A model generated the notes under the pieces. It ran no database searches, was not told where the DNA came from, and saw nothing but the letters and a program-made list of their open reading frames with translations. The position numbers and the translations under genes are program-made. From Candidatus Poribacteria bacterium (GTDB taxonomy: Bacteria > Poribacteria > WGA-4E > WGA-3G): DNA of 64,000 bases. Below are positions 1 to 64,000 of this stretch, piece after piece. Positions within the stretch are counted from its first letter, which is position 1. Every line of letters starts with the position of its first letter. The stretch spans positions 288,001 to 352,000 of the forward strand of contig CAXXUA010000015.1 in assembly GCA_963663765.2 (NCBI GenBank). The letters run 5' to 3'.

Positions 1-383
1 CCGGTTTCATAGATTTCATGAAACGCATCAAATGTTTCCTCAAAAGGCACGGACTCACTTGGCCAGTGAATCAGCAGAAGATCAACGTAGTCCATCTGCA
101 AATCTTTTATACACACATCAAATTGTGAGAGTACTTCGTCATGTTTCAAATGTGTGTGCCATATTTTTGATGTAATGAATAGTTTTTCGCGATCAACGCG
201 CATGTCCCGTAAGGTATTACCGATCTCACGTTGGTTTTTGTACATCCACGCAGTATCAATGTGTGTATATCCCAAGTCTATAGCAACTCTAACAATATCT
301 TCACACTGTCTACCATTGAGTTTCCAAGTACCTAAGCCAAAAATCGGTATTTCGTATCCAGATGCAAGTTTAATATTTTCCAT
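1..383 (-). CDS. Aldo/keto reductase, 5' part (runs off window)
   Basis: Manual minus-strand translation from ATG 383: MENIKLASGYEIPIFGLGTWKL...LGYTHIDTAWMYKNQ, with the AKR GLGTW and IDTAxxY motifs. Not in the ORF track. Confidence 0.9.
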   Translation of the reverse strand, partial: MENIKLASGYEIPIFGLGTWKLNGRQCEDIVRVAIDLGYTHIDTAWMYKNQREIGNTLRDMRVDREKLFITSKIWHTHLKHDEVLSQFDVCIKDLQMDYVDLLLIHWPSESVPFEETFDAFHEIYET

Positions 384-494
384 ATATTCATGTTGGGAAT
401 CTAAATATACCCAGACCCTCCTTTCTTATTAGCATGATAGTCAATTCATGAAAAATGTCAAGAGAAATGATGAAGGAGGTTGTGTAAATGTGAT

Positions 495-524
495 TTGACA
501 TTTTGTCTTAGAATATGTTATTAT
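495..524 (+). promoter_or_regulatory. Sigma70-like promoter upstream of the 563 gene
   Basis: TTGACA 495-500, 18-bp spacer, TATTAT 519-524 preceded by TGn. Confidence 0.5.
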
Positions 525-562
525 GTGAATATTGAGATTCAGAATTAAAAGGTGAAGAAAAA

Positions 563-3500
563 GTGAACGATGGGTTTGATGGTGAACAGGACTTATCGCA
601 AGTCCCAAGTGACACTCAAGATCCTGATATAGAGTTGACTGCTCATCAGGCTGAAATTCACCGCAACTTAGAATCTATTGGACCTGAGGTAGCTGCCTAT
701 TATCTGGATGGAATCAGGATTTTAAATAACGAAAACTTAGAAACTGCGGCGAGTCTTTTGGCACATGTTGCCCGAGAGATTGATGGAGGTTTAAGAGATA
801 TCCTGTCAGAAGATATAAAAGAAGAACTTGAGTTTACCGTTCATACACCTAATGATGAAATCTTGCAATATACAATGAAAAAGAAAGACAATTTTGATTT
901 CACTGTTAATACTACTGGCCAGGTTAAAGTATACCATAAACCAATTGAAGGAAAACATCAAGCATCAATCTTACAATCGTTAGGAATTGTTAAGCCATCA
1001 CCATTAGCTGAAAGATGGATTAAAGTCACTAAACATTTTGCCAGATTTGCTCATCGGCGAGGAGCATGGAAGTCTCCCCGAAGAATAGAAGAATTTATAG
1101 GACTTTGGCTTGAGTTTGAAGGCGTATTGCGCGACTTAGTGGGAAATTACCTTAATCTGCTTGACAGGTTGGATCGAATTCGGACTGCTGAACCAAATAC
1201 AAGAAGAAGAGGTACTCTGCACAACTTGTTAAAATCCGAAGCAAGACAAGCGTATTTTTTCAGTAAACTTGAATCTCTGCTGTGGTTGGAACCTCTCAAA
1301 ATGGATGGCTGGTTTGATCCAGTTCGCAATCCGGTCCCTCAAGAGGCCCCAGATCAACCTGGTGCCTTTCGCGTACCTACTTGGCATGCTTTGGAATATG
1401 TAGCAAAGGTTTCTACTCATTCAGAGATCCCTTTTGGTGTACTTGTGGACATCGTTAACCCCATCATAAATTACACTGATAACAATGGAGAACGGATCGA
1501 AAATGATCGAACAGACCTACAGATTATCAAAATTATTACTACACTTCCAACGGACAGGATAGAACCTCTGCATATCGCTTTTATGGGAATAGTGTTGAAA
1601 TTCAAATGGAAGTATGGACTTGTGGATCAAGAAATAGGTCAAACAATACTTCCTAAGCTTCTTGATGGAGGCAGACAAGAGTTAACCCTTGAACTACTTG
1701 CAATAATGCTTGAAGTCAGAATCGTTGATGGACGAATCCGTCCTATAATGGATGAGCATTGGCTTGAAGATGCCCTCAAAAAACATGGGAAAGCCATTTC
1801 GAATTTATGCGGTTTTGAGGTAGCACAGATTACACTTGAACAAATCCGAACACTTGCCAATGGTGATACATATTTGTTTAATTTCATACAACTGGTTGAA
1901 AGCGATCTTTCTCTGCTTTCACATGCAGATTATACGGAATTAGTGGTAAGTTTTACGAGTTGTCTCTTTCAATTTGCTGAACCTGAAAGTATCAGGAAAA
2001 CAGTCCAAGAACTACTAAATGAACCACATGCTATTATCAGACGGATTGCAGTTAAAGCTATATACCAGCACTATAGCGATTTGAAACACCTATTTTGGAA
2101 GTGGGAAGGCAATCCCCTTGATGAATATGAATTGAAACCTGAAATGTACCAATTGATTCAAACCAATAGTTCTACTTTTGACAATGACGAAATGGAGCAG
2201 ATGTTACAATGGATAGAATCAACCCAGGACTAACAGACAATAAAGAGGACGAAACGCAGGCAAAATATGTGGCTTACAGAAGGCGCGAATGGCTTTCTGC
2301 GCTGATGGAAACTGGCAATGAAAAAGTCATTACTGCATATAGAAAGTATGAAAAGATTAATCCTGAACCAATTGAACATCCAGGTTTTAATCATTGGAGT
2401 GAATTTTGGGCAGGAAGTACCAGTCCCTTAACAGTTAAAGAAATATCCAGTTTGTCGAATGTACAGATTGCTAAGTATCTTTCAAATTTCAAGGAAACAG
2501 AAGTCTTCCGGAAGTCCGACCCAACAGAACGTGGCTTAGCACAGACGTTTGAGAAATGTGTGGCGGAAAACCCACATAAATTTGCGGACAATCTACTTCC
2601 TTTTGAAAATGTCTCAAATTTCTACCAATCTTCTCTATTGCACGGGTTCTTAAAAGCTTGGCGTGAAAAAAAATCGTTTAATTGGTGTGCGTTACTGGAA
2701 TTTATACTCAAGATTCTTTCGTTTGAACACTTCTGGAGTGTGCAGTATAAAGTTGGTTTCAACTATAGGAATTGGATTCTTTCTACTGCGGCAGATTTGA
2801 TAAGAGAGGGAACAAAAGATGATAAACACGCATTTGATGTCCAATTTTTGCCTTTTGCTGAAGAAATCCTGTTGATTCTTGTGGAGAAAGCTGAACCAAG
2901 TGTGTTTGCACCGACAGATTCCTCTCTTAATACCTTAAACTCAGATAGAGGGAAAGTGTTTTCAGCAATGGTTAACTACGCGTTAAGGTTTGCCCGGACC
3001 AACGAAGATAAACTTGAAGATTACCGATGGCCACAGTCCATCAAAGCAGATTTTACTAAAAGGTTAGATAGAAACTTTGAACCATCGCTTGAGTTTTCTT
3101 ATATACTTGGGTTTTACTTACCATATCTATCATATCTTGATAAAAAATGGGTTGACGACAACATAAACCATATTTTCTCACAACATAATGAAGATCATTG
3201 GCAAGCTGCCTTTTCTGGTTATTTGCTGCATCCTAATGTCCACAAGGAATTTTTCTCACTGCTAAAGACACACGGACACTATCATAAGGCATTGAGTACT
3301 CATTTTGCTGATGCTGAAGTATTGGATAAACTTGTTAAACATATCTGTACCAGCTGGATAGAAAATAGCGAAAGCCTGTCTGATAAAAGCAGTCTAATTT
3401 ATCAGTTGATACATAGCGGCAACCCTAATCTTCTTTCTGGTGTGGTCTATTTTTTCTCGCGCCGCAAGGATAACTTATCTGACAAAGTGAAAGTAAAGGT

Positions 3501-3933
3501 TATGCCAACATGGCGTGCCTTGTTTGAAGTCCTTTCACAGCATAGCGGAGAAAAGGAATATCAGGCAGTTTTAAGTCCGCTGTCCATGTGGTTAGGGTTA
3601 ATTGATAAAATAGATGATGAAGTGCTTATTTGGGTAAGAGTATCTATGAACTATCTTGACAAAGTTCCAGGGTGCGCTTTTACTTTATCACGCGTTATTG
3701 AGGCTTTGCAGAAACATGTGTTGATAACACCTGAGAAAGTTGGGAAAATTTATCTGGAAATCCCTACCCGGGAAATGTGGTTTCTCGGACAAACACAAAA
3801 AGACGAAGTTGGGGAAACCGTTCGAGTTCTATACAAAAATGGGTATAAGGATATCGCCGATAAAATTTGCAATCGATTCGGAAAGGCTGGCGTTGACTTC
3901 TTAAGATCCGTTTATGAAGAATCTCAACATTAG
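563..3933 (+). pseudogene. Large (~1120 aa) helical hypothetical protein split by a frameshift near 2209-2233
   Basis: ORFs 563-2233 and 2209-3933 overlap in different frames and read as one continuous helical, Trp/Leu-rich protein. Confidence 0.6.
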
Positions 3934-4232
3934 TCAATATTGACGACCTACCCAATTTTCAGACTCAACCTGAATGACACTAACCCTCAATCTCCCACGA
4001 ACCCATACCCAGGCTAAACTTTTCGCAATTTCTTGATTTATCTATTTTTTACGTTGACCCTGAAAACTCATAAACTTCCGATCCTTTTTTCATAATATTC
4101 TTATTGAAGATACCAATTTAGATAACAAATATCCGTAATATTAATTCCCATCCAAACATGACTTCATGGTATAATATTAACATAACTTTAAGATGAAATT
4201 TATATGTCTAATATTCAAATGAAGGGGTTGAA

Positions 4233-4979
4233 ATGATAAAAGTTACCTGTTTATTATCGCTATGTTTGCTGCTTGTGATTTCAAGTTTTGTATATGCCAA
4301 TGTAGCTGAGGACGGTTTAGTTGCATATTGGCCTTTTGATGAAGAATCTGGTAATCTCGCAAGAGATGTTACTGGAAATGGACATGATGGAAGATTTGAA
4401 GGAGCACCAACATGGGTTGCAGGGAAATTCGGTACTGCGCTTGAATTTGATGGGGTAGATGACTATGTTGCCGTTGAGGACAACGATGCCTTAGATATTG
4501 AAGAGAATATTACCCTAATGGCATGGTTTAGTCCAAATGATGACCTGACGAGTCGGCGTTTGATGGTTAAAAATGATTCAATCTTCGTGATTTTTGATTA
4601 CAACAATAATACAACCATAGATTTCCTTGTGAAACCAAACAACGACAATGCAGAATCAACAACGACAGAATGGACGATAGGTGAATGGTATCACTTCGCT
4701 GGAACATTTGACGGGAGTACACTAAAGGTATATGTGAACGGTAAACTTGAAGGAGAAGCTCCTAATAATACACCGATTGCACCATCAAATTTAGAATTAT
4801 GGATTGGTGGTGATGATTATGGTCGTCCAACGGATTTCTTTCCAGGGAAGATTGATGAGGTGCGACTTTACAATAAGGTGTTAACTGAAGCAAACATCCA
4901 AAGTGTCATGGAAACTCCGCAGGATGTTGTTCCTCAAGGGAAACTTGCTACCACTTGGGGGAAACTAAAAGGTCTATAG
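4233..4979 (+). CDS. Secreted LamG/concanavalin A-like domain protein with C-terminal GKLATTWGKLK tail
   Basis: Signal peptide; LVAYWPFDE, ALEFDGVDDYV, WYHFAGTFDG and GKIDEVRLYN LamG motifs. Confidence 0.9.
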   Translation: MIKVTCLLSLCLLLVISSFVYANVAEDGLVAYWPFDEESGNLARDVTGNGHDGRFEGAPTWVAGKFGTALEFDGVDDYVAVEDNDALDIEENITLMAWFSPNDDLTSRRLMVKNDSIFVIFDYNNNTTIDFLVKPNNDNAESTTTEWTIGEWYHFAGTFDGSTLKVYVNGKLEGEAPNNTPIAPSNLELWIGGDDYGRPTDFFPGKIDEVRLYNKVLTEANIQSVMETPQDVVPQGKLATTWGKLKGL

Positions 4980-4990
4980 AAGGAAATTAT

Positions 4991-6610
4991 ATGGTAAGCC
5001 TACACAGACGCCCTGTCGTTCTCATTATCCGGGATGGATGGGGCAGCAATCCGTATCCTGAATATCAGAAATCTAACGCTGTTCATTTGGCTAATACACC
5101 TGTAGATGACTGGTTAAGGGCAAACTATCCACATGTCCTAATTAAAACTTCTGGTGAAGATGTCGGTTTACCCCCTGGTGTAATTGGTAATAGTGAAGTT
5201 GGACATCAGAATATAGGAGCTGGTCGTATAGTCAACCAAGAACTTCTTCGTATCAGCACAATGATTCGTTCCGGTGAATTCTATCGGAACGATGTGCTTT
5301 TAAACGCTATTACCCATGCTAAAAAGAACAAAACAAACTTACACTTGTTAGGTTTAGCAAGTGATGCTGGTGTTCACAGTTCACTTGAACATTTATTTGC
5401 GTTACTCACTCTAGCGAAAAAACAAGGATTGGAAAAAGATCATGTCCTGATTCATAATTTCAGTGATGGTCGTGATTGCCAACCGGATCTCGGTATTAAA
5501 TTCTGTGATGAAATTGAAGAAAAAATAAGAGAAATCGGTGTTGGTCAGATTGCATCCGTTATCGGTAGATTTTATGCAATGGATCGTGATGATCGCTGGG
5601 AACGTGTTGAGACGGCATATAGACTTTTGACCGATGGTTTAGGTAGCAAAGTTCATACTGCTTCGCAAGCCTATAGTGATTATTACAGAAACCCAAATGA
5701 TAAAAATCGCAAAGGCGATGAATTTATTAGACCTTCAGTTGTAGTTGACAGTCAAGGTCATGCACTTCCAAGAATATGTGATGGAGATGCTGTTATATTC
5801 TACAACTTTAGAGGGGATAGACCCAGAGAACTGACAAAAGCCTTTTGCTTAGATACATTTCCATTTCAAGCAGAGGGTAAAGACGGTGTTTCACGTTTAA
5901 TGGGTTTTAAACGGAATTCTAAATTAAGCGTTAAGTTTGTTACGATGACTGAATATGAACAGAATTTACCTGTTGAATCAGCAGTTATAAAACCACCGAA
6001 AATGCTTAATACACTTGGTGCTTACGTCAGTGAATTAGGATTGTCACAATTCCGTTGTGCAGAAACTGAGAAATTCCCACATGTCTCCTTCTTTTTCAAT
6101 GATTACCGAGACGAACCCTATGTGGGTGAAGACCGTCAAATCATTCCATCTCCGCGGGAAGTCACGACGTATGACCAGAAGCCAGAAATGTCAGCTCCGG
6201 GAATTACAGATGAAATGTTGAGACGAATTGCATCAGAGAAATACGATCTCATGGTTCTCAACTATGCAAATGGTGACATGGTAGGTCACACAGGTTCATT
6301 ATCAGCAGCGATCAAGGCGGTAGAAGCAGTTGACATGGGAGTAGGACGTGTCATAAACGAAACGTTAGAAAAAGGTGGTTCCCTCATCGTCACGGCAGAT
6401 CACGGGAATTGTGAACAGATGATCGACCCTGAAACGGGTGGAATCCATACTGCACATACGACTTATGATGTTGATCTTGTAGTTGTTGATGATAGATATA
6501 AAGGAAAGCAACTACGGACTGGCGGTCGTCTTGCTGATATTGCTCCGACAATGTTGCATCTTCTCGGTTTACAACAACCTACTGAGATGACAGGTGAATC
6601 CTTAGTATAG
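4991..6610 (+). CDS. gpmI: 2,3-bisphosphoglycerate-independent phosphoglycerate mutase
   Basis: LIIRDGWG, GNSEVGH, AETEKFPHV, NGDMVGHTG and TADHGN motifs. ATG 4991 follows AGGA. Confidence 0.97.
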   Translation: MVSLHRRPVVLIIRDGWGSNPYPEYQKSNAVHLANTPVDDWLRANYPHVLIKTSGEDVGLPPGVIGNSEVGHQNIGAGRIVNQELLRISTMIRSGEFYRNDVLLNAITHAKKNKTNLHLLGLASDAGVHSSLEHLFALLTLAKKQGLEKDHVLIHNFSDGRDCQPDLGIKFCDEIEEKIREIGVGQIASVIGRFYAMDRDDRWERVETAYRLLTDGLGSKVHTASQAYSDYYRNPNDKNRKGDEFIRPSVVVDSQGHALPRICDGDAVIFYNFRGDRPRELTKAFCLDTFPFQAEGKDGVSRLMGFKRNSKLSVKFVTMTEYEQNLPVESAVIKPPKMLNTLGAYVSELGLSQFRCAETEKFPHVSFFFNDYRDEPYVGEDRQIIPSPREVTTYDQKPEMSAPGITDEMLRRIASEKYDLMVLNYANGDMVGHTGSLSAAIKAVEAVDMGVGRVINETLEKGGSLIVTADHGNCEQMIDPETGGIHTAHTTYDVDLVVVDDRYKGKQLRTGGRLADIAPTMLHLLGLQQPTEMTGESLV

Positions 6611-6673
6611 TTAGTTCCTATAATTGTCCCAATACCAACTCAGTTGGTATTAACAAAATAAGGAGAATTTGGT

Positions 6674-7675
6674 ATGTCCGTTCTGATAGACCAAAACCGC
6701 CATGTTCGCTCCGATTTCAGACTATTTGCTGGACGTGCGAATCCGGCATTAGCAAAAGAGATCGCAGCAATTTTAGGGGTTGAATTAGGTAGAATAACAA
6801 TTGGTCCGTTTCCCAACAGCGAAACTCGAGTGCAAATAGAGGAAAGTATTCGTGGTACTGATATCTATATAATTCAGCCAACATGTGAACCCGCTAACGA
6901 AAATCTGATGGAATTACTTATCACAATTGATGCGATGAAACGTGCGTCAGCACGACAAATCACAGCGATTATTCCATACTTTGGATATGCGCGACAAGAC
7001 CACAAAACCACCGGACGTGAACCAATAAGTGCCAAGCTTGTTGCAAATCTCTTGACGACAGCAGGTGCAAGTCGTGTCATGGCAATAGACTTACATGTTC
7101 CACAAATACAAGGCTTCTTTGATATCCCTATGGATCATCTCACAGCTCTAACAACCTTAGCAAATTTTTTTCATGAAAAAGAGATAGAAAACGGTGTTAT
7201 CGTAGCACCAGATGTAGGTCGTGCAAAGCTTGCAGAAAAATATGCAAAGATTCTACGTCTACCGTTAGCTATAATGCACAAACGGCGTAATGGAGCAGAT
7301 GGTCAGGATGTGGAATTCGTAGAACTTGTTGGAGATGTTAAGGATAAAACTCCGATTGTTATTGATGACGAAATAGCGACAGGTGGCAGTATCTTCCAAC
7401 AAGCTCAAGCATTGGCTGAAGCGGGTGCAAAACCCGCCTATGTTAGTATTGTGCATGCGGTTCTTGTGGGTCCTGCATTAGAAAGACTTAGTCATCCATC
7501 AATCCGTGAAGTAGTCACTACTGACACAATACCAATACCAGCACAAAAACGTCTTGATGGAAAAATAATAGTGCTTTCAATTGCACCTTTACTGGCAGAA
7601 GCCATATTGAGAGTACATCAACACAGATCTGTGAGTCAAGTATTCAGAGAACAACATCTTGATTTTGCAGTATAA
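6674..7675 (+). CDS. prs: Ribose-phosphate pyrophosphokinase
   Basis: PYFGYARQD, DLHVPQIQGFF, VAPDVG and IDDEIATGGS motifs. Confidence 0.97.
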   Translation: MSVLIDQNRHVRSDFRLFAGRANPALAKEIAAILGVELGRITIGPFPNSETRVQIEESIRGTDIYIIQPTCEPANENLMELLITIDAMKRASARQITAIIPYFGYARQDHKTTGREPISAKLVANLLTTAGASRVMAIDLHVPQIQGFFDIPMDHLTALTTLANFFHEKEIENGVIVAPDVGRAKLAEKYAKILRLPLAIMHKRRNGADGQDVEFVELVGDVKDKTPIVIDDEIATGGSIFQQAQALAEAGAKPAYVSIVHAVLVGPALERLSHPSIREVVTTDTIPIPAQKRLDGKIIVLSIAPLLAEAILRVHQHRSVSQVFREQHLDFAV

Positions 7676-7705
7676 CACAAGATTTCGTTCCTACCAATAC
7701 AGCAG

Positions 7706-8809
7706 ATGATACCTATTCTCTACCTTAGTCATTATCGTTCAACTATTGGTGGGAACGAAAAACAACTTTATTACCTTGTTACACATTTGGATAAAGACAA
7801 GTTTCAACCCATCGTCATTTGCCTTAATGACGGTACTTACGTTCATCAATTAAGAAAAGCGGGTATCTCTACCGTTATTCTCAAACTCCCACCTTGGCGT
7901 AAAGTACTTTCTTATCCCGCTCGCTATATTGCTGTATTTAAGCTCACTAACCTCGCAAAGAAATATAAAATAAAAATAATACATTCATCTGATGCTTGGC
8001 TTAACCCTTACGCAAGACGCATGAAAAAACATTTATTAGATATACCAGTCATTTCACATGTGCCTAATCTTCTAACACCTGAGCAGGTAGCAAAATACGA
8101 TTTTGAATACATGAATCGTATTATTGCTATCTCTGAACAGAGTAAAGCACCAATCGTTAAGGCTGGTATTTCTTCTCAAAAAATAGATGTTATAATCAAC
8201 TGTGTTGATCTATCTGAATTTACACCATTATCTCAAAAAAAAGTTTTAAGGACAGACAAATTTGTAGTTGGTTTGGTCGGGAGAATTGAACCATTTAAGC
8301 GTCAAGATACTTTTGTTGAAATAGCAAATCTTGTCAACCGACAATGTCAGAATGTAGAGTTTCAAATTATTGGTGCTGCCCTTGATACACCAAAACATCG
8401 TACGTTTGCTAAGCAAGTACGTGAATTAGTAACAAAGTATAATTTGAATGATAGAATACACTTCACAGGACATCGGGACGATATACCAAAAGTCATGCAG
8501 GAACTTGATCTATTAGTGACCCTATCTGCTGGTAGTGTTATTGCAGAAGCGATGGCATCAGGTTTACCTGTTTTCGGCACCTCCATTGGGAGTACTGAAG
8601 AGATGATTATAGATGGTGTGACAGGTTACATTTTTACTACTGACAAAATTGACGATATTTCTGAAAAGATTATCCAACTTGCTAAGTATCCTGAGTTATG
8701 TGTACAGATGGGGAATGCAGCCAGAAATCACGCAGAATCAACATTTGGTATTGATAGGCATGTTCAAAAAATACAGGACATATATATGGAGTTTCTTAAT
8801 AAACATTGA
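7706..8809 (+). CDS. Glycosyltransferase family 4 (GT-B)
   Basis: GGNE N-terminus, VGRIEPFKRQ and EAMASGLPV motifs. Confidence 0.9.
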   Translation: MIPILYLSHYRSTIGGNEKQLYYLVTHLDKDKFQPIVICLNDGTYVHQLRKAGISTVILKLPPWRKVLSYPARYIAVFKLTNLAKKYKIKIIHSSDAWLNPYARRMKKHLLDIPVISHVPNLLTPEQVAKYDFEYMNRIIAISEQSKAPIVKAGISSQKIDVIINCVDLSEFTPLSQKKVLRTDKFVVGLVGRIEPFKRQDTFVEIANLVNRQCQNVEFQIIGAALDTPKHRTFAKQVRELVTKYNLNDRIHFTGHRDDIPKVMQELDLLVTLSAGSVIAEAMASGLPVFGTSIGSTEEMIIDGVTGYIFTTDKIDDISEKIIQLAKYPELCVQMGNAARNHAESTFGIDRHVQKIQDIYMEFLNKH

Positions 8810-8833
8810 CGGAATATATTCAAGACTAAAACG

Positions 8834-8863
8834 TTGACAGTATTCATAGATTTAGAGTATAAT
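8834..8863 (+). promoter_or_regulatory. Sigma70 promoter directly upstream of the Rpn-like gene
   Basis: TTGACA 8834-8839, 18 bp, TATAAT 8858-8863; ATG at 8871. Confidence 0.7.
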
Positions 8864-8870
8864 TATCAAT

Positions 8871-9776
8871 ATGAGTCAACACTATGACAATGTCACCAAA
8901 TATGTAACTACTGAATATACTGAACCTTTTGCTGGACTCATTCTTGGTTATAAAGATGTAAAAGTATTAGAAAATTTACCAACTGAACATGTTACACTCA
9001 AATCGCGAGAGACAGATTGTACAATAAAGGTTGAATTTCCAGATCACACAGCCATACTTCATAATGAAGTTCAGGCTTACGATAGTCAGGAACCTATGCC
9101 TTTCCGTATTGCGGGTTATAATGGATTTCTCATCAGAGAATATCAGCTAAATGTCTATTCAAGTGTTCTTTACCTACATCCGCAAGCAGGTAAAAATGAC
9201 CCAGGATTCTATAAATACAGTAGGTATGGTTGTGAATATAAACTAAAGTATCAAGTAATACGATTAATTGATATAGATGGACAGTCAATTTTAGAAGCAA
9301 AAGTTCCAGGTTTATTGCCATTAACACCATTAATGAAACCCCCATCAGGAGTGAATCCGGATCGTTGGTTGGAGACTTGTGTTGATGCAACATTTACCGC
9401 AAGAATAGACTCAGAGAATAGACAGTTGCTATTAGGAGCTTTAGGTATCTTTTGTGGTTTAGTATATGATGCGCAATTGATAAGACATATTTTACCGGAG
9501 GGCATTATGCAAGAAAATCCTTTTATCCAGGAAATACTAAAGGAAGCAAGAGAAGATGCTATGGCGAGTGGTATAGAACGCGGGCAAAAAAAATGTGCAA
9601 TTGACTTAATTTTGGATATGTTAATTGAGCAATTTCCTCATGATGATGAAATTAATGAAATAATACCAACGCTTGAGGAAATCGATGAATTGGAAACACT
9701 GAAACAGATACATCGTACAGTACCTAAAATAAGGAGTATGGAAGAATTCAAAAATATTCTTCTACAAGAGTATTAG
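8871..9776 (+). CDS. Rpn-like PD-(D/E)xK nuclease / putative transposase
   Basis: RETD...LHNEVQ core, MPFRIAGY, GLLPLTPLM and the C-terminal ERG-type helical tail typical of the family. Confidence 0.75.
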   Translation: MSQHYDNVTKYVTTEYTEPFAGLILGYKDVKVLENLPTEHVTLKSRETDCTIKVEFPDHTAILHNEVQAYDSQEPMPFRIAGYNGFLIREYQLNVYSSVLYLHPQAGKNDPGFYKYSRYGCEYKLKYQVIRLIDIDGQSILEAKVPGLLPLTPLMKPPSGVNPDRWLETCVDATFTARIDSENRQLLLGALGIFCGLVYDAQLIRHILPEGIMQENPFIQEILKEAREDAMASGIERGQKKCAIDLILDMLIEQFPHDDEINEIIPTLEEIDELETLKQIHRTVPKIRSMEEFKNILLQEY

Positions 9777-9993
9777 AATTTTGTCAATAGAACAAATCTC
9801 ACAGTACATCGTGTGTTAATAATACTTCTGCATAATGCAATTTCAAGATTAAATAGTTGCACATCAAAATTAGATGCGGACTTTAAAATGATGTTGAACT
9901 TACCAACAAGATTACATCCTGATCGTTTGTTGAAAACTTGTGTTAACGCAACATTGCTATAAGTGTTGATCCAGACAGTAGTTAGAGAACATT

Positions 9994-10266
9994 ATGCAAG
10001 AAAATCCTTTTATCCAGGAAATACTAAAGGAAGCAAGAGAAGATGCTATGGCGAGTGGTTTAGAACGCGGTTTAGAACGCGGTCAGAAAAAGTGTGCAAT
10101 TGACCTAATATTAGATATGTTAAACGAACAATTTCCAGACGATGAAGTTCATGAGTTGGAACCAGCGCTTGAGGAAATTGATGAATTGGATAAATTAAAG
10201 CGGTTGCATCGCAGAGTGTCAAAGGTGCGAAGTTATAAGGAATTCAAACAAATACTTGAAAATTAG
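9994..10266 (+). CDS. Stand-alone copy of the C-terminal module of the Rpn-like gene (RpnS-like)
   Basis: Begins MQENPFIQEILKEAREDAMASG, identical to the internal segment starting at ATG 9507, then diverges. Confidence 0.7.
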   Translation: MQENPFIQEILKEAREDAMASGLERGLERGQKKCAIDLILDMLNEQFPDDEVHELEPALEEIDELDKLKRLHRRVSKVRSYKEFKQILEN

Positions 10267-10335
10267 AATAGATATGAATAATACGTTTAATGTATTAGTT
10301 GTAGAGTTTTTATTTGACAGCAGGGAGAGATAGTC

Positions 10336-11196
10336 ATGCTCACTCAGGAACAAATTGATTTATATAATGAAAACGGTTATATCGGGGTTGAGGCAGTACT
10401 ATCCGAAGAGGAAGTAGCTGCTCTGAGACGTGTAACAGACGAATTTGTAGATAAGTCAAGAGAAGTTGTGGAACATAATGACATTTTTGATTTGGAACCG
10501 GGACATTCACCTACATCTCCACGTGTTAGACGCATCAAGAACCCTTGTCTGTATCATACAATCTATGACCAAACCTTGCGTCATCCGAATATACTTGGTA
10601 TAGTTGCTCAACTTATCGGATCTGGAATTCGGTATAATGGACACAAACTTAACATGAAGTATCCTGAATTTGGTAGTCCTGTTGAATGGCATCAGGATTG
10701 GGCGTTTTATCCACACACGAACGATGACCTACTTGCTGTTGGCGTGGTAATTGATGATATGACTGTAGAGAATGGTGCATTGATGGTATTGCCGGGTTCT
10801 CACACAGGTCCGACTTTGGATCATCATCAGAACGGTGCTTTTGTGGGTGCAGTAACTGAACCAGACTTTACTCCTGAAGGAGCTGTTCCGATAGAGATAA
10901 AGGCAGGTGGAATCACGATTCATCATGTTCGTACGTTACATGGGTCTGCACCGAATACTTCAGATAAACCGCGTCGCTTGTTACTCTTCCAATATTGTGC
11001 GGTGGATGCATGGCCATTGAAAGGAATTCCAGATTGGGACACATTCAACGAGTTTATTATCCAAGGAGAACCCACTAACCAACCGCGTATAGTTTCAACA
11101 CCAATTCGCATGCCACAACCTTATTCTGATAAGAAGGGGTCAATCTATGAGGTACAATCTATCCTTGAGAACCCTATGTATGGAAATAAGGAGTAG
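10336..11196 (+). CDS. Phytanoyl-CoA dioxygenase (PhyH) family Fe(II)/2OG dioxygenase
   Basis: WHQD, ENGALMVLPGSH and LHGSAPN..RR motifs. Confidence 0.93.
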   Translation: MLTQEQIDLYNENGYIGVEAVLSEEEVAALRRVTDEFVDKSREVVEHNDIFDLEPGHSPTSPRVRRIKNPCLYHTIYDQTLRHPNILGIVAQLIGSGIRYNGHKLNMKYPEFGSPVEWHQDWAFYPHTNDDLLAVGVVIDDMTVENGALMVLPGSHTGPTLDHHQNGAFVGAVTEPDFTPEGAVPIEIKAGGITIHHVRTLHGSAPNTSDKPRRLLLFQYCAVDAWPLKGIPDWDTFNEFIIQGEPTNQPRIVSTPIRMPQPYSDKKGSIYEVQSILENPMYGNKE

Positions 11197-11240
11197 AAGT
11201 AAATACCTTTCACACTAACTATTTCAACGGTCTAATCCAA

Positions 11241-11278
11241 AAAAAAATAATCCTCATTTGCACGATGCGAATGAGGAT
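11241..11278. terminator. Intrinsic terminator hairpin between convergent genes
   Basis: ATCCTCATTTGCA-cga-TGCGAATGAGGAT (11250-11278) with an A-run on the left, i.e. a U-tract on the minus strand. Confidence 0.7.
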
Positions 11279-11345
11279 ATATAATATTATAGTAAATACT
11301 GATTTTAGATTCTTTTTAAAAAGAATAACAACAAACTAAAACTAT

Positions 11346-11684
11346 TTATTCTTCAAATAGTTGTGCTGTAAATCGTGGTTTTTTATCTACTTCTTCAACA
11401 GCTTCAATTGTGCTAATCAATGTTTCTATTTTGACCTTGTCTTTGTCAACCATGAGTACGACTTTGTTGTCTGAGTGTGAAACACTTAATACCTCAGTAA
11501 CGCCTGTCACCTTTTTGAGTGCATCCTGCACTTTTCCAGTACACACGCTTCAGACCATACCATTTACAGATAGACTTACTTCCTCAACCGATGCGTTTTT
11601 TGTGTCTTCTTTCTGTTGGTTCGCACAACCTATAACGATAAATACCATGAATAAACAGAATAATGACTTATTTAATATTTTCAT
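11346..11684 (-). CDS. Lipoprotein with heavy-metal-associated (HMA) domain, probable selenoprotein (GMV-U-SVC)
   Basis: ATG 11684 with GAGG RBS; lipobox IVIGC; in-frame TGA 11552-11550 at the first Cys of GMxCxxC; frame continues to 11346; downstream hairpin. Confidence 0.85.
11518..11532 (-). promoter_or_regulatory. Putative SECIS hairpin
   Basis: AGTGCA-gga-TGCACT, starting 17 nt after the UGA. Confidence 0.7.
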
Positions 11685-11728
11685 GACTTCCTCTTATTGA
11701 ATATACTTTGTAATCTATAGAAAAGATG

Positions 11729-11750
11729 AAGGGCGAGTTTCCTCGCCCTT
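11729..11750 (-). terminator. Hairpin just after the stop of the upstream HMA gene (terminator or REP-like)
   Basis: AAGGGCGAG-tttc-CTCGCCCTT. Confidence 0.5.
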
Positions 11751-11758
11751 ACAAGTCG

Positions 11759-12145
11759 TTAGTTAACGAGAGATGCTGTGAAGCGAGGATCTGCATCATC
11801 AATAGTCTTAATCAGAGCATCGTTTGTAATTTTACCCTTTTCAACTTTAACGACGACTTTCTTTGTTTGTCTGGAAACACTGAGTACCTCTACACCCGTG
11901 ACCTTTTTAAGCGCGGACCGCACTATACCAGGACACGATCCTCACGTCATGCCCTCAACATTAAAGGTCACTTCCTGATAGGTAGCTTTCTTAGGAGTCG
12001 AAACCGAGGTTTCACTCATCGCTTTTTCTCCTGTCGTAGACATAGCAGTTTCTTCAGCCATTTCTGTCTGTTGTCCGACCATGCCACAGCCTATCACGAA
12101 TGTAAAGGCAAACAGTGTAATCAGCGATAATCTTGCAATATACAT
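11759..12145 (-). CDS. Lipoprotein with HMA domain, probable selenoprotein (GMT-U-GSC)
   Basis: Lipobox FVIGC; in-frame TGA 11944-11942 in VEGMT*GSCPGIVRSALKKVTGV; frame open to TAA at 11759; paralog of 11346-11684. Confidence 0.85.
11910..11924 (-). promoter_or_regulatory. Putative SECIS hairpin
   Basis: AGTGCG-gtc-CGCGCT, starting 17 nt after the UGA, the same offset as in the paralog. Confidence 0.65.
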
Positions 12146-12246
12146 TGTTTTACCTCCTTAATTATATACAATACTATATTATCATATACTTAAGTTAGTT
12201 GTCAAGAAAAAAACAATTGGTATTTATGAGAAATAGGGTGAATGTA

Positions 12247-13008
12247 TTAATTGGATTTTTCTCTATGTGCATCAAGGAAAGGAAATACCTTTTGTAGTCT
12301 TTCAAGTTGTTTTTGTATAGCTGCTGCCCGTTCAAATTGTAGCAGGACGGCTGCGTTGTTACGTCTGGTAACAAGATTTTGCTGAACTTTTTCATATTCA
12401 CCATCAAGTAGATTGATAATGTTCATTATCATCTCTCTATAGAGTTCGCGTGTAATAAGTGCAGCACATGGTGCATAACAACGTTTCATGTCGAATTGTA
12501 GACAAGCGCGGTAGTCCTCTTGAGGGGTAATGGTTCCTTGACAGGTTCTAACCATAAAGATGCGTTGTAGTACATCTATTGCTTCATCAGTCCATTTACG
12601 ACTTGAAAGTGGACCGAAGTATCTTGCTTTATCTGATTGAATTTTTGGTACTCTTTCAAGTCGCGGAAAATCTTCAGCGACATTGATACGAATATACCAA
12701 GTTTGTGTACCATACTTTAAAGCAGAATTATAGGAGGGTTGATGTTGCTTGATGAGACGAGATTCTAAGAAGAGGGCTTCCTGTTCTGATTGGCAAATCT
12801 GATACTGTATAGTAGTCGTCCATCTTATCAGTCGTTTGATTTTTGACCGTCGGTTTTTGACTTTATGAATGTATGAACGTACTCGCTTATGTAGACATTT
12901 TGCTTTGCCGATATATAGAATTTTTCCTGTTGATCCGTAAAAGAAGTAGACACCTGGTACTGAAGGGATGTCTTCTACCATATCTTTCGTTAACATTATG
13001 TTTCCCAA
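12247..13008 (-). CDS. GIY-YIG nuclease resembling the UvrC N-terminal half (Cho-like)
   Basis: PGVYFF...ILYIGKAKCLHKRVRSY, Cys cluster and UVR-like coil (FERAAAI); no UvrC C-terminal half. Confidence 0.85.
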   Translation of the reverse strand: MGNIMLTKDMVEDIPSVPGVYFFYGSTGKILYIGKAKCLHKRVRSYIHKVKNRRSKIKRLIRWTTTIQYQICQSEQEALFLESRLIKQHQPSYNSALKYGTQTWYIRINVAEDFPRLERVPKIQSDKARYFGPLSSRKWTDEAIDVLQRIFMVRTCQGTITPQEDYRACLQFDMKRCYAPCAALITRELYREMIMNIINLLDGEYEKVQQNLVTRRNNAAVLLQFERAAAIQKQLERLQKVFPFLDAHREKSN

Positions 13009-13369
13009 CTACGTTACGATTGTTGTATATAGAGTTTTAGCAGGTTTAGATAGCAAAATCACTGATGAATTGAACCTGAAAAAACGACTTGACTTTGTAT
13101 CACATTTCTGCTAATTTACCGATATCTCTGACAAACAAACAATATATAAAATTAGGTGTTAACATAGAATTTTATATTGTCAATCTGATTAATTGCTTGC
13201 CGACTCTTTCGCAGCATAGTTTATCAACAATTTTGCTATTGACCTATATTAAATGACTACGTATAAAACACAGATGTGGTTACAAGTTGAGGTGTTTTTT
13301 TCAATAATTGTATTATCTTGTAGTTGTATTCATCAAATTAGCAGAATTTGATAGGAAGGATATAAGTTT

Positions 13370-14227
13370 ATGGTAAAATGGGAACCGACCCGTGAACAGA
13401 AAGAACTATATGAGACGAATGGTTATTTGGTTCTACGTAATGTTATTCCCACTGATCTTGCAGCTGAGATGCGTGGCGTAATTCGCAATGTGATATTGTC
13501 GCCGGAACCAGGAACAAATGCCGATATTGATCCGATGGATCCGATGGAGGATTCGCTTCAAGGCAGGATTGCACGTTTTCGGAAATTAGCGAATTTTTGT
13601 GTATCTGCACCTCTAATCTGGCATAATTTTCATGCGGGTGAGAAAATCCTTTATCATGTTCGGTATTTTCTTGGTGACGATATTATCGTCAAGTTTAACA
13701 GTTGTTTTTTGAAACCTGCGCGGACAGGTAGTGCTACACCGTGGCACCAGGACAATGGTTTGTGGCGTGATGGTGAGACAGACCCTGCGAACTGTTGGAT
13801 GCCGCTTGAACCTGCAACGCGCGAAAATGGTTGTTTGCAGTTTATTCCCGGTAGTCATAAATCAGGCATTGTTGAGCATGTCTTGTATCCTGATAGTATA
13901 CACGGAGAATTGCCGAGAGAACATGTAAAGGATATGGTGTCAAGACACGGTATAGACCATATTGAAATGGGAGCAGGTGATATTGTTTTTTGGCATAGTA
14001 GTATGATGCATTATAGTCCACCTAACAAGAGTGAAAAGGGTCGTATTGCGATTGCGGGAGTTTGGACAAATCCTCAAATTGTCAAGACGAGTAAGCGTTT
14101 CTGGAATAAGTTCCGTTGGGCAATGAAGGATGGTAAGGTCTGTACGCAGTTTCCACCTGAACCTGTTCAGATAGAGAATCAGACTGGTAATAAACCTAAA
14201 CCCTTTCGTGTTGCCAAGGATTATTAG
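13370..14227 (+). CDS. PhyH family dioxygenase
   Basis: TPWHQD, ENGCLQFIPGSH and MHYSPPN..R motifs. Confidence 0.93.
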   Translation: MVKWEPTREQKELYETNGYLVLRNVIPTDLAAEMRGVIRNVILSPEPGTNADIDPMDPMEDSLQGRIARFRKLANFCVSAPLIWHNFHAGEKILYHVRYFLGDDIIVKFNSCFLKPARTGSATPWHQDNGLWRDGETDPANCWMPLEPATRENGCLQFIPGSHKSGIVEHVLYPDSIHGELPREHVKDMVSRHGIDHIEMGAGDIVFWHSSMMHYSPPNKSEKGRIAIAGVWTNPQIVKTSKRFWNKFRWAMKDGKVCTQFPPEPVQIENQTGNKPKPFRVAKDY

Positions 14228-15541
14228 ATGTCAAAACCGAACATCGTTGTTTATCTTTCTGATGATCATGGTTGGGAATATCTCGGTTGCTACGGAAATA
14301 CACACATCCAAACCCCACATTTGGATGGTATTGCTGAGGAAGGTTTACGTTTTACGCATGCGTTCACCCCGACACCGACTTGTGCCCCTTCCCGTTCTAC
14401 ACTTTATACTGGACTGTATCCAGCGCGGCATGGAGCTATGGGGAATCATACGGAATGTCACCCATCACTTGAAACATTACCAAAAATGTTAAGAAAACTT
14501 GGATATCGTGTAGCAATTGCAGGTAAGACCCATGTGAGACCTGAGTCGCTTTTTGATTTTGAATATGTCGGTGGATTCCTACCGAAAAACCCAGATCATC
14601 AAAGGAAATATCGTAGAGAAGGACTTGATTTAATTCCAGTTGAACGTTTTCTTGCAGACCATCGTCATGAGAACCCCGAACAACCAGTCTGCTTGATTCT
14701 TGGTGACAGCAATCCGCATGTCACATGGGAACCGAACAAAATCTACGATCACGAAGTTTTACCCCTTCCCCCATATATTGGTGATACTCCAGTTGCGCGA
14801 AAGGCACTTGCCAACTATTATCAGGACATAACGACAATGGATTCTCGTATAGGTGAAGTAGACAAGATGTTGGAAGATCAGGGTTATGCTGATAACACGT
14901 TATTTATCTATACAACTGACCATGGATCCGAGTGGCCGCATTGTAAATGGACATTGTATGACACAGGTATTCGTGTGCCGTTCATTGCACGGTGGTGTGG
15001 AGTAATACCTGCTGCAACTGTTACAGATGCGATGATTTCCCATGTTGACTTTCTACCAACGTTGATTGATGTTGCTGGTGGTGAACCGTCATCGGATTTG
15101 GATGGTATGAGTATTCAAGACGTTTTATGTGGTAAAAAATCATCGTTTCGTGATAAAATATACGGAACGCATACCAGAGATGGTAATATGAATGTATTTC
15201 CGCAACGGTGTGTTCGAGATAACAATTACAAATACATATTGAACTTAAATCCCGAAAATGTTTGGACGACCCATTTTACAGAGGTTGAGGGGATTCCAGA
15301 AAGTCATGCAGAAGTGTGGAACAGTTGGGTTGAAAAGGCAAAAAACCACCCTAATTCTGCAGAACTTGTATATTTAACACAACACCACCCTGTTGAGGAA
15401 CTGTATGATGTGTTAGCAGATCCTTTCGAATTCAATAATATAGCATTTGATGCAGCATATAGTCACATACTTGAAGAGATGCGTGAGTATGTTTGCAGAT
15501 GGATGCAATCACAAGGAGATAAAGGAAAACCAGAAGAATGA
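14228..15541 (+). CDS. Sulfatase (formylglycine-dependent, Cys-type)
   Basis: KPNIVVYLSDD, CAPSR (CxPxR), GKTH and TTDHG motifs. Confidence 0.93.
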   Translation: MSKPNIVVYLSDDHGWEYLGCYGNTHIQTPHLDGIAEEGLRFTHAFTPTPTCAPSRSTLYTGLYPARHGAMGNHTECHPSLETLPKMLRKLGYRVAIAGKTHVRPESLFDFEYVGGFLPKNPDHQRKYRREGLDLIPVERFLADHRHENPEQPVCLILGDSNPHVTWEPNKIYDHEVLPLPPYIGDTPVARKALANYYQDITTMDSRIGEVDKMLEDQGYADNTLFIYTTDHGSEWPHCKWTLYDTGIRVPFIARWCGVIPAATVTDAMISHVDFLPTLIDVAGGEPSSDLDGMSIQDVLCGKKSSFRDKIYGTHTRDGNMNVFPQRCVRDNNYKYILNLNPENVWTTHFTEVEGIPESHAEVWNSWVEKAKNHPNSAELVYLTQHHPVEELYDVLADPFEFNNIAFDAAYSHILEEMREYVCRWMQSQGDKGKPEE

Positions 15542-16146
15542 AGTTAAAAAGAAAAAACTATATCGCTTATAGTATATTGATTGTGAGTACGGTAGTGTGT
15601 CTTTCATGTTTGGATTCAGTTGATATTATGATAGATGATGTAACCACCGAAACGACGGTTACACAACCCGATCCGTTGCCTGCTGGTCAAGGTTTGGCGC
15701 CTGGTACAACAGCACCTGATTTTTCGCTACCCGATGCTAGTAATAATACAGTATCACTTTCCGGTTATTTGGATAAAATAGTAGTTATTCAGTTTTTTTC
15801 GACTGCATTGTGACCCAACTGTATAAACCAACTCAGTGAGTTGGATGGTGGTTATCAAGGCATTTTAGATGCGGGTGCAGATGAACTATTTGCTATAAGT
15901 GGTGATACAGTGTTTGGTCTAAATAGGGAATTAGGACATTTATCATTATCTTACCCAGTGCTTTCGGATTCAGATTTTTCGGTTGTTGACACATATAATG
16001 TGCGTGATGAGAGCAATCCAAATCAGGCAAATCCGACTGCATTTATTGTTGATGCAGATGGAGTTATCCAGTGGAAAGACTCTGGTCAAAGGTTTGGTCA
16101 TCGGACTACATCAACACAGATTATTAATGCGTTGAATGGATTGTAA
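15538..16146 (+). CDS. AhpC/TSA (peroxiredoxin-like) lipoprotein, probable selenoprotein (U-P-N-C)
   Basis: ORFs 15538-15813 and 15841-16146 are in one frame, separated only by TGA 15811-15813 (FFSTAL*PNCINQL). APDFSLPD and PTAFIVDADGVI are thioredoxin-fold motifs. Confidence 0.87.
15828..15844 (+). promoter_or_regulatory. Putative SECIS hairpin
   Basis: CCAACTC-agt-GAGTTGG, starting 14 nt after the UGA. Confidence 0.7.
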
Positions 16147-16195
16147 GGTATTTTTGATAGTGTTACTCAATATTTTGATGTTGTAAGAAAGTTTC

Positions 16196-16489
16196 ATGTT
16201 AACCAACCGAATTGCAGAAAATTCTTTGATTACTCAGGAGTGTCGAAAAACACTCAACTCTCTACATGAAGAAATCAAGAAAATAACGGATCAGTTGAAA
16301 AACGGCAACCTGAATCCTGGGATAGGTAATAAAACAATTGGTAGCGGCATTGTTGAATCGCGTACTCGCGGTGGTTGCCGTGTTTATTGGAGATTTAGAG
16401 AGGGACAAATTGAAATCTTAGGAATTTCTGGTAAGTTTAACCAACACAAGGTAATAAAGGAAGTGTTAAATCATTTTGGAGGAAAATAA
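16196..16489 (+). CDS. Small basic protein, possible RelE/ParE-fold toxin domain
   Basis: GNLNPGIG...ESRTRGGCRVYWR...IEILGISGKFNQ resembles RelE-like RNases; 2 bp from the next ORF. Confidence 0.5.
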   Translation: MLTNRIAENSLITQECRKTLNSLHEEIKKITDQLKNGNLNPGIGNKTIGSGIVESRTRGGCRVYWRFREGQIEILGISGKFNQHKVIKEVLNHFGGK

Positions 16490-16491
16490 AG

Positions 16492-16884
16492 ATGGATAAA
16501 CCGTACACTATAGTTCAACACAATGATTATGAACTGACTATATTTCATGGTATTTCTCCACTTGATTATAACAACGATAATGTTAACGTTGAAGTCACTT
16601 TTCCAAACGGAGAGAGTTTCTCTGCTGTCTTTTTTACGCTTCAAAATATTGAAACTTTAATGAAGCGTTACAAAAAGACAGGAGAATGTGCGGATGGTCT
16701 CTATTTTTGGGCATCTGATATGGTAATTGTTCAACAGATTTCTGAAAAAACTATCTGTGCGACAATTGACAAATTATTGGCTGAAGCTGAGTTTGCATCT
16801 GTCTTTTCCAAAAATCAAGAAACCACAAAAATTTCTTCTGACAAAGAAGAAAATTATTTCAGAAGTTTCAATGAATCGTTGTAA
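16492..16884 (+). CDS. Small acidic protein, possible immunity/antitoxin protein
   Basis: DNVNVEVTF..G..FSAVFFT...GEC..GLYFWASDMVIV; GGAGG RBS inside the upstream gene. Confidence 0.5.
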   Translation: MDKPYTIVQHNDYELTIFHGISPLDYNNDNVNVEVTFPNGESFSAVFFTLQNIETLMKRYKKTGECADGLYFWASDMVIVQQISEKTICATIDKLLAEAEFASVFSKNQETTKISSDKEENYFRSFNESL

Positions 16885-16993
16885 AACATGTTATGCAATT
16901 TACTGGTCCGTAAAACGCATGTAAACGGCGCCCGGCAATCTTTGAGATTATGTGACTTTATGGTTTGCCCGCGCTTCATTTCAACCGAATAAC

Positions 16994-17918
16994 TTACTCG
17001 TGAAAAAGATCTCTTCCACTTTTCAACTCACCATTTTTCAAGTATTTGAAGTCAAGATTTGAACAGTAAATCTGTTTTGTGGTGATATGTATAGTCCGCG
17101 CGTTGATTTCGGCTACACTCTTCTCGTCCGCTGCTATAATACAAGATTCGTTCTCAAAAGTAGCAATTTATGTCATACGGCGATTTAACGGTAAAGTTAG
17201 TTCGGTATTTTTCTGGGCAAGTCCAAGTCCTCCAGCATTGTAAGGATGTTGTGGATTCTCAGGAGGATCTCCAAGTGAAATCAAGTCAACTGGACGATCA
17301 GAACATACAAAATCACTTGCGCCATCTTCAGAGATCAATAATATCCACTTTCTTTGAACAAGGAGTGGGAATACAGAATTATTGATGCTTTCCAACTCAA
17401 ACTTCAATTGATGACCGTGTCCATACTTTATATTGTAATCTTCATCTTCCACAAATTGCTTCACCGCTTCATATTCTGGTAATTGCTGATCTATAGAGAT
17501 TACACGCTGCTTTTGAGATTCATAAACTTCGCGGCTTGAGGTTAAGCACCTCAATATTTGTTTTCTAACTGTGGTCTCAAAGTTGCTGAGGTTTGTGCGA
17601 ATTTGTGGATTATGCATGTATAGCAAAGCGACAAAATATATTAGTGTTTTTATGTCATTTGCATCTTCAGGCAATGCTGATTTTTTTTTCTATCCATTTA
17701 AGGACTCGTGCAACCTCTCCTTCAATTTGAGCAAAATATTTTTCCACTACATCAATTGGATGTCCGGGGATATCTACTCGATTGAAATCTTTTTCAAAAC
17801 CTACATTCCGAGGAATATTAATGAAATATCTTCTCTCAACCTTATCAATGACGTGGAGCTGTTCATTTTGCGGGGTAGGATCTGAGAAACCTCGTAAATA
17901 GAACTTCCGTCGATCCAA
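16994..17918 (-). pseudogene. DUF4238-like pseudogene
   Basis: FYLRGF start, FVCSDRPV and LPLNRR motifs; frameshift at the T-run ~17681-17689; in-frame TAA at 17168, after which the frame continues to 16994. Confidence 0.65.
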
Positions 17919-18349
17919 TTCTCACTATCTACTACCTGAGTAAGAAGTGGCAGCATCTCACCAAGTGAATTCGGATTAACTTTTAGATGGAAAAACATTG
18001 CTGAAGCAGCGCTATCTTTAATATGCTGCTTTCCAAATTCCAATTTCCTTTGAAGGTAATTAGAAAAACTCCCGTCAATTGCTTTCAATTGTTCGTCAAT
18101 GGTTGAGTCATCAGCCAGAAATGTTCGGAGATCTGTACTTTCCTCTTCACCTCGCAATAAACTGTGACAATTTCCACAAAGTGTAAGACCGTTATCAAGT
18201 TAAGTAGCAAACTCAGGATATTTCTTAAACGGTTTGATGTGATGAACGTGCAGGTTGTTTTCAAACCCACATCTTCGACAAGCGTTGCCATCAGGACTAT
18301 TAACTTCGTTTTTCCATTGGTTGTACTCGGGTGAATTTCTTACATCCAT
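17801..18349 (-). pseudogene. HNH endonuclease pseudogene
   Basis: From ATG 18349: CRRCG..LHVHHIKPF..AT*LDNGLTLCGNCH, with in-frame TAA 18202-18200; same frame as ORF 17801-18157. Confidence 0.8.
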
Positions 18350-18599
18350 ATAGTTTTACTCATACTCTAAATAAGGTGTTGTATGTTATATTGTAACAGC
18401 TTAGTAATAATTTTACAAATTGAAGTGAATTTATAATTTTGAGCATCCTGAAATTTTTCCAATGGTTCGAATTTCACTTTTTTACAGACAATAGTTTTCC
18501 GTCAAATTAGAACTCTTACGATATTGCAAAGTTGCAAAACTATGGTAAATTATCTGATTAATTACACAGTCTACACCAGTTTGGTTAGGAAACCGCACT

Positions 18600-18731
18600 A
18601 TAAGCGTCAATTTAAGGATTTTGACCTCTTGTGAAGGTGTAACCCTGATTTATTTACTTTCCTCTCAAATCGGGGTTGAAAACCCCTCCCACAAGAGAAC
18701 ACCAACACTTGTTTCTTAAATTGACGCCTAT
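18600..18731. mobile_element. MITE-like element with 17-bp terminal inverted repeats carrying a REP-like palindrome
   Basis: ATAAGCGTCAATTTAAG / CTTAAATTGACGCCTAT (1 mismatch); internal CGGGGTTGAAAACCCCTCCCAC. Confidence 0.55.
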
Positions 18732-18773
18732 GGTTCGGTTAGGAAACCGCAAAAAACTGTCGCGACCGGGAGG

Positions 18774-19138
18774 TCGCTCCTACCGTAATATAGGGTTCGC
18801 TCCTACCGTAATATAGGGTTCGCTCCTACCGTAATATAGGGTTCGCTCCTACCGTAATATAGGGTTCGCTCCTACCGTAATATAGGGTTCGCTCCTACCG
18901 TAATATAGGGTTCGCTCCTACCGTAATATAGGGTTCGCTCCTACCGTAATATAGGGTTCGCTCCTACCGTAATATAGGGTTCGCTCCTACCGTAATATAG
19001 GGTTCGCTCCTACCGTAATATAGGGTTCGCTCCTACCGTAATATAGGGTTCGCTCCTACCGTAATATAGGGTTCGCTCCTACCGTAATATAGGGTTCGCT
19101 CCTACCGTAATATAGGGTTCGCTCCTACCGTAATATAG
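18774..19138. repeat. Perfect 23-bp tandem repeat, 15 full copies plus one 20-bp copy
   Basis: Unit TCGCTCCTACCGTAATATAGGGT with no spacers; the first unit is the 3' end of REP GTCGCGACCGGGAGGTCGCTCCTAC (18759-18783). Confidence 0.97.
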
Positions 19139-19144
19139 AGGTAT

Positions 19145-21292
19145 TCATTCTGATGTGTCAAACAATGAATCGTCTATGTCGGTGTTTACTTTGAGCGCGC
19201 TGACATTGTTTTGGGTGTGTTGTTCTTCGTCTATGTATTGAACATAACTAAATGGAAACATTACTCCTTCAATTTCTCGATAGTCAGAGTATATTGTTTC
19301 AAGATTTTCAGTCATTCCTTGTCGTGTCTGTCGGTATGCAGTTTTTACAACTAAGTGTGTTTCTTCGCTGATGAAGAGTTTTAGCATTTCACCTGAAGGT
19401 TGTTTTACAAGTAAGACTGAAGATTTTTCATTATTCACGTCTTCTGTTCCAGTGTATTGAACAACAGTATCATTCTGTGAAAGATGTATTAGGAGTGGAA
19501 CAGTGTCTCTAAAAACAGCATCTTTCAATTCAGCAGTTGTTTCTGGAGGAACTGGTTGCATGCCGTTGGGTGAGAAGAAAACTGTTGTTTCTCCATCAAA
19601 CACAATACTCACTTTACCTTGTGGATTGTTCATATCCTGTCTGAATTTATCTGGGTATATTTGGGTTATTTCAACGTTCATGTTGAATGGTCCTGATAGT
19701 GTTTTGAAGGTGACAATTTGATTTGTGACAACATTTTTCACAGCTTTCAGTTTTTCAAGTCCACCGTATGCTTGGATGGTAGCAGCAATGATTTCCTTTG
19801 CTTTTGCTATGTCGGTCTCATTTGCTTCTGGTATTGGTTCTGTTGGTGGCGGTTCTGGTTGCTTTATCTCTATTTCATTGACTTCGCCAAATTCGGTCAA
19901 GGGACGATCGAAGTTGTCCTGATTACCGACGGTGACGATGGTCAGTGCATCAGGATGTAAGTATTTTTGTGCGACTGTTTGAACATCTTCAGCAGTTACT
20001 TTTGCGATGTGATCAGTGAAGGTTTCAAGGAAGTCGGGTGCAAATCCACGATATGCAAGCATCATTTGTTGAAATGCGATTTGTGAACTGCTTTCAAAAC
20101 CGAAGACAAATGAATTGATTAGGGAGTCCTTTGTGCGATTGAGTTCTTCTTCTGTAACAGGATTTTCTCGTATGTCTTTTATGAGGCTGATGATGAGTGC
20201 GATTGCTTCAGAAGTTTTCTCGGATCGTGTTTGACAGTATGCAAACCATTCACCTGGATTGGTGTAAAAGCTTGTTTGCATGAGACTTCCGACCATGTAA
20301 GCGAGTCCGTGTTTTTCGCGTACTTCCATCATCAATCGTGAGGTAAATCCACCCTCTCCGAGTATATCGTTCATGACCCGAAGTGCGAAGAAATCGGGGA
20401 AATCAGGAGTGCGTTTTATTCCGTAGTGTCCGATTAACATTGTTGTTTGTGGTAAATCCTTCTGGATATGGTTGACAGACGGTTTTGGCATGTTTTCCAC
20501 TGGTTCAATTGCTGGGAAGTCTGTTTTCGTATTTTCCCAACCTTCAAATACTTTTTCAAGTTGGTTTATTAGAGTGTCTGTGTCAAAGTCACCAGTGATT
20601 GCCAGCATTATATTTTCAGGTTTGAAGAACTTTGTGTGAAATGCTTTAAGGTCATCTACAGTGATACTTTCTACCCCATCAATTTCAGAATACCAACCGA
20701 ATGGGTGATCTTTTCCATAGAGTATCTCGGAGAAGTTCCGCCATGCTAATTGGATTGGGTTGTCATTTCTCCTTCGGATTGCTTCAATTGCTTGCTGTTT
20801 TCTGAGTTGCAGTTTTTCTTCTCTGAATGCAGGGTTTCCCAAGACATCTGCGAAGATTTCTAATCCCTTTTGAATATCTTCAGCCATTGTAGATAGATTG
20901 ACTGAGCCGTATTCGGGAGACATTCCGATTTCGACGGATGCTGCCATAGATTCCAGTTGTTCATTTAATGCATCTGGTTCTCTGGTCTCAGTTCCACCAG
21001 TTCGCATGACACTTGCGCAGATAGAAGCTAATCCGATTTTGTCCTTTGTGTCATAGATTGTACCTGTTTTTACTAATCCACTAATGTTAAATACCGGTAG
21101 TTCGTGATCCTCAAGTAGATACAGAGTCATGCCGTTTGACAGAACACGTTTTTCTGGGACCGGAGGATTAAATTCAATTGGTTCAAAGGTCAGTTCTTCA
21201 TGTGGTTTTGCAATTAGTGTTGTGCTGCTAACAGACATCAAACATGTGATGAGAATGAGTAAAATTAATTTGGTTCTATTTTGTGTCAGCAT
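19145..21292 (-). CDS. M16B peptidase, non-catalytic subunit with C-terminal extension
   Basis: LSNGMTLYLLEDHELP and SRLMMEVREKHGLAY motifs; no HxxEH; signal peptide. Confidence 0.88.
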   Translation of the reverse strand: MLTQNRTKLILLILITCLMSVSSTTLIAKPHEELTFEPIEFNPPVPEKRVLSNGMTLYLLEDHELPVFNISGLVKTGTIYDTKDKIGLASICASVMRTGGTETREPDALNEQLESMAASVEIGMSPEYGSVNLSTMAEDIQKGLEIFADVLGNPAFREEKLQLRKQQAIEAIRRRNDNPIQLAWRNFSEILYGKDHPFGWYSEIDGVESITVDDLKAFHTKFFKPENIMLAITGDFDTDTLINQLEKVFEGWENTKTDFPAIEPVENMPKPSVNHIQKDLPQTTMLIGHYGIKRTPDFPDFFALRVMNDILGEGGFTSRLMMEVREKHGLAYMVGSLMQTSFYTNPGEWFAYCQTRSEKTSEAIALIISLIKDIRENPVTEEELNRTKDSLINSFVFGFESSSQIAFQQMMLAYRGFAPDFLETFTDHIAKVTAEDVQTVAQKYLHPDALTIVTVGNQDNFDRPLTEFGEVNEIEIKQPEPPPTEPIPEANETDIAKAKEIIAATIQAYGGLEKLKAVKNVVTNQIVTFKTLSGPFNMNVEITQIYPDKFRQDMNNPQGKVSIVFDGETTVFFSPNGMQPVPPETTAELKDAVFRDTVPLLIHLSQNDTVVQYTGTEDVNNEKSSVLLVKQPSGEMLKLFISEETHLVVKTAYRQTRQGMTENLETIYSDYREIEGVMFPFSYVQYIDEEQHTQNNVSALKVNTDIDDSLFDTSE

Positions 21293-22827
21293 TATTCAAA
21301 ATCCTCCTCAGAATCTGACTGTTCTACATTATCGGTTTCTTTCTTAACGAGTGTTGCGACGGTGCGATTGCTTTTCTTGAAGTATGTGTTTGCGGCTCTC
21401 ATGATGTCTTCGGGTGTGATTTCATACATTTTTTTGCGCCAATCCAGTATGTATCGCCAATCATTTGCGATACCTTCATAGAATGCAAGTTGATAAGCCA
21501 TACCTGAATTTGAACTCAACCCACGGATAAAACCTGCATCAATTTGTTTTAGTATACGTTTGAATTCCTTTTCTGCGACAGGTTCGGTTTTCAGTTTTTC
21601 CAGTTGTTCATAAATTACTTTTTCCACATCAATAGTTGTGTTTGGAGATTGTGGAGTAGCACTAATGACAAAAAGATTATCGTATCTTGCGCCTGGGTAA
21701 CCGTTGATTGAGTCAACAGAGAGAGCGATACTTTCTTCAACGATGTTTTTGTAAAAACGTGAGGTGCGTCCATCAGAGAGGATGGCACTAATCATATCTA
21801 ATACATAATCATCAAAATGAGGGATTGTAGGTTTATGAAAACCGATCATTAGTTGGGGTTCAGCATCAAATTCTACCTCAATGCGTCTTTCGCCTTCCTG
21901 TTTGGGTTCTTTGGAGGTGACTTCTTGGGGGAGAGGTTGGGAAGGGATGTCTCCGAAGTATTTTTCAATCAACGTGATTGTTTTTTCAGTGTTTATATCA
22001 CCGACAATGACCATAACAGAGTTATTTGGTGCGTAGTGTATTTTGAAAAATTCTTCAGCTTTGTTTCTGTTGAGCATTGCGATGTCAGATGGGAAGCCGA
22101 TGATAGGAATACCGTAAGGGTGTGCGGTGAAAGCTGCTGCCATAAACTGTTCATATAGCTTACCACCTGGGCGTGAATCCACAGCCATTCTGCGTTCTTC
22201 TTTTACAGCTTCGCGCTCCACATAGAATTGGCGTAGGACAGCATTTTTCAGTCTGTCAGATTCAAGCATTGCCCAGAGTTCTAATTTGTTTGAAGGCAGT
22301 TCTACGGTATAGATTGTATAGTCAACAGATGTGCCTGCGTTGAATCCGGAGCTGCCGTGTTGTGTATAGATTTCGGTATATTCACCAGAAACGACCCACT
22401 GTTTTGCAGCATCTTGTTGCGTTTTGAGTGCTGTTTCTAATTCAGCGATTTTTTGATCGTTTGCTCTATTGCCTTTAGCCTGTTCCTTGTCTAAAGCATC
22501 ACCGATTTTGTCGATTTCTGCGAGTACGACTTTTTCCTTTTCATAGTCGGTTGTACCGATAGTCTTTGTGCCTTTGAACAGCATGTGTTCAAGCATGTGC
22601 GCGATACCGCGTGCATCGTTTGATTCGTCCACAGAACCTGCTTTGAATAGGATGTACGGTGCGACGGTAGGGGAGTTATGACGTTCAATCATCAATAGTT
22701 TTAGACCGTTTGGGTAAGTGTGTTCTACCACGCGGTCTTCAAGGTTTTGTGCTGATGCTATTCCGTGAAATGTTAGGATGAATAGGATCAGTGTAATTTG
22801 AATCTTTTTCATTGATTTATTCAGCAT
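21292..22827 (-). CDS. M16B zinc peptidase, catalytic subunit
   Basis: GIAHMLEHMLFKGT (HxxEH), NAGTS and EREAVKEER motifs; stop overlaps the partner's start. Confidence 0.93.
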   Translation of the reverse strand: MLNKSMKKIQITLILFILTFHGIASAQNLEDRVVEHTYPNGLKLLMIERHNSPTVAPYILFKAGSVDESNDARGIAHMLEHMLFKGTKTIGTTDYEKEKVVLAEIDKIGDALDKEQAKGNRANDQKIAELETALKTQQDAAKQWVVSGEYTEIYTQHGSSGFNAGTSVDYTIYTVELPSNKLELWAMLESDRLKNAVLRQFYVEREAVKEERRMAVDSRPGGKLYEQFMAAAFTAHPYGIPIIGFPSDIAMLNRNKAEEFFKIHYAPNNSVMVIVGDINTEKTITLIEKYFGDIPSQPLPQEVTSKEPKQEGERRIEVEFDAEPQLMIGFHKPTIPHFDDYVLDMISAILSDGRTSRFYKNIVEESIALSVDSINGYPGARYDNLFVISATPQSPNTTIDVEKVIYEQLEKLKTEPVAEKEFKRILKQIDAGFIRGLSSNSGMAYQLAFYEGIANDWRYILDWRKKMYEITPEDIMRAANTYFKKSNRTVATLVKKETDNVEQSDSEEDFE

Positions 22828-22957
22828 TATTTCTTAGTGTGTTCACACTAAAATGCTGTTCCTTTCTTTTTTGTTTATACTAAGAAGTTGCAATAATAGT
22901 AACGTATCTCAAAAATGCAATTTTGTCCAAATTCACAGAATCGCGTGTCCGGTAATT

Positions 22958-22979
22958 CGGGGTTAGAAACCCCTCCTAC
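22958..22979 (-). repeat. GTAG-type REP palindrome
   Basis: CGGGGTTAGAAACCCCTCCTAC; near-identical copy at 18671-18692. Confidence 0.7.
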
Positions 22980-23176
22980 GATTTGTGAGATAGGTTGTAG
23001 CGTATCTGTTGTTGTCTGAACCAGGATTTTCAGGATTATTAGATTTGCAGGAATACCTTGTCAAGGATTTTTTATTTACATAGGTGCGTTTGGCTCAATT
23101 ATAGCAAAATAACGACGTGTGTTAGTTAACAAATATTTTTACAGATATTGAGATCAACCATTTGCAAACAAATTTG

Positions 23177-25171
23177 CTAATTTGAACCGTTAATTAAAGT
23201 AGCAAAATCCCATACAAGTACTGCACCATCACCGCTTGTTATGAGTGTTTTTCCGTCTTGACTAAATGCTATACCACTTATCCTATGCGAAAATCCTTTA
23301 ATTGTTTTGACTAACTTACCAGTGTCAGCATCCCAAATACTTAGGGTAAAGTCAAAACTTCCAGCAAGAAGATATTTTCCATCAGGACTAAACTCGCAGC
23401 TTAGTAAAAACCCATTATCTTTTAGCAGAATAAATATGTCTTTAAGAGTGTGTTTGTGAACACCAGTTGCAACATCCCACAAATTAATCTTTTTGCTATA
23501 TGTACGAAAACTAGCGAATGACTTTCCATCTGGACTAAAGACGAGATCGTTTATATTCTCCGAATTATGCTTGAGATCCAAGGTTCTCAAGTGGCTTCCA
23601 GATGCAACATCCCACATGTTAATGATCTTAAACCCGTCGGTACTTGCAATGATTTTGCCATCAGGACTGAAAGATAGCCTTACGATTTTGGTTGACGACT
23701 CATGTGTAATCGGTGCGTACTTTTGTTGCATCGTGTCAAGCTCACATATATGTATATTTTTCTCTGTCACACCTGCAAGCAGCTGAGTCTTAGGACTAAT
23801 CACTACTTTACTCATATTTTTTGGATGTATACTTGGTCTATTTTTACTTTTACCTGTTTTCGCGTCCCATTGACGAATAGTAATTTCCCTTGCCCTTTTT
23901 TTATTATTGCCAGTTATCGCGTTCCATAGACGAGTAGTATTTTCCATACTTTCGCTTACTATTGTTAACCCGTCCGAACTATATGAAACGGCATAAACTT
24001 CAGATTTGTGTCCTCTAAGTATCTTTTTGTGTTTCGCTGTTGTAACATCCCACAAATGAATGTAACCATTCGTACTTCCACTCACCAGAGTTAATCCATC
24101 CGGACTCAATGATATGCTTGTTGCAATATCAACATGGTCTCTTAGGCTATACTTTTGTTTTCTGGAATTTACATCCCATAGCATAAGAAGACCAAATCGG
24201 TCAAAACTTAATAGTGTATTACCATCAGGACTAAAGACGACTTTTCGAATTTCATTAGAATGCTCATTTAGAGTCGCTTTCCGTGTTCCTTTATTGATAT
24301 CCCACAATATGATGGAATAGTCTGTACTTCCACTTGCAAGTGTATTTCCATCAGGACTAAAAGCGAGACATTCTATTCTCTTTTCATGTCCTTTTAGCGT
24401 TTTCTTGTGTTCACCTTTTTCAATATCCCATACTTCGATTGTTTTGTATTGAATCCCTGATGCAACTGTTTTCCCATCTGAACTTAATGCTAAACATTTA
24501 TCTACATGTGAATTAATCTTCATTTCTTGCAATACCTTTTCTTCCACAACATCAACTACAAGGATAACATCACTACGGCTACTTGCCAATATTCTTCCAT
24601 CCGTGCTAAAGGCAATATTATCAGCACTGTGGAAAGCTTGAAGTTCAAAGTGATGTGTACCTGTTGTCACGTCCCACAAATCAATCTTACCTGACTTTGT
24701 ACTTACGAGGCTTTTGCCATCACCGATGAACGATACAGAATCAAAATCAAAATCATAATATGGTTCTGAGTCACGTATGAATGTGGTTTTGTGCTTAAAT
24801 GTCTCTATATCCCATATAAGGATTACTTTATTATTACTTATAGTTGCCAGTTTTTCTCCATCCAAACTGAATGACATCATTTTTGCTGCGGGTTTATCTG
24901 TTGCTATGAGTGCTGTTTCCTCATACGTGTTTGCATCATAAAACCAAATTCCTGTAGAACTTGCGACAGCAAATTGTGTGCCATCAGGCAGGTAGATAAC
25001 ATCATGAATCATCCCTTTACCTATTCTTGCTTTTAGACCTTTGGGTAAATTAATCTGTGGTGTTTCAATCGGAAATGTGTCTGAACTGGCAATATTCGGG
25101 AGAAAATGTAAAACTAAGAAAATTGAAATGATGCTGATTACCAAAAAAGTAAAGTGCATTTTATTTTTCAC
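23177..25171 (-). CDS. Secreted WD40-repeat protein
   Basis: Many GH...FSPDG..LASGS.D..I.LWD repeats; LPKGLKARIGKG N-terminus after a signal peptide. Confidence 0.93.
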   Translation of the reverse strand: MKNKMHFTFLVISIISIFLVLHFLPNIASSDTFPIETPQINLPKGLKARIGKGMIHDVIYLPDGTQFAVASSTGIWFYDANTYEETALIATDKPAAKMMSFSLDGEKLATISNNKVILIWDIETFKHKTTFIRDSEPYYDFDFDSVSFIGDGKSLVSTKSGKIDLWDVTTGTHHFELQAFHSADNIAFSTDGRILASSRSDVILVVDVVEEKVLQEMKINSHVDKCLALSSDGKTVASGIQYKTIEVWDIEKGEHKKTLKGHEKRIECLAFSPDGNTLASGSTDYSIILWDINKGTRKATLNEHSNEIRKVVFSPDGNTLLSFDRFGLLMLWDVNSRKQKYSLRDHVDIATSISLSPDGLTLVSGSTNGYIHLWDVTTAKHKKILRGHKSEVYAVSYSSDGLTIVSESMENTTRLWNAITGNNKKRAREITIRQWDAKTGKSKNRPSIHPKNMSKVVISPKTQLLAGVTEKNIHICELDTMQQKYAPITHESSTKIVRLSFSPDGKIIASTDGFKIINMWDVASGSHLRTLDLKHNSENINDLVFSPDGKSFASFRTYSKKINLWDVATGVHKHTLKDIFILLKDNGFLLSCEFSPDGKYLLAGSFDFTLSIWDADTGKLVKTIKGFSHRISGIAFSQDGKTLITSGDGAVLVWDFATLINGSN

Positions 25172-25251
25172 TGTTACAATTTCCTATTTATAGCGGGTTT
25201 CCATAATTCAGTTATTGTGAAATTCTGAAATCCAGCGCGCTTAAAAAGCGC

Positions 25252-25322
25252 CAAATCAAGAAATCAACGGTATGAATGCCTTTTGGCATTCACCGGGTAT
25301 GAATGCGCCTATGGCATTCACC
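25252..25322 (+). repeat. CAAATCAA-led hairpin element inserted in a REP
   Basis: CAAATCAAGAAATCAAC plus two GAATGC/GCATTC hairpins; flanks rejoin to AGCGCGCTTAAAAAGCGC|GCCGACC, matching the REP at 48226-48250. Confidence 0.75.
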
Positions 25323-25353
25323 GCCGACCATGGTGCGTAAGTTTCATTATTTT

Positions 25354-26970
25354 CTATTCATTTGTCACATTCGTTATCTTACTCATATTCCATAGTAGTA
25401 TTGTATCGTCAGCACTATAACTTGCAAGCGTTTGCATATCAGTACTCAGTGAAAAACATCTAAGAAAGTATGCATGTCCTATCAAGAAATGGTAGAATTG
25501 TCCAGTGTTGACATTCCAGAAGTGAATTACACGTGTTTCACTATTAATTGCAAGGAGATTTCCATCTTGCGTAAACAGCAATTCCTTCCAATAGTCGTCT
25601 TTTTCAGGACTAGTTCTTTCCATTGGTGCTGAGAGTGTTTTTAGCAGTTCTTCAGTCTCTATATCCCATAAACGTGCACTTCTATCCCAATCAGTACTTG
25701 CGAGTTGTTGACCGTCAGGACTGAACATTATCCGACTTACGCTTTTTTTATGCCCTTTGAAAATCCTTATTGGGATACCTATTTCCACATCAATCAGATA
25801 AATATTACCATTTTTGCTACCAACCGCCAGTAAACTTCCATCCTGATTAAAGGAAAGGCAAGAAATAGAAGACATCCGTTCATCATGGAAAGTTTCATGT
25901 TTCCAAGATTCTGTATTCCACAGAAGGATGCTTCCATCATCACTTCCAGTTGCAAGGTGTTTTCCATCGGAACTGAAAACTATGCTATTAACAAACCCAA
26001 TATGACCATTTAATTTCGTTTTGAGTTTCCCGTTGTTGAGATCCCATAGCCGAATCGTACCGTCCATACTGCCACATGCAAGTGTTTTTCCATCCGGACT
26101 GAAGGCAACACCTTCAAAAACGAATGGTTGATCATAATGCCTGTGTTCTTGATTTGGTAATGTTGTCATAAGGTGTCCAATAAGTTTATACTTTAGTTTT
26201 CCCGTATTGGTATCCCACACATGAATAGGTAATTTATTCTGCAACATTATAATCAGTTTTCCATTTGGACTTAGCAAAAGTTCGCTTGAATAGTCAAGTT
26301 GCAAAAAGTCATTAATTCTTTTTATCTGTTTTTCTGTTTGGGTATCGTGTATTGAGAAGCCATTTTCATCATTTGTTGTGGCGTAGGTCTTCCCATTCGG
26401 ATTAAATGCAATTTTAACTTTTTCCTTTTCATCATCGTCATCTTTCAATGGTTGATTGGCGTTATCATCAGGATCTTGCCATAATTCTATAGTCTTATTC
26501 TCTTTTTTAATAGTGAGTTTTTGTCTATCTGGACTATATGTCACGTCATATTTCACATTTAATTCTTTACATTCTCCAGTATTAACATTCCACACCAGAA
26601 TTAGATCGGTTATGCTACTCTTTGATTCACCCATAATCGTCTGTCCATCAGTGCTAAATCTGACATTCTTGAGTTCGCGTCCTAAAGCATAGTATGAATT
26701 ATACAATGGTATAGGAAGTAACTTGATCTCATTGTACGTTTCTGTGTCATATAACCAAATTCCGATGGTACTTACAACTGCTAACACATTCCCGTCTGGG
26801 GAATACAAGAAATCCTTTATTTTACCTTTTCCAAGTCGTGCTATAGCACCTTCTGGTAGACTCATTTGTGTGTAATTTTGCGCATAACTGCTCTGTAGAA
26901 AAACAGTTGTAATGATGCTGAGTAATAAAACTCTCAGAAATAAAATAGCATGAGATTTCTTGGCTTGCAT
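25354..26970 (-). CDS. Secreted WD40-repeat protein (paralog of the downstream gene)
   Basis: LPEGAIARLGKG start and WD40 repeats. Confidence 0.93.
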   Translation of the reverse strand: MQAKKSHAILFLRVLLLSIITTVFLQSSYAQNYTQMSLPEGAIARLGKGKIKDFLYSPDGNVLAVVSTIGIWLYDTETYNEIKLLPIPLYNSYYALGRELKNVRFSTDGQTIMGESKSSITDLILVWNVNTGECKELNVKYDVTYSPDRQKLTIKKENKTIELWQDPDDNANQPLKDDDDEKEKVKIAFNPNGKTYATTNDENGFSIHDTQTEKQIKRINDFLQLDYSSELLLSPNGKLIIMLQNKLPIHVWDTNTGKLKYKLIGHLMTTLPNQEHRHYDQPFVFEGVAFSPDGKTLACGSMDGTIRLWDLNNGKLKTKLNGHIGFVNSIVFSSDGKHLATGSDDGSILLWNTESWKHETFHDERMSSISCLSFNQDGSLLAVGSKNGNIYLIDVEIGIPIRIFKGHKKSVSRIMFSPDGQQLASTDWDRSARLWDIETEELLKTLSAPMERTSPEKDDYWKELLFTQDGNLLAINSETRVIHFWNVNTGQFYHFLIGHAYFLRCFSLSTDMQTLASYSADDTILLWNMSKITNVTNE

Positions 26971-27135
26971 ACCGTGAGATCCTTTGTGTTTATTTCATTT
27001 TGAATATAATACCATTTCTAAAAATTATTGTCGCATTCGAACGGTTGTTATGGTAGTCATTCTTTAGGCACAAACTTCCAGTTTGTGCTACAGAAATAAG
27101 AAACCCCGATTTTGGCAATCAGGGTTTCAATTTTT

Positions 27136-27393
27136 TTATTTTTTCTGTAGGTCACCGAGTAATCCAACTAATGCGAATCTGATATGTGAAGAGAGTGCGG
27201 AGTTTTCAGCTCTTAGGTCAGCACCTTCTTCGTCGGGATACATGACGTGGGCTGCAACAGCCTTTTTGACCCAAGTTTCAGCTCTGTTATCGTAAGGGAT
27301 ATATTTTTCTTTGGGTGCTGTGCAGGCGGGACATTCATCTGGGGGTTCATTGGCTTCTTTCCACAAATAGCCACAAGCAGTACATACAAACAT
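27136..27393 (-). CDS. Rubredoxin-like domain protein
   Basis: CTACGY...PDECPAC motif; AAGGA RBS. Confidence 0.8.
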   Translation of the reverse strand: MFVCTACGYLWKEANEPPDECPACTAPKEKYIPYDNRAETWVKKAVAAHVMYPDEEGADLRAENSALSSHIRFALVGLLGDLQKK

Positions 27394-27805
27394 AGTTAAT
27401 TCCTTTCTTATTGTAAGTGTATATATGTATTCATAGCGTAATTAGAAGGTTATTATCTGATAGTAATCATTCTATCAAATATTATTTTGAAAATCAACTG
27501 TAATTTTGCCTGTAATTTTGTAAGGGTGATTGAAAATATTTTGGTATAGTGTTGTCTGAATCGCGGATTACGCGGATGGGTATCGGAATCGCAGATTACA
27601 CGGATTACGCGGATTACATTGATTACATGGATAAGACATCTGCACCAGATCTGTTTGCTTAGGTGCATCTAATCATCAGCAAAGGATGTTGATGCGAAGG
27701 ACACATTTTTCATTTTAATATTGCGTGTTAACACAGTTATAGTAAGGGTTTATAGCCGAATTTTATTGTATATTTTTAGATAGTAACGTAATTTTTTGTA
27801 ATTGA

Positions 27806-27928
27806 CAGGACTTACGCACACAATGGTAGGCGTGCTTTGTAAGCGCGCCGGAAACCCAGAAAAACGCTGATAATGGCATCATTTTCATCATAATTTTTGA
27901 TTAAATCAAGAAAACTGCGTAAGTCCTG
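27806..27928. mobile_element. MITE with 13-bp TIRs and 5-bp TSD, carrying a REP
   Basis: CAGGACTTACGCA / TGCGTAAGTCCTG, flanked by ATTGA on both sides; internal GTAGGCGTGCTTTGTAAGCGCGC. Diverged reverse copy at 41520-41601. Confidence 0.8.
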
Positions 27929-28421
27929 ATTGAAAAATATATTTTACTTGAAAGTGTAACATTTTGTTTTCTGTTTCAAAAAGTATTAGATTGAGGTAGT
28001 AATGCAATTATAAAAATGTAAATATTAACTTATTAGATTGAATGTAATATATTTTGTAATACAATACCTTCGCCAATAATAGACATTCTTCCAGATTGTG
28101 CGGGCAGTTGTAGCACATTCTGCCAGATTGTGCCTATAAATTATTCTGTCAGATTGCTGATATAGTCATTTCTATTGTCAAATTAGAGGATGTGATAACA
28201 GGGTTATTCAGTTTTCAATATTATTGATAATATTTTGCTATGTCGTTAATTTTATGTGTTGCCATCTTGTCCATGTCTTTAGTCCCGTAGGGACGATATG
28301 TTTATAGAAACATGTTATCTATCCCTCTTGAGTTCCGTAGGAACGACATAGAAAAATAAACATATCGTCCCTACCAAATCAACGCCAAATGCGCCAAATC
28401 AACGGTATGAATGCCATTAAG

Positions 28422-30141
28422 CCTACACTCCGCAGTTGTTTAATCAGATTTTAAGTATTTATGTTATACTCTTTATATCTTTATATTAGGAGTATAACAT
28501 CATCACTCAATCTACTTTTACAACACAACGTTTAGATCACCTCGGCATAGTAGCTGGTGTATGTGATCGTATTGACTTGATAAACACTATTGATACTTGT
28601 ATTTCCCCAACGAAACGGAAAGTTTCAGTGGGTGAATCTGTTGTTGCTATGATCTTGAATGCTTTAGGCTTTGTCTCACGCCCACTCTACTTGACACCTG
28701 AGTTTTTTTCAAATAAACCGGTGGATCTATTGATACGCCCTCATCTCTGTGCTGCCGATTTCACGGACGATTGTCTTGGGCGTGCTTTAGATACACTTTA
28801 TGAAAATGGTGTTACCGAACTTTTTGCGACAGTTGCTTCTAAAGCATTATCAACTTATGAGATTGACCATCGTTTTGTTCATCTGGATAGCACCACGTTT
28901 AGTTTTCAGGGGAACTATGATACCGAAACAGTTGATGAACACGCTATTCACATTACCCACGGGTATAGTCGGGATCAGCGTCCGGATCTCAAACAAGTGG
29001 TAGTTCAACTTCTCTGTTCTTATCGGTCTCAGTTCCCTGTATGGTTCGAAGCACTTGATGGAAATCAGTCTGATAAAACAAGTTTTCCCAACACGATCCG
29101 AGAATATTTGTCTCAACTGCGTGGCAGTGATGCCCCTTATTTTGTAGCGGATAGTGCGCTTTATACAGCACAAAACATTGCGAAGCTGCGTGATGTGCGT
29201 TTTATTACGCGTGTGCCGGAAACACTCAAAGCTGTCAAAGAACTCTACCAAACTATTTCGACTGAAGATATGCAGCCAGCATCTCTTGATGGATATAGTT
29301 ATCTATCAGTAGATAGCACCTATGCGGATGTTCCACAAAGGTGGTTAGTTGTTTATTCACAAGCTGCGTATCATCGTGAAGTGGCAACTTTAGTAAAAAA
29401 GATTGCCAAAGCACAGACAGCCGCACAAACATCACTCAATCGTTTACAAAATAAAACGTATGAGACCGATACAGCTGCGGCATCTGCGGCAACAGTCCTT
29501 GCCAAGTCATGGAAATATCATAAACTTCGTTTCTCCATTATTTCTGTTCCACATTACACTACATCGGGACGCCCCAAAAAGACAGCTAAACCGACACATT
29601 TTCGTTATCGGGTTGAAGGTGAAGTTATTGATGATATAGAAACGATTGAAAAACTCAAACGCAGCAAAGGCCGATTTGTCTTAGCTACCAATGAACTTGA
29701 TACAACTTTACTTGACGATGCGACTATCCTTGAAGCATATAAAGCACAGAACGTGTCTGTAGAACGCGGTTTTCGGTTTTTGAAAGACCCCTTATTCTTT
29801 GCCGATAGTCTATATCTTGAAAAACCCCAGCGGATTATGGCATTACTGATGGTGATGGGACTTTCTTTACTTGTTTACGCTCTTGCCGAACGATGGGTTC
29901 GGCAAGAGCTAAAAAAACAAGAACAAACAATACCTAACCAAGTTGGTAAACCCACGCAAAAACCAACACTCAGGCGTATTTTTCAAATGTTTGAAGGCGT
30001 TGATGTATTATTGATAGAACAAAACGAACATATACAACGGTCTATTGTAAATTTAAATGAAATACACACACAAATCATCAACATTTTAGGCATAGAAGTA
30101 AAAAATGTCTATTTTCCAGATCCATAACTGCGGAGTGTAGG
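28422..30141 (+). mobile_element. IS1634-family insertion sequence
   Basis: Perfect 16-bp TIRs CCTACACTCCGCAGTT / AACTGCGGAGTGTAGG; 6-bp TSD ATTAAG (28416-28421, 30142-30147). Confidence 0.92.
28499..30127 (+). CDS. IS1634-family DDE transposase
   Basis: LDHLGIVAG (upstream of the TTG at 28577), HLDSTT, GYSRDQRPDLKQ, VADSALY and VERGFRFLKDP motifs. Start position uncertain. Confidence 0.9.
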   Translation: MITQSTFTTQRLDHLGIVAGVCDRIDLINTIDTCISPTKRKVSVGESVVAMILNALGFVSRPLYLTPEFFSNKPVDLLIRPHLCAADFTDDCLGRALDTLYENGVTELFATVASKALSTYEIDHRFVHLDSTTFSFQGNYDTETVDEHAIHITHGYSRDQRPDLKQVVVQLLCSYRSQFPVWFEALDGNQSDKTSFPNTIREYLSQLRGSDAPYFVADSALYTAQNIAKLRDVRFITRVPETLKAVKELYQTISTEDMQPASLDGYSYLSVDSTYADVPQRWLVVYSQAAYHREVATLVKKIAKAQTAAQTSLNRLQNKTYETDTAAASAATVLAKSWKYHKLRFSIISVPHYTTSGRPKKTAKPTHFRYRVEGEVIDDIETIEKLKRSKGRFVLATNELDTTLLDDATILEAYKAQNVSVERGFRFLKDPLFFADSLYLEKPQRIMALLMVMGLSLLVYALAERWVRQELKKQEQTIPNQVGKPTQKPTLRRIFQMFEGVDVLLIEQNEHIQRSIVNLNEIHTQIINILGIEVKNVYFPDP

Positions 30142-30223
30142 ATTAAGGCATTCCCCGTATGGCATTTGTCGGGACTAAAGAACTGGGGAGGGTAGTCGTT
30201 TTCTATAAACATATCGTCCCTAC

Positions 30224-30329
30224 CAAATCAACGCCAAATGCGCCAAATCAAGAAATCAACGGTATGAATGCCATTAAGGCATTCCCCGGGTATGAATGCC
30301 ATTAAGGCATTCCCCGTATGGCATTTGTC
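30224..30329 (+). repeat. Nested CAAATCAA-led hairpin element inserted in a REP-like palindrome
   Basis: Flanks rejoin to AACATATCGTCCCTAC|GGGACTAAAGA, the reverse complement of the intact copy at ~28276-28302. Confidence 0.8.
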
Positions 30330-30662
30330 GGGACTAAAGAGCGATATTCATTTTTCAATAATCTAAAACTGATGCAGAAAGTTCGGTTAGGAAACCAAAC
30401 CTGGGTATTAACTTTCAGTAAATCTCAAGAACAGAAAACTCTTAAAACTAAATAATCCTGCTATGATAAAAAATTCTTCAACGAAAACCTGAAGTTATTT
30501 TTATTTATATAATCCTAACAATATCACAGAGCAATGGTAGATCAACACTATATACTCATTCAACTGAAGCACTCAAAAATGGCGAAGGTATTGGTAATAT
30601 ATAAAATATTGTTTGTCAAGTCTTTCTTCAATTTTTATTTTGGATGAGTTTTTATGCTTTTT

Positions 30663-33600
30663 CTATTCATCTGGTGCGTCTAATATCTGAATATCATTCA
30701 TAGGTTTACCATCTGGATCAGTAAGACGTAGATAAAATCCGCATTTATCATTCTCATTGCAAACCTTGACCAGAAATGAGTTTATACCTGATTTTAATGT
30801 AACTGGAATAATGGAGTTGTCTATACCTGCAGGTTGGTTTTTTGTCTTTTCGAATAACAGTTCGCCATTAAACCAAATTTTTGCTTGGTTATCACTACCA
30901 AACCGGACTTGTGCTTGTTGTTCTTCGGTGGCGTGAAGAGCTGTCCATGCATAGGAAACAGATTGAGTGATATCTGAACTGAGATGAATAAACCCGTTGA
31001 GAGTATCATCTGTATGTTTTTTCCAACCAATTTGTTCGTCAATTCCATCATATAGTTTCTTTAACTCAATCAAAGATGATTCTTCGGATATGTACTCAGT
31101 GTTGTATCCGATTCCCGCAGTGTTATCAAATGGTCCGATAGCATACCATGCGTCTTCATGAATGAAACCTGTATTTTGCAATTGTTTCATTGCTTTGTTA
31201 TGTTTGTTGTTTTTGCTGTAGAATTCTGCTAATTTGAGTTGGAGTTTAACCCTGAAGTTTTCAGCGTGTGAATTAGTATATTCAGCGGGTAACATCTTTG
31301 TTAAATTTTGTAGTTTTTGTAGGTATAATTCTTCATCGTTGACTTTTTCGCTAATATCAGTGATTTGTCTCCAGAAAAAAATCAATGTGCGTTCATTGCT
31401 TATTTGACTCAAAGCGTATTTGTAGTGCCTTATTGCCTCATCAAATAAACCTTTGACAGCGCATACCTTACCGAGTGTTGTTGGAAAACCGTATCCTGAA
31501 TGTGCCTCTTTGTAATATGAATATTTTGCTAATGTTAGTGCTGCATCTGGGAATAAATCTTTCTCAAGGAGTTCGTCTATAAGACTTAGATATTGCCAAG
31601 GGTTATGTTGATTGTTGAGTGCCTTCTTTTTTAATTTTAACCATTTGGTGTATGCGGAATCTGCATTTTCTTGGTCGCCAGCAATTTTGTAATGGTCGCC
31701 TAATAGTTCGTAGAGGACAGTACTATTTTGCATAATAGGTTTGATTTCTTCAAGGAAAGGAATGATTTCGTTTTCTTGTCCTTGTTGAGTGTAATAGGTA
31801 GTAATTTTTTGAATAATCAAATCGTGATCAATTTGTCTGAGTGGTGCTTCTAATGCCTGGTGATAGGTCGTGATGGCATTTGGATACTGCATTGCTCTAA
31901 TATAAGATGAAGCTAATAGGTCATATAGTTGGTATGATGTAGGATTGAGTTGGATAGCAGTTTCATAAGCGTTGATTGACTTTTCCAGTTGTTCGGATCT
32001 CAAGTTTGTGAAGACTGGTCGTGTGTATTGCTCAGTATTTGCATTCCCAATGAGTTTACCATCATTTTTGTTAGGTGAAGAATCGTTGATTTTACCATTT
32101 GATGTTTCATTAAAGTTCCAATAACCGACCAAGCCGGGTTCATCACCGTTTAACTGTTTATTCATGTCTGTATGGATTTCAGTTTCTGTACGTGCGATGT
32201 TCCAGATTCGCACTTCATCAATTTGTCCGACGAAAGGGGATTGTGCTGATTGCTCTTCTTCATGTGAGGAACCGATTCGGAGTGGTAGTCGACTTCTATA
32301 TAAGAATTCTTTATGTCTGAAATCTCTTTCTGCAATTTTATAGCCGTTTATGAAAAGTTGCATGGAGTTGTTCTTTGCATCAATGACAGCAGCGATATGA
32401 TGCCATCTGTTGAGTTGGATAACATTCGGAAGAGCATAGAGTGATGCCTCACCTGCGCCACCTGGTGATGCGGCTAACTGAATTTGTCCCCCTTTCTTTA
32501 GGTATAGAATATAGCTGCGGTTCTTGATGTCTGGAACGCGTTTATCACCTTTGAAGATAATTGGTGCATATCTGTTTGGATATGCGGTGGGTTTTATCCA
32601 TGCGGAAACTGTCACCTGTTCTGAAATTTTGTTTAGTGTAAGACTGTCGTCTATTTCTACATAACTTCCATTACCTGAGAGATTTAACGCGGTGTCTTCA
32701 ATTACCTTCCCTGTATCACCTCTTTTATGTGGAAGTTTTTGATAAAGCTCTCCCAATTTTTTGTACCATTGTGATTTATCTGGTTCAAGGTTGGTGAGAT
32801 TTTCATATTGATTAACTGCTTCCAAAAGGTTTTCTGTTGCTTCGTAACTTTCAGCAAGTTTTGCAATCAGTGTGGGATCGTTTGGATTTTCTTCAACCGC
32901 TTTCAATTGTTCTGGTATCCATTTTTCATATAGTTTTGCTTCTTTTGCGATTTTGTCTATTTCAGCATTTGCGCTTCTTGTTAAGTAGTTTTCCTCATCA
33001 ATATTTTTCACCTTCTGATATGTTTGAAATGCTTCTTCAAATCGTTTTGCTTTTTGGTAACTACTTGCAAGGATAAAATATAGGTACTTCAAATCCCATT
33101 TGTTGTTATTGTTCTCTACGATATTGATAGCATCATTTGCGATTTTGATAGCGGGTTCATACATTTTATTGTTAAGACATAAGGTTGCGAGTGCACCTTG
33201 GAATGAAGTGTCGTTTTTGAAACTACTTGTCGGTAATGCAGTTTCAGCTTGTTTCAACAAATCATTCGTCTTTTCAAGTTGTTTGATCTTTTTGTATGCC
33301 ACAGCTGCGAGAATTAAGCTGCGAATATTATTGGGTTCTAATTTGCTAAGTTTGAGATATGCTGCGGCAGCTTGATGATAGTCATTAGTTTTCCAATAGG
33401 ATTCAGCGAGTAATTCCATATTATCTGTGTTGTTCGTATCCTTTTCAAGATTACTTTCAATAAGTGCAATTAATGTTTCAAGTTCTCCTTGCTTATAAAA
33501 AGCATTAATTAGAGCTTCACGTTCTTTATCCCCTATAAAATTGACTGTAATACCCGATGAACCAAAGGTTGATGAAATGGTTTTTAATCTGGGTTGTCCT

Positions 33601-34520
33601 GACACTTCAGTTTCGTAGAATTCTAATGCAAGATCATTCTTGTTATTTTTGATGTATGTTTTCAGTAAATCTTCAATACCTCTACTTCGTTCATGGATGT
33701 TATTCTCCATTTGGTCGAGAACTTTCTTGTAAGCATCAGAAGCTTTTTCGTATTCACCTTTTTTAATTAAGATTTTAGCATGTTCTCTTAGCATTGCGGT
33801 GGTGATAGATCCATCGGTTTCTGCTTTTTCTAACATCTCTTCCAAATTACCCTGATAACGGTATAGGTTTATTAGCCGCTGTCCATTTTTCTGTTTGTCC
33901 CACTCGTGTGTAGAGTGTAAGTCAGCTTCCTTTAATGCTTTTTCGGCTGCGTTTAAATCATCAGTGAGATAATATAAATCGGTTAGGTTTAGGAATATAT
34001 CTTTGTTAGTGTGTCTTAATTCAATTGCTTTCTTGTAGTTTGCAATTGCCTCTTCATATTTCTCTTCATCAGTGTAAAGTTTTGCGAGTCGAAAGTAGTG
34101 TTTGCCAACTTCAGGTTGTGATAGAATAAATGACTGGATGAGTTCAAGTGCTTTGTTGTTCTGACCTGTCGTGATGACACTTTCAAAGAGTTTGTCTTGA
34201 TAGCTTGCATTTACAGGGTCACCGTCAAGTAGTTCATTCCAGATTTGAGTTGCTTTTTCGTGTTGTTTAGTTTGTGTGTAAAGGTTTGCAAGTTGTTTTT
34301 GCGATTCTATGTTGTTGGGTGCAGCGTTTACAATTCTTTCATACATATCAATAGCTTCGTCAATTTTGTTTTGCTTGATGTAATCTTGTGCTATTTTGAT
34401 GAATTCTTGAACAGACGGATCAGTCTTTTCAGTTTCTTGAGCATCAAGAGCTGCATTGAGTGATACGATAGTGATTGTAATTAGTAGGCATAAGTAGTAC
34501 AACATTTTTTTGTAAGTCAT
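30663..34520 (-). CDS. Large secreted TPR-repeat protein with embedded LamG domain and C-terminal PA14-like domain
   Basis: Signal peptide; TPR helices; TVSAWIKP...GQIDEVRIWN...GLVGYWNFNE; GSDNQAKIWFNG. Confidence 0.88.
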   Translation of the reverse strand: MTYKKMLYYLCLLITITIVSLNAALDAQETEKTDPSVQEFIKIAQDYIKQNKIDEAIDMYERIVNAAPNNIESQKQLANLYTQTKQHEKATQIWNELLDGDPVNASYQDKLFESVITTGQNNKALELIQSFILSQPEVGKHYFRLAKLYTDEEKYEEAIANYKKAIELRHTNKDIFLNLTDLYYLTDDLNAAEKALKEADLHSTHEWDKQKNGQRLINLYRYQGNLEEMLEKAETDGSITTAMLREHAKILIKKGEYEKASDAYKKVLDQMENNIHERSRGIEDLLKTYIKNNKNDLALEFYETEVSGQPRLKTISSTFGSSGITVNFIGDKEREALINAFYKQGELETLIALIESNLEKDTNNTDNMELLAESYWKTNDYHQAAAAYLKLSKLEPNNIRSLILAAVAYKKIKQLEKTNDLLKQAETALPTSSFKNDTSFQGALATLCLNNKMYEPAIKIANDAINIVENNNNKWDLKYLYFILASSYQKAKRFEEAFQTYQKVKNIDEENYLTRSANAEIDKIAKEAKLYEKWIPEQLKAVEENPNDPTLIAKLAESYEATENLLEAVNQYENLTNLEPDKSQWYKKLGELYQKLPHKRGDTGKVIEDTALNLSGNGSYVEIDDSLTLNKISEQVTVSAWIKPTAYPNRYAPIIFKGDKRVPDIKNRSYILYLKKGGQIQLAASPGGAGEASLYALPNVIQLNRWHHIAAVIDAKNNSMQLFINGYKIAERDFRHKEFLYRSRLPLRIGSSHEEEQSAQSPFVGQIDEVRIWNIARTETEIHTDMNKQLNGDEPGLVGYWNFNETSNGKINDSSPNKNDGKLIGNANTEQYTRPVFTNLRSEQLEKSINAYETAIQLNPTSYQLYDLLASSYIRAMQYPNAITTYHQALEAPLRQIDHDLIIQKITTYYTQQGQENEIIPFLEEIKPIMQNSTVLYELLGDHYKIAGDQENADSAYTKWLKLKKKALNNQHNPWQYLSLIDELLEKDLFPDAALTLAKYSYYKEAHSGYGFPTTLGKVCAVKGLFDEAIRHYKYALSQISNERTLIFFWRQITDISEKVNDEELYLQKLQNLTKMLPAEYTNSHAENFRVKLQLKLAEFYSKNNKHNKAMKQLQNTGFIHEDAWYAIGPFDNTAGIGYNTEYISEESSLIELKKLYDGIDEQIGWKKHTDDTLNGFIHLSSDITQSVSYAWTALHATEEQQAQVRFGSDNQAKIWFNGELLFEKTKNQPAGIDNSIIPVTLKSGINSFLVKVCNENDKCGFYLRLTDPDGKPMNDIQILDAPDE

Positions 34521-34533
34521 TATATTGTATCTC

Positions 34534-36588
34534 CTATGAAATTGTGGAAGTTTTTCCTTTCAGTTCTTTTATTTGGTCGCGTAGTTTTGCTGCGAGTTCA
34601 AAATCAAGGTCTATAGCAGCTTTGTGCATTTGACGAGTTAGGTCGTCGATTATTGTTTCAATGTCTTCAATTGCGCTTGTTTCTTTAACCATTGGAATAG
34701 GATCATCAGGTTCTTCAGTTAAGTATTCCTCTGTAGATTCAGAGATAAGTTGCTGAATTGCTTTTTGAATAGTTGCGGGTGTAATGTCATTATCTTCGTT
34801 GTATTTGAACTGGATTTCACGACGGCGGGAGGTCTCCGCGATTGCATCAGCCATTGCATCCGTGATGGTATCACCGTACATTAGGACTTCTCCATCAACG
34901 TTCCGCGCTGCGCGACCAGATGTTTGGACAAGCGATGTGACGGAACGTAGAAAACCAGGACGGTCAGCGTCAAGGATGGCTACAAGAGAGACTTCAGGTA
35001 GGTCGAGACCTTCCCGCAATAGATTTATACCTATGAGTACATCAAATTCACCTTCACGTAGTTGTCGTAGGATTCTTGCTCTATCAAAGACATCAATTTC
35101 AGAATGCATGTAGTTTGCTCGGATGCCTGCTTCAATAAAATACTCGCTTAGATCTTCTGCCATCCGTTTTGTGAGTGTTGTTACCAACACGCGTTGTTTC
35201 TGTTTTACACGTTCATTTATCTTACCGATGAGATGGTCGATTTGTCCACGAACGGGATGTACAGAGATTTGTGGGTCTATCAAACCTGTGGGACGTATGA
35301 TCTGTTCAACTATTTTGCCGCCTTCTTCCATTTCGTATTTTCCGGGTGTAGCAGAAACATATATGACTTGATCAATATAGGCTTCTACCTCCTCAAATTT
35401 TAGGGGTCTGTTGTCTAATGCGGACGGTAGACGGAAGCCGTATTCAACGAGTGTTGTTTTTCTTGCACGGTCACCTCGGTACATACCTTTTAGTTGTGGG
35501 ATTGTAACATGTGATTCATCTATGAATATGAAGAAATCAGCAGGAAAATAGTTGAGAAGGCAGTATGGTGGTTCTCCCGGTTGCAAACCGGACAGATGTC
35601 GTGAATAGTTTTCAATTCCTGAACAGTAACCGACCTCACGTAACATTTCTAAATCGAACCTTGTTCTTTGTTCAATGCGTTGTGCTTCAAGGAGTTTGTT
35701 TTCTTTTTCAAAAGTTGCGATTCTGTCATGGAGTTCAAGTTCAATGTTGATCAGAGCATCCTCAAAGATGTCAGCATTAGTCATGAAATGTTTTGCAGGA
35801 TATATTTCCAGTGTATGCAGTTTGTTTAATATTTCTCCAGTAACTGTATCTATTTCGCAAATTCTATCCACTTCATCTCCGAAGAGTTCAATTCGGAATG
35901 CGCTTTCACTATATGCTGGAAACACTTCTATTACATCTCCGCGAACGCGAAAAGTTCCTTGCCAAAAGTCAACGTCGTTTCGGACGTACTGGATATCCAC
36001 TAAAGCGCGTAGGAACTCATCTCTTTTAATGTAATTGCCGACTTCTAAATCAACCTTTTGTCCTTCAAATTCGCGGGGTGAACCGAGACCGTATAAACAG
36101 GAAACACTTGCTACAATGATGACATCTTGTCTTGACATCAGGGATGCGGTTGAAGCGAGTCGCATGCGTGTGATTTCCTCGTTAATTCGGACATCCTTTT
36201 CAATAAAAGTATCGGTAGATGGGATGTATGCTTCAGGTTGATAGTATTCGTAATCGCTGACGAAATAGTGGACAGCATTGTGTGGGAAAAAGGATTTGAA
36301 TTCGTGGTAGAGTTGTGCGGAGAGCGTTTTATTTGGTGAAATGACGAGTGTTGGACGTTGGATATTCTGTATGACATTCGCCATTGTATAGGTCTTACCC
36401 GAACCTGTAACACCTAACAAAGTTTGTGCTCTCTCGCCTTTTAGAATTCCGTTAGTGAGTTTTTCGATTGCTTGTGGTTGGTCTCCCTGTGGATCGAATT
36501 CCGATGTTAATTCAAAAGGTGTTGATGGTATTTCATGATTTACATTGATGGGTGAAATTGATGGGCGCGGTTCAAAGTGCTCTCTCAT
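34534..36588 (-). CDS. uvrB: Excinuclease ABC subunit B
   Basis: GVTGSGKT, YYQPEAY, DESH, GINLLREGLDLPEV and C-terminal UVR domain. Confidence 0.98.
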   Translation of the reverse strand: MREHFEPRPSISPINVNHEIPSTPFELTSEFDPQGDQPQAIEKLTNGILKGERAQTLLGVTGSGKTYTMANVIQNIQRPTLVISPNKTLSAQLYHEFKSFFPHNAVHYFVSDYEYYQPEAYIPSTDTFIEKDVRINEEITRMRLASTASLMSRQDVIIVASVSCLYGLGSPREFEGQKVDLEVGNYIKRDEFLRALVDIQYVRNDVDFWQGTFRVRGDVIEVFPAYSESAFRIELFGDEVDRICEIDTVTGEILNKLHTLEIYPAKHFMTNADIFEDALINIELELHDRIATFEKENKLLEAQRIEQRTRFDLEMLREVGYCSGIENYSRHLSGLQPGEPPYCLLNYFPADFFIFIDESHVTIPQLKGMYRGDRARKTTLVEYGFRLPSALDNRPLKFEEVEAYIDQVIYVSATPGKYEMEEGGKIVEQIIRPTGLIDPQISVHPVRGQIDHLIGKINERVKQKQRVLVTTLTKRMAEDLSEYFIEAGIRANYMHSEIDVFDRARILRQLREGEFDVLIGINLLREGLDLPEVSLVAILDADRPGFLRSVTSLVQTSGRAARNVDGEVLMYGDTITDAMADAIAETSRRREIQFKYNEDNDITPATIQKAIQQLISESTEEYLTEEPDDPIPMVKETSAIEDIETIIDDLTRQMHKAAIDLDFELAAKLRDQIKELKGKTSTIS

Positions 36589-36645
36589 TTCTATTCCTAT
36601 AGTTTTCTCATGTTATACTGGATATTTATATAAAAGGCAACATAT

Positions 36646-39177
36646 TTAATGTTTATCACAGATTTTGGTAGGTGCTTGTCCGATTATAAAAGGTTCGTTA
36701 CTGACATTTTCTTCTGGACAGTTTTCTTTGTTTTTAAGTAGCCCCGTTGTGTTATCAATTTCCCAGAATTCAATTCCCTCTGGTACAGCGAATTCTCTTT
36801 CTGGACCTCTTGATGCGTCATCAATGAATTCTGCCCAGATGGGAAGAGCAGCCCATGCTCCCTGTTCGTTGTAGTTTCGTACATTACTTTTTTGTCTGTC
36901 AAGACCGACCCACACACCTACAACCATGTCAGCGGAATACCCAACGAACCAAGCATCTACATTCTCATTAGTAGTGCCAGTTTTTCCGCCAATTGGACGT
37001 GTGATGTAATATGGTTTACGTAATGCGCGGTTCCCTGTTCCTTTCTTAATAACACTTTGAAGGAAGGATGTGATCTGATATGCGACTTTTTCATCTATAA
37101 CACGTGTACGATCCTGTTGGTAGCTGTCTGTTGGATAAATCAGGTTTCCATCAGGGTCAGTAATATACTCAATGTATCTTGGCTCAACTTTTATACCTCG
37201 ATTTGCAAATACACCATAAGCGGAAGTTAATTCCAGTACTGTCATACCAAATGAACCTAAAGTAAGTGCAGGTTTTTTGGGGTCCATTGCAGTTGAAATC
37301 CCGAAATCTTTTGCGAGTTCAACGATTCTAACAATTCCATCTCTATATCCGTCTTCAGTGATTTTTGTTTCCCATGCGGCTCTTGCTGTTGGTACGTTAA
37401 TTGATTTCATTAGTATTTTCCTGACTGTGACAGGTCCATCATGTTTATATTTAGTATAGTTGTCAACTTCCCAAATCTGACCAGGTACGTGTTCAATCGC
37501 CCAAGGTTCATCTATTATGATTGTGGCTGGTGTGAGTATAGCAGGATCTTCCATAAGAGCAGCGAAGACGATAGGTTTGAATGCTGAACCTGGTTGTCGC
37601 TTTGAACTTCCTACTGCACGGTTTAGGAAGTTGTGATAGCTCATTTTTTTGATATGAGGATTATTACCATTAATGCTATATTCACGTCCACCGACCATTG
37701 CTTTAACATAGCCGGATTGTGGGTCAAAAGCGATTAGAGCGGCTTGCAAATAGTTTTCTTGAGGGTGAATACCTTGAGGATTATTTTTGTTTTGATCATA
37801 ATTTGGTACGTGAGTACCCCATCTTCCATCCATATACCGTAAATGTTTTGCAACAGCATTCATAGCGATGGATTGCATGGACATGTCAATTGTAGTGTAT
37901 ACTTTCAAACCTTCACTGTATAAACTATCTTTGAGTTCAGAGATGTTGCTAAGTTCAGATTGAATGTGGTCTAAGAAGTGACCAGCAGTATTCTGTTTTT
38001 CTCTTAATAAAGTCTGTGTTGGTATCTGGACATGTATCGGTTGAATTCGGTTATTTTCGTATTCCTGTTGGTTTATAAAACCTTGATTGAACATTGCATT
38101 TAGGACGACATTGCGACGTTTTTTTGCATTTTCAGGGTTTGTCAATGGGGAGTACATAGATGTGCCTTTTGGAATTCCTGCCAGTAGAGCACATTCATGA
38201 AAATCGAGTTCAGCGACTTCTTTTTCAAAGAAAGCCATAGCTGCTTTTTGTACACCATAGAGTTGTTGTCCCCCAAATCTACCGAAGTCAATAAAGTTGA
38301 GATATGCTTCAAGGATTTGTGATTTTGAAAGAGTTTTTTCAATTCTGAATGCGAGTAAAATTTCTCTTGTTTTTCGTGCAAGTGTCCGCTGATTTTTTTC
38401 TGATTGCAGGTAGAAATTGCGTGTGAGTTGCTGCGTTAGTGTGCTTGTTGCACCGAGTCTTTCTCCCCCTAAAAACGCATCCTTAAATGCGCCACCGAGT
38501 CGGATTATGTCAATACCTGTATGTTGAAAGAAACGTCTATCTTCAATAGCAATGAAAGCGTCAGTCAATTTTGCTGGCATTGAATCCAGGGATATGATAG
38601 TTCGTGTCGTATCATCAAGACCTGATGATTCTTGTATTAGTTCTGGTTCAAGGAAGAAGTTTATAATTGAGATACCATCTGAGTTTAGAATAGTATCAAG
38701 TTTTCCATTTTTGACATTGAGATGCAGTCGTTTTGCTTCAGTTCCAGTGGTCATATTTGGATATTCAAATTCTCGTAGGAATATATCTATTGTTCCATTC
38801 TCTTTCCCTTTTTCTCCAGTGAGTTTGTGTGAATATTGTCCTGGATAGTTTACCCCTTTTCCATCGTTTTTTAATTCCTCATAGTCCAAACGATGTTTCT
38901 GGAGTTTATCAATCAGAAATGCAGCAGAATCTTTGCGTTGTACTTCACATATAGATGAATATACTTCAAGGTGCTGTCGCCAAGTTTGTGAATCGTTTTT
39001 GTATTCTAAGTTGATCAAATCAATTTCAGCAACATCTTCCCAACATCCAAGCATAAATCCGCTTGCAACGCCTATTCCAAAGCAGATAACAAGGAAGATA
39101 AGGATAAGACCCAGGAAGATTGTACTAAGGATTACTTGTAATGTATTATACAATAACTTTTTCATATTATACTCCAC
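36646..39177 (-). CDS. Class A penicillin-binding protein (transglycosylase/transpeptidase, PBP1B-like)
   Basis: EDRRF, GATSTLTQQL, SAFK (SxxK), SIN (SxN) and KTGT motifs; N-terminal TM segment. Confidence 0.92.
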   Translation of the reverse strand: MEYNMKKLLYNTLQVILSTIFLGLILIFLVICFGIGVASGFMLGCWEDVAEIDLINLEYKNDSQTWRQHLEVYSSICEVQRKDSAAFLIDKLQKHRLDYEELKNDGKGVNYPGQYSHKLTGEKGKENGTIDIFLREFEYPNMTTGTEAKRLHLNVKNGKLDTILNSDGISIINFFLEPELIQESSGLDDTTRTIISLDSMPAKLTDAFIAIEDRRFFQHTGIDIIRLGGAFKDAFLGGERLGATSTLTQQLTRNFYLQSEKNQRTLARKTREILLAFRIEKTLSKSQILEAYLNFIDFGRFGGQQLYGVQKAAMAFFEKEVAELDFHECALLAGIPKGTSMYSPLTNPENAKKRRNVVLNAMFNQGFINQQEYENNRIQPIHVQIPTQTLLREKQNTAGHFLDHIQSELSNISELKDSLYSEGLKVYTTIDMSMQSIAMNAVAKHLRYMDGRWGTHVPNYDQNKNNPQGIHPQENYLQAALIAFDPQSGYVKAMVGGREYSINGNNPHIKKMSYHNFLNRAVGSSKRQPGSAFKPIVFAALMEDPAILTPATIIIDEPWAIEHVPGQIWEVDNYTKYKHDGPVTVRKILMKSINVPTARAAWETKITEDGYRDGIVRIVELAKDFGISTAMDPKKPALTLGSFGMTVLELTSAYGVFANRGIKVEPRYIEYITDPDGNLIYPTDSYQQDRTRVIDEKVAYQITSFLQSVIKKGTGNRALRKPYYITRPIGGKTGTTNENVDAWFVGYSADMVVGVWVGLDRQKSNVRNYNEQGAWAALPIWAEFIDDASRGPEREFAVPEGIEFWEIDNTTGLLKNKENCPEENVSNEPFIIGQAPTKICDKH

Positions 39178-39192
39178 TATTTGTGAAATAAA

Positions 39193-39813
39193 CTAAGGTG
39201 TACGGTCTAAGTCTGCTTTTCTAACACGTTTAATTGTGCATCCGATTGCACGTGTCTTTTTCTGTTTTTCAGGTATGACTTTACCGTCCAAAAGCAGATT
39301 CAATATGTTCGTTAGGTAGTGATTCTTAGGAGATTTTCGGTTGTCGTCTATTGCACCTTTATAGCGTAGGATATGTTTATTATCTATAACAAACACTTCA
39401 GGTGTTCTTCGAGCTTGAAAATAGTCAGCGATGACGTTTTCTGGATCAATAAGAATAGGGAATTCAAGTTTGTGTTTCGTCTGATATTTTTTTATATCTT
39501 CACTTGTTTCATGTTTATTTGAGTGAATACCGACAAATTGGACTTCTTTTTCTTTGTAGTCCTTTGTGAGTTTTACAATACGTTCAATATATTCATCCAA
39601 TACAGGACATTCTGTAGCAAGAAAAATAAGTACAATTGCTTTTTTGTCTTTACTAAGTTTCTTTAAGGTATGAGTTTTTTTCTCTGTGTCCTTTAGGGAC
39701 CATTCCTTAACCTTTTCATCAATTTTTGCGATATTGTCGTTATTTTCTTCGTCTGCTGAAATGAAAAAGGAAATGAAAAAAAATAAACCGATAAAGGCAT
39801 ACGACTTACGCAT
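39193..39813 (-). CDS. Secreted thioredoxin-fold (AhpC/TSA/redoxin) protein
   Basis: FLATECPV, RTPEVFVID, YKGAIDD and AIGCTI motifs; ATG 39813 follows AGGAGA. Confidence 0.85.
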   Translation of the reverse strand: MRKSYAFIGLFFFISFFISADEENNDNIAKIDEKVKEWSLKDTEKKTHTLKKLSKDKKAIVLIFLATECPVLDEYIERIVKLTKDYKEKEVQFVGIHSNKHETSEDIKKYQTKHKLEFPILIDPENVIADYFQARRTPEVFVIDNKHILRYKGAIDDNRKSPKNHYLTNILNLLLDGKVIPEKQKKTRAIGCTIKRVRKADLDRTP

Positions 39814-40003
39814 TTTTAGTTCTCCTATGTTATAAAACGTTACAAACATAATTGCGTTTATAATGAGTTTACATTATCTTAAGTTGTAAAAACTAATTTT
39901 CGGAATATAGTATAAAATACATAATAACGAAAAATTATATTGATTTTTTTATTATATAGTGTAACAATGTAACATATTTTTCAGTATATAGCAAACTGTA
40001 CGA

Positions 40004-40188
40004 CAGGGTTATTCAGTATTAGACATTTTAACTGTTTCCCGAGAAAATCGCGACCGATAAAACAAGAAATCAACGGTATGAATGCGCGTATGGCATTCCC
40101 CGGCTATGCCTTTTGGCATAGCCCAGGGCGCTCCTACTGCGGGATTCTTTTTGAGAAATTCACTCATTAGGAAAACTGAATAACCATG
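40004..40188. mobile_element. MITE with ISAs1-type ends containing an interrupted REP
   Basis: CAGGGTTATTCAGT ... ACTGAATAACCATG; no TSD recognisable. Confidence 0.5.
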
Positions 40189-40309
40189 GATATTGATAGT
40201 TTTTCTACAGTTTGCTCAAACCATAATTTATTTTAATTTTTCAACTATTGAATAAAATGGAGGTATTCAAGGGAGTTCAAAATTATTAGTATCAGGATTA
40301 GTATTATTT

Positions 40310-41470
40310 ATGTGTCTATTTGCTATAACAGTAACAGCAACAGCACAAGAACCAATTCTCGGACCCTATCTTTGGATGTTCGTTAAGTTGGATGCAAATC
40401 AGGGTGGACAAGCAGCTACAGATGTTGATTCCCTTGCAGCTGCGAGTAATAATGTTGTTACTGAAGAAATGGTTGCAAGCAATGGCGCGACTGAGGGTGA
40501 TACAGTTGGTGATTTTCAATGGACATCTGCTGACTTACCCGATAGTGGTAACATAAATGAAGTTGCTACGCAAGCAGGTTTCACAGAAGTTGATATAGAC
40601 GATGTGACTTCTTACGCACTGTATACGTACAATTCCGATAAAGATCAAGCACTGACAATGGCGACTGGGAGTGATGATTCTATCAAAGTATGGCTTAATG
40701 GTGAAGTCGTTTTTTCTAACGCTGTTAATCGTGGAGCATCCAGATGGCAGGATGAGTTTCCCATCAATTTGGTACAGGGTGACAACTTATTCTTAGTCAA
40801 AGTTAGTGATCGTAGTGGTGGTTGGGGTATGCATGTTGGTATATCTGAAACGCCTTTAATTCCTGTGCAAGAAATACTCACAAATTGGATTTGGATGATG
40901 GCTCGAACAGAAGTGAACCAGGGTGGCGCGGATTCTACACACATAGATTCACTTGCTGTTGCAAGTAACAATAAGGTTACTGAAGAAGATGTGGCTAAGA
41001 ACGGGGTGACTGAAGGGGATACTGTTGGTGATTATCAGTGGACTCTTGCGGAATTACCACAAAATGGTGATCTTAATGTTCTTGTCAATCAAGCAGGAAT
41101 AGAAGCAGGGGATTTAGATGATGTGACTGCATACGGAATTGTTACTCTTGTTGCAGAAGAAGCAATGGAAGATGTTGTGATGGTAGCAGGGAGTGATGAT
41201 TCAATTAAAGTTTGGCTTAATGGAGAAGTCGTTCACTCTAATGCGGCGAATCGAGGTAGATCCAGATGGCAAGAAGAGTTTACAGTTAATCTGAATAAAG
41301 GTGACAACTTATTGATGGTTAAATGTAGTGATCGAAACGGTGGATGGGGTATGCACTTTGGAGTTCGTGGGAATGTAGAAACTGCGTATAAACCATCCGA
41401 TCAACTTTTTAGTGTTGATGCTGTTGGTAAGTTTGTTACTACATGGGGTAAACTCAAAAACTCCAAATAA
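40310..41470 (+). CDS. Secreted protein with two tandem PA14-like domains and GKFVTTWGKLK tail
   Basis: Internal duplication containing GSDDSIKVWLNGEVV twice; same tail as 4233-4979. The true start is probably upstream. Confidence 0.8.
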   Translation: MCLFAITVTATAQEPILGPYLWMFVKLDANQGGQAATDVDSLAAASNNVVTEEMVASNGATEGDTVGDFQWTSADLPDSGNINEVATQAGFTEVDIDDVTSYALYTYNSDKDQALTMATGSDDSIKVWLNGEVVFSNAVNRGASRWQDEFPINLVQGDNLFLVKVSDRSGGWGMHVGISETPLIPVQEILTNWIWMMARTEVNQGGADSTHIDSLAVASNNKVTEEDVAKNGVTEGDTVGDYQWTLAELPQNGDLNVLVNQAGIEAGDLDDVTAYGIVTLVAEEAMEDVVMVAGSDDSIKVWLNGEVVHSNAANRGRSRWQEEFTVNLNKGDNLLMVKCSDRNGGWGMHFGVRGNVETAYKPSDQLFSVDAVGKFVTTWGKLKNSK

Positions 41471-41628
41471 TCTACATTTATGGTAGACTTTGGACTTAAT
41501 TTCTTATTTAGACAGTTAACAGGACTTATGCAGTTTTCATGATCTGATGAAGAATTATGACGAAAATATTGTAATTTTCAGCATTTTTCTGTTTCCAGTG
41601 CCAAATCAAGAAATCAACAAAATCAAGT

Positions 41629-41669
41629 AATCGTTTAGTTTGAAATTTGAAATTTCAAACTAAACGATT
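41629..41669. repeat. Perfect palindrome with 20-bp arms following a CAAATCAAGAAATCAAC leader
   Basis: AATCGTTTAGTTTGAAATTT-g-AAATTTCAAACTAAACGATT; lies between convergent genes. Confidence 0.85.
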
Positions 41670-41718
41670 TTGTTTTGCTGTCATGTCGATTGTAATCTGG
41701 ATATAAAAACATAAGGTG

Positions 41719-42471
41719 TTATGTAATTGTTGATGCCAAGAATTCTGTTAGTTCATGCAAATGTGTGAGTTGTACATCAACGACTGACAGGTCAAGACAT
41801 TCTTTTGATTGATTTCCAACCATCCAAGCAGTCCACATTCCTACGTTTTTTGCACCAACCATATCTGCTTTATAACTATCACCAACATAGATTGCTTCTT
41901 GAGGTGAGACATTCAACTCTGATAATGCTGCCTGAAAAATGCGCGGATCAGGTTTTGCACAACCAAACACTGTCGAATCAATGATGACATCAAGTATAGG
42001 AGACAATTTGTATTCATCGCACCACCCACGAGTATTACCGAAATTATTGCTTATGACACCGAGTTTGTAGTTGTTCTTTAGTGATTCAAGCCAAAGTAGA
42101 TTTTTTGAGAGGCTTTTGGATGCACCTTCGCAAAACCAATCAACATATTGGTTCTTCAGTTCGTCGCTCAAGTTTAATCTTGTGAAGATTCCTTCAGCAA
42201 TTGCCTCAGATGTTTCTCTAAGAGTGCAACGTGCAGCAGCAAGTTCAGACGCAACTACACCTTTAGGTAACATTGAACCATCTTGATAGGACCAATTTGG
42301 ATTACTTTCACCCAGTGCAAATTCAGTTACAGCTGCCCTATCTGCAACATCAAATTCTTCGCGTGTTATTTCAGGATTGTGTATATGAATAAACTGATAA
42401 GTTCTTTCTAACCAGTGTATACCGTTTCCATCTAAAGTTCCGCCGAAATCAAAAATTAATGCCCGAATCAT
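41719..42471 (-). CDS. HAD-superfamily hydrolase
   Basis: FDFGGTL, ISN, KPDPRIF and VGDS..D motifs. Confidence 0.9.
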   Translation of the reverse strand: MIRALIFDFGGTLDGNGIHWLERTYQFIHIHNPEITREEFDVADRAAVTEFALGESNPNWSYQDGSMLPKGVVASELAAARCTLRETSEAIAEGIFTRLNLSDELKNQYVDWFCEGASKSLSKNLLWLESLKNNYKLGVISNNFGNTRGWCDEYKLSPILDVIIDSTVFGCAKPDPRIFQAALSELNVSPQEAIYVGDSYKADMVGAKNVGMWTAWMVGNQSKECLDLSVVDVQLTHLHELTEFLASTIT

Positions 42472-42507
42472 ATATGTATTACTTCCTTTTAAGTTTTTTC
42501 TTTAAAT

Positions 42508-43557
42508 TTACAGATTTAGTCTTGAAGTTAGTGTTTTTACTACTTCATCTGTTGTTATTTCTTGCATACATTGTTGCGGGAAGTCTTTTCTAAAACATGC
42601 ATGTTTATAACAGGGTCTACAATATACGGATTTTTCTATGATTGTATGATCTAAGCCGTAGGGTTGATGTCTTTTTGGATCTGTAGGACCGAAAAGTGCT
42701 ACTGTGGGAGTTTTTACAGCAGCAGCAATGTGCATTGGACCGCTATCACAAGTAAGACAAATTTCGCAGCGTTCTAATAGTGCTCCAAGTTGCATAATAT
42801 TTGTTTTTCCAACGAGATTTATAGCTGATTTAGGGATTGTAATATCTTTCATTTTAGTCTGTTCTTCGGTTGTACCTGTTAAAACAATTTTATATTTTGG
42901 TGCAATGTTTGATATTTTATGGATTGCTTCTACGAAATTATTCAAACTCCACTGTTTTGTTCGCCAAGTTGTACCTAAATTTATAGCTATTAACGGGTCT
43001 TCTGTAGTGACACCTTCACATTGTAGAATGGTTTTGATGTCTTGACGGTCATCATCTGTATGCCAGAATTCTAATTGTGAGATTGTGTTAAATTTGGTTA
43101 AGTCATTTGTATATTGTTTAGAATCAACTTTGTTGAGTAGTTGAATGACTGTTAAATATCTATCCACTTCATGCAAATTGGTATTGCTTTGACATGATTT
43201 TGTAAGTAAGAGTCCTCGTCCTTTATAGTTTGACCCTATACGTATGGGGATCCTTGCTAAGAATGGAATAAGTGCATTACGATATGAAGTAGGATGCAAC
43301 ACTACAGCTATATCAAAAGAAAATTTGCGAATTTTGCGGATAAGCCTTATCAGTGATTTGTCAGTGGAACCGTGTTTTGTGTCAAGGATACATCTGTCAA
43401 CATAAGGATTCTCATTCATTAATTCAGTAACGAGTGGACGCATCAGTAGCGAGAGTTGTGATTTGACATAAATATGTTTCAGTGCTCGCAAAGTAGGTGT
43501 AAGTAGGACCATATCCCCGATCCAAGCCCCAGTGTGACACACAAGTATTTTTTGCAT
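42508..43557 (-). CDS. Glycosyltransferase family 9 (heptosyltransferase-like)
   Basis: WIGDMVL and DSGPMHIAAA...ALFGPT motifs; ATG overlaps the upstream stop. Confidence 0.9.
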   Translation of the reverse strand: MQKILVCHTGAWIGDMVLLTPTLRALKHIYVKSQLSLLMRPLVTELMNENPYVDRCILDTKHGSTDKSLIRLIRKIRKFSFDIAVVLHPTSYRNALIPFLARIPIRIGSNYKGRGLLLTKSCQSNTNLHEVDRYLTVIQLLNKVDSKQYTNDLTKFNTISQLEFWHTDDDRQDIKTILQCEGVTTEDPLIAINLGTTWRTKQWSLNNFVEAIHKISNIAPKYKIVLTGTTEEQTKMKDITIPKSAINLVGKTNIMQLGALLERCEICLTCDSGPMHIAAAVKTPTVALFGPTDPKRHQPYGLDHTIIEKSVYCRPCYKHACFRKDFPQQCMQEITTDEVVKTLTSRLNL

Positions 43558-44432
43558 TAGAAAAAGAACGGGTTTGACCAAGCTTTTTTGCCGGTCTCGT
43601 CGGTTATTTCGATTCGGACATATTTTGTATTATTAGGTACCGTATAAGTTGCCTCAGTCAACAGAGATCCGTTATTAGGTATAAAACGTCTACCACGACT
43701 ACGTTCAGCTTTAAAAACGATAGACCGTGCTTCAGAACACTTAACAGACAGTTTATTGTCAATAAAGCTTATATCATTTATTTCGGGTCCGAGTGTTGAG
43801 TAGAATGAACCGGTTCGTAGTGCTTCCATGATATTATCCAGTGTTAAATCTTGTGCTTTTACCATTATCCACCCATGGAAGCAATCATGTTCTGTTCCGT
43901 GTGCATCATCTGCAGCAATGCCGAGTACTGGACCGCATTTATCCAACAGGTCATCCCATGATTGTTCGGAAAAACCTTTACCAATTCCCATGCAAGTATC
44001 GTTATAGACTTCAACAGCGAAATAGCCGCGTAATGGTAGATAATCTGAGATAGTATGTCCACACCAATAGGGATGGCACAGAACTGCTTCCCCACCTTGT
44101 TCCTTTATTTCGTCAATAACGGCATTAGGATGCATTTTTGCACAGTTTATGGGATTATGAATATTGATTGCAACAATATGATATGTTGGACCTCCGTAAG
44201 GATTTGGAGGGTGGACTTCGCTACCAGAGATTGCAAGGAAATCTGTGTCACTATATGCTTGAACATCATTGACTTTGCGGTGATCTGTTAGGACGAGAAA
44301 ATCGTAACCTACCTCCCTATATGCATTGAAACGATCAGACATTGACAGTTTACCATCCGATTCTGTAGAGTGGCTATGGGTATTCCCCCGATACCATTGT
44401 CCCGGTTGAGTAAAAGGATTTTTGGAAAACAT
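43557..44432 (-). CDS. PHP-domain metallohydrolase (CehA/McbA-like)
   Basis: GNTHSHSTESDG, LTDH, CHPYW, DDAH and AWSNPF motifs. Confidence 0.85.
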   Translation of the reverse strand: MFSKNPFTQPGQWYRGNTHSHSTESDGKLSMSDRFNAYREVGYDFLVLTDHRKVNDVQAYSDTDFLAISGSEVHPPNPYGGPTYHIVAINIHNPINCAKMHPNAVIDEIKEQGGEAVLCHPYWCGHTISDYLPLRGYFAVEVYNDTCMGIGKGFSEQSWDDLLDKCGPVLGIAADDAHGTEHDCFHGWIMVKAQDLTLDNIMEALRTGSFYSTLGPEINDISFIDNKLSVKCSEARSIVFKAERSRGRRFIPNNGSLLTEATYTVPNNTKYVRIEITDETGKKAWSNPFFF

Positions 44433-44590
44433 TGTTATCTCCTTAGAAAAAATATTTTGTATGTTCAGAGCAAGATATTAAATTAGTGATGTAATTCATC
44501 AATTATAACGTTAATTATGTTTATTCTAATACAGAATTGTAGCATGTAGCAAAGTAAATTGTCAACAGTATAGGTGTGTCTGCATTATAA

Positions 44591-44660
44591 AGGAGTGTAA
44601 AGTTTTTGCATGCGTTGAGGGGTGTTTGGAATCGCCAGAAGCAATAAACTTTACTCACCC
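44591..44660. mobile_element. 70-bp MITE (GTGTAAAGTTTT...AAACTTTAC family)
   Basis: Imperfect TIRs; 9-bp flanks GCATTATAA / GTATTATAA. Confidence 0.6.
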
Positions 44661-44676
44661 GTATTATAATTTAACC

Positions 44677-44705
44677 TTGACACCAACGCAATTAACAGGT
44701 ATCAT
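44677..44705 (+). promoter_or_regulatory. Sigma70 promoter of the NHL gene
   Basis: TTGACA, 17 bp, TATCAT. Confidence 0.65.
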
Positions 44706-44726
44706 ATTACAAAAATATAAAGGATT

Positions 44727-46766
44727 ATGATGTACAGCAGAATTAACATGAAATCTAATAAGAATTGTTATTTGTCGGTTTTTTTGATTTTATTTTTTGT
44801 TTTAAATACACTATTATTACAGTCTGATGCGGTCGATTTTATTACATATCAACAAGAATTTTCAGGTAAAGGATCTACACAAGGTGCATTTGGGAAAGAA
44901 ATACACATTGCTTTCAAACAAAATATCTATGTCAGTGATACAGAAAATCGGTTGATTCAGAAGTTATCACCAACAGGTGAGTTCCTTCTACAAATTCCCT
45001 CTGACCCAGAATCCCAAGAAAATATCCTACGTAAACCTGTTCATTTGACAGTTGATGAGATGGGTAATATCTATGTGGCAGATATAACCACACATCATAT
45101 AACAGAAACTGCAGACCCAAAAATATATATTTTTGCACCATGTGTTTATAAATTCAATTCAACAGGAAAACTCCAACACACCTACTTTGTTGATCCCGTA
45201 AATGAAAAGCCTGGGGTGGTTATTCCTGCAAAGTTGATGATCGATGAAAACGATAAAACTGCTTTTGGTGTTCAACCTACTGGGTATGATCGTGCTTTAC
45301 GTGTTGCAGTGAATTCAAAAAACCAACTCTATATCTTGGATGCAAATCGGGGTCGTATTCACAAGTTTGCTACGGATGGAAAAAAGTTGCTGACATTTGG
45401 AAGATATGGTGCTGGAGCTGGTGAATTTGATAAAGACGCATCGGATTTTACAATTGATGTAAATGGTAATATATTTGTTGCTGATACTGGTAACCATCGA
45501 ATTGTTAAGTTTAGTTCTGATGGAGAATATATCGGCAGTTTTGGTAAGAAGGGACGTGACAATGGTGAGTTTGTAAAACCTTTAGCAATAGTAGCATTGC
45601 CATCTGGGCAGCTATTGGTGAAAGATAGTAGTCGATTTCGTAGGAAGGTTGGTGGTTTACCCGAAGTTATCGCCCTTTCACCGACATTAACTCAGTTGTC
45701 AGAAAGTACTCCTGGGCAGACAGAACTTGCTGAGACAATAACAAATGCTACACGTGCGCAATATGGACCATTTGCACCGAATGTTACAGCTGCTGATACT
45801 GCATCGCTAAATCGTCGTTTACGTCTGCTTGAAGAAGCTGAATATAGACGTTACTATGATGAGAATGAATATGGTGAAGTTGATGATGATGAACTTGCAG
45901 AAGAACTCAAACGTGCTGACATCCGATTGACACTGTTTCACAATGTTATTTCACGGGTGCAAAAGTTTGAAAACAGTGGTAAATATGTTGGTCGTATAAT
46001 TTATGAAACAGACCAGTTGAGTGAAGAAAAGCACGATTTGACTTTTCTTGTTATAGATCCATCTGGACATCTTTATTTGCGTGATACTAGTGATTTCACT
46101 ATAATTCAATATGCTATTAGCGGGTTCACTATAAAACCGTCTCACATGAATGGTTTTTATAGTGCTCGTTTTGCAAATTTAAGTAATAATTATCTGGAAG
46201 ACTATGAGGATATTGACTTTTCAACTGATGTTCAAGACGAACTCAATCAGTTGGAACTCAAAAACTTGTTAGGTTGGACATATAGCCTATCTGAAAAATG
46301 GCATTTTTCACTCCTTGATGAGTTTACTTATGCTGAACAGGATGAGAGATACATTACACCTGCTAAGGTAGAGGATAGTTTTGATTTTGATACACAAGCA
46401 GTAGAAAATGCGTTTGTAGTGAATTTGAAGTTAATCACAAATCCAAATCCTTATCGGTATAAGGAGCTGAATCTTTCTATTGGTCGTGTTGATGGAACAT
46501 CAGATTTGGCTCAGGACGCACTATTTCCTGATTTGAATAAACAGCAGCGGATTGATACTGGAGATGCAAACTCTACAGTAATTGAATTAAATTGGGATGT
46601 CTGGTCAAAAACAAACCTGTGGTTTCGCTATGCAGACTTGAATCCAGCTGAGACAAGTCGGAATTTTGTCCGAAGGTTTTATGACGTATCGGGGGATCTG
46701 TATGAAGTATTTGGAAGTCGGAATCAAGCAAGGCAGTTTCTGGGAGAGTTGACCATAAAGTTTTAA
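44727..46766 (+). CDS. Secreted NHL-repeat protein with beta-rich C-terminus ending in Phe
   Basis: IYVSDTENRLIQK, GNIYVAD and IFVADTGNHRIVKF repeats; terminal ELTIKF. Confidence 0.8.
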   Translation: MMYSRINMKSNKNCYLSVFLILFFVLNTLLLQSDAVDFITYQQEFSGKGSTQGAFGKEIHIAFKQNIYVSDTENRLIQKLSPTGEFLLQIPSDPESQENILRKPVHLTVDEMGNIYVADITTHHITETADPKIYIFAPCVYKFNSTGKLQHTYFVDPVNEKPGVVIPAKLMIDENDKTAFGVQPTGYDRALRVAVNSKNQLYILDANRGRIHKFATDGKKLLTFGRYGAGAGEFDKDASDFTIDVNGNIFVADTGNHRIVKFSSDGEYIGSFGKKGRDNGEFVKPLAIVALPSGQLLVKDSSRFRRKVGGLPEVIALSPTLTQLSESTPGQTELAETITNATRAQYGPFAPNVTAADTASLNRRLRLLEEAEYRRYYDENEYGEVDDDELAEELKRADIRLTLFHNVISRVQKFENSGKYVGRIIYETDQLSEEKHDLTFLVIDPSGHLYLRDTSDFTIIQYAISGFTIKPSHMNGFYSARFANLSNNYLEDYEDIDFSTDVQDELNQLELKNLLGWTYSLSEKWHFSLLDEFTYAEQDERYITPAKVEDSFDFDTQAVENAFVVNLKLITNPNPYRYKELNLSIGRVDGTSDLAQDALFPDLNKQQRIDTGDANSTVIELNWDVWSKTNLWFRYADLNPAETSRNFVRRFYDVSGDLYEVFGSRNQARQFLGELTIKF

Positions 46767-46820
46767 GTGTTTGTTATAAAGAGTATAGTAACTAACTTTC
46801 AATGAGTAATAATTTTAAAT

Positions 46821-47795
46821 ATGGAATTTCGTGCATTATACCCTGAAGAATTTGAACCGTGGTTAGACCATGTTTCACAAGTTTTTTGGGGTGGTCGTCA
46901 ATATTTTATCAACCATTGGCAAAACGATCTTTGGTTAGATTTAGAAGGAGTGCGTGTCGCTGTTGATGATGGTCAGATCGTCAGCACGGTGCGCGTTTTT
47001 ATTCGAAAGATGTATTTCCATGGTGAGACGGTATCCATTGGGGGTATAGGTGAAGTGAGTACTCGAAGTGAATACCGAAAGCGTGGATTAGCAACACAAC
47101 TTCTCAAAGATTCTATTCAGTTTATGGAAGAACGCGGTATAGTAGTTTCCATGCTTCACGGTAACCAACGTATTTATTCTGATTTGGGTTGGGAACATAT
47201 TCCACTATACTATTCAAAGAAGGAAATAATCGGCAATAGACAGAATGAATGGGTAGTTCGTCCCGTTAATTATCAGGATATTAATGAAGTAAATAAAATT
47301 GCATCACTTTACGATTCTTATTCCAGCAAATTCAACGGCACAATTGTTAGAGATGATATAGGATATTGGACTGATTGGGTGCGGACAGAATCACCTGATC
47401 TGTGGGTTGCAGTTCGGGACGATGAAATAGTTGGTTATATCTCTGTGAATTTGCATGACAGGAAGTTGCATGTCAAAGAGTTTGTAGTTTCAGATGCTTG
47501 CTATATGCAAGATAGTGGAACACAGTTTTTTGAGATTTTGGTATCTGATATAATTGCGCAAATGAGTGAGGAAAGTCTTGATGTAGAATTTCCTGCACCT
47601 ATTGCCGGTGGATTCAAGGAAAAATTCTATTCTCATGGAAGTGCGATGTATCGTGTTATTGATCCATCTGCATTACCCACAGAGTTTTCAATAAAACGTA
47701 GTGATGTTTTTGCAGATTTGATGCATTATCAAGTTGAATCCATCAGGCAAGATATACGGTCGCATCATGTGTTCTGGCGAACTGATGGTTTTTGA
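46821..47795 (+). CDS. GNAT acetyltransferase (Eis-like)
   Basis: GGIGEVSTRSEYRKRGLA acetyl-CoA motif; IYSDLGW. Confidence 0.85.
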   Translation: MEFRALYPEEFEPWLDHVSQVFWGGRQYFINHWQNDLWLDLEGVRVAVDDGQIVSTVRVFIRKMYFHGETVSIGGIGEVSTRSEYRKRGLATQLLKDSIQFMEERGIVVSMLHGNQRIYSDLGWEHIPLYYSKKEIIGNRQNEWVVRPVNYQDINEVNKIASLYDSYSSKFNGTIVRDDIGYWTDWVRTESPDLWVAVRDDEIVGYISVNLHDRKLHVKEFVVSDACYMQDSGTQFFEILVSDIIAQMSEESLDVEFPAPIAGGFKEKFYSHGSAMYRVIDPSALPTEFSIKRSDVFADLMHYQVESIRQDIRSHHVFWRTDGF

Positions 47796-48182
47796 TGGGT
47801 GTTTAAAGTTTTTTGCGTGCAGAATCACGGATTACACGGATTTCGCGGAGTGCGCGGATAAGATACCTGCATGAGTACGTATCGCATATATGATGTTGGT
47901 ATAATCAATTAGACCTGAGAATGTAATCTTTTCTGTGCTATCGGTGAAATCCTTGGAATACATTTGGGTGTATGCTATTGGAAGAAGACGCGTGTGGTAT
48001 TTGACTCACTATGATTCCTGCAGTTGATTTGGTGATACTGACAACCCAACGATCCAGACAACACCCTGCCAAAACTTTACACATCCGGTTTTGACTGGGT
48101 TATTTAGTTTTAAGATTCTATCGTTATACAAGTTAACTTTGGGTTAAGATTAGTGAAATATATACAGAACTTAAGCAAAAAC

Positions 48183-48250
48183 GGTAGGCGTGCTTTGTAA
48201 GCGCGCTCTTGGGACTTGATGTACCAGCGCGCTTACAAAGCACGCCTACC
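48183..48250. repeat. REP doublet (perfect 25-bp inverted repeat)
   Basis: GGTAGGCGTGCTTTGTAAGCGCGCT ... AGCGCGCTTACAAAGCACGCCTACC. Confidence 0.9.
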
Positions 48251-48504
48251 AGGGTAGGTTAGATAAAATTACCTAATTAATTTTTTAATCTTCATTAAAT
48301 CCTGGTTCAAATCTTCATTAAATCCTGGTTCAAACAAAGAATGAGCTAACTCCCAAAAATAAACTAACTCAAGGATTAACAACTGTGATAGAATTTATTC
48401 AATAAAATGAAAACTGAATAACACTGCGGTTCTGAGTGTGTGAAAAGTTTTTGTAGAAACCCTGATATAATAGTGGCTTTTAGAATTATTTTTGCACATT
48501 CAGG

Positions 48505-48570
48505 TGTAGGAGGGAACTCCGATTCCCGACTATCAAGGCGTTCAGTCGCGATTCGGAGTTCCCTCCTACA
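48505..48570. repeat. REP doublet
   Basis: TGTAGGAGGGAACTCCGATTCCCGACT ... AGTCGCGATTCGGAGTTCCCTCCTACA. Confidence 0.88.
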
Positions 48571-48662
48571 GAACAAGTGCAAACTTAATTGTATATTTCA
48601 CTATAAAAGAAGTATCTAAAGTTTCTATCAAAGCTTGCTTGACGTTAGGGAACTGTGGACAT

Positions 48663-48726
48663 CGTAGAGGCGAGGTTTCCTCGTCTGCGTAAAACCTCTG
48701 TTCGGGCGGGGAGACCCCGCCCCTAT
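48663..48726. repeat. REP doublet (diverged)
   Basis: GTAGAGGCGAGGTTTCCTCGTCT ... GGGCGGGGAGACCCCGCCCCTAT. Confidence 0.7.
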
Positions 48727-48770
48727 GCACAGTAACCAAAACTTTACACACCCCGGTTCTGATACGAACA

Positions 48771-48799
48771 TTGACAATATCAGTAATATGTGCTATAAT
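48771..48799 (+). promoter_or_regulatory. Consensus sigma70 promoter upstream of the moeB-like gene
   Basis: TTGACA, 17 bp, TATAAT, with extended TGn. Confidence 0.8.
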
Positions 48800-48834
48800 C
48801 TGTTCAAGATATTACTTGAATCCCTTGCTAAATT

Positions 48835-48990
48835 ATACCAATTCAAATAAATCTTGTCTCATTAAGGAATTCTACTGTTTACTGGCAGGGGGTTACTCTC
48901 CTCGGTAGGAGCGACCTCCCGGTCGCGACCGTGATGTCGCTCCTACCAGATTTCCGCTGCTAATGAGACATTATCACATGAAAATGGTAT
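48835..48990. mobile_element. MITE-like element with ~30-bp imperfect arms carrying a REP
   Basis: ATACCA...TGTCTCATTA / TAATGAGACA...TGGTAT; internal GGTAGGAGCGACCTCCCGGTCGCGAC...GTCGCTCCTACC (48904-48947). Confidence 0.6.
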
Positions 48991-49080
48991 TACCAAGTAT
49001 GATTAGAGTGTATCAAACAAAAAATAGTCTTCAGTATGTGAAATTGAGTTTAAAAAGAGATTAATTTGGAGAACAATAAT

Positions 49081-50268
49081 ATGAAATCGTATAGAGAGAT
49101 CGTAGAGGAGGCAAAAACTGAAATCCCAGAGGTGACTGTTGCTGATGTGAAAGTTGAGCAGGAGCAAGGGAGTGACTTTGTGCTTCTGGATGTACGTGAT
49201 GAGGATGAATATCGGGCTGGATATATTCCAGATGCTGTTCACGTTACCCGCGGAATGTTGGAATTTTCTGTTGAGAATTATATTCCGGACAGGGATAAAA
49301 AGGTTGTGGTTTATTGTGCTGCAGGACTTCGTTCACTGCTTGCAGCAAAATCGCTTCGTGAAATGGGGTATACAGATACTGTATCTATGGCAGGTGGTTA
49401 TCGTGATTGGACAGCAGCTGGGTTACCTACAGCACAAGATAAACCGATGTCACATGAACAACTTGACAGATATAGCAGACATTTTATGTTAACCGAAGTC
49501 GGTGAACAAGGTCAGGCAAAGTTGCTGGATGCAAGGGTTTTACTTGTCGGTGCTGGTGGGTTAGGGTCTCCTGCAGGTGTTTACCTTGGAGCAGCTGGAA
49601 TTGGTCACATGGGTGTTATAGACTCTGATGTGGTGGAGTTAAGCAATCTACAACGCCAGATTCTACACCGCACTGAGGCGGTCGGTACACCAAAGGTTCA
49701 ATCTGCAACAACGACCATAAAATCACTAAATCCGGATGTTGAGATTACACCGTATAACCTTCGTTTGACCGCAGACAATGTTGAAGAGATCTTTTCTGAA
49801 TATGACCTGATTGTTGATGGGTGTGATAACTTTGCTACACGTTTCCTTGTGAATGATGCAGCAGTGTTTATGAATAAACCGATAGTACATGGCAGTATTT
49901 TTCAGTTTGAGGGACAGGTTACTTTGTTTAAACCGAATGAAGGTCCGTGTTACCGATGCATGTATCCGACTCCGCCGCCACCCGGTTTGGTTCCAAGCTG
50001 AAGTGAAGCAGGTGTCCTGGGCGTGCTCCCAGGTGTAATTGGTGTGATGATGGCAACGGAAGCGATTAAGTATATCATCGGTATTGGTGAACCGCTTATT
50101 GGTAGACTTATACTTTATGAAGCACTCAGTATGACCTATCGCGAGATGAAAGTTCCTCGTGATGAGAATTGCCCGATCTGTGGTGAGAATCCGAGTATAA
50201 CAAAACTCATAGACGATTATGATGCGGCTGCGGAGAATCCTGAAACTTTTGCACCCGCTGCTGATTGA
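49081..50268 (+). CDS. moeB: Rhodanese-MoeB/ThiF (E1-like) fusion, probable selenoprotein
   Basis: Rhodanese YCAAGLRS; RYSRH, VGAGGLGSP, SNLQRQ, PCYRC. In-frame TGA 49999-50001 in LVPS*SEAGVLGVLPG (family pattern PSCxEAGVLG); frame continues through CPIC to 50268. Confidence 0.88.
50016..50033 (+). promoter_or_regulatory. Putative SECIS hairpin
   Basis: CCTGGG-cgtgct-CCCAGG, starting 14 nt after the UGA. Confidence 0.65.
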
Positions 50269-50297
50269 TAATAGGTGAATTTCAGTTTAGGAACTTA

Positions 50298-51395
50298 ATG
50301 TCAAAAAATTTAAGTACCCAAGAACCGGAAATACTTAGCTTTTCCGACATCCCGATTGAACCCTTTCCGGACCGAAGCACACGCTGGTTGTTCGAAGACA
50401 AAGAGTACGTCCGGGGCCTGGTAGACATCCTTGCAAGCGAATTGGCGGCGTGTATTGATTTCAGTCGCTTATCGCAAATTAACAGGAGTTTTATACCCGA
50501 CACGTTACGCGAGCAAGAGTCTGATATGGTGTTTACCGCGCCGTTTCAGACTGAATCTGGAACAGATGAGCTGTTAATTTATATCCTCATTGAACATCAA
50601 TCCACGGTTGACCCGATAATGGGTTTCCGGGTGCTGTTTTACATGATGCAGATTTGGGATTTCCAACGTAGAGGATGGGAGTCTGAGAATGTGCCCAAAA
50701 GTCAGTGGCGTTTCCGACCAATCCTCCCAATTGTGTATTATACAGGCGAAAAGCGATGGAGTAACCCACTTACACTTGATGCGATAATAGATATGCCGGA
50801 TGTGCTCGCGAGGTTTGTTCCAAAATTTGATATGCTGTTTCTCAGTGTTAATGATACCGATGTAACGCACCTAAAGGAAACTGACCAGCCATTAGGGTGG
50901 TTGTTAACAGTTCTTCAAAAGGAAAATGCGGACGAGGAAACGCTAATTGATGCATTGCTTGATACGTTTTCACACTTCGACACACTGGAAGAGGAATACG
51001 CACCACAGCGGCGTAAAGCGATGATCTATCTCATCTTGTTCATACTACATCGCCGCCCTCCTGAAGAACACAAAAATTTGATTACACTCATTGATCAGAG
51101 AACACACGATATGGAGGTAGAAACCATGGCACAATCAATCATTGAAATTACCAAAGAAGAAGGTAGAGAAGAAGGAAGAGAAGAAGGTAGAGAAGAAGGA
51201 AGAGAAGAAGGTAGAACACAAGCAAAACGGGAGTCAATCATAAAACTGATACAATCCCGATTTGATGTTCTCCCTGAGGCTGTTGCCACTGAGATTGATT
51301 CGATACAGAGTCTTTCCCACCTCGATTCGATCTTTGATAAAGCATTGACCGCAGAAACAATTGATGAAATTGGGTTGCAAAACAACGACAAGTAA
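50298..51395 (+). CDS. Rpn/YhgA-like recombination-promoting nuclease (PD-(D/E)xK)
   Basis: SFIPDTLREQESDMVF, YILIEHQS and ILPIVYYTG motifs; REEG repeats; internal GGAGG+ATG at 51113/51126. Confidence 0.9.
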   Translation: MSKNLSTQEPEILSFSDIPIEPFPDRSTRWLFEDKEYVRGLVDILASELAACIDFSRLSQINRSFIPDTLREQESDMVFTAPFQTESGTDELLIYILIEHQSTVDPIMGFRVLFYMMQIWDFQRRGWESENVPKSQWRFRPILPIVYYTGEKRWSNPLTLDAIIDMPDVLARFVPKFDMLFLSVNDTDVTHLKETDQPLGWLLTVLQKENADEETLIDALLDTFSHFDTLEEEYAPQRRKAMIYLILFILHRRPPEEHKNLITLIDQRTHDMEVETMAQSIIEITKEEGREEGREEGREEGREEGRTQAKRESIIKLIQSRFDVLPEAVATEIDSIQSLSHLDSIFDKALTAETIDEIGLQNNDK

Positions 51396-51425
51396 TACAA
51401 TTAAATAGTGAAACAGAAGCAGTGG

Positions 51426-51981
51426 ACCTAAAGGAAACTGACCAGCCATTAGGGTGGTTGTTAACAGTTCTTCAAAAGGAAAATGCGGACGAGGAAACGC
51501 TAATTGATGCATTGCTTGATACGTTTTCATACTTCGACACACTGGATGAGGAATACGCACCACAGCGGCGTAAAGCGATGATCTATCTCATCTTGTTCAT
51601 ACTACATCGCCGCCCTCCTGAAGAACACAAAAATTTGATTACACTCATTGATCAGAGAACACACGATATGGAGGTAGAAACCATGGCACAATCAATCATT
51701 GAAATTACCAAAGAAGAAGGTAGAGAAGAAGGTAGAGAAGAAGGTAGAACACAAGCAAAACGGGAGTCAATCATAAAACTGATACAAGAGAAGAAGGTAG
51801 AACACAAGCAAAACGGGAGTCAATCATAAAACTGATACAATCCCGATTTGATGTTCTCCCTGATGCTGTTGCCACTGAGATTGATTCGATACAGAGTCTT
51901 TCCCACCTCGATTCGATCTTTGATAAAGCATTGACCGCAGAAACAATTGATGAAATTGGGTTGCAAAACAACGACAAGTAA
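51426..51981 (+). pseudogene. Tandem duplicate of the 3' half of rpn, frameshifted by a 53-bp internal duplication
   Basis: Near-identical to 50869-51395; two fewer REEG units; 51734-51786 repeated at 51787-51839. Confidence 0.85.
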
Positions 51982-52011
51982 TACTATTAAATAGTGAAAC
52001 AGAAGCAGCGG

Positions 52012-52562
52012 ACCTAAAGGAAACTGACCAGCCATTAGGGTGGTTGTTAACAGTTCTTCAAAAGGAAAATGCTGATATAGAAGCACTAAGCAAAGCCTTG
52101 TTTGATGCGGTGCCGCACGTTAAACATCTACGTAAGATGATCGCTTATTTGGTCTTGTTAATTTTACATCGGCGACCTGCTGAAGAACATAAGGACTTAA
52201 TACGACTTGTTGAACAACAGTCACACAATATAAAGGTAGAAAATATGGCAAGAACAATGGCAGAAGTTCTCATAGAACAAGGCTTTGTAGAAGGCTATGC
52301 AAAAACCATAGCTGAAAGTGTAGCAAAGGGTATAGAACCAAATTTAGCACATGGTGTAAAGCTTGGCATAGAGCAAGGTAAAATCTTAGCAAAACAGGAA
52401 AACATTATCAAAGTACTATACTCCCGATTTAGTGCTATTCCTGATCCTGTTAGAAGCAAGATTCACTTGATACATGACATTGCTCGCCTTGATACTATTT
52501 TTGACAAAGCATTGACCGCAGAAACAATTGATGAAATCAAGCTGCAAAACGACGATAGTTAA
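52012..52562 (+). CDS. Variant Rpn C-terminal cassette (RpnS-like ORF from ATG 52245)
   Basis: First 61 bp identical to 50869 and 51426; divergent middle; conserved FDKALTAETIDEI end; AAGG before MARTMAE. Confidence 0.7.
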
Positions 52563-52612
52563 CAGTTTGCGTAAGTACTATGGACGTACTTTAAAAGAGA
52601 GGAAGCCTGTCT

Positions 52613-55288
52613 ATGCCGAAAAAACCTATTAACCATTATGAACATACCGACAAACTACCCAATAACCCGACCCAAGAACTGAGCGGTTTTGCTGAAAACG
52701 ATGACTTTGCACCGACACGATACCCGCGCGATGTTGCACTTGACCCGCAATTAGTTTGGAAAGGCAAAGACCAACAGAACGATGCCGATCTTGAGGTGCC
52801 AGCAGTCCCTATCTACATTTAGGAACATATTCAACCGCAAGCTATTAGTGAAGTACTTCGCGCACAACAACAGAAAGAATCGGAACAAATCGGAACGCTT
52901 TTTGAAGGATTCAACGACCTTGACTTTGAGCAGAAAATTGAGTTTTACCAACACGAACAGAACTGGCATAACCGCTTTATCCTTGGCGATTCACTTGCTG
53001 TGATGAACTCTCTCGCCGAAAAAGAGGGATTTAAAAATAGTGTGCAAACTATCTTTTTTGACCCGCCTTATGGTATCAAATTTAGCAGTAATTGGCAGGT
53101 TAGCACCCGAAAACGTGAAGTCAGCGATACAAAAGCAGAAGACGTTACGCCACAACCCGAACAAATTAAAGCATTTCGGGATACATGGAAAAACGGCATC
53201 AACTCTTACCTCACCTATTTACGTGATCGACTTACAATTGCCCGTGAATTGCTCGCGGATAGTGGTAGTATCTTTATCCAAATTAGTGATGAGAACGTTC
53301 ATTTTGTTAGGTGCTTGTTAGATGAAGTGTTCGGAGATACCAATTTTGTTAACACAATCACCTGGACTCGAGGTGGAATGACTTCTTCAGAAGGGTTAGC
53401 TGCAATCTCTGATTATCTGTTATGGTATGCAAAAGACAAAGAACAAATGAAGTACCGTCCTCTTTGGATAAAGTGGGATGAACACACACCAGACCCACTC
53501 TTAAGACATCACACACAAGTTGAATTTCCAGATGGAACACGGCGCAGAATGACGCAAGCAGAAAAAGAAAATCCAGCGTTATTGCCTCAGGGAATAAAGC
53601 GATTTCGAGAATCTCAAGCAACATCACAGACTGCTGGTAGTGCCACCTTTGAGTATGAATTTGAAGGTAATATTTTTATACCTCCCCGTGGAAGAGGTTG
53701 GGCATCAAACCGTGAAGGACTAAACCTTCTTGCTAAGCAGGGAAGACTTGTCAAATCAGGACAGAGAATCAATTACATTCGATACGCTGGCGATTTTCCG
53801 GGACGTGCTATGACCAACATGTGGACAGATACCTCACGTGGAGGTTCTGGAAAAACCTACATTGTAGAGACAAACCCGACAGTTATCCAAAGGTGCATGC
53901 TCATGACAACAGATCCAGGGGACTTAGTCCTCGATCCAACTTGTGGCAGCGGCACAACCGCTTATGTCGCAGAACAGTGGGGAAGACGTTGGATAACAGT
54001 AGATACTTCAAAGGTAGCACTTGCGTTGGCACGTACCCGCCTCATGTCTGCCAAATATCCTTACTATCGCCTTCAAGATGCAGACGACATCAAGAAGGGA
54101 TTTGCCTATAAAACTGCACCGTATGTTAGTCTTTCAGATATGGCAAATAACACAGAGATTGACGACATCCATGCAGAATACGCAGAGAAATTAGATCCGC
54201 TCCGTGCCGAAATGAATCGCCTTCTTGAACAAAATTGGGAAGAGTGGGAGGTACCAACTGAAACCGATACGGAATGGGATACGGAATTTCAGGAACTTCA
54301 TCGTAAATGGCTTGTCCTCAAACGCGAACGACAATTAGCGATGGATGCCTCCACTGCAAAACGCGCCAAAAGTGAGACACTTTACGATCAACCTTATGTG
54401 GATAGAAAACGGGTTCGCGTCACAGGTCCATTCACGGTAGAGAGTTTATCCCCGAATTTTGCTCTTGAGCAAACCGATGCAGAATCCCAAACGTCAATAT
54501 CTTCTGAGAGTGTACAAGAGTATCACCAACATATCATAGAACATCTCAGAACAGCGGGCATACAAAGTGGTTTCAAAGATCAAGGTATCAATTTTGACTG
54601 GATAGAAGAATATCCAGGCGAATGGGTTCATGCTGAAGGCATGTGGGTTGACAAAGAGGAAAAACAACATCACATTGCTATCAGCATTGGTCCACAGTAT
54701 GATACGGTGGGTAAACAGTGGATACGTGAAGCAGCGAAGGAGGCTGTCCGAAAAATCGCAGAATATGACCTACTTATTGTGGCGGGAATCACATTTGAAT
54801 GTTATACTGCTAATGAGGTATCACGAATTGGCCAATTGCCGATACTGCCAGTCAAAATTAGTCCTGAGTTAATGGTGCGTGAACTCAAAAACACGGGTGA
54901 GGGCAATCTGTTTATGGTGTTCGGCGAACCGGATGTGGACATTGTAGAGAATAAAGATGGCACAATCTCTGTTAAACTCTTGGGTGTGGATGTATACGAT
55001 CCTGTGAAGGGGTTACTCCGTTCGGAAACGCCAGAGGACATCGCGTGTTGGTTCATTGATACCGCTTACAACGGCGAGGCGTTTATCGTGCGGCATGCAT
55101 ATTTTACGGGTGAAAACGAACCTTACAAGCAGCTGCAAAAAGCACTCAAAGCAGAAATTAACGAGGAGGCGTGGGTGGCACTATATCGGACAGAAAGCAT
55201 CCCATTTACCAAGCCTGAGTCTGGTAAAATTGCAGTGAAGGTTATCAATCATTATGGTGACGAGGTGATGAAAGAGTATAAGGTTTAG
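52613..55288 (+). pseudogene. Type III-like DNA methyltransferase (Mod) with in-frame TAG at 52820-52822
   Basis: 52613-52822 and 53000-55288 are in one frame (VPIYI*EHIQPQ...WHNRFILGDSL); DPPY precedes DPTCGSGTT (beta-class order). Confidence 0.85.
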
Positions 55289-55316
55289 ACAAATAGCGTC
55301 AACACGGAGAGAGAAA

Positions 55317-56678
55317 ATGATTACACACATACGAATGAAAAACTTCAAGTCGTGGAAAGATAGCGGTGAAGTTCAACTTGCGCCGTTGACAGGCTTTTTC
55401 GGTACAAATAGTTCTGGGAAGAGTAGTTTGTTGCAAATGCTGCTACTGCTTAAGCAGACAACGGAGCAGGAGAATACCGAAGAAGTTATCTTCTTTGGAA
55501 ACAACGGCTCTTATGTCAATTTAGGTAATTTCCATGAAGTGATTCACGGTCATAGTCAAGAAAATCATCTTGAGTTGGAGTTTGGATATAAACTTCACAA
55601 GACTTATAGTCTTCGATGGAATGTAACGGATAAAGAACCGTGGGAATCAAGAATAGATCGGTTTGCATTTAATACAGTGATTTCTAAAGCAAATGGGAAA
55701 GTAGATGTAAAGAACTTTTCATATGCTGATTCTTCCGGAAGTTGGAAAATTGCCTGGTACATTAAGGAAATAAAGAGATCGGTATATGGCGGTCCCTTAT
55801 TCATTAACGAAGATAGTTTAGGATACGGACAAGTGACAAACTGCTACGGTACTCCAACAACAAAGGATATAGGCTCGTATCAAAGACCAGAGAAAGAATA
55901 TATAAAATTTTTCTCACAACTTTTTGAAAAATTGTTTTTGAATCTATATTATCTTGGACCAACTCGTGTGGATCCACGACGAGACTATAATTGGCAAGGT
56001 ATGCATCCTGAGCATTCTGATCGATGGGGAGATAAAACAATTGACGCGCTTCTCTCTGCGCGTGTGCGAAATTTGAAAACCTCTCATAAGAAAGAAGATG
56101 TTCCAATTGAGGGAAGAATTTCAGATTGGTTACAAAAGATGGACTTAGCCCATTCGTTCTCGCTTAATTGGATAGAAGCACAGGGCAGCAAAACCTATGA
56201 AGTCCGTATCCAAAAAACTCAATCAAGTCCACTTGTTACATTAGTTGATATGGGTTACGGTTTATCTCAATTCTTACCAGTGTTAGTCCTTTGCTACTAT
56301 GCACCAGAAGGTTCAACCTTAATTTTGGAACAACCCGGTATTCACCTTCATCCAATGGTTCAATCCCAACTTGCGGATCTGCTGATAGAGGTTGTCAACG
56401 AAAGGAACCTGCAGATTTTGGTGGAAAGCCACAGTGAACATCTGTTAACTCGTTTACAAAGACGAATCGTCGAAGAAAAGATTGCTGCAGATCAGACTGC
56501 ATTCTATTTTTGCCGTAACAATGATGGTGCTTCCACTATTGAAAAATTAGATGTAGACGAAGCGTCTGGGGATATCAAGAACTGGCCAGAAAACTTTTTC
56601 GGTGATGTGATGGGTGATATGTTTGCGATGACAGACAAACAGGTCGAAAGCATAGCAGAAAAGAGAACGGAGGGTTAA
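55317..56678 (+). CDS. ABC-type (AAA_21-like) ATPase with DUF3696-like C-terminus, copy 1
   Basis: GTNSSGKS, GYGLSQ, LILEQPGIHLHP, ESHSEH and NWPENFF motifs. Confidence 0.88.
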   Translation: MITHIRMKNFKSWKDSGEVQLAPLTGFFGTNSSGKSSLLQMLLLLKQTTEQENTEEVIFFGNNGSYVNLGNFHEVIHGHSQENHLELEFGYKLHKTYSLRWNVTDKEPWESRIDRFAFNTVISKANGKVDVKNFSYADSSGSWKIAWYIKEIKRSVYGGPLFINEDSLGYGQVTNCYGTPTTKDIGSYQRPEKEYIKFFSQLFEKLFLNLYYLGPTRVDPRRDYNWQGMHPEHSDRWGDKTIDALLSARVRNLKTSHKKEDVPIEGRISDWLQKMDLAHSFSLNWIEAQGSKTYEVRIQKTQSSPLVTLVDMGYGLSQFLPVLVLCYYAPEGSTLILEQPGIHLHPMVQSQLADLLIEVVNERNLQILVESHSEHLLTRLQRRIVEEKIAADQTAFYFCRNNDGASTIEKLDVDEASGDIKNWPENFFGDVMGDMFAMTDKQVESIAEKRTEG

Positions 56679-57196
56679 TGGACGCAGTTGTGATTGATAC
56701 GAACGTTTTAGTAGTCGCAAATGGCAAGGCTGCTGCGCCGCAGGCATCCGATAAATGCATCAAACTCTGTCGCGCAAAGCTTGCAGCAATACTTAGAAGT
56801 TCCGAGAAGATATTACTTGATGACAAAAAGCGAATAATTCGAGAGTACAGAAGGAACCTAAATGACAAAGGACGTGGACACGGAGATCGGTTTTGGCTGG
56901 AATTAAAAAGAAGATTTTATAATCCTAAAAGTTATCCTGATACGGTTGTCACGGTTGAAATTACCACGTTAGCAGGAAACGGCACTGAATTTGAGGAATT
57001 TCCTAATGATGACGCGGCACTAAGCGATTTTCATAAAAAAGATAAAAAATTTGTTGCTGTTGCCATTGTTTACCAACGCGACTTTGAAGATGAAGCACCT
57101 ATCCTAAAAGCAGAAGATAGGGGTTGGGATGAATTTAAAACCGCCCTGGCTGCTCATCGTGTTTACGTTCATGCTATCTGTGAGGACAACACCTAA
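56678..57196 (+). CDS. PIN-domain protein, copy 1
   Basis: VVIDTNVLVVAN, EY, DKKFVAVA and EDRGW acidic positions; start overlaps the ATPase stop. Confidence 0.75.
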   Translation: MDAVVIDTNVLVVANGKAAAPQASDKCIKLCRAKLAAILRSSEKILLDDKKRIIREYRRNLNDKGRGHGDRFWLELKRRFYNPKSYPDTVVTVEITTLAGNGTEFEEFPNDDAALSDFHKKDKKFVAVAIVYQRDFEDEAPILKAEDRGWDEFKTALAAHRVYVHAICEDNT

Positions 57197-57333
57197 AGAC
57201 CTTTTGATATAAGATAACGTTGGAACACTGTTATGCAGAGACCTATAAAAAATCTTGCACCGTGTGCTAAATGTGCGTCTATCCTACTTAATTGTCTGAA
57301 TCGCGAATTATACCGATCATGAGGAAAGGAAAA

Positions 57334-58656
57334 ATGATTACACATATACGAATGAAAAACTTCAAGTCGTGGAAAGATAGCGGTGAGGTTCAACTTGCCC
57401 CGTTGACGGGCTTTTTCGGGACAAATAGTTCTGGGAAGAGCAGTCTGTTGCAGATGCTGTTATTGCTTAAGCAGACAACGGAGCAGGAGGATGCGGAAGA
57501 AGTTATCTTCTTCGGTAATGAAAATTCCCTTGTCAATCTTGGTTATTTCCATGAAGTTATTCATGGGCATCAAGAGGATGAAGAACTTGAGTTAGAGTTT
57601 GGGTGTAAATTCCCAGAATCAATGACAATCAGAATCACCCAATATAGGCTGGAGCCAGATGAAGTTAAATTTGATTCTTTCAATTTTGAGACTACTATCA
57701 AGAAATATGGTAATTCACAGGATGTCAATCGTATTTGTTACGATATCGGAGGAAAGGGAATTAATAAAATAAAGTTAGAAGGTAACGAAATTTCCTATTG
57801 TGGCAAACGCCTCTTCACGGGTACTTATAAAAACTGCTATAGTATAGAAGAGACAACGCAAGCTTTTCCAGGTTCAAACGAATCATTTTACTTGCTTTCG
57901 TCTAAATTTGAGGAGCTTTTTTCACATGTTTTTTATCTGGGACCAACCCGCAAACATCCACAACGCTACTATCATTGGGAGGGTGATTTTCCTGAAACTC
58001 CCGGACAGTGGGGTGGTCAGACAATTGATGCTCTTCTCTCCGCTCGTATAGATCAGCGAACGACCCCTTATAAAGCAAAAAATGTCCCAATTGAGGAACG
58101 AATCTCAGCATGGTTGCAAAAAATGGAATTAGCGTACGCCTTTGAATTTGCACGGAGCGGTCCACGGGATAACAAAAACTATGAATTCCGAATCCAAAGG
58201 GGGCCGAAAAGTATTAAAGTGACATTGGCAGACATAGGTTATGGAGTTGCACAATTTCTTCCTGTTCTGGTTCTGAGTTATTATGTTCCGATCGGATCCA
58301 CGCTGATCCTTGAAGAACCTGGGACTCATCTTCATCCCAAAGCACAAGCTGACATCGCAGATCTCTTGATAGAGGTTGTCAATGAACGGAAACTACAGAT
58401 TTTAGTAGAAAGCCATAGTGAACACCTGTTAACTCGCCTGCAACGAAGAATTGCAGAAGAAAAGATTAGCAGTGAACAAACTGCCCTCTATTTTTGTCGG
58501 AACAATGAAGGCGTTTCTAATATTGAACGTTTAGAAATGGATGAATTTGGTAACATAGAAAACTGGCCAGAAAACTTTTTTGGCAATGAGATGGGAGATC
58601 TGTTCGCAATGACTGATGCGCAAAGGGAACGTCAAAAGAGTGCGGAGGGTGAATGA
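57334..58656 (+). CDS. ABC-type ATPase with DUF3696-like C-terminus, copy 2
   Basis: First ~50 aa identical to copy 1; LILEEPGTHLHP and ESHSEH motifs. Confidence 0.88.
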   Translation: MITHIRMKNFKSWKDSGEVQLAPLTGFFGTNSSGKSSLLQMLLLLKQTTEQEDAEEVIFFGNENSLVNLGYFHEVIHGHQEDEELELEFGCKFPESMTIRITQYRLEPDEVKFDSFNFETTIKKYGNSQDVNRICYDIGGKGINKIKLEGNEISYCGKRLFTGTYKNCYSIEETTQAFPGSNESFYLLSSKFEELFSHVFYLGPTRKHPQRYYHWEGDFPETPGQWGGQTIDALLSARIDQRTTPYKAKNVPIEERISAWLQKMELAYAFEFARSGPRDNKNYEFRIQRGPKSIKVTLADIGYGVAQFLPVLVLSYYVPIGSTLILEEPGTHLHPKAQADIADLLIEVVNERKLQILVESHSEHLLTRLQRRIAEEKISSEQTALYFCRNNEGVSNIERLEMDEFGNIENWPENFFGNEMGDLFAMTDAQRERQKSAEGE

Positions 58657-58855
58657 ACGCTGTTATTGTAGATACGAATGTAATCGTGATTGCAAATGGT
58701 GTTGCACAACATGCCTCTGCAGACTGTATAGAACGTTGTCAGGATAGACTTGAGCAGATTTTCAACCATCATGAAATCGTTGTTGTTGACGACAGATGGC
58801 GAATTCTTGGGGAGTACAATCGTCATACAGACCCAAACTCCCGAAAAGGAATTGG

Positions 58856-60170
58856 CAGGGTTATTTAGTTTTAAAAACTCTCAGTTATCAAGTTAACTGC
58901 GAGTTTAGGTTTTGAAGCTAAGTATTTTATCTCATCTGCTATACGCGTTATCCCAGCAAATCGCAACACTGCTAATGCTGTATTTCGCAAAGCAGCCATG
59001 ATTTGTGGAATAGCACCGCATCGGACAGACGATGCGTCTTCTCCAAGTTGTGTATCACGCATCCAATGCGACTTGTTCTCTATTGACCAATGCCCACGGC
59101 GTAGCTCAAGTAAACGTTGGGCAGAAGTTTCTTCGGGTGTCAGACTTGTAATACCATAATGGATTTTGGTTTTTTCTTCTCCTGTTTTCGTATTTTTGTA
59201 AGTATAACGATATTGGAACACTTGTGCTATACCTGGCCAATCCAGATATGCGTTGAGACTTGTGCTTGCTTTCAAACACCTTGTCTCTATTCTACCATGT
59301 GATTTTTCAGAAGTCTCGTGAGTGTAAATAGGGGCTCCCAATTTAGGATGTGGTGTGTTATCAGAAAGCGTGTCTGGAACGTCTTGAAAGAGTTTTTGGA
59401 TCTCATCGTAAAGGTCCGGTTGGTTCTTTTTGACAGGGAGCACATAGTCTCCATTACCCTCTATGATGGCGTGGCAGAAAGGTCGCTGTGTCAAAAGTGC
59501 GTCTGTTGTGATGACTTTACCACTCACATCAAAGTTTTTGAGGATCTCTGTTGAGATCGGTATTTCGTTGGTTTTATCACTGACACCTTTTTGTGTAAGT
59601 GTGACGCCTAACTCATGAGACACAACAGAGAGTAAATGGCTTATTGTCGCACCACTTTTCTTACTGGCACGCATCGTTTTACCGTCTATAGCGACTGCGT
59701 CAAGACAACCTTCTAAATCAGGTCGACTTTGACAAACGTCTTCTACCCAGTCTGTAAATGTCTTTTCAACAGCATCAGCATCTAAATCTTTTAGAACATT
59801 ATGTATTGTTGCGGGACAAGGTGTTTTCTTGTGTGTAAAACCGAGTGTTCTTGCGAGGTCTGGTTGGGTTCGGGCCCAAGTTGCGATGGATGTATATCCT
59901 TTATGTCCAGTCATAAAACCAATAATGTTAAGTCCGATGATTGATTTCAATGGGTGTCGTTTTCCTTTATTGTTGCGCGGGTCTTGGATTTCTGCTAATC
60001 TATCTAACAAGTGTCGAGAGTTTTTCTCTGGCATTTTTCACCTCAAAGGTAAGATTTTTTAGGTGAAGTATAGCAGATATAGCGCGATAAATCACGCTAT
60101 ATCTGCATATCCAAAAATATTAACGATTGTGATAAAAAACAACCAAAACTCCTAAAACTAAATAACCCTG
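58856..60170 (-). mobile_element. ISAs1-family insertion sequence
   Basis: Perfect 18-bp TIRs CAGGGTTATTTAGTTTTA / TAAAACTAAATAACCCTG; 9-bp TSD AGGAATTGG (58847-58855, 60171-60179). Confidence 0.95.
58871..60034 (-). CDS. ISAs1-family transposase
   Basis: DPR, AIDGKT, KTNEI, TTDAL, VKKNQ, HGRIETR and HWSIENKSHW motifs. Confidence 0.95.
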   Translation of the reverse strand: MPEKNSRHLLDRLAEIQDPRNNKGKRHPLKSIIGLNIIGFMTGHKGYTSIATWARTQPDLARTLGFTHKKTPCPATIHNVLKDLDADAVEKTFTDWVEDVCQSRPDLEGCLDAVAIDGKTMRASKKSGATISHLLSVVSHELGVTLTQKGVSDKTNEIPISTEILKNFDVSGKVITTDALLTQRPFCHAIIEGNGDYVLPVKKNQPDLYDEIQKLFQDVPDTLSDNTPHPKLGAPIYTHETSEKSHGRIETRCLKASTSLNAYLDWPGIAQVFQYRYTYKNTKTGEEKTKIHYGITSLTPEETSAQRLLELRRGHWSIENKSHWMRDTQLGEDASSVRCGAIPQIMAALRNTALAVLRFAGITRIADEIKYLASKPKLAVNLITESF

Positions 60171-60509
60171 AGGAATTGGTGATATGTTTGTAAAAATGCT
60201 ACTGCGAAATCAGAAGAACCCGAATGTCTGTACAATGGTGCATATTACCTCATTAGCAGGAAACGGGACCGATTTTGAAGAATTTCCTACTGACAATGCC
60301 TTATGCAGTTTTGACCCAGACGATAGAAAATTCATCGCTGTTGCCCTTGCACATCAGCGAGACGCTGAAGAAACCCCAACTATTTTATTAGCAATAGACA
60401 GAGGTTGGCTTGAATTTATGTCCGCGCTGGCAAGCCACGGAGTCACCGTTGACCTTATCTGTAAAAAAGACATCCAACGTCCACGTCAAGATTAAAAGAA
60501 GGTATTCAA

Positions 60510-63500
60510 ATGGCAAAAGTCACTATAGAAAATCCTGTTATCAACAGTCCTTTTGAGAAACCGCAACGACATTTTGTCTTTACACAGCGCGGGATTACTG
60601 AGGATATTGAAGAAGGAAGACGTCAAAGTGAATACTTTATCCCGATGCCGAAACCGAAAAAACAGTCACAGGACGCGCAAATGAAACTTCTTCCCGACCC
60701 AGAAGTACGGGAGGCGAACATGTTTATAAACAGAGTGCGTGCCCAAGTAACAGCATGGAGGAACAATGGTTATCCTGGTGTAACCCCAACAACAAGACGT
60801 TTGCTTGAATATTGGAACAAGCCTGAAAACGAACCACGTCTCTTTTTCTGTCAACGCGAAGCAGTGGAAACCGCTATCTATCTGAATGAATGTGAAAACA
60901 AAAATCGCAGTGATTCATTCCATAAACAACTTTTGACTGCGAACAATGAAGCAAACCCTGATCTATACCGAGTTGCATTCAAGATGGCAACGGGCTCCGG
61001 TAAAACGGTAGTAATGGGAATGCTTATCGTGTATCACACGTTGAACAAAAGAGTGAATTCCCGAAGCGAACGTTATGCTGATGCATTTCTTATCGTCACA
61101 CCTGGTGTAACAATTCGTGACCGTTTGCAGGTACTCCTTCCTGAAAACCCTGAAAACGACTACCAAAAAATGAATTTATTACCTCATGGGGACTATGATA
61201 CTCTCTGTCAAGCTAAAATAGCGATTACAAATTATCACGCTTTTCAAACTAGAAAAAAGGAAAAATTGAGCAAAGTAAGCGAACAAGTTCTCGGAAAAGA
61301 GAGTGCAAATAATTTCAGAGAAACTCCAGATGAGATGGTTGTGAGAGTCTGTCGTAGTCTTGGTAGAAAGAAAAACATAATTGTTATGAATGACGAAGCA
61401 CATCACTGTTTCCATCGAAAAAATGATACGGAATCTGAGTTAACGCAGGACAATCCGCGTTTATGGATAAGTGGACTTGATGCTGTGAAAGCAAAAATCG
61501 GTATTAAAACCGTTTACGATTTATCTGCAACACCATTCTTTCTGAGCGGTTCGGGGTATTCAACCACTACCCAGAGTGGAAAGAAACTCAAAGAAGGTGT
61601 TCTATTTCCGTGGGTCGTATCAGATTTTGCATTGATAGATGCAATAGAAAGTGGCATCGCAAAGGTGCCGCGCGTTCCTGTTGCAGACGATACAATGGCA
61701 AGTGATCCGATTTATCGCCGCCTGTGGGACATCGTTGGAACGAAACTTAAAGGAATAACAACCGATGGGGAACCGCAGCTGCCACAAGAATTGGAGACAG
61801 CACTCCAAAGCCTCTATACCAATTATGAAAAAGCGTATGACTTATGGCAGAAAAACCCACACGGATTGACACCGCCTGTCATGATAGTTGTTTGCAATAA
61901 CACAAGGGTATCCAAACTTGTTTACGATTGGATTGCCGGATGGGAAAAAGTAACTACTGATGGAGAAAAGGTAATAGAAAAAGGAAATTTGCCGATTTTC
62001 AACAATGAGGAGAACGGTGAGTGGAGTGAAAAGTTAAGCACATTGCTTATTGACAGCAAACAGTTGGAGTCTGGTGAGGCATTAAAAGGCGAGTTTAAAA
62101 AAGCCTCCAAAACACAAATTGAACAGTTCATGCACAAGATGAACGTAGAAAAAGTTACAGATGAGGATTTGTTACGTGAAGTGCTAAATACTGTTGGAAA
62201 AAAGGATAAACTTGGCGAAAAAATTAAATGTGTTGTGTCAGTATCCATGTTAAGTGAAGGATGGGATGCAAGGCGGGTAACGCATATCCTTGGCGTACGT
62301 GCATTTAGTACACAGTTGCTCTGTGAACAGGTTGTCGGGAGAGGTTTGCGCCGTTCTACTTATGATGTCGAAAAGACAACTATCCAAATTAACGAAAATG
62401 AGATAAACTTGGAAACTTTTCCGCCAGAATACGCTGAAGTTTATGGGGTACCGTTCTCATTTATCCCTGCCACTGGTAGTGGGAAGGCAATACAACCTAA
62501 TCCTGTGACAGAAGTTAAGGCGTTACCTGAAAGAAAGGCAAAGTGCGAAATCACATTTCCGAGACTTGTTGGCTATCATCCGTGCCTCCCATCTGAAAAG
62601 TTGGATGCCAATTTTACTGAAGATTCTCGCTATGAGCTTTCTACAGCAGAGATTCCGTCACGTATAGAAATTGAGGCAATTACTGGCTCGGTAATAGAGG
62701 TTGAATCACCTTATCTGAAGAAGTTCCGACTGCAAGAAACCGAGTTTTACCTTGCCAAAGTACTTATGGATAATTACTTATGTGACACTGAGAAAGATGC
62801 GAAATGGTGGCTTTTTCCAGAACTGCTTCGTATCACGCGGCGATGGATGAAAGACTGTGTTACCTATAAAGACAACACACATCCCCAGTTTTTTCATATT
62901 GGCGAAATCGCACGGAAGGCGGCATTTCGGATTCACATGGGAATTCTCAACGCAGAAAAACAATCTGAAAACGAAGATTTTAAAAATAATGGTTCAGAGA
63001 AAACATTCATCCCGATTTTTTCCCAATCCTCTCGTCTTAAAGGGCGTACGGGTTCAACGACAGATGTCCTATTTGAAACCTCACGCCCCACATGGGAAAC
63101 AAAACCTGACAAATGTCACATTTCGCATGTTGTAGCTGACACAGAATCTTGGGAGCAGAAGACCGCGCAAGCACTGGAGCAAATGGATGAGGTAGTTACT
63201 TATGCCAAAAATCACAATTTGGGTTTCACGATTCCATGCATCAATCACAACGGGGAAAGTCGTCAATATGTTCCTGACTTTATCACCCGCATTCTAAGCG
63301 GAGAGAGCGGTTCCACTGATGGTAATGTCAACCTGATTCTTGAGGTCTCTGGCATGCCGAGGGAGGATAAAGTTCAGAAGGTCAACACGATCAAAAATAT
63401 GTGGTTACCAGCAGTGAACGGTAGTAGCGAGTTTGGAAAATGGGATTTTCTTGAAATCACCGATCCGTGGAACATACAAAACACTATCCGCCAATATCTA

Positions 63501-63518
63501 AACCTAAATGCGGCGTAA
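60510..63518 (+). CDS. Type III restriction-like helicase-endonuclease (Res)
   Basis: MATGSGKT, NDEAHH, MLSEGWD, EQVVGRGLRR; C-terminal YVPDFI...LILEVSG nuclease motif. Confidence 0.9.
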   Translation: MAKVTIENPVINSPFEKPQRHFVFTQRGITEDIEEGRRQSEYFIPMPKPKKQSQDAQMKLLPDPEVREANMFINRVRAQVTAWRNNGYPGVTPTTRRLLEYWNKPENEPRLFFCQREAVETAIYLNECENKNRSDSFHKQLLTANNEANPDLYRVAFKMATGSGKTVVMGMLIVYHTLNKRVNSRSERYADAFLIVTPGVTIRDRLQVLLPENPENDYQKMNLLPHGDYDTLCQAKIAITNYHAFQTRKKEKLSKVSEQVLGKESANNFRETPDEMVVRVCRSLGRKKNIIVMNDEAHHCFHRKNDTESELTQDNPRLWISGLDAVKAKIGIKTVYDLSATPFFLSGSGYSTTTQSGKKLKEGVLFPWVVSDFALIDAIESGIAKVPRVPVADDTMASDPIYRRLWDIVGTKLKGITTDGEPQLPQELETALQSLYTNYEKAYDLWQKNPHGLTPPVMIVVCNNTRVSKLVYDWIAGWEKVTTDGEKVIEKGNLPIFNNEENGEWSEKLSTLLIDSKQLESGEALKGEFKKASKTQIEQFMHKMNVEKVTDEDLLREVLNTVGKKDKLGEKIKCVVSVSMLSEGWDARRVTHILGVRAFSTQLLCEQVVGRGLRRSTYDVEKTTIQINENEINLETFPPEYAEVYGVPFSFIPATGSGKAIQPNPVTEVKALPERKAKCEITFPRLVGYHPCLPSEKLDANFTEDSRYELSTAEIPSRIEIEAITGSVIEVESPYLKKFRLQETEFYLAKVLMDNYLCDTEKDAKWWLFPELLRITRRWMKDCVTYKDNTHPQFFHIGEIARKAAFRIHMGILNAEKQSENEDFKNNGSEKTFIPIFSQSSRLKGRTGSTTDVLFETSRPTWETKPDKCHISHVVADTESWEQKTAQALEQMDEVVTYAKNHNLGFTIPCINHNGESRQYVPDFITRILSGESGSTDGNVNLILEVSGMPREDKVQKVNTIKNMWLPAVNGSSEFGKWDFLEITDPWNIQNTIRQYLNLNAA

Positions 63519-64000
63519 ATACCGACTCCTTATCTTACTTTCCCCTGTTATTCTCTGGTTATTTTGTTTCTTTTTCCTTCCCCTTATCTCAGTCTTCATC
63601 TATAGTTTTTTGGAACGTGGCACGTATGGTGGAGTACGATGGATATTCACATTGGAAAATTATCAAAGTATTTTGGATGGTGTCTATATTGGCATTTTCT
63701 GGCGATCAATATCAACAGCATTGGTTTGCACAGTCATCTGCTTATTACTTGGATATCCGTTTGCATATTATCTTGCATATTACCGTCCAAAGTTTCGGAA
63801 CATCCTGTTGCTTCTTGTTGTTGTGCCGTTTTGGATAAACTTTCTAATTCGTACTTATGCGTGGATATTAATTCTACGGACAGAAGGACTTTTGAATAGT
63901 TTCCTATCCTTACTTATTCCAAGTGTTCAACCTTTAGAAATTCTAAATACACCTTTCGCTGTGCAGATTGGTTTGGTATATGGATATTTGCCTTTCATGA
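63508..64000 (+). CDS. PotB-like polyamine ABC transporter permease, 5' part
   Basis: Manual translation from ATG 63508: ...FTLENY...LLLGYPFAY...VPFWINFLIRTYAWILIL..GLLN; runs off the window. Confidence 0.85.
   Translation, partial: MRRKYRLLILLSPVILWLFCFFFLPLISVFIYSFLERGTYGGVRWIFTLENYQSILDGVYIGIFWRSISTALVCTVICLLLGYPFAYYLAYYRPKFRNILLLLVVVPFWINFLIRTYAWILILRTEGLLNSFLSLLIPSVQPLEILNTPFAVQIGLVYGYLPFM

Follow-up and report, generated by a model that had tools for sequence, protein, structure and literature searches.

Results

A tandem pair of HMA genes interrupted by TGA

The DNA analysed here, a 64-kb window from Candidatus Poribacteria, a sponge-symbiont bacterium, carries on its minus strand two neighboring genes, A and B, each of which holds an in-frame TGA and, when translated through this codon, encodes a small protein with an HMA domain. 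The features of the locus, all on the minus strand, are as follows.

12178..12205, minus strand: promoter-like TTGACA-16-GATAAT upstream of A (11 of 12 matches, consensus match only)
12153-12159, minus strand: Shine-Dalgarno AAGGAGG upstream of A, from the sequence
11759..12145, minus strand: gene A, candidate lipoprotein HMA selenoprotein of 128 aa, U68 in GMTUGSCP, stop TAA (read-through translation, Pfam HMA)
12086..12097, minus strand: lipobox V-I-G-C of A, residues 17-20 (translation)
11942..11944, minus strand: putative Sec codon TGA of A, kept in 29/29 A orthologs
11910..11924, minus strand: SECIS-like hairpin of A, AGUGCG-GUC-CGCGCU, 17-nt spacer after UGA (folding, alignment, RNAalifold)
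11729..11750, minus strand: terminator-like hairpin and T-run between A and B (9 pairs, 6 G-C)
11346..11684, minus strand: gene B, candidate lipoprotein HMA selenoprotein of 112 aa, U45 in GMVUSVCT (read-through translation, Pfam HMA)
11625..11636, minus strand: lipobox V-I-G-C of B, residues 17-20 (translation)
11550..11552, minus strand: putative Sec codon TGA of B, kept in 29/29 B orthologs
11518..11532, minus strand: SECIS-like hairpin of B, AGUGCA-GGA-UGCACU, 17-nt spacer after UGA (folding, alignment, RNAalifold)

Under translation table 11 each gene falls into two ORFs, at 11942..12145 (67 aa) and 11759..11923 (54 aa) for A and at 11550..11684 (44 aa) and 11346..11546 (66 aa) for B. Once the TGA is read through, the match to the Pfam HMA family (PF00403, gathering cut-off 24.8 bits) spans this codon in both products and lies above the cut-off, with 44.9 bits for A (E 1.6e-11, residues 60-117) and 32.7 bits for B (E 1e-07). 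The lipobox consensus is [LVI][ASTVI][GAS]C after an N-terminal hydrophobic stretch, and a hydrophobic signal followed by V-I-G-C at residues 17-20 is directly observed in A and in B; C20 is nearly invariant in the ortholog alignment, and in 58/58 A and B genes the hydrophobic stretch is followed by a [G/A]-C. By this lipobox, A and B are predicted to be lipoproteins. The first-pass annotation had described a tandem pair of HMA lipoproteins, each with a lipobox and with a TGA at the first Cys of GMxCxxC, and every one of these elements is present in the sequence.

In the AlphaFold model of A, residues 56-126 form a beta-alpha-beta-beta-alpha-beta domain (E56-64, H71-80, E85-91, E96-102, H108-118, E123-126) with pLDDT above 90 (91-96 over the domain), in which the metal loop follows strand 1, and residues 21-50 form a disordered linker. 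Strand 1 of this HMA fold is encoded upstream of the TGA and the rest downstream. The best PDB match of the model is MerP (1osd_A; TM 0.92 by target, rmsd 1.2 A, 35% identity), and among 41 PDB structure matches at E <=0.001 those listed are HMA domains.

Conservation of the TGA codon and of its flanks

An ortholog set was assembled from the window and 28 Poribacteria species genomes (29 genomes, independent assemblies), the 28 further loci being of about 20 kb each, so that window and loci are a small part of each genome. The in-frame TGA is kept in 58/58 A and B genes of this set, and the motif is UxxC in all of them. When Cys-containing homologs are aligned, as had been proposed, U68 and U45 fall on their metal-binding Cys: a Cys occupies the TGA position in the four non-Poribacteria loci displayed (L029, L030, L031 and L033, including Scalindua and Heimdallarchaeota), in 14/14 further Cys-type loci checked, in HMA chains of the PDB (MerP, Cu-ATPase) and in the Cys-type domains of homologs P0009 and P0011. 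The dN/dS ratio of A is 0.33 upstream of the TGA and 0.24 downstream, and that of B 0.26 and 0.24, respectively; in both genes the coding sequence is under purifying selection upstream as well as downstream of this codon.

A SECIS-like hairpin downstream of each TGA

Each TGA is followed, after a spacer of 17 nt, by a 6-bp hairpin in which pairing is kept despite different codons in the two paralogs, exactly as the first-pass annotation had it. In an alignment of 57 sequences (51 distinct) the stem is paired in 98.7% of cells, vs 4-55% after shifting the partner by 1-3 columns, and RNAalifold independently predicts the same six pairs. Pair 32-36 is AU in 44 sequences, GC in 4, GU in 2 and other in 1, and in the window's A the pair that is usually U-A has become U-G through a GCG codon. 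True covariation is confined to one pair (A-U, G-U, G-C), since four of the six are either invariant or changed on a single side. The bSECIS model given in PMC13188914 (Fig. 2 legend) comprises a loop of 3-9 nt, an upper stem of 4-16 bp and a G in the first two loop positions; the same source sets the UGA-to-loop spacing at 16-37 nt and the minimum free energy at <=-7.5 kcal/mol. The hairpins described here fit this geometry, with a 6-bp stem and a 3-nt loop that begins 23 nt past the UGA and follows the pattern G-[G/U]-N (GGA 35, GUC 16, GGC 6; n=57), loop position 1 being G in 57/57 and the next G or U.

As for energy, the hairpin alone reaches -4.8 to -6.3 kcal/mol, and the 51 nt after the UGA reach <=-7.5 kcal/mol in 54/57 sequences (median -16.8), the energy coming from non-conserved lower stems. 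Such lower stems, which appear in the minimum free energy folds of the window sequences, were dropped as candidates, their columns not being complementary across the 57-sequence alignment. Single-sequence folds are marginally better than shuffles (z -1.8 for A and -2.6 for B), so the case for the hairpin is built on conservation and not on energy. An Rfam search over the whole window returned no family at gathering score; between 11300 and 12200, no SECIS family matched even at E <=10, and the two matches at this level, Termite-leu (over the terminator hairpin) and SNORD110, were set aside as chance matches.

The codons that encode the hairpin are frozen at synonymous sites: Val+7 is GTG in 58/58, Gln+8 CAG in 51/51, Asp+9 GAT in 35/35 and Ala+10 GCA in 57/58, whereas the next codon, Leu+11, is free (CTT 24, CTC 21, CTG 7, CTA 6), and 3-4 different codons occur in other Val columns that are likewise invariant. 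That the hairpin is conserved because of the amino acids it encodes was therefore rejected, and it is observed that the hairpin region is under RNA-level constraint at synonymous sites. A hairpin in the same register is absent from the Cys-type homologs (0/14, with at most 4/6 pairs). The earlier proposal that this element is a SECIS just 3' of the UGA thus agrees both with the published bSECIS geometry and with the constraint on synonymous sites.

Putative selenocysteine codons elsewhere and the search for Sec machinery

A six-frame scan of the window located in-frame TGAs inside recognizable genes in four cases only, namely A, B and the two genes below, all at Cys-type active sites.

15538..16146, plus strand: Prx-like (AhpC/TSA) selenoprotein candidate, TGA 15811-15813, hairpin 15828-15844 (read-through, conservation)
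49066..50268, plus strand: rhodanese-ThiF/MoeB selenoprotein candidate, TGA 49999-50001 (six-frame scan, Pfam)

The TGA of the Prx-like gene is kept in 21/21 loci where the gene was found by tblastn, and the gene has its own conserved hairpin. The ThiF match of the MoeB-like gene, which covers positions 1-175 of the 238 in the profile, grows to 1-237 on read-through, and the TGA of this gene sits at the position of the active-site Cys, which supports Sec decoding in this genome. These further genes of Sec type are direct observations within the window, where TGA is also the ordinary stop of 5 other ORFs, 4 of them with a Pfam match.

Neither the 64-kb window nor any of the 28 loci (about 20 kb each) contains selA, selB, selC or selD, and a Pfam profile search of 39 other window ORFs found no sel family. 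Likewise, ARAGORN, used in the search for tRNA-Sec, reported no tRNA for the window and, among the loci, tRNA-Gln alone (3/28). For Ca_Poribacteria_WGA3G, supplement file 2 of PMC5649159 counts two SelA, one SelB and one SelD, and an enrichment of SelA and SelB in sponge symbionts is described in the same publication; Sec-type hydrogenases in Poribacteria are mentioned in PMC13582414. The first-pass annotation had named a genome devoid of Sec machinery as grounds for refutation; the two further Sec-type genes of the window and the SelA, SelB and SelD counts speak indirectly against this.

Genomic neighborhood of A and B

The conserved neighbors comprise a PhyH dioxygenase (27 of the 29 loci), a GIY-YIG protein (25), a sulfatase (22), the two halves of the Prx-like gene (21 and 20), a GFO/IDH/MocA oxidoreductase and an M48 peptidase. 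The Prx-like gene lies on the strand opposite to A and B, about 4 kb away, past three unrelated genes. A secreted protein of 400 aa with no Pfam family follows B in 15/29 loci and is fused to B in two genomes; a look-up in the ESM Atlas placed it in unnamed clusters only. Among the conserved neighbors of A and B there is no P-type ATPase, MerT, MerA, MerR or multicopper oxidase, and with no metal-handling neighbor, metal binding by A and B is predicted from homology alone.

Discussion

Relation to known metal-binding proteins

In structure, the closest known protein is MerP (TIGR02052; PDB 1osd, 1afi), which shares with A and B the fold, the GMTCxxC loop and the extracytoplasmic location predicted for the pair, and with A also the CxxCP motif. 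TIGR02052 is the best NCBIfam match of A, although both A (57.3 bits) and B (33.4 bits) score below its cut-off of 92.55. In contrast to MerP, which is a soluble periplasmic protein, A and B are predicted tethered lipoproteins, occur as a tandem pair and have a predicted Sec in place of the first Cys. By definition, the gene for MerP is part of a mer operon that also includes merT, merA and merR, and no merR, merT or merA family was found among the 39 other window ORFs scanned or in the conserved neighbor clusters. The same domain and motif are also found in CopZ/Atx1 and in the N-terminal HMA domains of Cu(I) P-type ATPases, and in fact the strongest PDB sequence matches are HMA domains of the Cu type (7si3_A, 3.8e-18; 7xuk_A, 2.3e-17). 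Unlike A and B, however, these proteins are cytoplasmic, contain only Cys and have a partner ATPase, none of which is encoded near A and B.

Sec-containing HMA proteins have previously been predicted from a UGA/Cys pair together with a SECIS, as seen in tables of PMC2398784, PMC13188914 and PMC9312934 and in NCBIfam family names, and A and B add to this already predicted and rare group: in both, Sec takes a place in the CxxC motif of a metal site of the HMA type. They are set apart from it by curated profile scores and by motif: against the UxxU metal-binding (seleno)protein family NF041115 the scores are 54.8 bits for A and 42.1 for B vs a cut-off of 95, and the motif of A and B is UxxC, not UxxU; against the MerT/CopZ fusion-like selenoprotein family NF045683 they are 44.7 and 30.2 bits vs a cut-off of 375, with only the CopZ-like end matching, A and B being devoid of a MerT or ATPase domain. 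Furthermore, A and B differ from the known Sec-HMA families in being lipoprotein-anchored (predicted), tandem and fixed across a sponge-symbiont phylum. The A/B family may already be listed in BSepDB or among the GOS selenoproteins as the two named 'MerP'. The papers examined contain no experimental data on any Sec-HMA protein.

A further parallel is offered by the SAO system of Haft and Gwadz (SaoX and SaoC variants), for which lipoproteins with Sec or Cys as a proposed heavy-metal ligand are described in bioRxiv 10.1101/2022.07.06.499078. Both systems combine lipoprotein signal peptides with Sec or Cys as the proposed extracytoplasmic heavy-metal ligand; in contrast to A and B, the SAO proteins have unrelated folds (ABC substrate-binding, CC-COOH), Firmicutes hosts and CU or CC motifs.

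Interpretation of the UGA codons

The UGA at the metal site of A and of B is almost certainly read as selenocysteine and not as a stop. The opposite reading, in which the TGAs are true stops and the genes are pseudogenes, products of assembly errors or separate small ORFs, could point to the splitting of both genes under table 11 and to the lack of sel genes in the window. It is difficult to reconcile with the same in-frame TGA in all 58 genes of 29 independently assembled genomes, with the purifying selection seen upstream and downstream of the codon and with an HMA fold that needs both strand 1, encoded upstream, and the remainder encoded downstream, and we regard its probability as negligible. 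There is also a very slim chance that the UGA, aided by the hairpin, is recoded to Cys through an allo-tRNA of the tRNA(ReC) type, or to Trp or Gly by a deviant code. PMC13582414 does describe a tRNA(ReC) that decodes UGA together with a SECIS located downstream, and several homologs carry W at the site. Against such recoding, TGA serves as the stop in 5 further window ORFs (a Pfam match is found for 4), in-frame TGAs are limited to four recognizable genes with Cys-type active sites, and W would be chemically senseless as a metal ligand.

Taken as a whole, the reading that A and B are genuine Sec genes, whose products are tethered MerP-like HMA proteins with U-x-x-C as soft-metal ligands, is in our opinion highly probable. 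What we infer for A and B is that Sec is inserted, that the proteins are exported and lipidated, that they bind a metal, and which metal this would be. By the general bacterial mechanism, a ribosome reaching the UGA would meet the 6-bp hairpin 17 nt downstream, whose G-[G/U]-N loop would act as a bacterial SECIS and recruit SelB with Sec-tRNA(Sec), so that selenocysteine would be inserted and no termination would occur. The precursor, with a signal ending in V-I-G-C, would then be exported and lipidated on Cys20, the signal peptide being cleaved, and the mature protein, a MerP-like HMA domain on a linker of some 15-35 residues, would be tethered to the membrane on its extracytoplasmic side, where the U-x-x-C loop would offer a selenolate and a thiolate as soft-metal ligands. 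Judging from homology, the strongest candidates for the metal are Cu(I) and Hg(II), and Cd or Ag would be possible. Sec in place of the first Cys should tighten the binding of soft metals, and should also keep the site reactive in an oxidizing compartment, because a selenenyl-sulfide would reopen more easily than the disulfide of oxidized MerP.

That A and B are real selenoproteins in which U-x-x-C on the HMA domain is a redox centre and not a metal carrier, be it as a thiol/selenol oxidoreductase, as a reductase of metal or metalloid oxyanions or as a partner of the Prx-like selenoprotein, seems to us improbable. Such a role would fit the UxxC selenoproteins tabulated in PMC13188914 and PMC2398784, most of which are redox proteins, as well as the conserved presence of the Prx-like Sec gene, the lack of a metal transporter nearby and the fact that the best structural match is MerP in its oxidized, disulfide form. 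On the other hand, every close relative with a solved structure is a metal binder, the fold and the GMxCxxC loop are likewise those of metal binders, and the distance, strand and three intervening genes separate the Prx-like gene from A and B. The reading as Sec-based extracytoplasmic metal binders, put forward in the first-pass annotation, finds support in the alignment of TGA with Cys, the phylum-wide TGA, the two-sided purifying selection and the hairpin.

More speculatively, the phylum-wide, strictly Sec-dependent pair of tethered periplasmic proteins could represent a new means of capture or hand-off of soft metals (Hg, Cu, Cd or Ag) that needs no mer or cop partners and may act together with the 400-aa protein; we consider this rather unlikely. 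If true, a major sponge-symbiont lineage would depend on selenium as an obligatory cofactor when handling metals, and the fused 400-aa domain would be a new enzyme, either metal-dependent or metal-delivering. The A/B family is a good entry for study, being fixed in 29/29 genomes and combining a domain of about 70 residues with a simple SECIS and a fixed 17-nt spacer. It could show what selenium adds to a CxxC metal site in terms of affinity, exchange rate and resistance to periplasmic oxidation, and it adds to the evidence of selenium reliance in sponge symbionts.

Consequences for annotation

Genes of this kind had been expected to be truncated by standard ORF calling, and this is borne out by homologs P0006 and P0132, which end at GMT. 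Other homologs (P0009, P0011, P0036) are called from a GTG inside the hairpin, and P0003-5, P0007, P0022 and P0033 carry W at the TGA position, most likely because these genes were called with code 4. In the annotation of Poribacteria the A and B genes are thus split or given a Trp, as are at least two other nearby Sec genes, and correcting these calls is predicted to restore a conserved pair of extracytoplasmic proteins.

Genes A and B and their conservation

In a window with a G+C content of ~0.39, genes A and B, the tandem minus-strand paralogs predicted to encode lipoprotein HMA-domain selenoproteins, are each broken into two short ORFs under table 11. The features of the locus are as follows.

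12205 to 12178, minus: promoter-like site of A, TTGACA-16-GATAAT (consensus match only)
12159-12153, minus: strong Shine-Dalgarno sequence of A, AAGGAGG (consensus match only)
12145 to 11759, minus: gene A, 128 aa on TGA read-through
11944-11942, minus: TGA of A, codon 68, motif G-M-T-U-G-S-C-P
11750 to 11729, minus: terminator-like hairpin and T-run between A and B (consensus match only)
11684 to 11346, minus: gene B, 112 aa on TGA read-through
11552-11550, minus: TGA of B, codon 45, motif G-M-V-U-S-V-C-T

Both proteins carry an N-terminal hydrophobic signal ending in V-I-G-C at residues 17-20, and the lipobox that the first-pass annotation had described in both paralogs is present, as is a TGA at the first Cys of GMxCxxC (GMTUGSC in A, GMVUSVC in B). 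The Pfam HMA match (PF00403) spans the TGA in each gene, with E values of 1.6e-11 (A) and 1e-07 (B).

A scan for related loci, with one genome per species, returned 80 loci, the best 28 of which (L001-L028) all belong to Candidatus Poribacteria, L001 showing 94% identity to gene A; this places the window in a Poribacteria genome. Among the 32 of 80 loci examined, the matched gene has TGA at the Sec codon in 28/28 Poribacteria loci; at the four listed loci of other phyla (Scalindua L029, L031 and L033; Heimdallarchaeota L030) it has Cys in 4/4, and the alignment to Cys-containing homologs proposed earlier places the TGA opposite that residue. The A and B tandem is found in every genome, that is, in the window and the 28 Poribacteria loci, and in all 58 A/B genes the TGA is present in frame, together with a lipobox of the form [G/A]-C. 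The UGA is accordingly conserved, in frame and located at a Cys ligand position. Upstream of the TGA, pairwise dN/dS was 0.33 in A and 0.26 in B; downstream of it the value was 0.24 in both, and 93-99% of pairs lay below 0.5. Such low values on both sides mean that the two halves are translated in a single frame.

Truncation by standard ORF calling, also anticipated by the first-pass annotation, is seen in the table 11 split and likewise in the protein library, where homologs P0006 and P0132 end at G-M-T and P0009, P0011 and P0036 start at a GTG seven codons past the TGA. The latter three are multi-HMA proteins whose predicted start, M-Q-[D/G]-A-L, is the GTG within the hairpin and is followed by 1-3 Cys-type HMA domains; they are probably caller-truncated proteins whose first domain is of the Sec type. 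Six further entries (P0003-P0005, P0007, P0022 and P0033) have W at the Sec site, the outcome expected of a code 4 call, and most likely derive from contigs called under a TGA=Trp code, an annotation artefact by which selenoproteins are hidden.

The hairpin downstream of the UGA

The 6-bp hairpin reported 17 nt past the TGA occurs in both genes, and its six pairs are upheld over 57 aligned sequences. The 57 sequences, each covering 60 nt around the TGA (29 A and 28 B, the B gene of L016 being left out), align with zero gaps, and in them a 17-nt spacer is followed by A-G-U-G-C-[A/G], a loop G-[G/U]-[A/C], and [U/C]-G-C-A-C-U. Standard pairs occupy 98.7% of hairpin cells, a share that drops to 4-55% once the 3' side is shifted 1-3 columns out of register, and RNAalifold returned exactly those six pairs and no others. 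Pair 32-36 follows a compensatory path (A-U in 44 distinct rows, G-C in 4, G-U in 2, unpaired in 1), along which the protein changes too (Q-D to R-S), and in gene A of the window GCG replaces GCA, turning a U-A pair into U-G. Covariation is thin, because the remaining pairs either do not change at all or change on a single side. The synonymous sites provide a stronger argument: over the 58 genes, Val+7 (codons counted from the TGA) is GTG in 58/58, Gln+8 CAG in 51/51, Asp+9 GAT in 35/35 and Ala+10 GCA in 57/58, whereas the adjoining Leu+11 is CTT in 24, CTC in 21, CTG in 7 and CTA in 6, and other invariant Val columns use 3 or 4 codons apiece. The SECIS-type hairpin of A and B is under constraint at the RNA level.

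The hairpin alone, at -4.8 to -6.3 kcal/mol, is less stable than the published energy threshold of -7.5 kcal/mol, which the 51 nt after the UGA reach in 54/57 sequences; single-sequence folding z-scores are modest. Its apical part presumably resembles the SECIS hairpin of E. coli fdhF. In this register the hairpin is absent from 14 Cys-type HMA genes of other phyla (14 of 52 non-Poribacteria loci examined), which form at most 4/6 of the pairs. With a 3-nt loop, a 6-bp stem, a UGA-to-loop spacing of 23 nt and a loop-initial G in 57/57 sequences (GGA 35, GUC 16, GGC 6), it fits the published bacterial SECIS geometry, given in the Fig. 2 legend of PMC13188914 as a loop of 3-9 nt, a stem of 4-16 bp and a UGA-to-loop distance of 16-37 nt, with G at the first two positions of the loop, for the most part followed by G or U.

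Fold and family placement

A and B combine an HMA fold with a lipoprotein-type signal. In the AlphaFold model of A, run on a 65-row alignment, a signal helix and a disordered linker (residues 21-50, pLDDT <50) precede a confident beta-alpha-beta-beta-alpha-beta domain (residues 56-126, block pLDDT 91-96). In the PDB the model comes closest to 1osd_A, the oxidised form of MerP from Cupriavidus metallidurans (35% identity, rmsd 1.2 A, TM 0.92 by target); HMA domains from copper ATPases and from chaperones rank next, in agreement with the sequence search. MerP is also the nearest NCBIfam model for A, with a score of 57.3 bits against a cut-off of 92.55; the curated Sec-HMA families NF041115 (54.8 vs 95) and NF045683 (44.7 vs 375) rank after it, and all three scores are below the cut-offs.

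Probable selenocysteine use in this lineage

Indirect evidence for Sec use by this organism is good. The same genome holds other Sec-type genes, namely two in the window:

15538-16146, plus: Prx-like AhpC/TSA gene, TGA at 15811-15813, motif A-L-U-P-N-C
49066-50268, plus: rhodanese-ThiF/MoeB gene, TGA at 49999-50001, motif P-S-U-S-E-A-G-V-L-G

The Prx-like protein has a signal-like N-terminus, and its TGA, at the CxxC-type active-site position with the Pfam profile covered on either side, is kept in 21/21 of the Poribacteria loci with a tblastn match to the gene. The 7-bp hairpin that follows (GCAACUC, 3-nt loop, GAGUUGC) is unlike that of A and B and equally conserved. The MoeB-like gene is cut at 311 aa under table 11, which limits its ThiF match to profile positions 1-175, and read-through brings this to 1-237 of 238; the hairpin 3' of its TGA is weak in a single-sequence fold. 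MoeB and Prx-like proteins both appear in a table of selenoprotein families in PMC2398784. A six-frame scan of the window found an in-frame TGA in no other recognisable gene, and TGA serves as an ordinary stop in 5 other window ORFs, of which 4 match a Pfam family. No sel genes or tRNA-Sec were detected within the 64-kb window or the 28 Poribacteria loci. Supplement file 2 of PMC5649159 lists SelA 2, SelB 1 and SelD 1 for Ca_Poribacteria_WGA3G, the same source indicates SelA and SelB together in most sponge-symbiont bins, and Sec-type group 4 hydrogenases are reported for Poribacteria in PMC13582414.

Proposed mechanism and relation to known selenoproteins

By analogy with the established bacterial pathway of SelB, Sec-tRNA and SECIS, as outlined in PMC13188914, we infer that Sec is inserted at the UGA of A and B. 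The signal sequence suggests that both proteins would be exported and lipidated, and homology to MerP, CopZ and ATPase domains that the tethered domain may bind a soft metal via one selenolate and one thiolate.

Sec in the CxxC of HMA-type proteins had already been predicted, and A and B are therefore a new case of a known kind. The GOS selenoproteome lists a 'Mercuric transport protein MerP' and a UxxC cation ATPase (table entries in PMC2398784), earlier predictions also include MerT-type proteins and a metal-binding protein with a UxxU motif (tables in PMC13188914 and PMC9312934; NCBIfam names), and lipoprotein selenoproteins of the SAO system were proposed as metal binders, according to excerpts of bioRxiv 10.1101/2022.07.06.499078. 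Full-text searches returned no mention of these genes in the portions retrieved on Poribacteria and selenocysteine, and nothing relevant on bacterial selenoproteins and 'heavy metal-associated'. A and B are set apart by lipoprotein tethering, tandem duplication and phylum-wide fixation, as well as by a very simple, sharply conserved SECIS.

Genomic neighbourhood

Directly upstream of A, on the same strand, lies in 25/29 loci the following gene:

12247-13008, minus: GIY-YIG protein, 253 aa

A functional link between this protein and A is not evident, and a separate promoter-like site lies between the two genes. Conserved neighbours on the other strand are a PhyH dioxygenase (27/29 loci), a sulfatase (22/29) and the two halves of the Prx-like gene (21/29 and 20/29); no known metal-handling gene was found among the conserved neighbours of A and B in the 29 loci. 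Directly downstream of B, 15/29 loci encode a secreted protein of 400 aa that belongs to no Pfam family. At two of these it is fused in frame to B and lacks its own signal peptide, the fused domain being ~370 aa:

L001, 10482-11927: B fusion
L002, 7112 onward: B fusion

At the 13 other loci this domain is a separate secreted protein encoded just downstream of B. The window has ~1 kb less DNA than L001 at 11199-11355, and no copy of the gene for the 400-aa protein is present anywhere in it.

The window also contains a 301-aa ORF without a Pfam match (8871-9776, plus) and then a 90-aa ORF (9994-10266, plus) that repeats, with changes, the C-terminal ~90 residues of the former; the pair looks like a partial duplication adjoining the A/B locus. 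Transposase, methylase, ATPase and helicase genes occupy 28577-30127, 50265-51395, 53000-58656, 58871-60034 and 60510-63518, and comprise two DDE transposases, a YhgA-like transposase, an N6/N4 DNA methylase, two AAA_15/AAA_21/DUF3696 ATPases and a ResIII helicase, a set that has the appearance of a mobile and defence island.

Follow-up and report, generated by a model that had tools for sequence, protein, structure and literature searches.

A probable family of very small leader-and-hairpin mobile modules interrupting REP-type repeats in Poribacteria

Introduction

To our knowledge, the one previous description of mobile DNA shorter than about 50 nt comes from cyanobacteria, and its mechanism has been unsolved since 2008. 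The small dispersed repeats (SDRs) of Nostocaceae, presented by Elhai and colleagues in 2008, are reportedly 21–27 nt long, highly repeated and dispersed, and RNA-mediated insertion is said to have been proposed for them. They reportedly insert precisely, also into their own copies, have a compensated secondary structure and are associated with heptamer tandem repeats. PATEs are IS200/IS605-derived elements of more than 100 nt that carry two different subterminal hairpins, are moved by TnpA and go in 3′ of a fixed tetra- or pentanucleotide without duplicating it.

According to articles that cite the SDR report (Elhai et al. 2008, Genome Res 18:1484), SDR5 inserts between the third and fourth base of GCGATCGC, and SDRs (SDR1–8) are not found outside Nostocaceae. 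Palindromic targets interrupted by REPs are described by Di Nocera et al. (2013, PMC3733652), and REP and REPIN elements together with their RAYT (TnpA-REP) transposases by Bertels and Rainey (2011, PMC3116915). Both articles also mention insertion sequences that target REPs, IS1397 being cited in the latter.

Here we analyze a 64-kb stretch of Poribacteria DNA, which we refer to as the window. We put at roughly 55% the probability that positions 25252–25322 belong to a family of mobile DNA modules of Poribacteria that are very small, do not code for protein and are non-autonomous. The modules are 35–45 nt long, combine a fixed 9-nt leader with a small hairpin, and are found in genomes of sponge-symbiont Poribacteria; they are among the smallest apparently mobile DNA elements. 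We found no report of such an element in Poribacteria in the literature, where its motif strings match only unrelated primers.

The closest analogue is the SDRs of Nostocaceae, and we keep this link as an analogy only. SDR units measure 21–27 nt and the hairpin units of the Poribacteria element 26–28 nt. Precise insertion at particular short sequences, and also within their own kind, appears to be common to both; here the latter is seen in own copies and in loops of a sibling module (module B; window positions 28375 and 30224). Both have a secondary structure with compensatory changes, both have short tandem repeats (heptamers in SDRs, the octamers of the leader here), and each is confined to one lineage. 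The differences lie in the phylum, in the target (C↓G-S-S-T here, HIP1 for SDRs; the arrow marks the junction) and in the conserved 9-nt leader common to several sibling hairpin families here, SDR1–8 having been compared by description only. Poribacteria would represent a second, unrelated lineage with the same behaviour of precise insertion, self-nesting and a compensated hairpin.

Copies of the module in the window

The 17-mer CAAATCAAGAAATCAAC occurs exactly at 25252, 30244 and 41602 and with two mismatches at 40058. Allowing up to three mismatches, the window holds five matches versus 0.76 expected, a number that none of 100 shuffles reaches; the fifth match, at 16271 with three mismatches, is probably a chance one. 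By itself the 8-mer shows no significant excess in the window (12 matches versus 7.8 expected). Site 1 and an empty copy of its host repeat are composed as follows.

25232–25251, + strand: left half of the host repeat (REP-type), CCAGCGCGCTTAAAAAGCGC; this copy is a diverged relative of the intact one at 48226
25252–25268, + strand: leader, made of C, AAATCAA, one extra octamer GAAATCAA and C (17 nt)
25269–25294, + strand: hairpin unit 1, GGTATGAATGCC, loop TTTT, GGCATTCACC; DNA fold −10.3 kcal/mol, z −5.3 including the leader
25296–25322, + strand: hairpin unit 2, another variant with loop GCGCCTATGGC, separated from unit 1 by a single G
25323–25346, + strand: right half of the host repeat, GCCGACCATGGTGCGTAAGTTTCA
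48226–48252, + strand: intact copy of host family 1, in which CCAGCGCGCTTACAAAGCAC runs straight into GCCTACC

The original prediction, which placed an inserted short element at 25252, is borne out by this arrangement, in which a 17-nt leader and two hairpins interrupt the repeat. At sites 2 and 3 the element lies within module B, which itself lies within a REP.

28375–28394, + strand: site 2, module B (outer sibling module), 5′ part with leader CAAATCAAC and GCCAAATGCGC, inserted in a GGGAC-type REP after its CCCTAC
28395–28421, + strand: site 2, inner copy, leader CAAATCAAC plus 5′ hairpin half up to the loop (ATTAAG)
28422–30141, + strand: insertion sequence of 1720 bp with 17-bp inverted ends CCTACACTCCGCAGTTG and a 6-bp target duplication, ATTAAG
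30142–30156, + strand: site 2, second ATTAAG plus 3′ half of the inner hairpin, GCATTCCCC
30157–30170, + strand: site 2, remaining 3′ part of module B, GTATGGCATTTGTC; from 30171 on, the host REP continues (GGGACTAAAG)
30224–30243, + strand: site 3, 5′ part of a second outer module B
30244–30315, + strand: site 3, inner element in the module B loop, 17-nt leader (30244–30260) plus two hairpins
30316–30329, + strand: site 3, remaining 3′ part of module B; from 30330 on, the host REP continues

The GGGAC-type REP of site 2 is intact at 28276. The whole of 28375–30170 had been read as one copy; an element is indeed present, but it is an ordinary one that was merely hit by an unrelated insertion sequence, which splits the hairpin loop of the inner copy and carries an ORF (28577–30127) with DUF4277 and DDE_Tnp_1 domains. 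As a partner of the element this insertion sequence was rejected: it has six copies in the genome, and the other five lie in unrelated AT-rich targets. At site 3, the two hairpin units (30261–30287 and 30289–30315) are identical.

40058–40101, + strand: site 4, degenerate leader TAAAACAAGAAATCAAC and a single hairpin unit, whose loop is GCGTATG
40102–40124, + strand: a different small hairpin, GGCTATGCC, TTTT, GGCATAGCC, abutting the site 4 element
41602–41618, + strand: site 5, leader only, at the first target site of its host family (TTCCAGTGC↓)

Site 4 occupies the loop region of a GCGACC/GGTCGC REP, intact at 18759. The leader of site 5 is followed by octamer-like sequence and then by a hairpin (41633–41665). 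A copy had been proposed from 41602, and the leader is exact, but this hairpin occurs only at this locus in the genome and was rejected as a family member. No Rfam family reaches the gathering score within the window.

A constant leader before variable hairpins

The leader reads C-AAATCAA, 0 to about 5 extra GAAATCAA octamers and a closing C. Each hairpin unit (26–28 nt) reads GGTATGAATGCC, loop, GGCATTC(C/A)CC, with its foot flanked by GGTAT and CCCC, and further units are sometimes appended. In the 378 leader-plus-hairpin composites of the genome, the 9-nt leader CAAATCAAC is followed by hairpin units in 209 and a leader with one extra octamer in 91, with a maximum of 4–5 octamers; the first leader base can be C, G, T or missing. 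Minimal copies have a single hairpin. Genome-wide, the 508 hairpin units fall into 70 variants, and tandem neighbours are identical in 24 of 69 pairs versus 9.2 for random pairs. Fold-back, fully palindromic derivatives are also present.

Several stems stand behind the common leader, namely GAATGC (373), CAAATG (50), GAATAC (18), CAGAAG (10), CGAATG (8) and others. In fact, at least nine different, perfectly complementary 6-bp stems follow the same leader, revealing compensatory changes. A perfect hairpin follows 554 of 2347 leader sites versus 25 of 978 reversed-leader sites, and fold z-scores range from −3.6 to −5.3. The 9-nt leader is unstructured and identical letter for letter across species and sibling modules. 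The stem covariation, together with a leader common to sibling modules, suggests a trans-acting reader of sequence plus shape.

The element has no coding capacity. Terminal inverted repeats are absent, since its ends, CAAATCAAC and ATTCCCC, are not inverted repeats of one another; this absence and the lack of a target-site duplication distinguish it from MITEs of DDE transposons. The original prediction of a non-autonomous element that neither codes for protein nor duplicates its target thus holds.

Across this genome we count 563 occurrences of GGTATGAATGC, grouped in 432 clusters, and 406 of the exact 19-mer AAATCAACGGTATGAATGC, the reversed-pattern control giving 0 in every genome. Copies are essentially intergenic, and their orientation relative to flanking genes is balanced (++ 137 versus −− 130). 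Given the intergenic position and the lack of an orientation preference, the element is not a transcript-level signal. Of 53 apparent copies in rough ORFs, the six mid-ORF matches examined proved to be chance matches to a loose 11-mer; the remaining ones lie at ORF ends or in ORFs built of repeat arrays.

Insertion sites

When the element is removed in silico, the joined flanks restore an exact 18-mer (9+9) found elsewhere for 232 of the 378 composites; boundaries placed out of register restore only 0–12 in the same genome-wide test. The expectation that removal would restore an intact host, as at 48226, 28276 and 18759, therefore extends from the window to the genome. We count at least 54 distinct 16-mer contexts among 446 sites (57 among 454 in a second count), comprising REP/REPIN-type repeats, loops of sibling modules, own copies and a few unique intergenic sites. 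Relative to any given host site, the orientation is always the same.

Among the 54 contexts, the junction is flanked by C at −1 in 32 and by G at +1 in 47, in keeping with the predicted junction between C and G, and by A at −5 in 32 and T at +4 in 37. The right flank is more informative than the left, which is enriched only at −1 C and −5 A, and the usual junction is C↓G-S-S-T. Right flanks fall into few classes (GGGT, GCCTAC, GTATGG), which also flank abundant donor copies, and the REP tag CCTAC lies two bases past the junction in about a quarter of the contexts. No target duplication is found at the junctions. The junction is less regular on its 5′ side, where it varies by about one base, than on its 3′ side. 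Across more than 50 contexts the 5′ end hardly changes, and the donor's left flank is not carried along.

Palindromes had been proposed as structural targets. Reconstructed empty sites fold only marginally better than random intergenic CG sites (mean −5.16 versus −4.65 kcal/mol, p = 0.048), and the sequence preference C↓G-S-S-T describes the sites better than palindrome structure does.

In host family 1, AAAGC(A/G)C↓GCCT(A/G)C, 1149 copies across the genome are empty and 115 are filled, with 30 element variants among the latter. The nearest host-sequence neighbour of a filled copy is empty for 76 of 115 and also filled for 39 of 115, versus 10.4 expected. Variants of family 1 hold 75+37+18 copies and the module B loop (ATGCGC↓GTATGG) 46, while 15 copies are flanked by other element copies, with a left flank ending TTCCCC and a right flank starting CAAATC. 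Many copies were then multiplied passively together with their host repeats.

Such numbers could also mean that the element is not itself mobile, being instead a selected protein-binding or structural motif that travels as a passenger of REP/MITE-type hosts, with gene conversion between host copies. We consider this very unlikely. The concentration of copies in family 1 variants and module B, the clustering of filled neighbours and the identical tandem units (24 of 69 versus 9.2) speak for a passenger. Against these stand the at least 54 distinct contexts, unique intergenic sites included, the 76 filled family 1 copies whose nearest relative is empty, a copy number that varies from 0 to 406 among congeners, the absence of an orientation preference relative to genes, and three filled/empty orthologous pairs outside repeats, described below. 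The original proposal that the element parasitizes REPs stands for most copies, which lie in REP-type repeats and the element's own relatives, but unique non-repeat sites are also hit.

Filled and empty alleles across genomes

The exact 19-mer AAATCAACGGTATGAATGC is found in 36 of 37 congeners (0–406 copies), in 25 of 57 sister-genus genomes and in 1 of 51 genomes of other families. A collection scan yielded at least 80 loci, with 78 Poribacteria and 2 ‘uncultured bacterium’ among the matches listed. A reading of the DNA as a Nostoc-type genome carrying SDRs was rejected on these matches. No element match was found in 72,556 plasmids, nor in phages or viral contigs.

Three loci outside repeats provide orthologous filled/empty pairs between species and show real insertion. 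In all three pairs, a stretch of 3 nt in the empty allele corresponds to 36 nt in the filled one. The junctions are consequently not all clean: the predicted clean junctions agree with the fixed ends seen genome-wide, but not with these three replacements. A fourth orthologue candidate (L123) was rejected because its match is a multi-copy host repeat. At the locus orthologous to site 1, four congeners show only 79–84% identity and carry other repeats or none.

The replaced patch bears on a reading that dispenses with a dedicated enzyme, in which a single-stranded hairpin would anneal by microhomology at a fork or repair gap and would then be copied or ligated. This resembles template switching or short-patch illegitimate recombination, the latter reportedly treated by Harms and colleagues in 2016, and hairpins would favour survival of the fragment. 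We regard such copy-based spread as rather unlikely, though several observations agree with it: the target patch of 3 nt is replaced rather than cleanly split in all three orthologous cases; the few right-flank classes, with G at +1 in 47/54 and T at +4 in 37/54, are also those of abundant donors; the 5′ junction is fuzzy by about one base; octamer number varies from 0 to about 5, as polymerase slippage might produce; fold-back palindromic derivatives exist; and no matching transposase was found in the searches below. It would, however, need a defined template end to account for a near-constant 5′ end in more than 50 contexts without the donor left flank, and letter-for-letter conservation of the leader is not expected without a sequence-specific reader.

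Candidate enzymes

This genome has five Y1 loci, one RAYT (C4:621598–622074), flanked by arrays of GTAG-tagged REPs, and four IS200/IS605 copies. No element lies within 1.5 kb of any of these five loci, nor of any of the six RAYT loci in six genomes. Of the genus genomes, 24 of 39 have RAYT homologues, as do 41 of 54 sister-genus genomes, unrelated to element load; a RAYT match is absent in G001, G048, G010, G014, G042 and G043, which hold 51–138 element copies. Similarly, a Y1_Tnp (PF01797) match is absent in three of five high-copy genomes, G001 (89 copies), G048 (106) and G010 (104). The share of exact copies in these three (0.50–0.67) is similar to that in genomes with Y1 genes (0.60–0.72). 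Among the enzymes searched, no candidate fits.

The element shares with REPs and REPINs short intergenic hairpins in hundreds of copies, the lack of a target duplication and restriction to a lineage, and its host repeats are true GTAG-tagged REPs in a genome that has a RAYT. It differs in having no unpaired GTAG or CGTC tag at the hairpin foot, in flanking a RAYT at 0 of 6 loci and in showing no co-occurrence with RAYT across genomes. The element parasitizes REPs rather than being one. Like PATEs it makes no target duplication, and it may share their hairpin-dependent recognition and strand-specific insertion beside a short preferred sequence; it differs from them in its single hairpin and length of 35–45 nt, in the absence of TnpA from three of five high-copy genomes tested and in the absence of element sequence within 1.5 kb of this genome's four IS200/IS605 copies. 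REP-targeting insertion sequences likewise use REP sequences as preferred landing sites, but they are autonomous, 1–1.5 kb long and have a transposase and target duplications, whereas the element is non-coding and 35–45 nt.

The original prediction named an HUH-type enzyme as a possible mover, and the known form of it would be a Y1 HUH transposase, either a RAYT or one of the IS200/IS605 kind, that also serves the host REPs. Such a REP-like element is an unlikely reading. The RAYT amid GTAG-tagged REP arrays and the four IS200/IS605 copies supply possible enzymes, many targets are those same REPs, with CCTAC two bases after the junction in about a quarter of contexts, and the single hairpin with short single-stranded extensions, inserted without target duplication, is like the minimal REP substrates reportedly described by Ton-Hoang and colleagues in 2012. 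Yet the element lies near none of the 11 Y1 loci examined and has no GTAG or CGTC tag, and the presence of Y1 genes does not track element load, three genomes of about 100 copies having none. The Y1 form of the prediction is not supported, and the search for a copy beside a transposase, RAYT or reverse transcriptase gene gave 0 of 5 Y1 loci, 0 of 6 RAYT loci and no RVT_1.

Templated synthesis had been the other suggestion, and RNA-mediated insertion, as proposed for the cyanobacterial SDRs, would have a small structured RNA reverse-transcribed into the target. Structure kept through compensatory changes, a 3′ junction more regular than the 5′ one and small target losses, as in target-primed synthesis, agree with this. 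We nonetheless hold it to be extremely improbable: the reverse transcriptase domain RVT_1 (PF00078) has no match in this genome (G000), which is 97.8% complete, while control genomes responded, which counts against the templated synthesis from RNA originally suggested; the element is not oriented with transcription, and no Rfam family matches in the window. The missing PF00078 match equally sets the element apart from retro-elements (retrons, group II introns, SINE-like elements). The IS110 DEDD transposase (PF01548) has no match in the six genomes searched (G000, G001, G048, G010, G017 and G003), which separates it from IS110/bridge-RNA systems.

Mechanism

The most likely mechanism, which we favour tentatively and at somewhat less than even odds, is one in which a copy would move as folded, single-stranded DNA. 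An enzyme acting in trans, its gene lying elsewhere, would recognize the conserved leader sequence and the shape, not the sequence, of the hairpin, and would cut and rejoin single strands in the manner of HUH nucleases. We note that a 35-nt piece cannot circularize as duplex DNA.

The lack of a fitting enzyme and three further points count against this mechanism. HUH cut-and-rejoin should be exact, and the replacement of 3 nt by 36 nt in all three orthologous pairs and the variable first leader base speak against it. Single-strand transposition also predicts a replication-strand bias, and the orientation bias observed is weak: neighbouring copies in G000 share their orientation in 176 of 292 cases (reached by 4 of 2000 shuffles), with p about 0.11 in G005 and no clustering in G047. 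Replichores cannot be marked by GC skew in this genome, where skew tracks the orientation of genes (rho 0.63). Finally, passive co-amplification with the hosts may account for a large part of the copy number.

More broadly, the leader-plus-hairpin modules might be a self-standing class of mobile DNA that uses no known transposase family, relying either on a novel single-strand DNA enzyme that reads the 9-nt leader and the hairpin shape or on target-primed copying of the hairpin; we consider this doubtful. In the second variant, the hairpin would serve as a discrete template, giving a precise 3′ junction and a loose 5′ junction. If such a class is real, its members and the cyanobacterial SDRs would be the smallest known mobile elements, and the class would gain a tractable comparative system. 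Gene-content profiling and biochemistry can test whether an enzyme moves these elements, and which one. The comparative setting is unusually favourable: about 100 species of a single family have been sequenced, with 0–406 copies, sibling modules with a common leader, and filled/empty orthologues.

Effects on assembly

Nine public run records contain the stretch, none of them listed as an RNA run. On the practical side, the modules and their REP hosts break short-read Poribacteria assemblies at every copy. Contigs from four public runs over 24001–42000 end at repeats, for example at 25274/25276 and 40092/40074.

Copies of the module within the window

Re-reading of the window recovers the leader and hairpins where the original prediction had placed them, and its coordinates are correct.

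25252-25268: leader of site 1, CAAATCAAGAAATCAAC
25269-25294 and 25296-25322: hairpin units of site 1, with a single G between them
28375-30170: site 2
28422-30141: insertion sequence (IS) of 1720 bp within site 2, with 17-bp inverted ends CCTACACTCCGCAGTTG, a 6-bp target duplication ATTAAG and a 516-aa ORF (DUF4277 + DDE_Tnp_1)
30224-30329: site 3
40058: site 4
41602: site 5, leader alone

The 17-mer of site 1 is found exactly at 25252, 30244 and 41602 and with two mismatches at 40058; at up to three mismatches it has five matches in the window against 0.76 expected, a number reached in 0 of 100 shuffles. The 8-mer alone is unremarkable there (12 matches, 7.8 expected). Sites 2 and 3 share one architecture, in which an outer sibling module (leader CAAATCAAC, then GCCAAATGCGC through to GTATGGCATTTGTC) lies within a GGGAC-type REP and carries an inner copy of leader and hairpin in its loop. 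At site 2 the inner hairpin loop is interrupted by the IS. This IS has six copies in the source genome, all in AT-rich targets, and we regard it as a bystander rather than a partner of the module because the other five sit in unrelated sequences. The AT-rich hairpin that follows the leader at site 5 was found at that single locus only. Intact host sequences are present at 48226, 28276 and 18759, as originally compared.

Module anatomy and a conserved hairpin shape

In the source genome (6.35 Mb, 15 contigs; the window is C15:288001-352000), there are 563 occurrences of GGTATGAATGC, grouped in 432 clusters, which hold one unit in 336 cases, two in 81, three in 9, four in 3, and 5, 10 and 11 in one case each. 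Junctions were counted in the 378 clusters that fit a strict leader-and-hairpin pattern, the remaining clusters being left out. Among these, the leader reads CAAATCAAC in 209, has one additional GAAATCAA octamer in 91 and reads GAAATCAAC in 24; longer forms reach 4-5 octamers. The hairpin units (n = 508) comprise 70 variants, with ATTTA, TTTT, ATTAA and GCGTATG as the top loops. Most tandem neighbours differ in variant; 24 of 69 tandem pairs are identical, where random pairing would give 9.2, and arrays therefore grow partly through local duplication.

Folded as single-stranded DNA, leader plus one unit reaches -10.3 kcal/mol (z -5.3), equalled in 0 of 200 shuffles, with the leader unpaired. 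The 900 occurrences of [CG]AAATCAAC are followed by the start of the studied hairpin in 448 cases and by other hairpins, GCCAAATGC, GTCAGAAGC and GCCGAATGC, in 124, 15 and 12. These sibling modules have an identical plan and likewise end in C ahead of G. A perfect 6-bp hairpin begins no more than 6 nt past AATCAAC at 554 of 2347 sites; for a reversed leader the count is 25 of 978. At least nine different, fully complementary stems are found, including GAATGC, CAAATG, GAATAC, CAGAAG and CGAATG in the source genome and GAACGC, GAATGA, CAGCAT and CTGAAT in other records. Thus the stems differ in sequence yet retain their shape, and the unpaired leader is conserved to the letter.

Several derived forms were observed. 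Tandem arrays lie at C6:362462-362860, C6:322659-323150 and C5:1739747-1740175; one repeats leader plus hairpin every 36 nt over 9-11 units, others repeat about every 80 nt, and the arrays give rise to spurious open reading frames. Within a host palindrome (GTAGGTC...GACCTAC), on the minus strand of C4 near 1086104 and at locus L054, copies are folded back into complete palindromes: after leader, 5' arm and loop, the 5' arm and the leader return as their reverse complements. In about a dozen copies (e.g., C13+648560, C4-100774, C11-176989; loci L060 and L082), leader and 5' half-hairpin are followed by ATGAAGATTAAT and AT-rich sequence in place of the 3' half, which looks like either another repeat entering the hairpin loop or a longer relative with a common 5' end.

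Insertion into many host sites

Each element was cut out from the first leader base to the last C of ATTC(C/A)CC, and 9 nt of each flank were joined. As the original prediction held, removal restores sequences known elsewhere: the joined flanks exist elsewhere in the source genome for 232 of 378 copies, and for 222 with both ends shifted by one base, a shift that the terminal C on both sides permits, compared with 0-12 for out-of-register boundaries.

Host junctions in the source genome (slash, insertion point), with numbers of copies
AAGCAC/GCCTAC: 75
ATGCGC/GTATGG, loop of a sibling module: 46
AAGCAC/GCCTGC: 37
CAGCGC/GCCTAC: 18
Self-flanked, left flank ending TTCCCC and right flank starting CAAATC: 15
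GAGATC/GCCTAC: 11
GACCGG/GGGTCG: 10
TAGGTC/GGGTAG: 3
Others besides

With contexts differing at up to 4 of 16 flank bases collapsed into one, 34 distinct contexts are found in the source genome, 54 after adding 68 sites from other Poribacteria records and 57 with 8 further sites from low-copy genomes. These data show that a non-coding module of 35-45 nt, with constant ends, has inserted at many different places and leaves no target duplication; the absence of duplication and of coding capacity had already been noted.

In the largest host family (115 filled and 1149 empty copies), the nearest relative of a filled copy, judged on 60 nt of host sequence, is empty for 76 of 115 and filled for 39, against 10.4 expected, with 30 element variants among the filled copies. 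This mix, together with the number of variants, indicates passive co-amplification with the host plus repeated independent filling (or emptying) of one site.

Across the 54 contexts the flanks favour C at -1 (32 contexts), G at +1 (47), T at +4 (37) and A at -5 (32); the predicted C/G junction is clean in REP hosts. At any given host site the element is found in one orientation only. Targeting of palindromes, also predicted, fares less well: many junctions do lie at the loop or foot of a hairpin, but 39 non-self empty sites, once reconstructed, are only slightly more stable when folded than a sample of 400 intergenic CG sites drawn at random (mean -5.16 vs -4.65 kcal/mol, p 0.048; share at or below -6 kcal/mol 0.44 vs 0.25), on a background that is itself hairpin-rich. 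The data thus do not establish that palindromes are targeted as such, and the sites are better described by a short sequence preference.

In sister-genus genomes with single copies, the copies occupy unique intergenic sites, three of which could be aligned with relatives.

Locus 1: filled in G061 and G039 (already degenerate in G039); empty in G079 and G115, reading TTTAGCGTTGGGT
Locus 2: filled in G073; empty in G105, G102, G094 and G087, reading TTTTCGGTTCGGGTTGC or with TGT in place of TTC
Locus 3: filled in G067; G147, G139 and G132 carry a small hairpin, GCCCCGCTGGGGC

At each locus, 36 nt made up of leader (9), hairpin (26) and one G occupy the place of 3 nt in the empty allele, a net gain of 33, and the right flank starts GGG. 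The three lost bases may be either part of the insertion event or a later change.

Distribution among genomes

A scan of a sequence collection with AAATCAACGGTATGAATGC returned at least 80 loci (at least 91 matches); among those listed, 78 are in Candidatus or uncultured Poribacteria records and 2 in "uncultured bacterium" records. The plasmids, phages and viral contigs searched gave no match. In a draw of 151 genomes from the phylum, the exact 19-mer is present in 36 of 37 congeners (0-406 copies; the source genome is highest, followed by G017 with 275 and G016 with 205), in 25 of 57 sister-genus genomes (mostly 1-2 copies, maximum 67), in 0 of 5 genomes from three other genera of the family and in 1 of 51 genomes of other families; a reversed-pattern control gave 0 in every genome. 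The module ranges from none to hundreds of copies among congeners, nests in its relatives, and keeps its hairpin by compensation behind a conserved leader.

Candidate movers

The HUH-type enzyme of the original prediction finds little support among known Y1 transposases. The source genome has four IS200/IS605 copies (TnpA + TnpB), one RAYT and one partial Y1 gene at a contig end, and no element lies within 1.5 kb of its five complete Y1 loci or of six RAYT loci from six genomes. RAYT homologues, present in 24 of 39 congeners and 41 of 54 sister-genus genomes, are unrelated to element load. G001, G048, G010, G014, G042 and G043 have no RAYT despite 51-138 element copies; G014 and G043 have IS200-like Y1_Tnp matches, and G001, G048 and G010 have no Y1_Tnp match whatsoever. 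The exact share among copies with up to two mismatches is 0.50-0.67 in these three Y1-free genomes, compared with 0.60-0.72 in G017, G016 and the source genome, so their copies are not visibly older. Movement by known Y1 enzymes is therefore improbable. We note that the RAYT-like gene of the source genome (C4:621598-622074, locus L109/L111; 159 aa, HUH motif PDHIHAV) has long arrays of two GTAG-tagged REP types on both sides, with more than 40 units downstream, and is by this layout a textbook REPtron in Poribacteria.

Templated synthesis via RNA, the other predicted route, fares no better: the source genome has no RVT_1 match, and orientation relative to neighbouring genes (137 co-directional, 130 opposed) lacks a bias, which argues against a role or origin at transcript level. 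Such a route, or passive spread only, we consider less probable still than known Y1 enzymes. No IS110-type DEDD transposase was found in the source genome or five congeners. Copies are essentially intergenic (434 of 465 loose matches outside rough ORFs), and six mid-ORF matches inspected among 53 hits inside rough ORFs were chance hits. Orientation along contigs is weakly clustered in the source genome (176 of 292 neighbours alike, reached in 4 of 2000 shuffles), not clustered in G047 (20 of 52) and not significantly so in G005 (23 of 38, p about 0.11).

Our tentative reading, with a probability of about 0.4, is that an enzyme of an as yet unrecognised type cuts and rejoins single strands. A trans-acting factor would read the leader and the hairpin shape, and the moving form would be single-stranded, since a 35-nt duplex is unable to circularise and the hairpin shape matters on one strand. 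Enzyme-free copying through microhomology would fit the 3-nt patches replaced at orthologous loci, the fuzzy 5' junction, the octamer stutter in the leader and the fold-back derivatives, but it is rather unlikely, given a 5' end that stays constant and a leader that is conserved.

Relation to known elements

In its behaviour the module matches what is reported of the small dispersed repeats of Nostocaceae. According to citing papers, SDR5 inserts precisely into GCGATCGC and these repeats are confined to Nostocaceae. Di Nocera et al. 2013 (PMC3733652) describe REPs inserted in palindromic targets. Tests of defining features set the module apart from REP-RAYT, PATE and MITE elements, retro-elements and IS110 derivatives, and a search of one limited literature collection found no publication tying Poribacteria to such repeats. 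The element is real and abundant, and resembles a kind already known.

Other features of the window

A distinct small hairpin at 40102-40124 (GGCTATGCC, TTTT, GGCATAGCC) abuts the site 4 element in the same REP loop and may be a further tiny module family. The 24-nt tandem repeats at 18780-18840 (GGGTTCGCTCCTACCGTAATATAG) come from the 3' half of a GCGACC/GGTCGC REP. Part of the window is present in a "sponge metagenome" run. Site 1 is flanked by genes (23177-25171 and 25354-26970, minus strand) for two large WD40 beta-propeller proteins, and 30663-34520 encodes a 1285-aa protein with TPR and LamG; all three resemble the repeat proteins of eukaryotes, a type typical for sponge symbionts.
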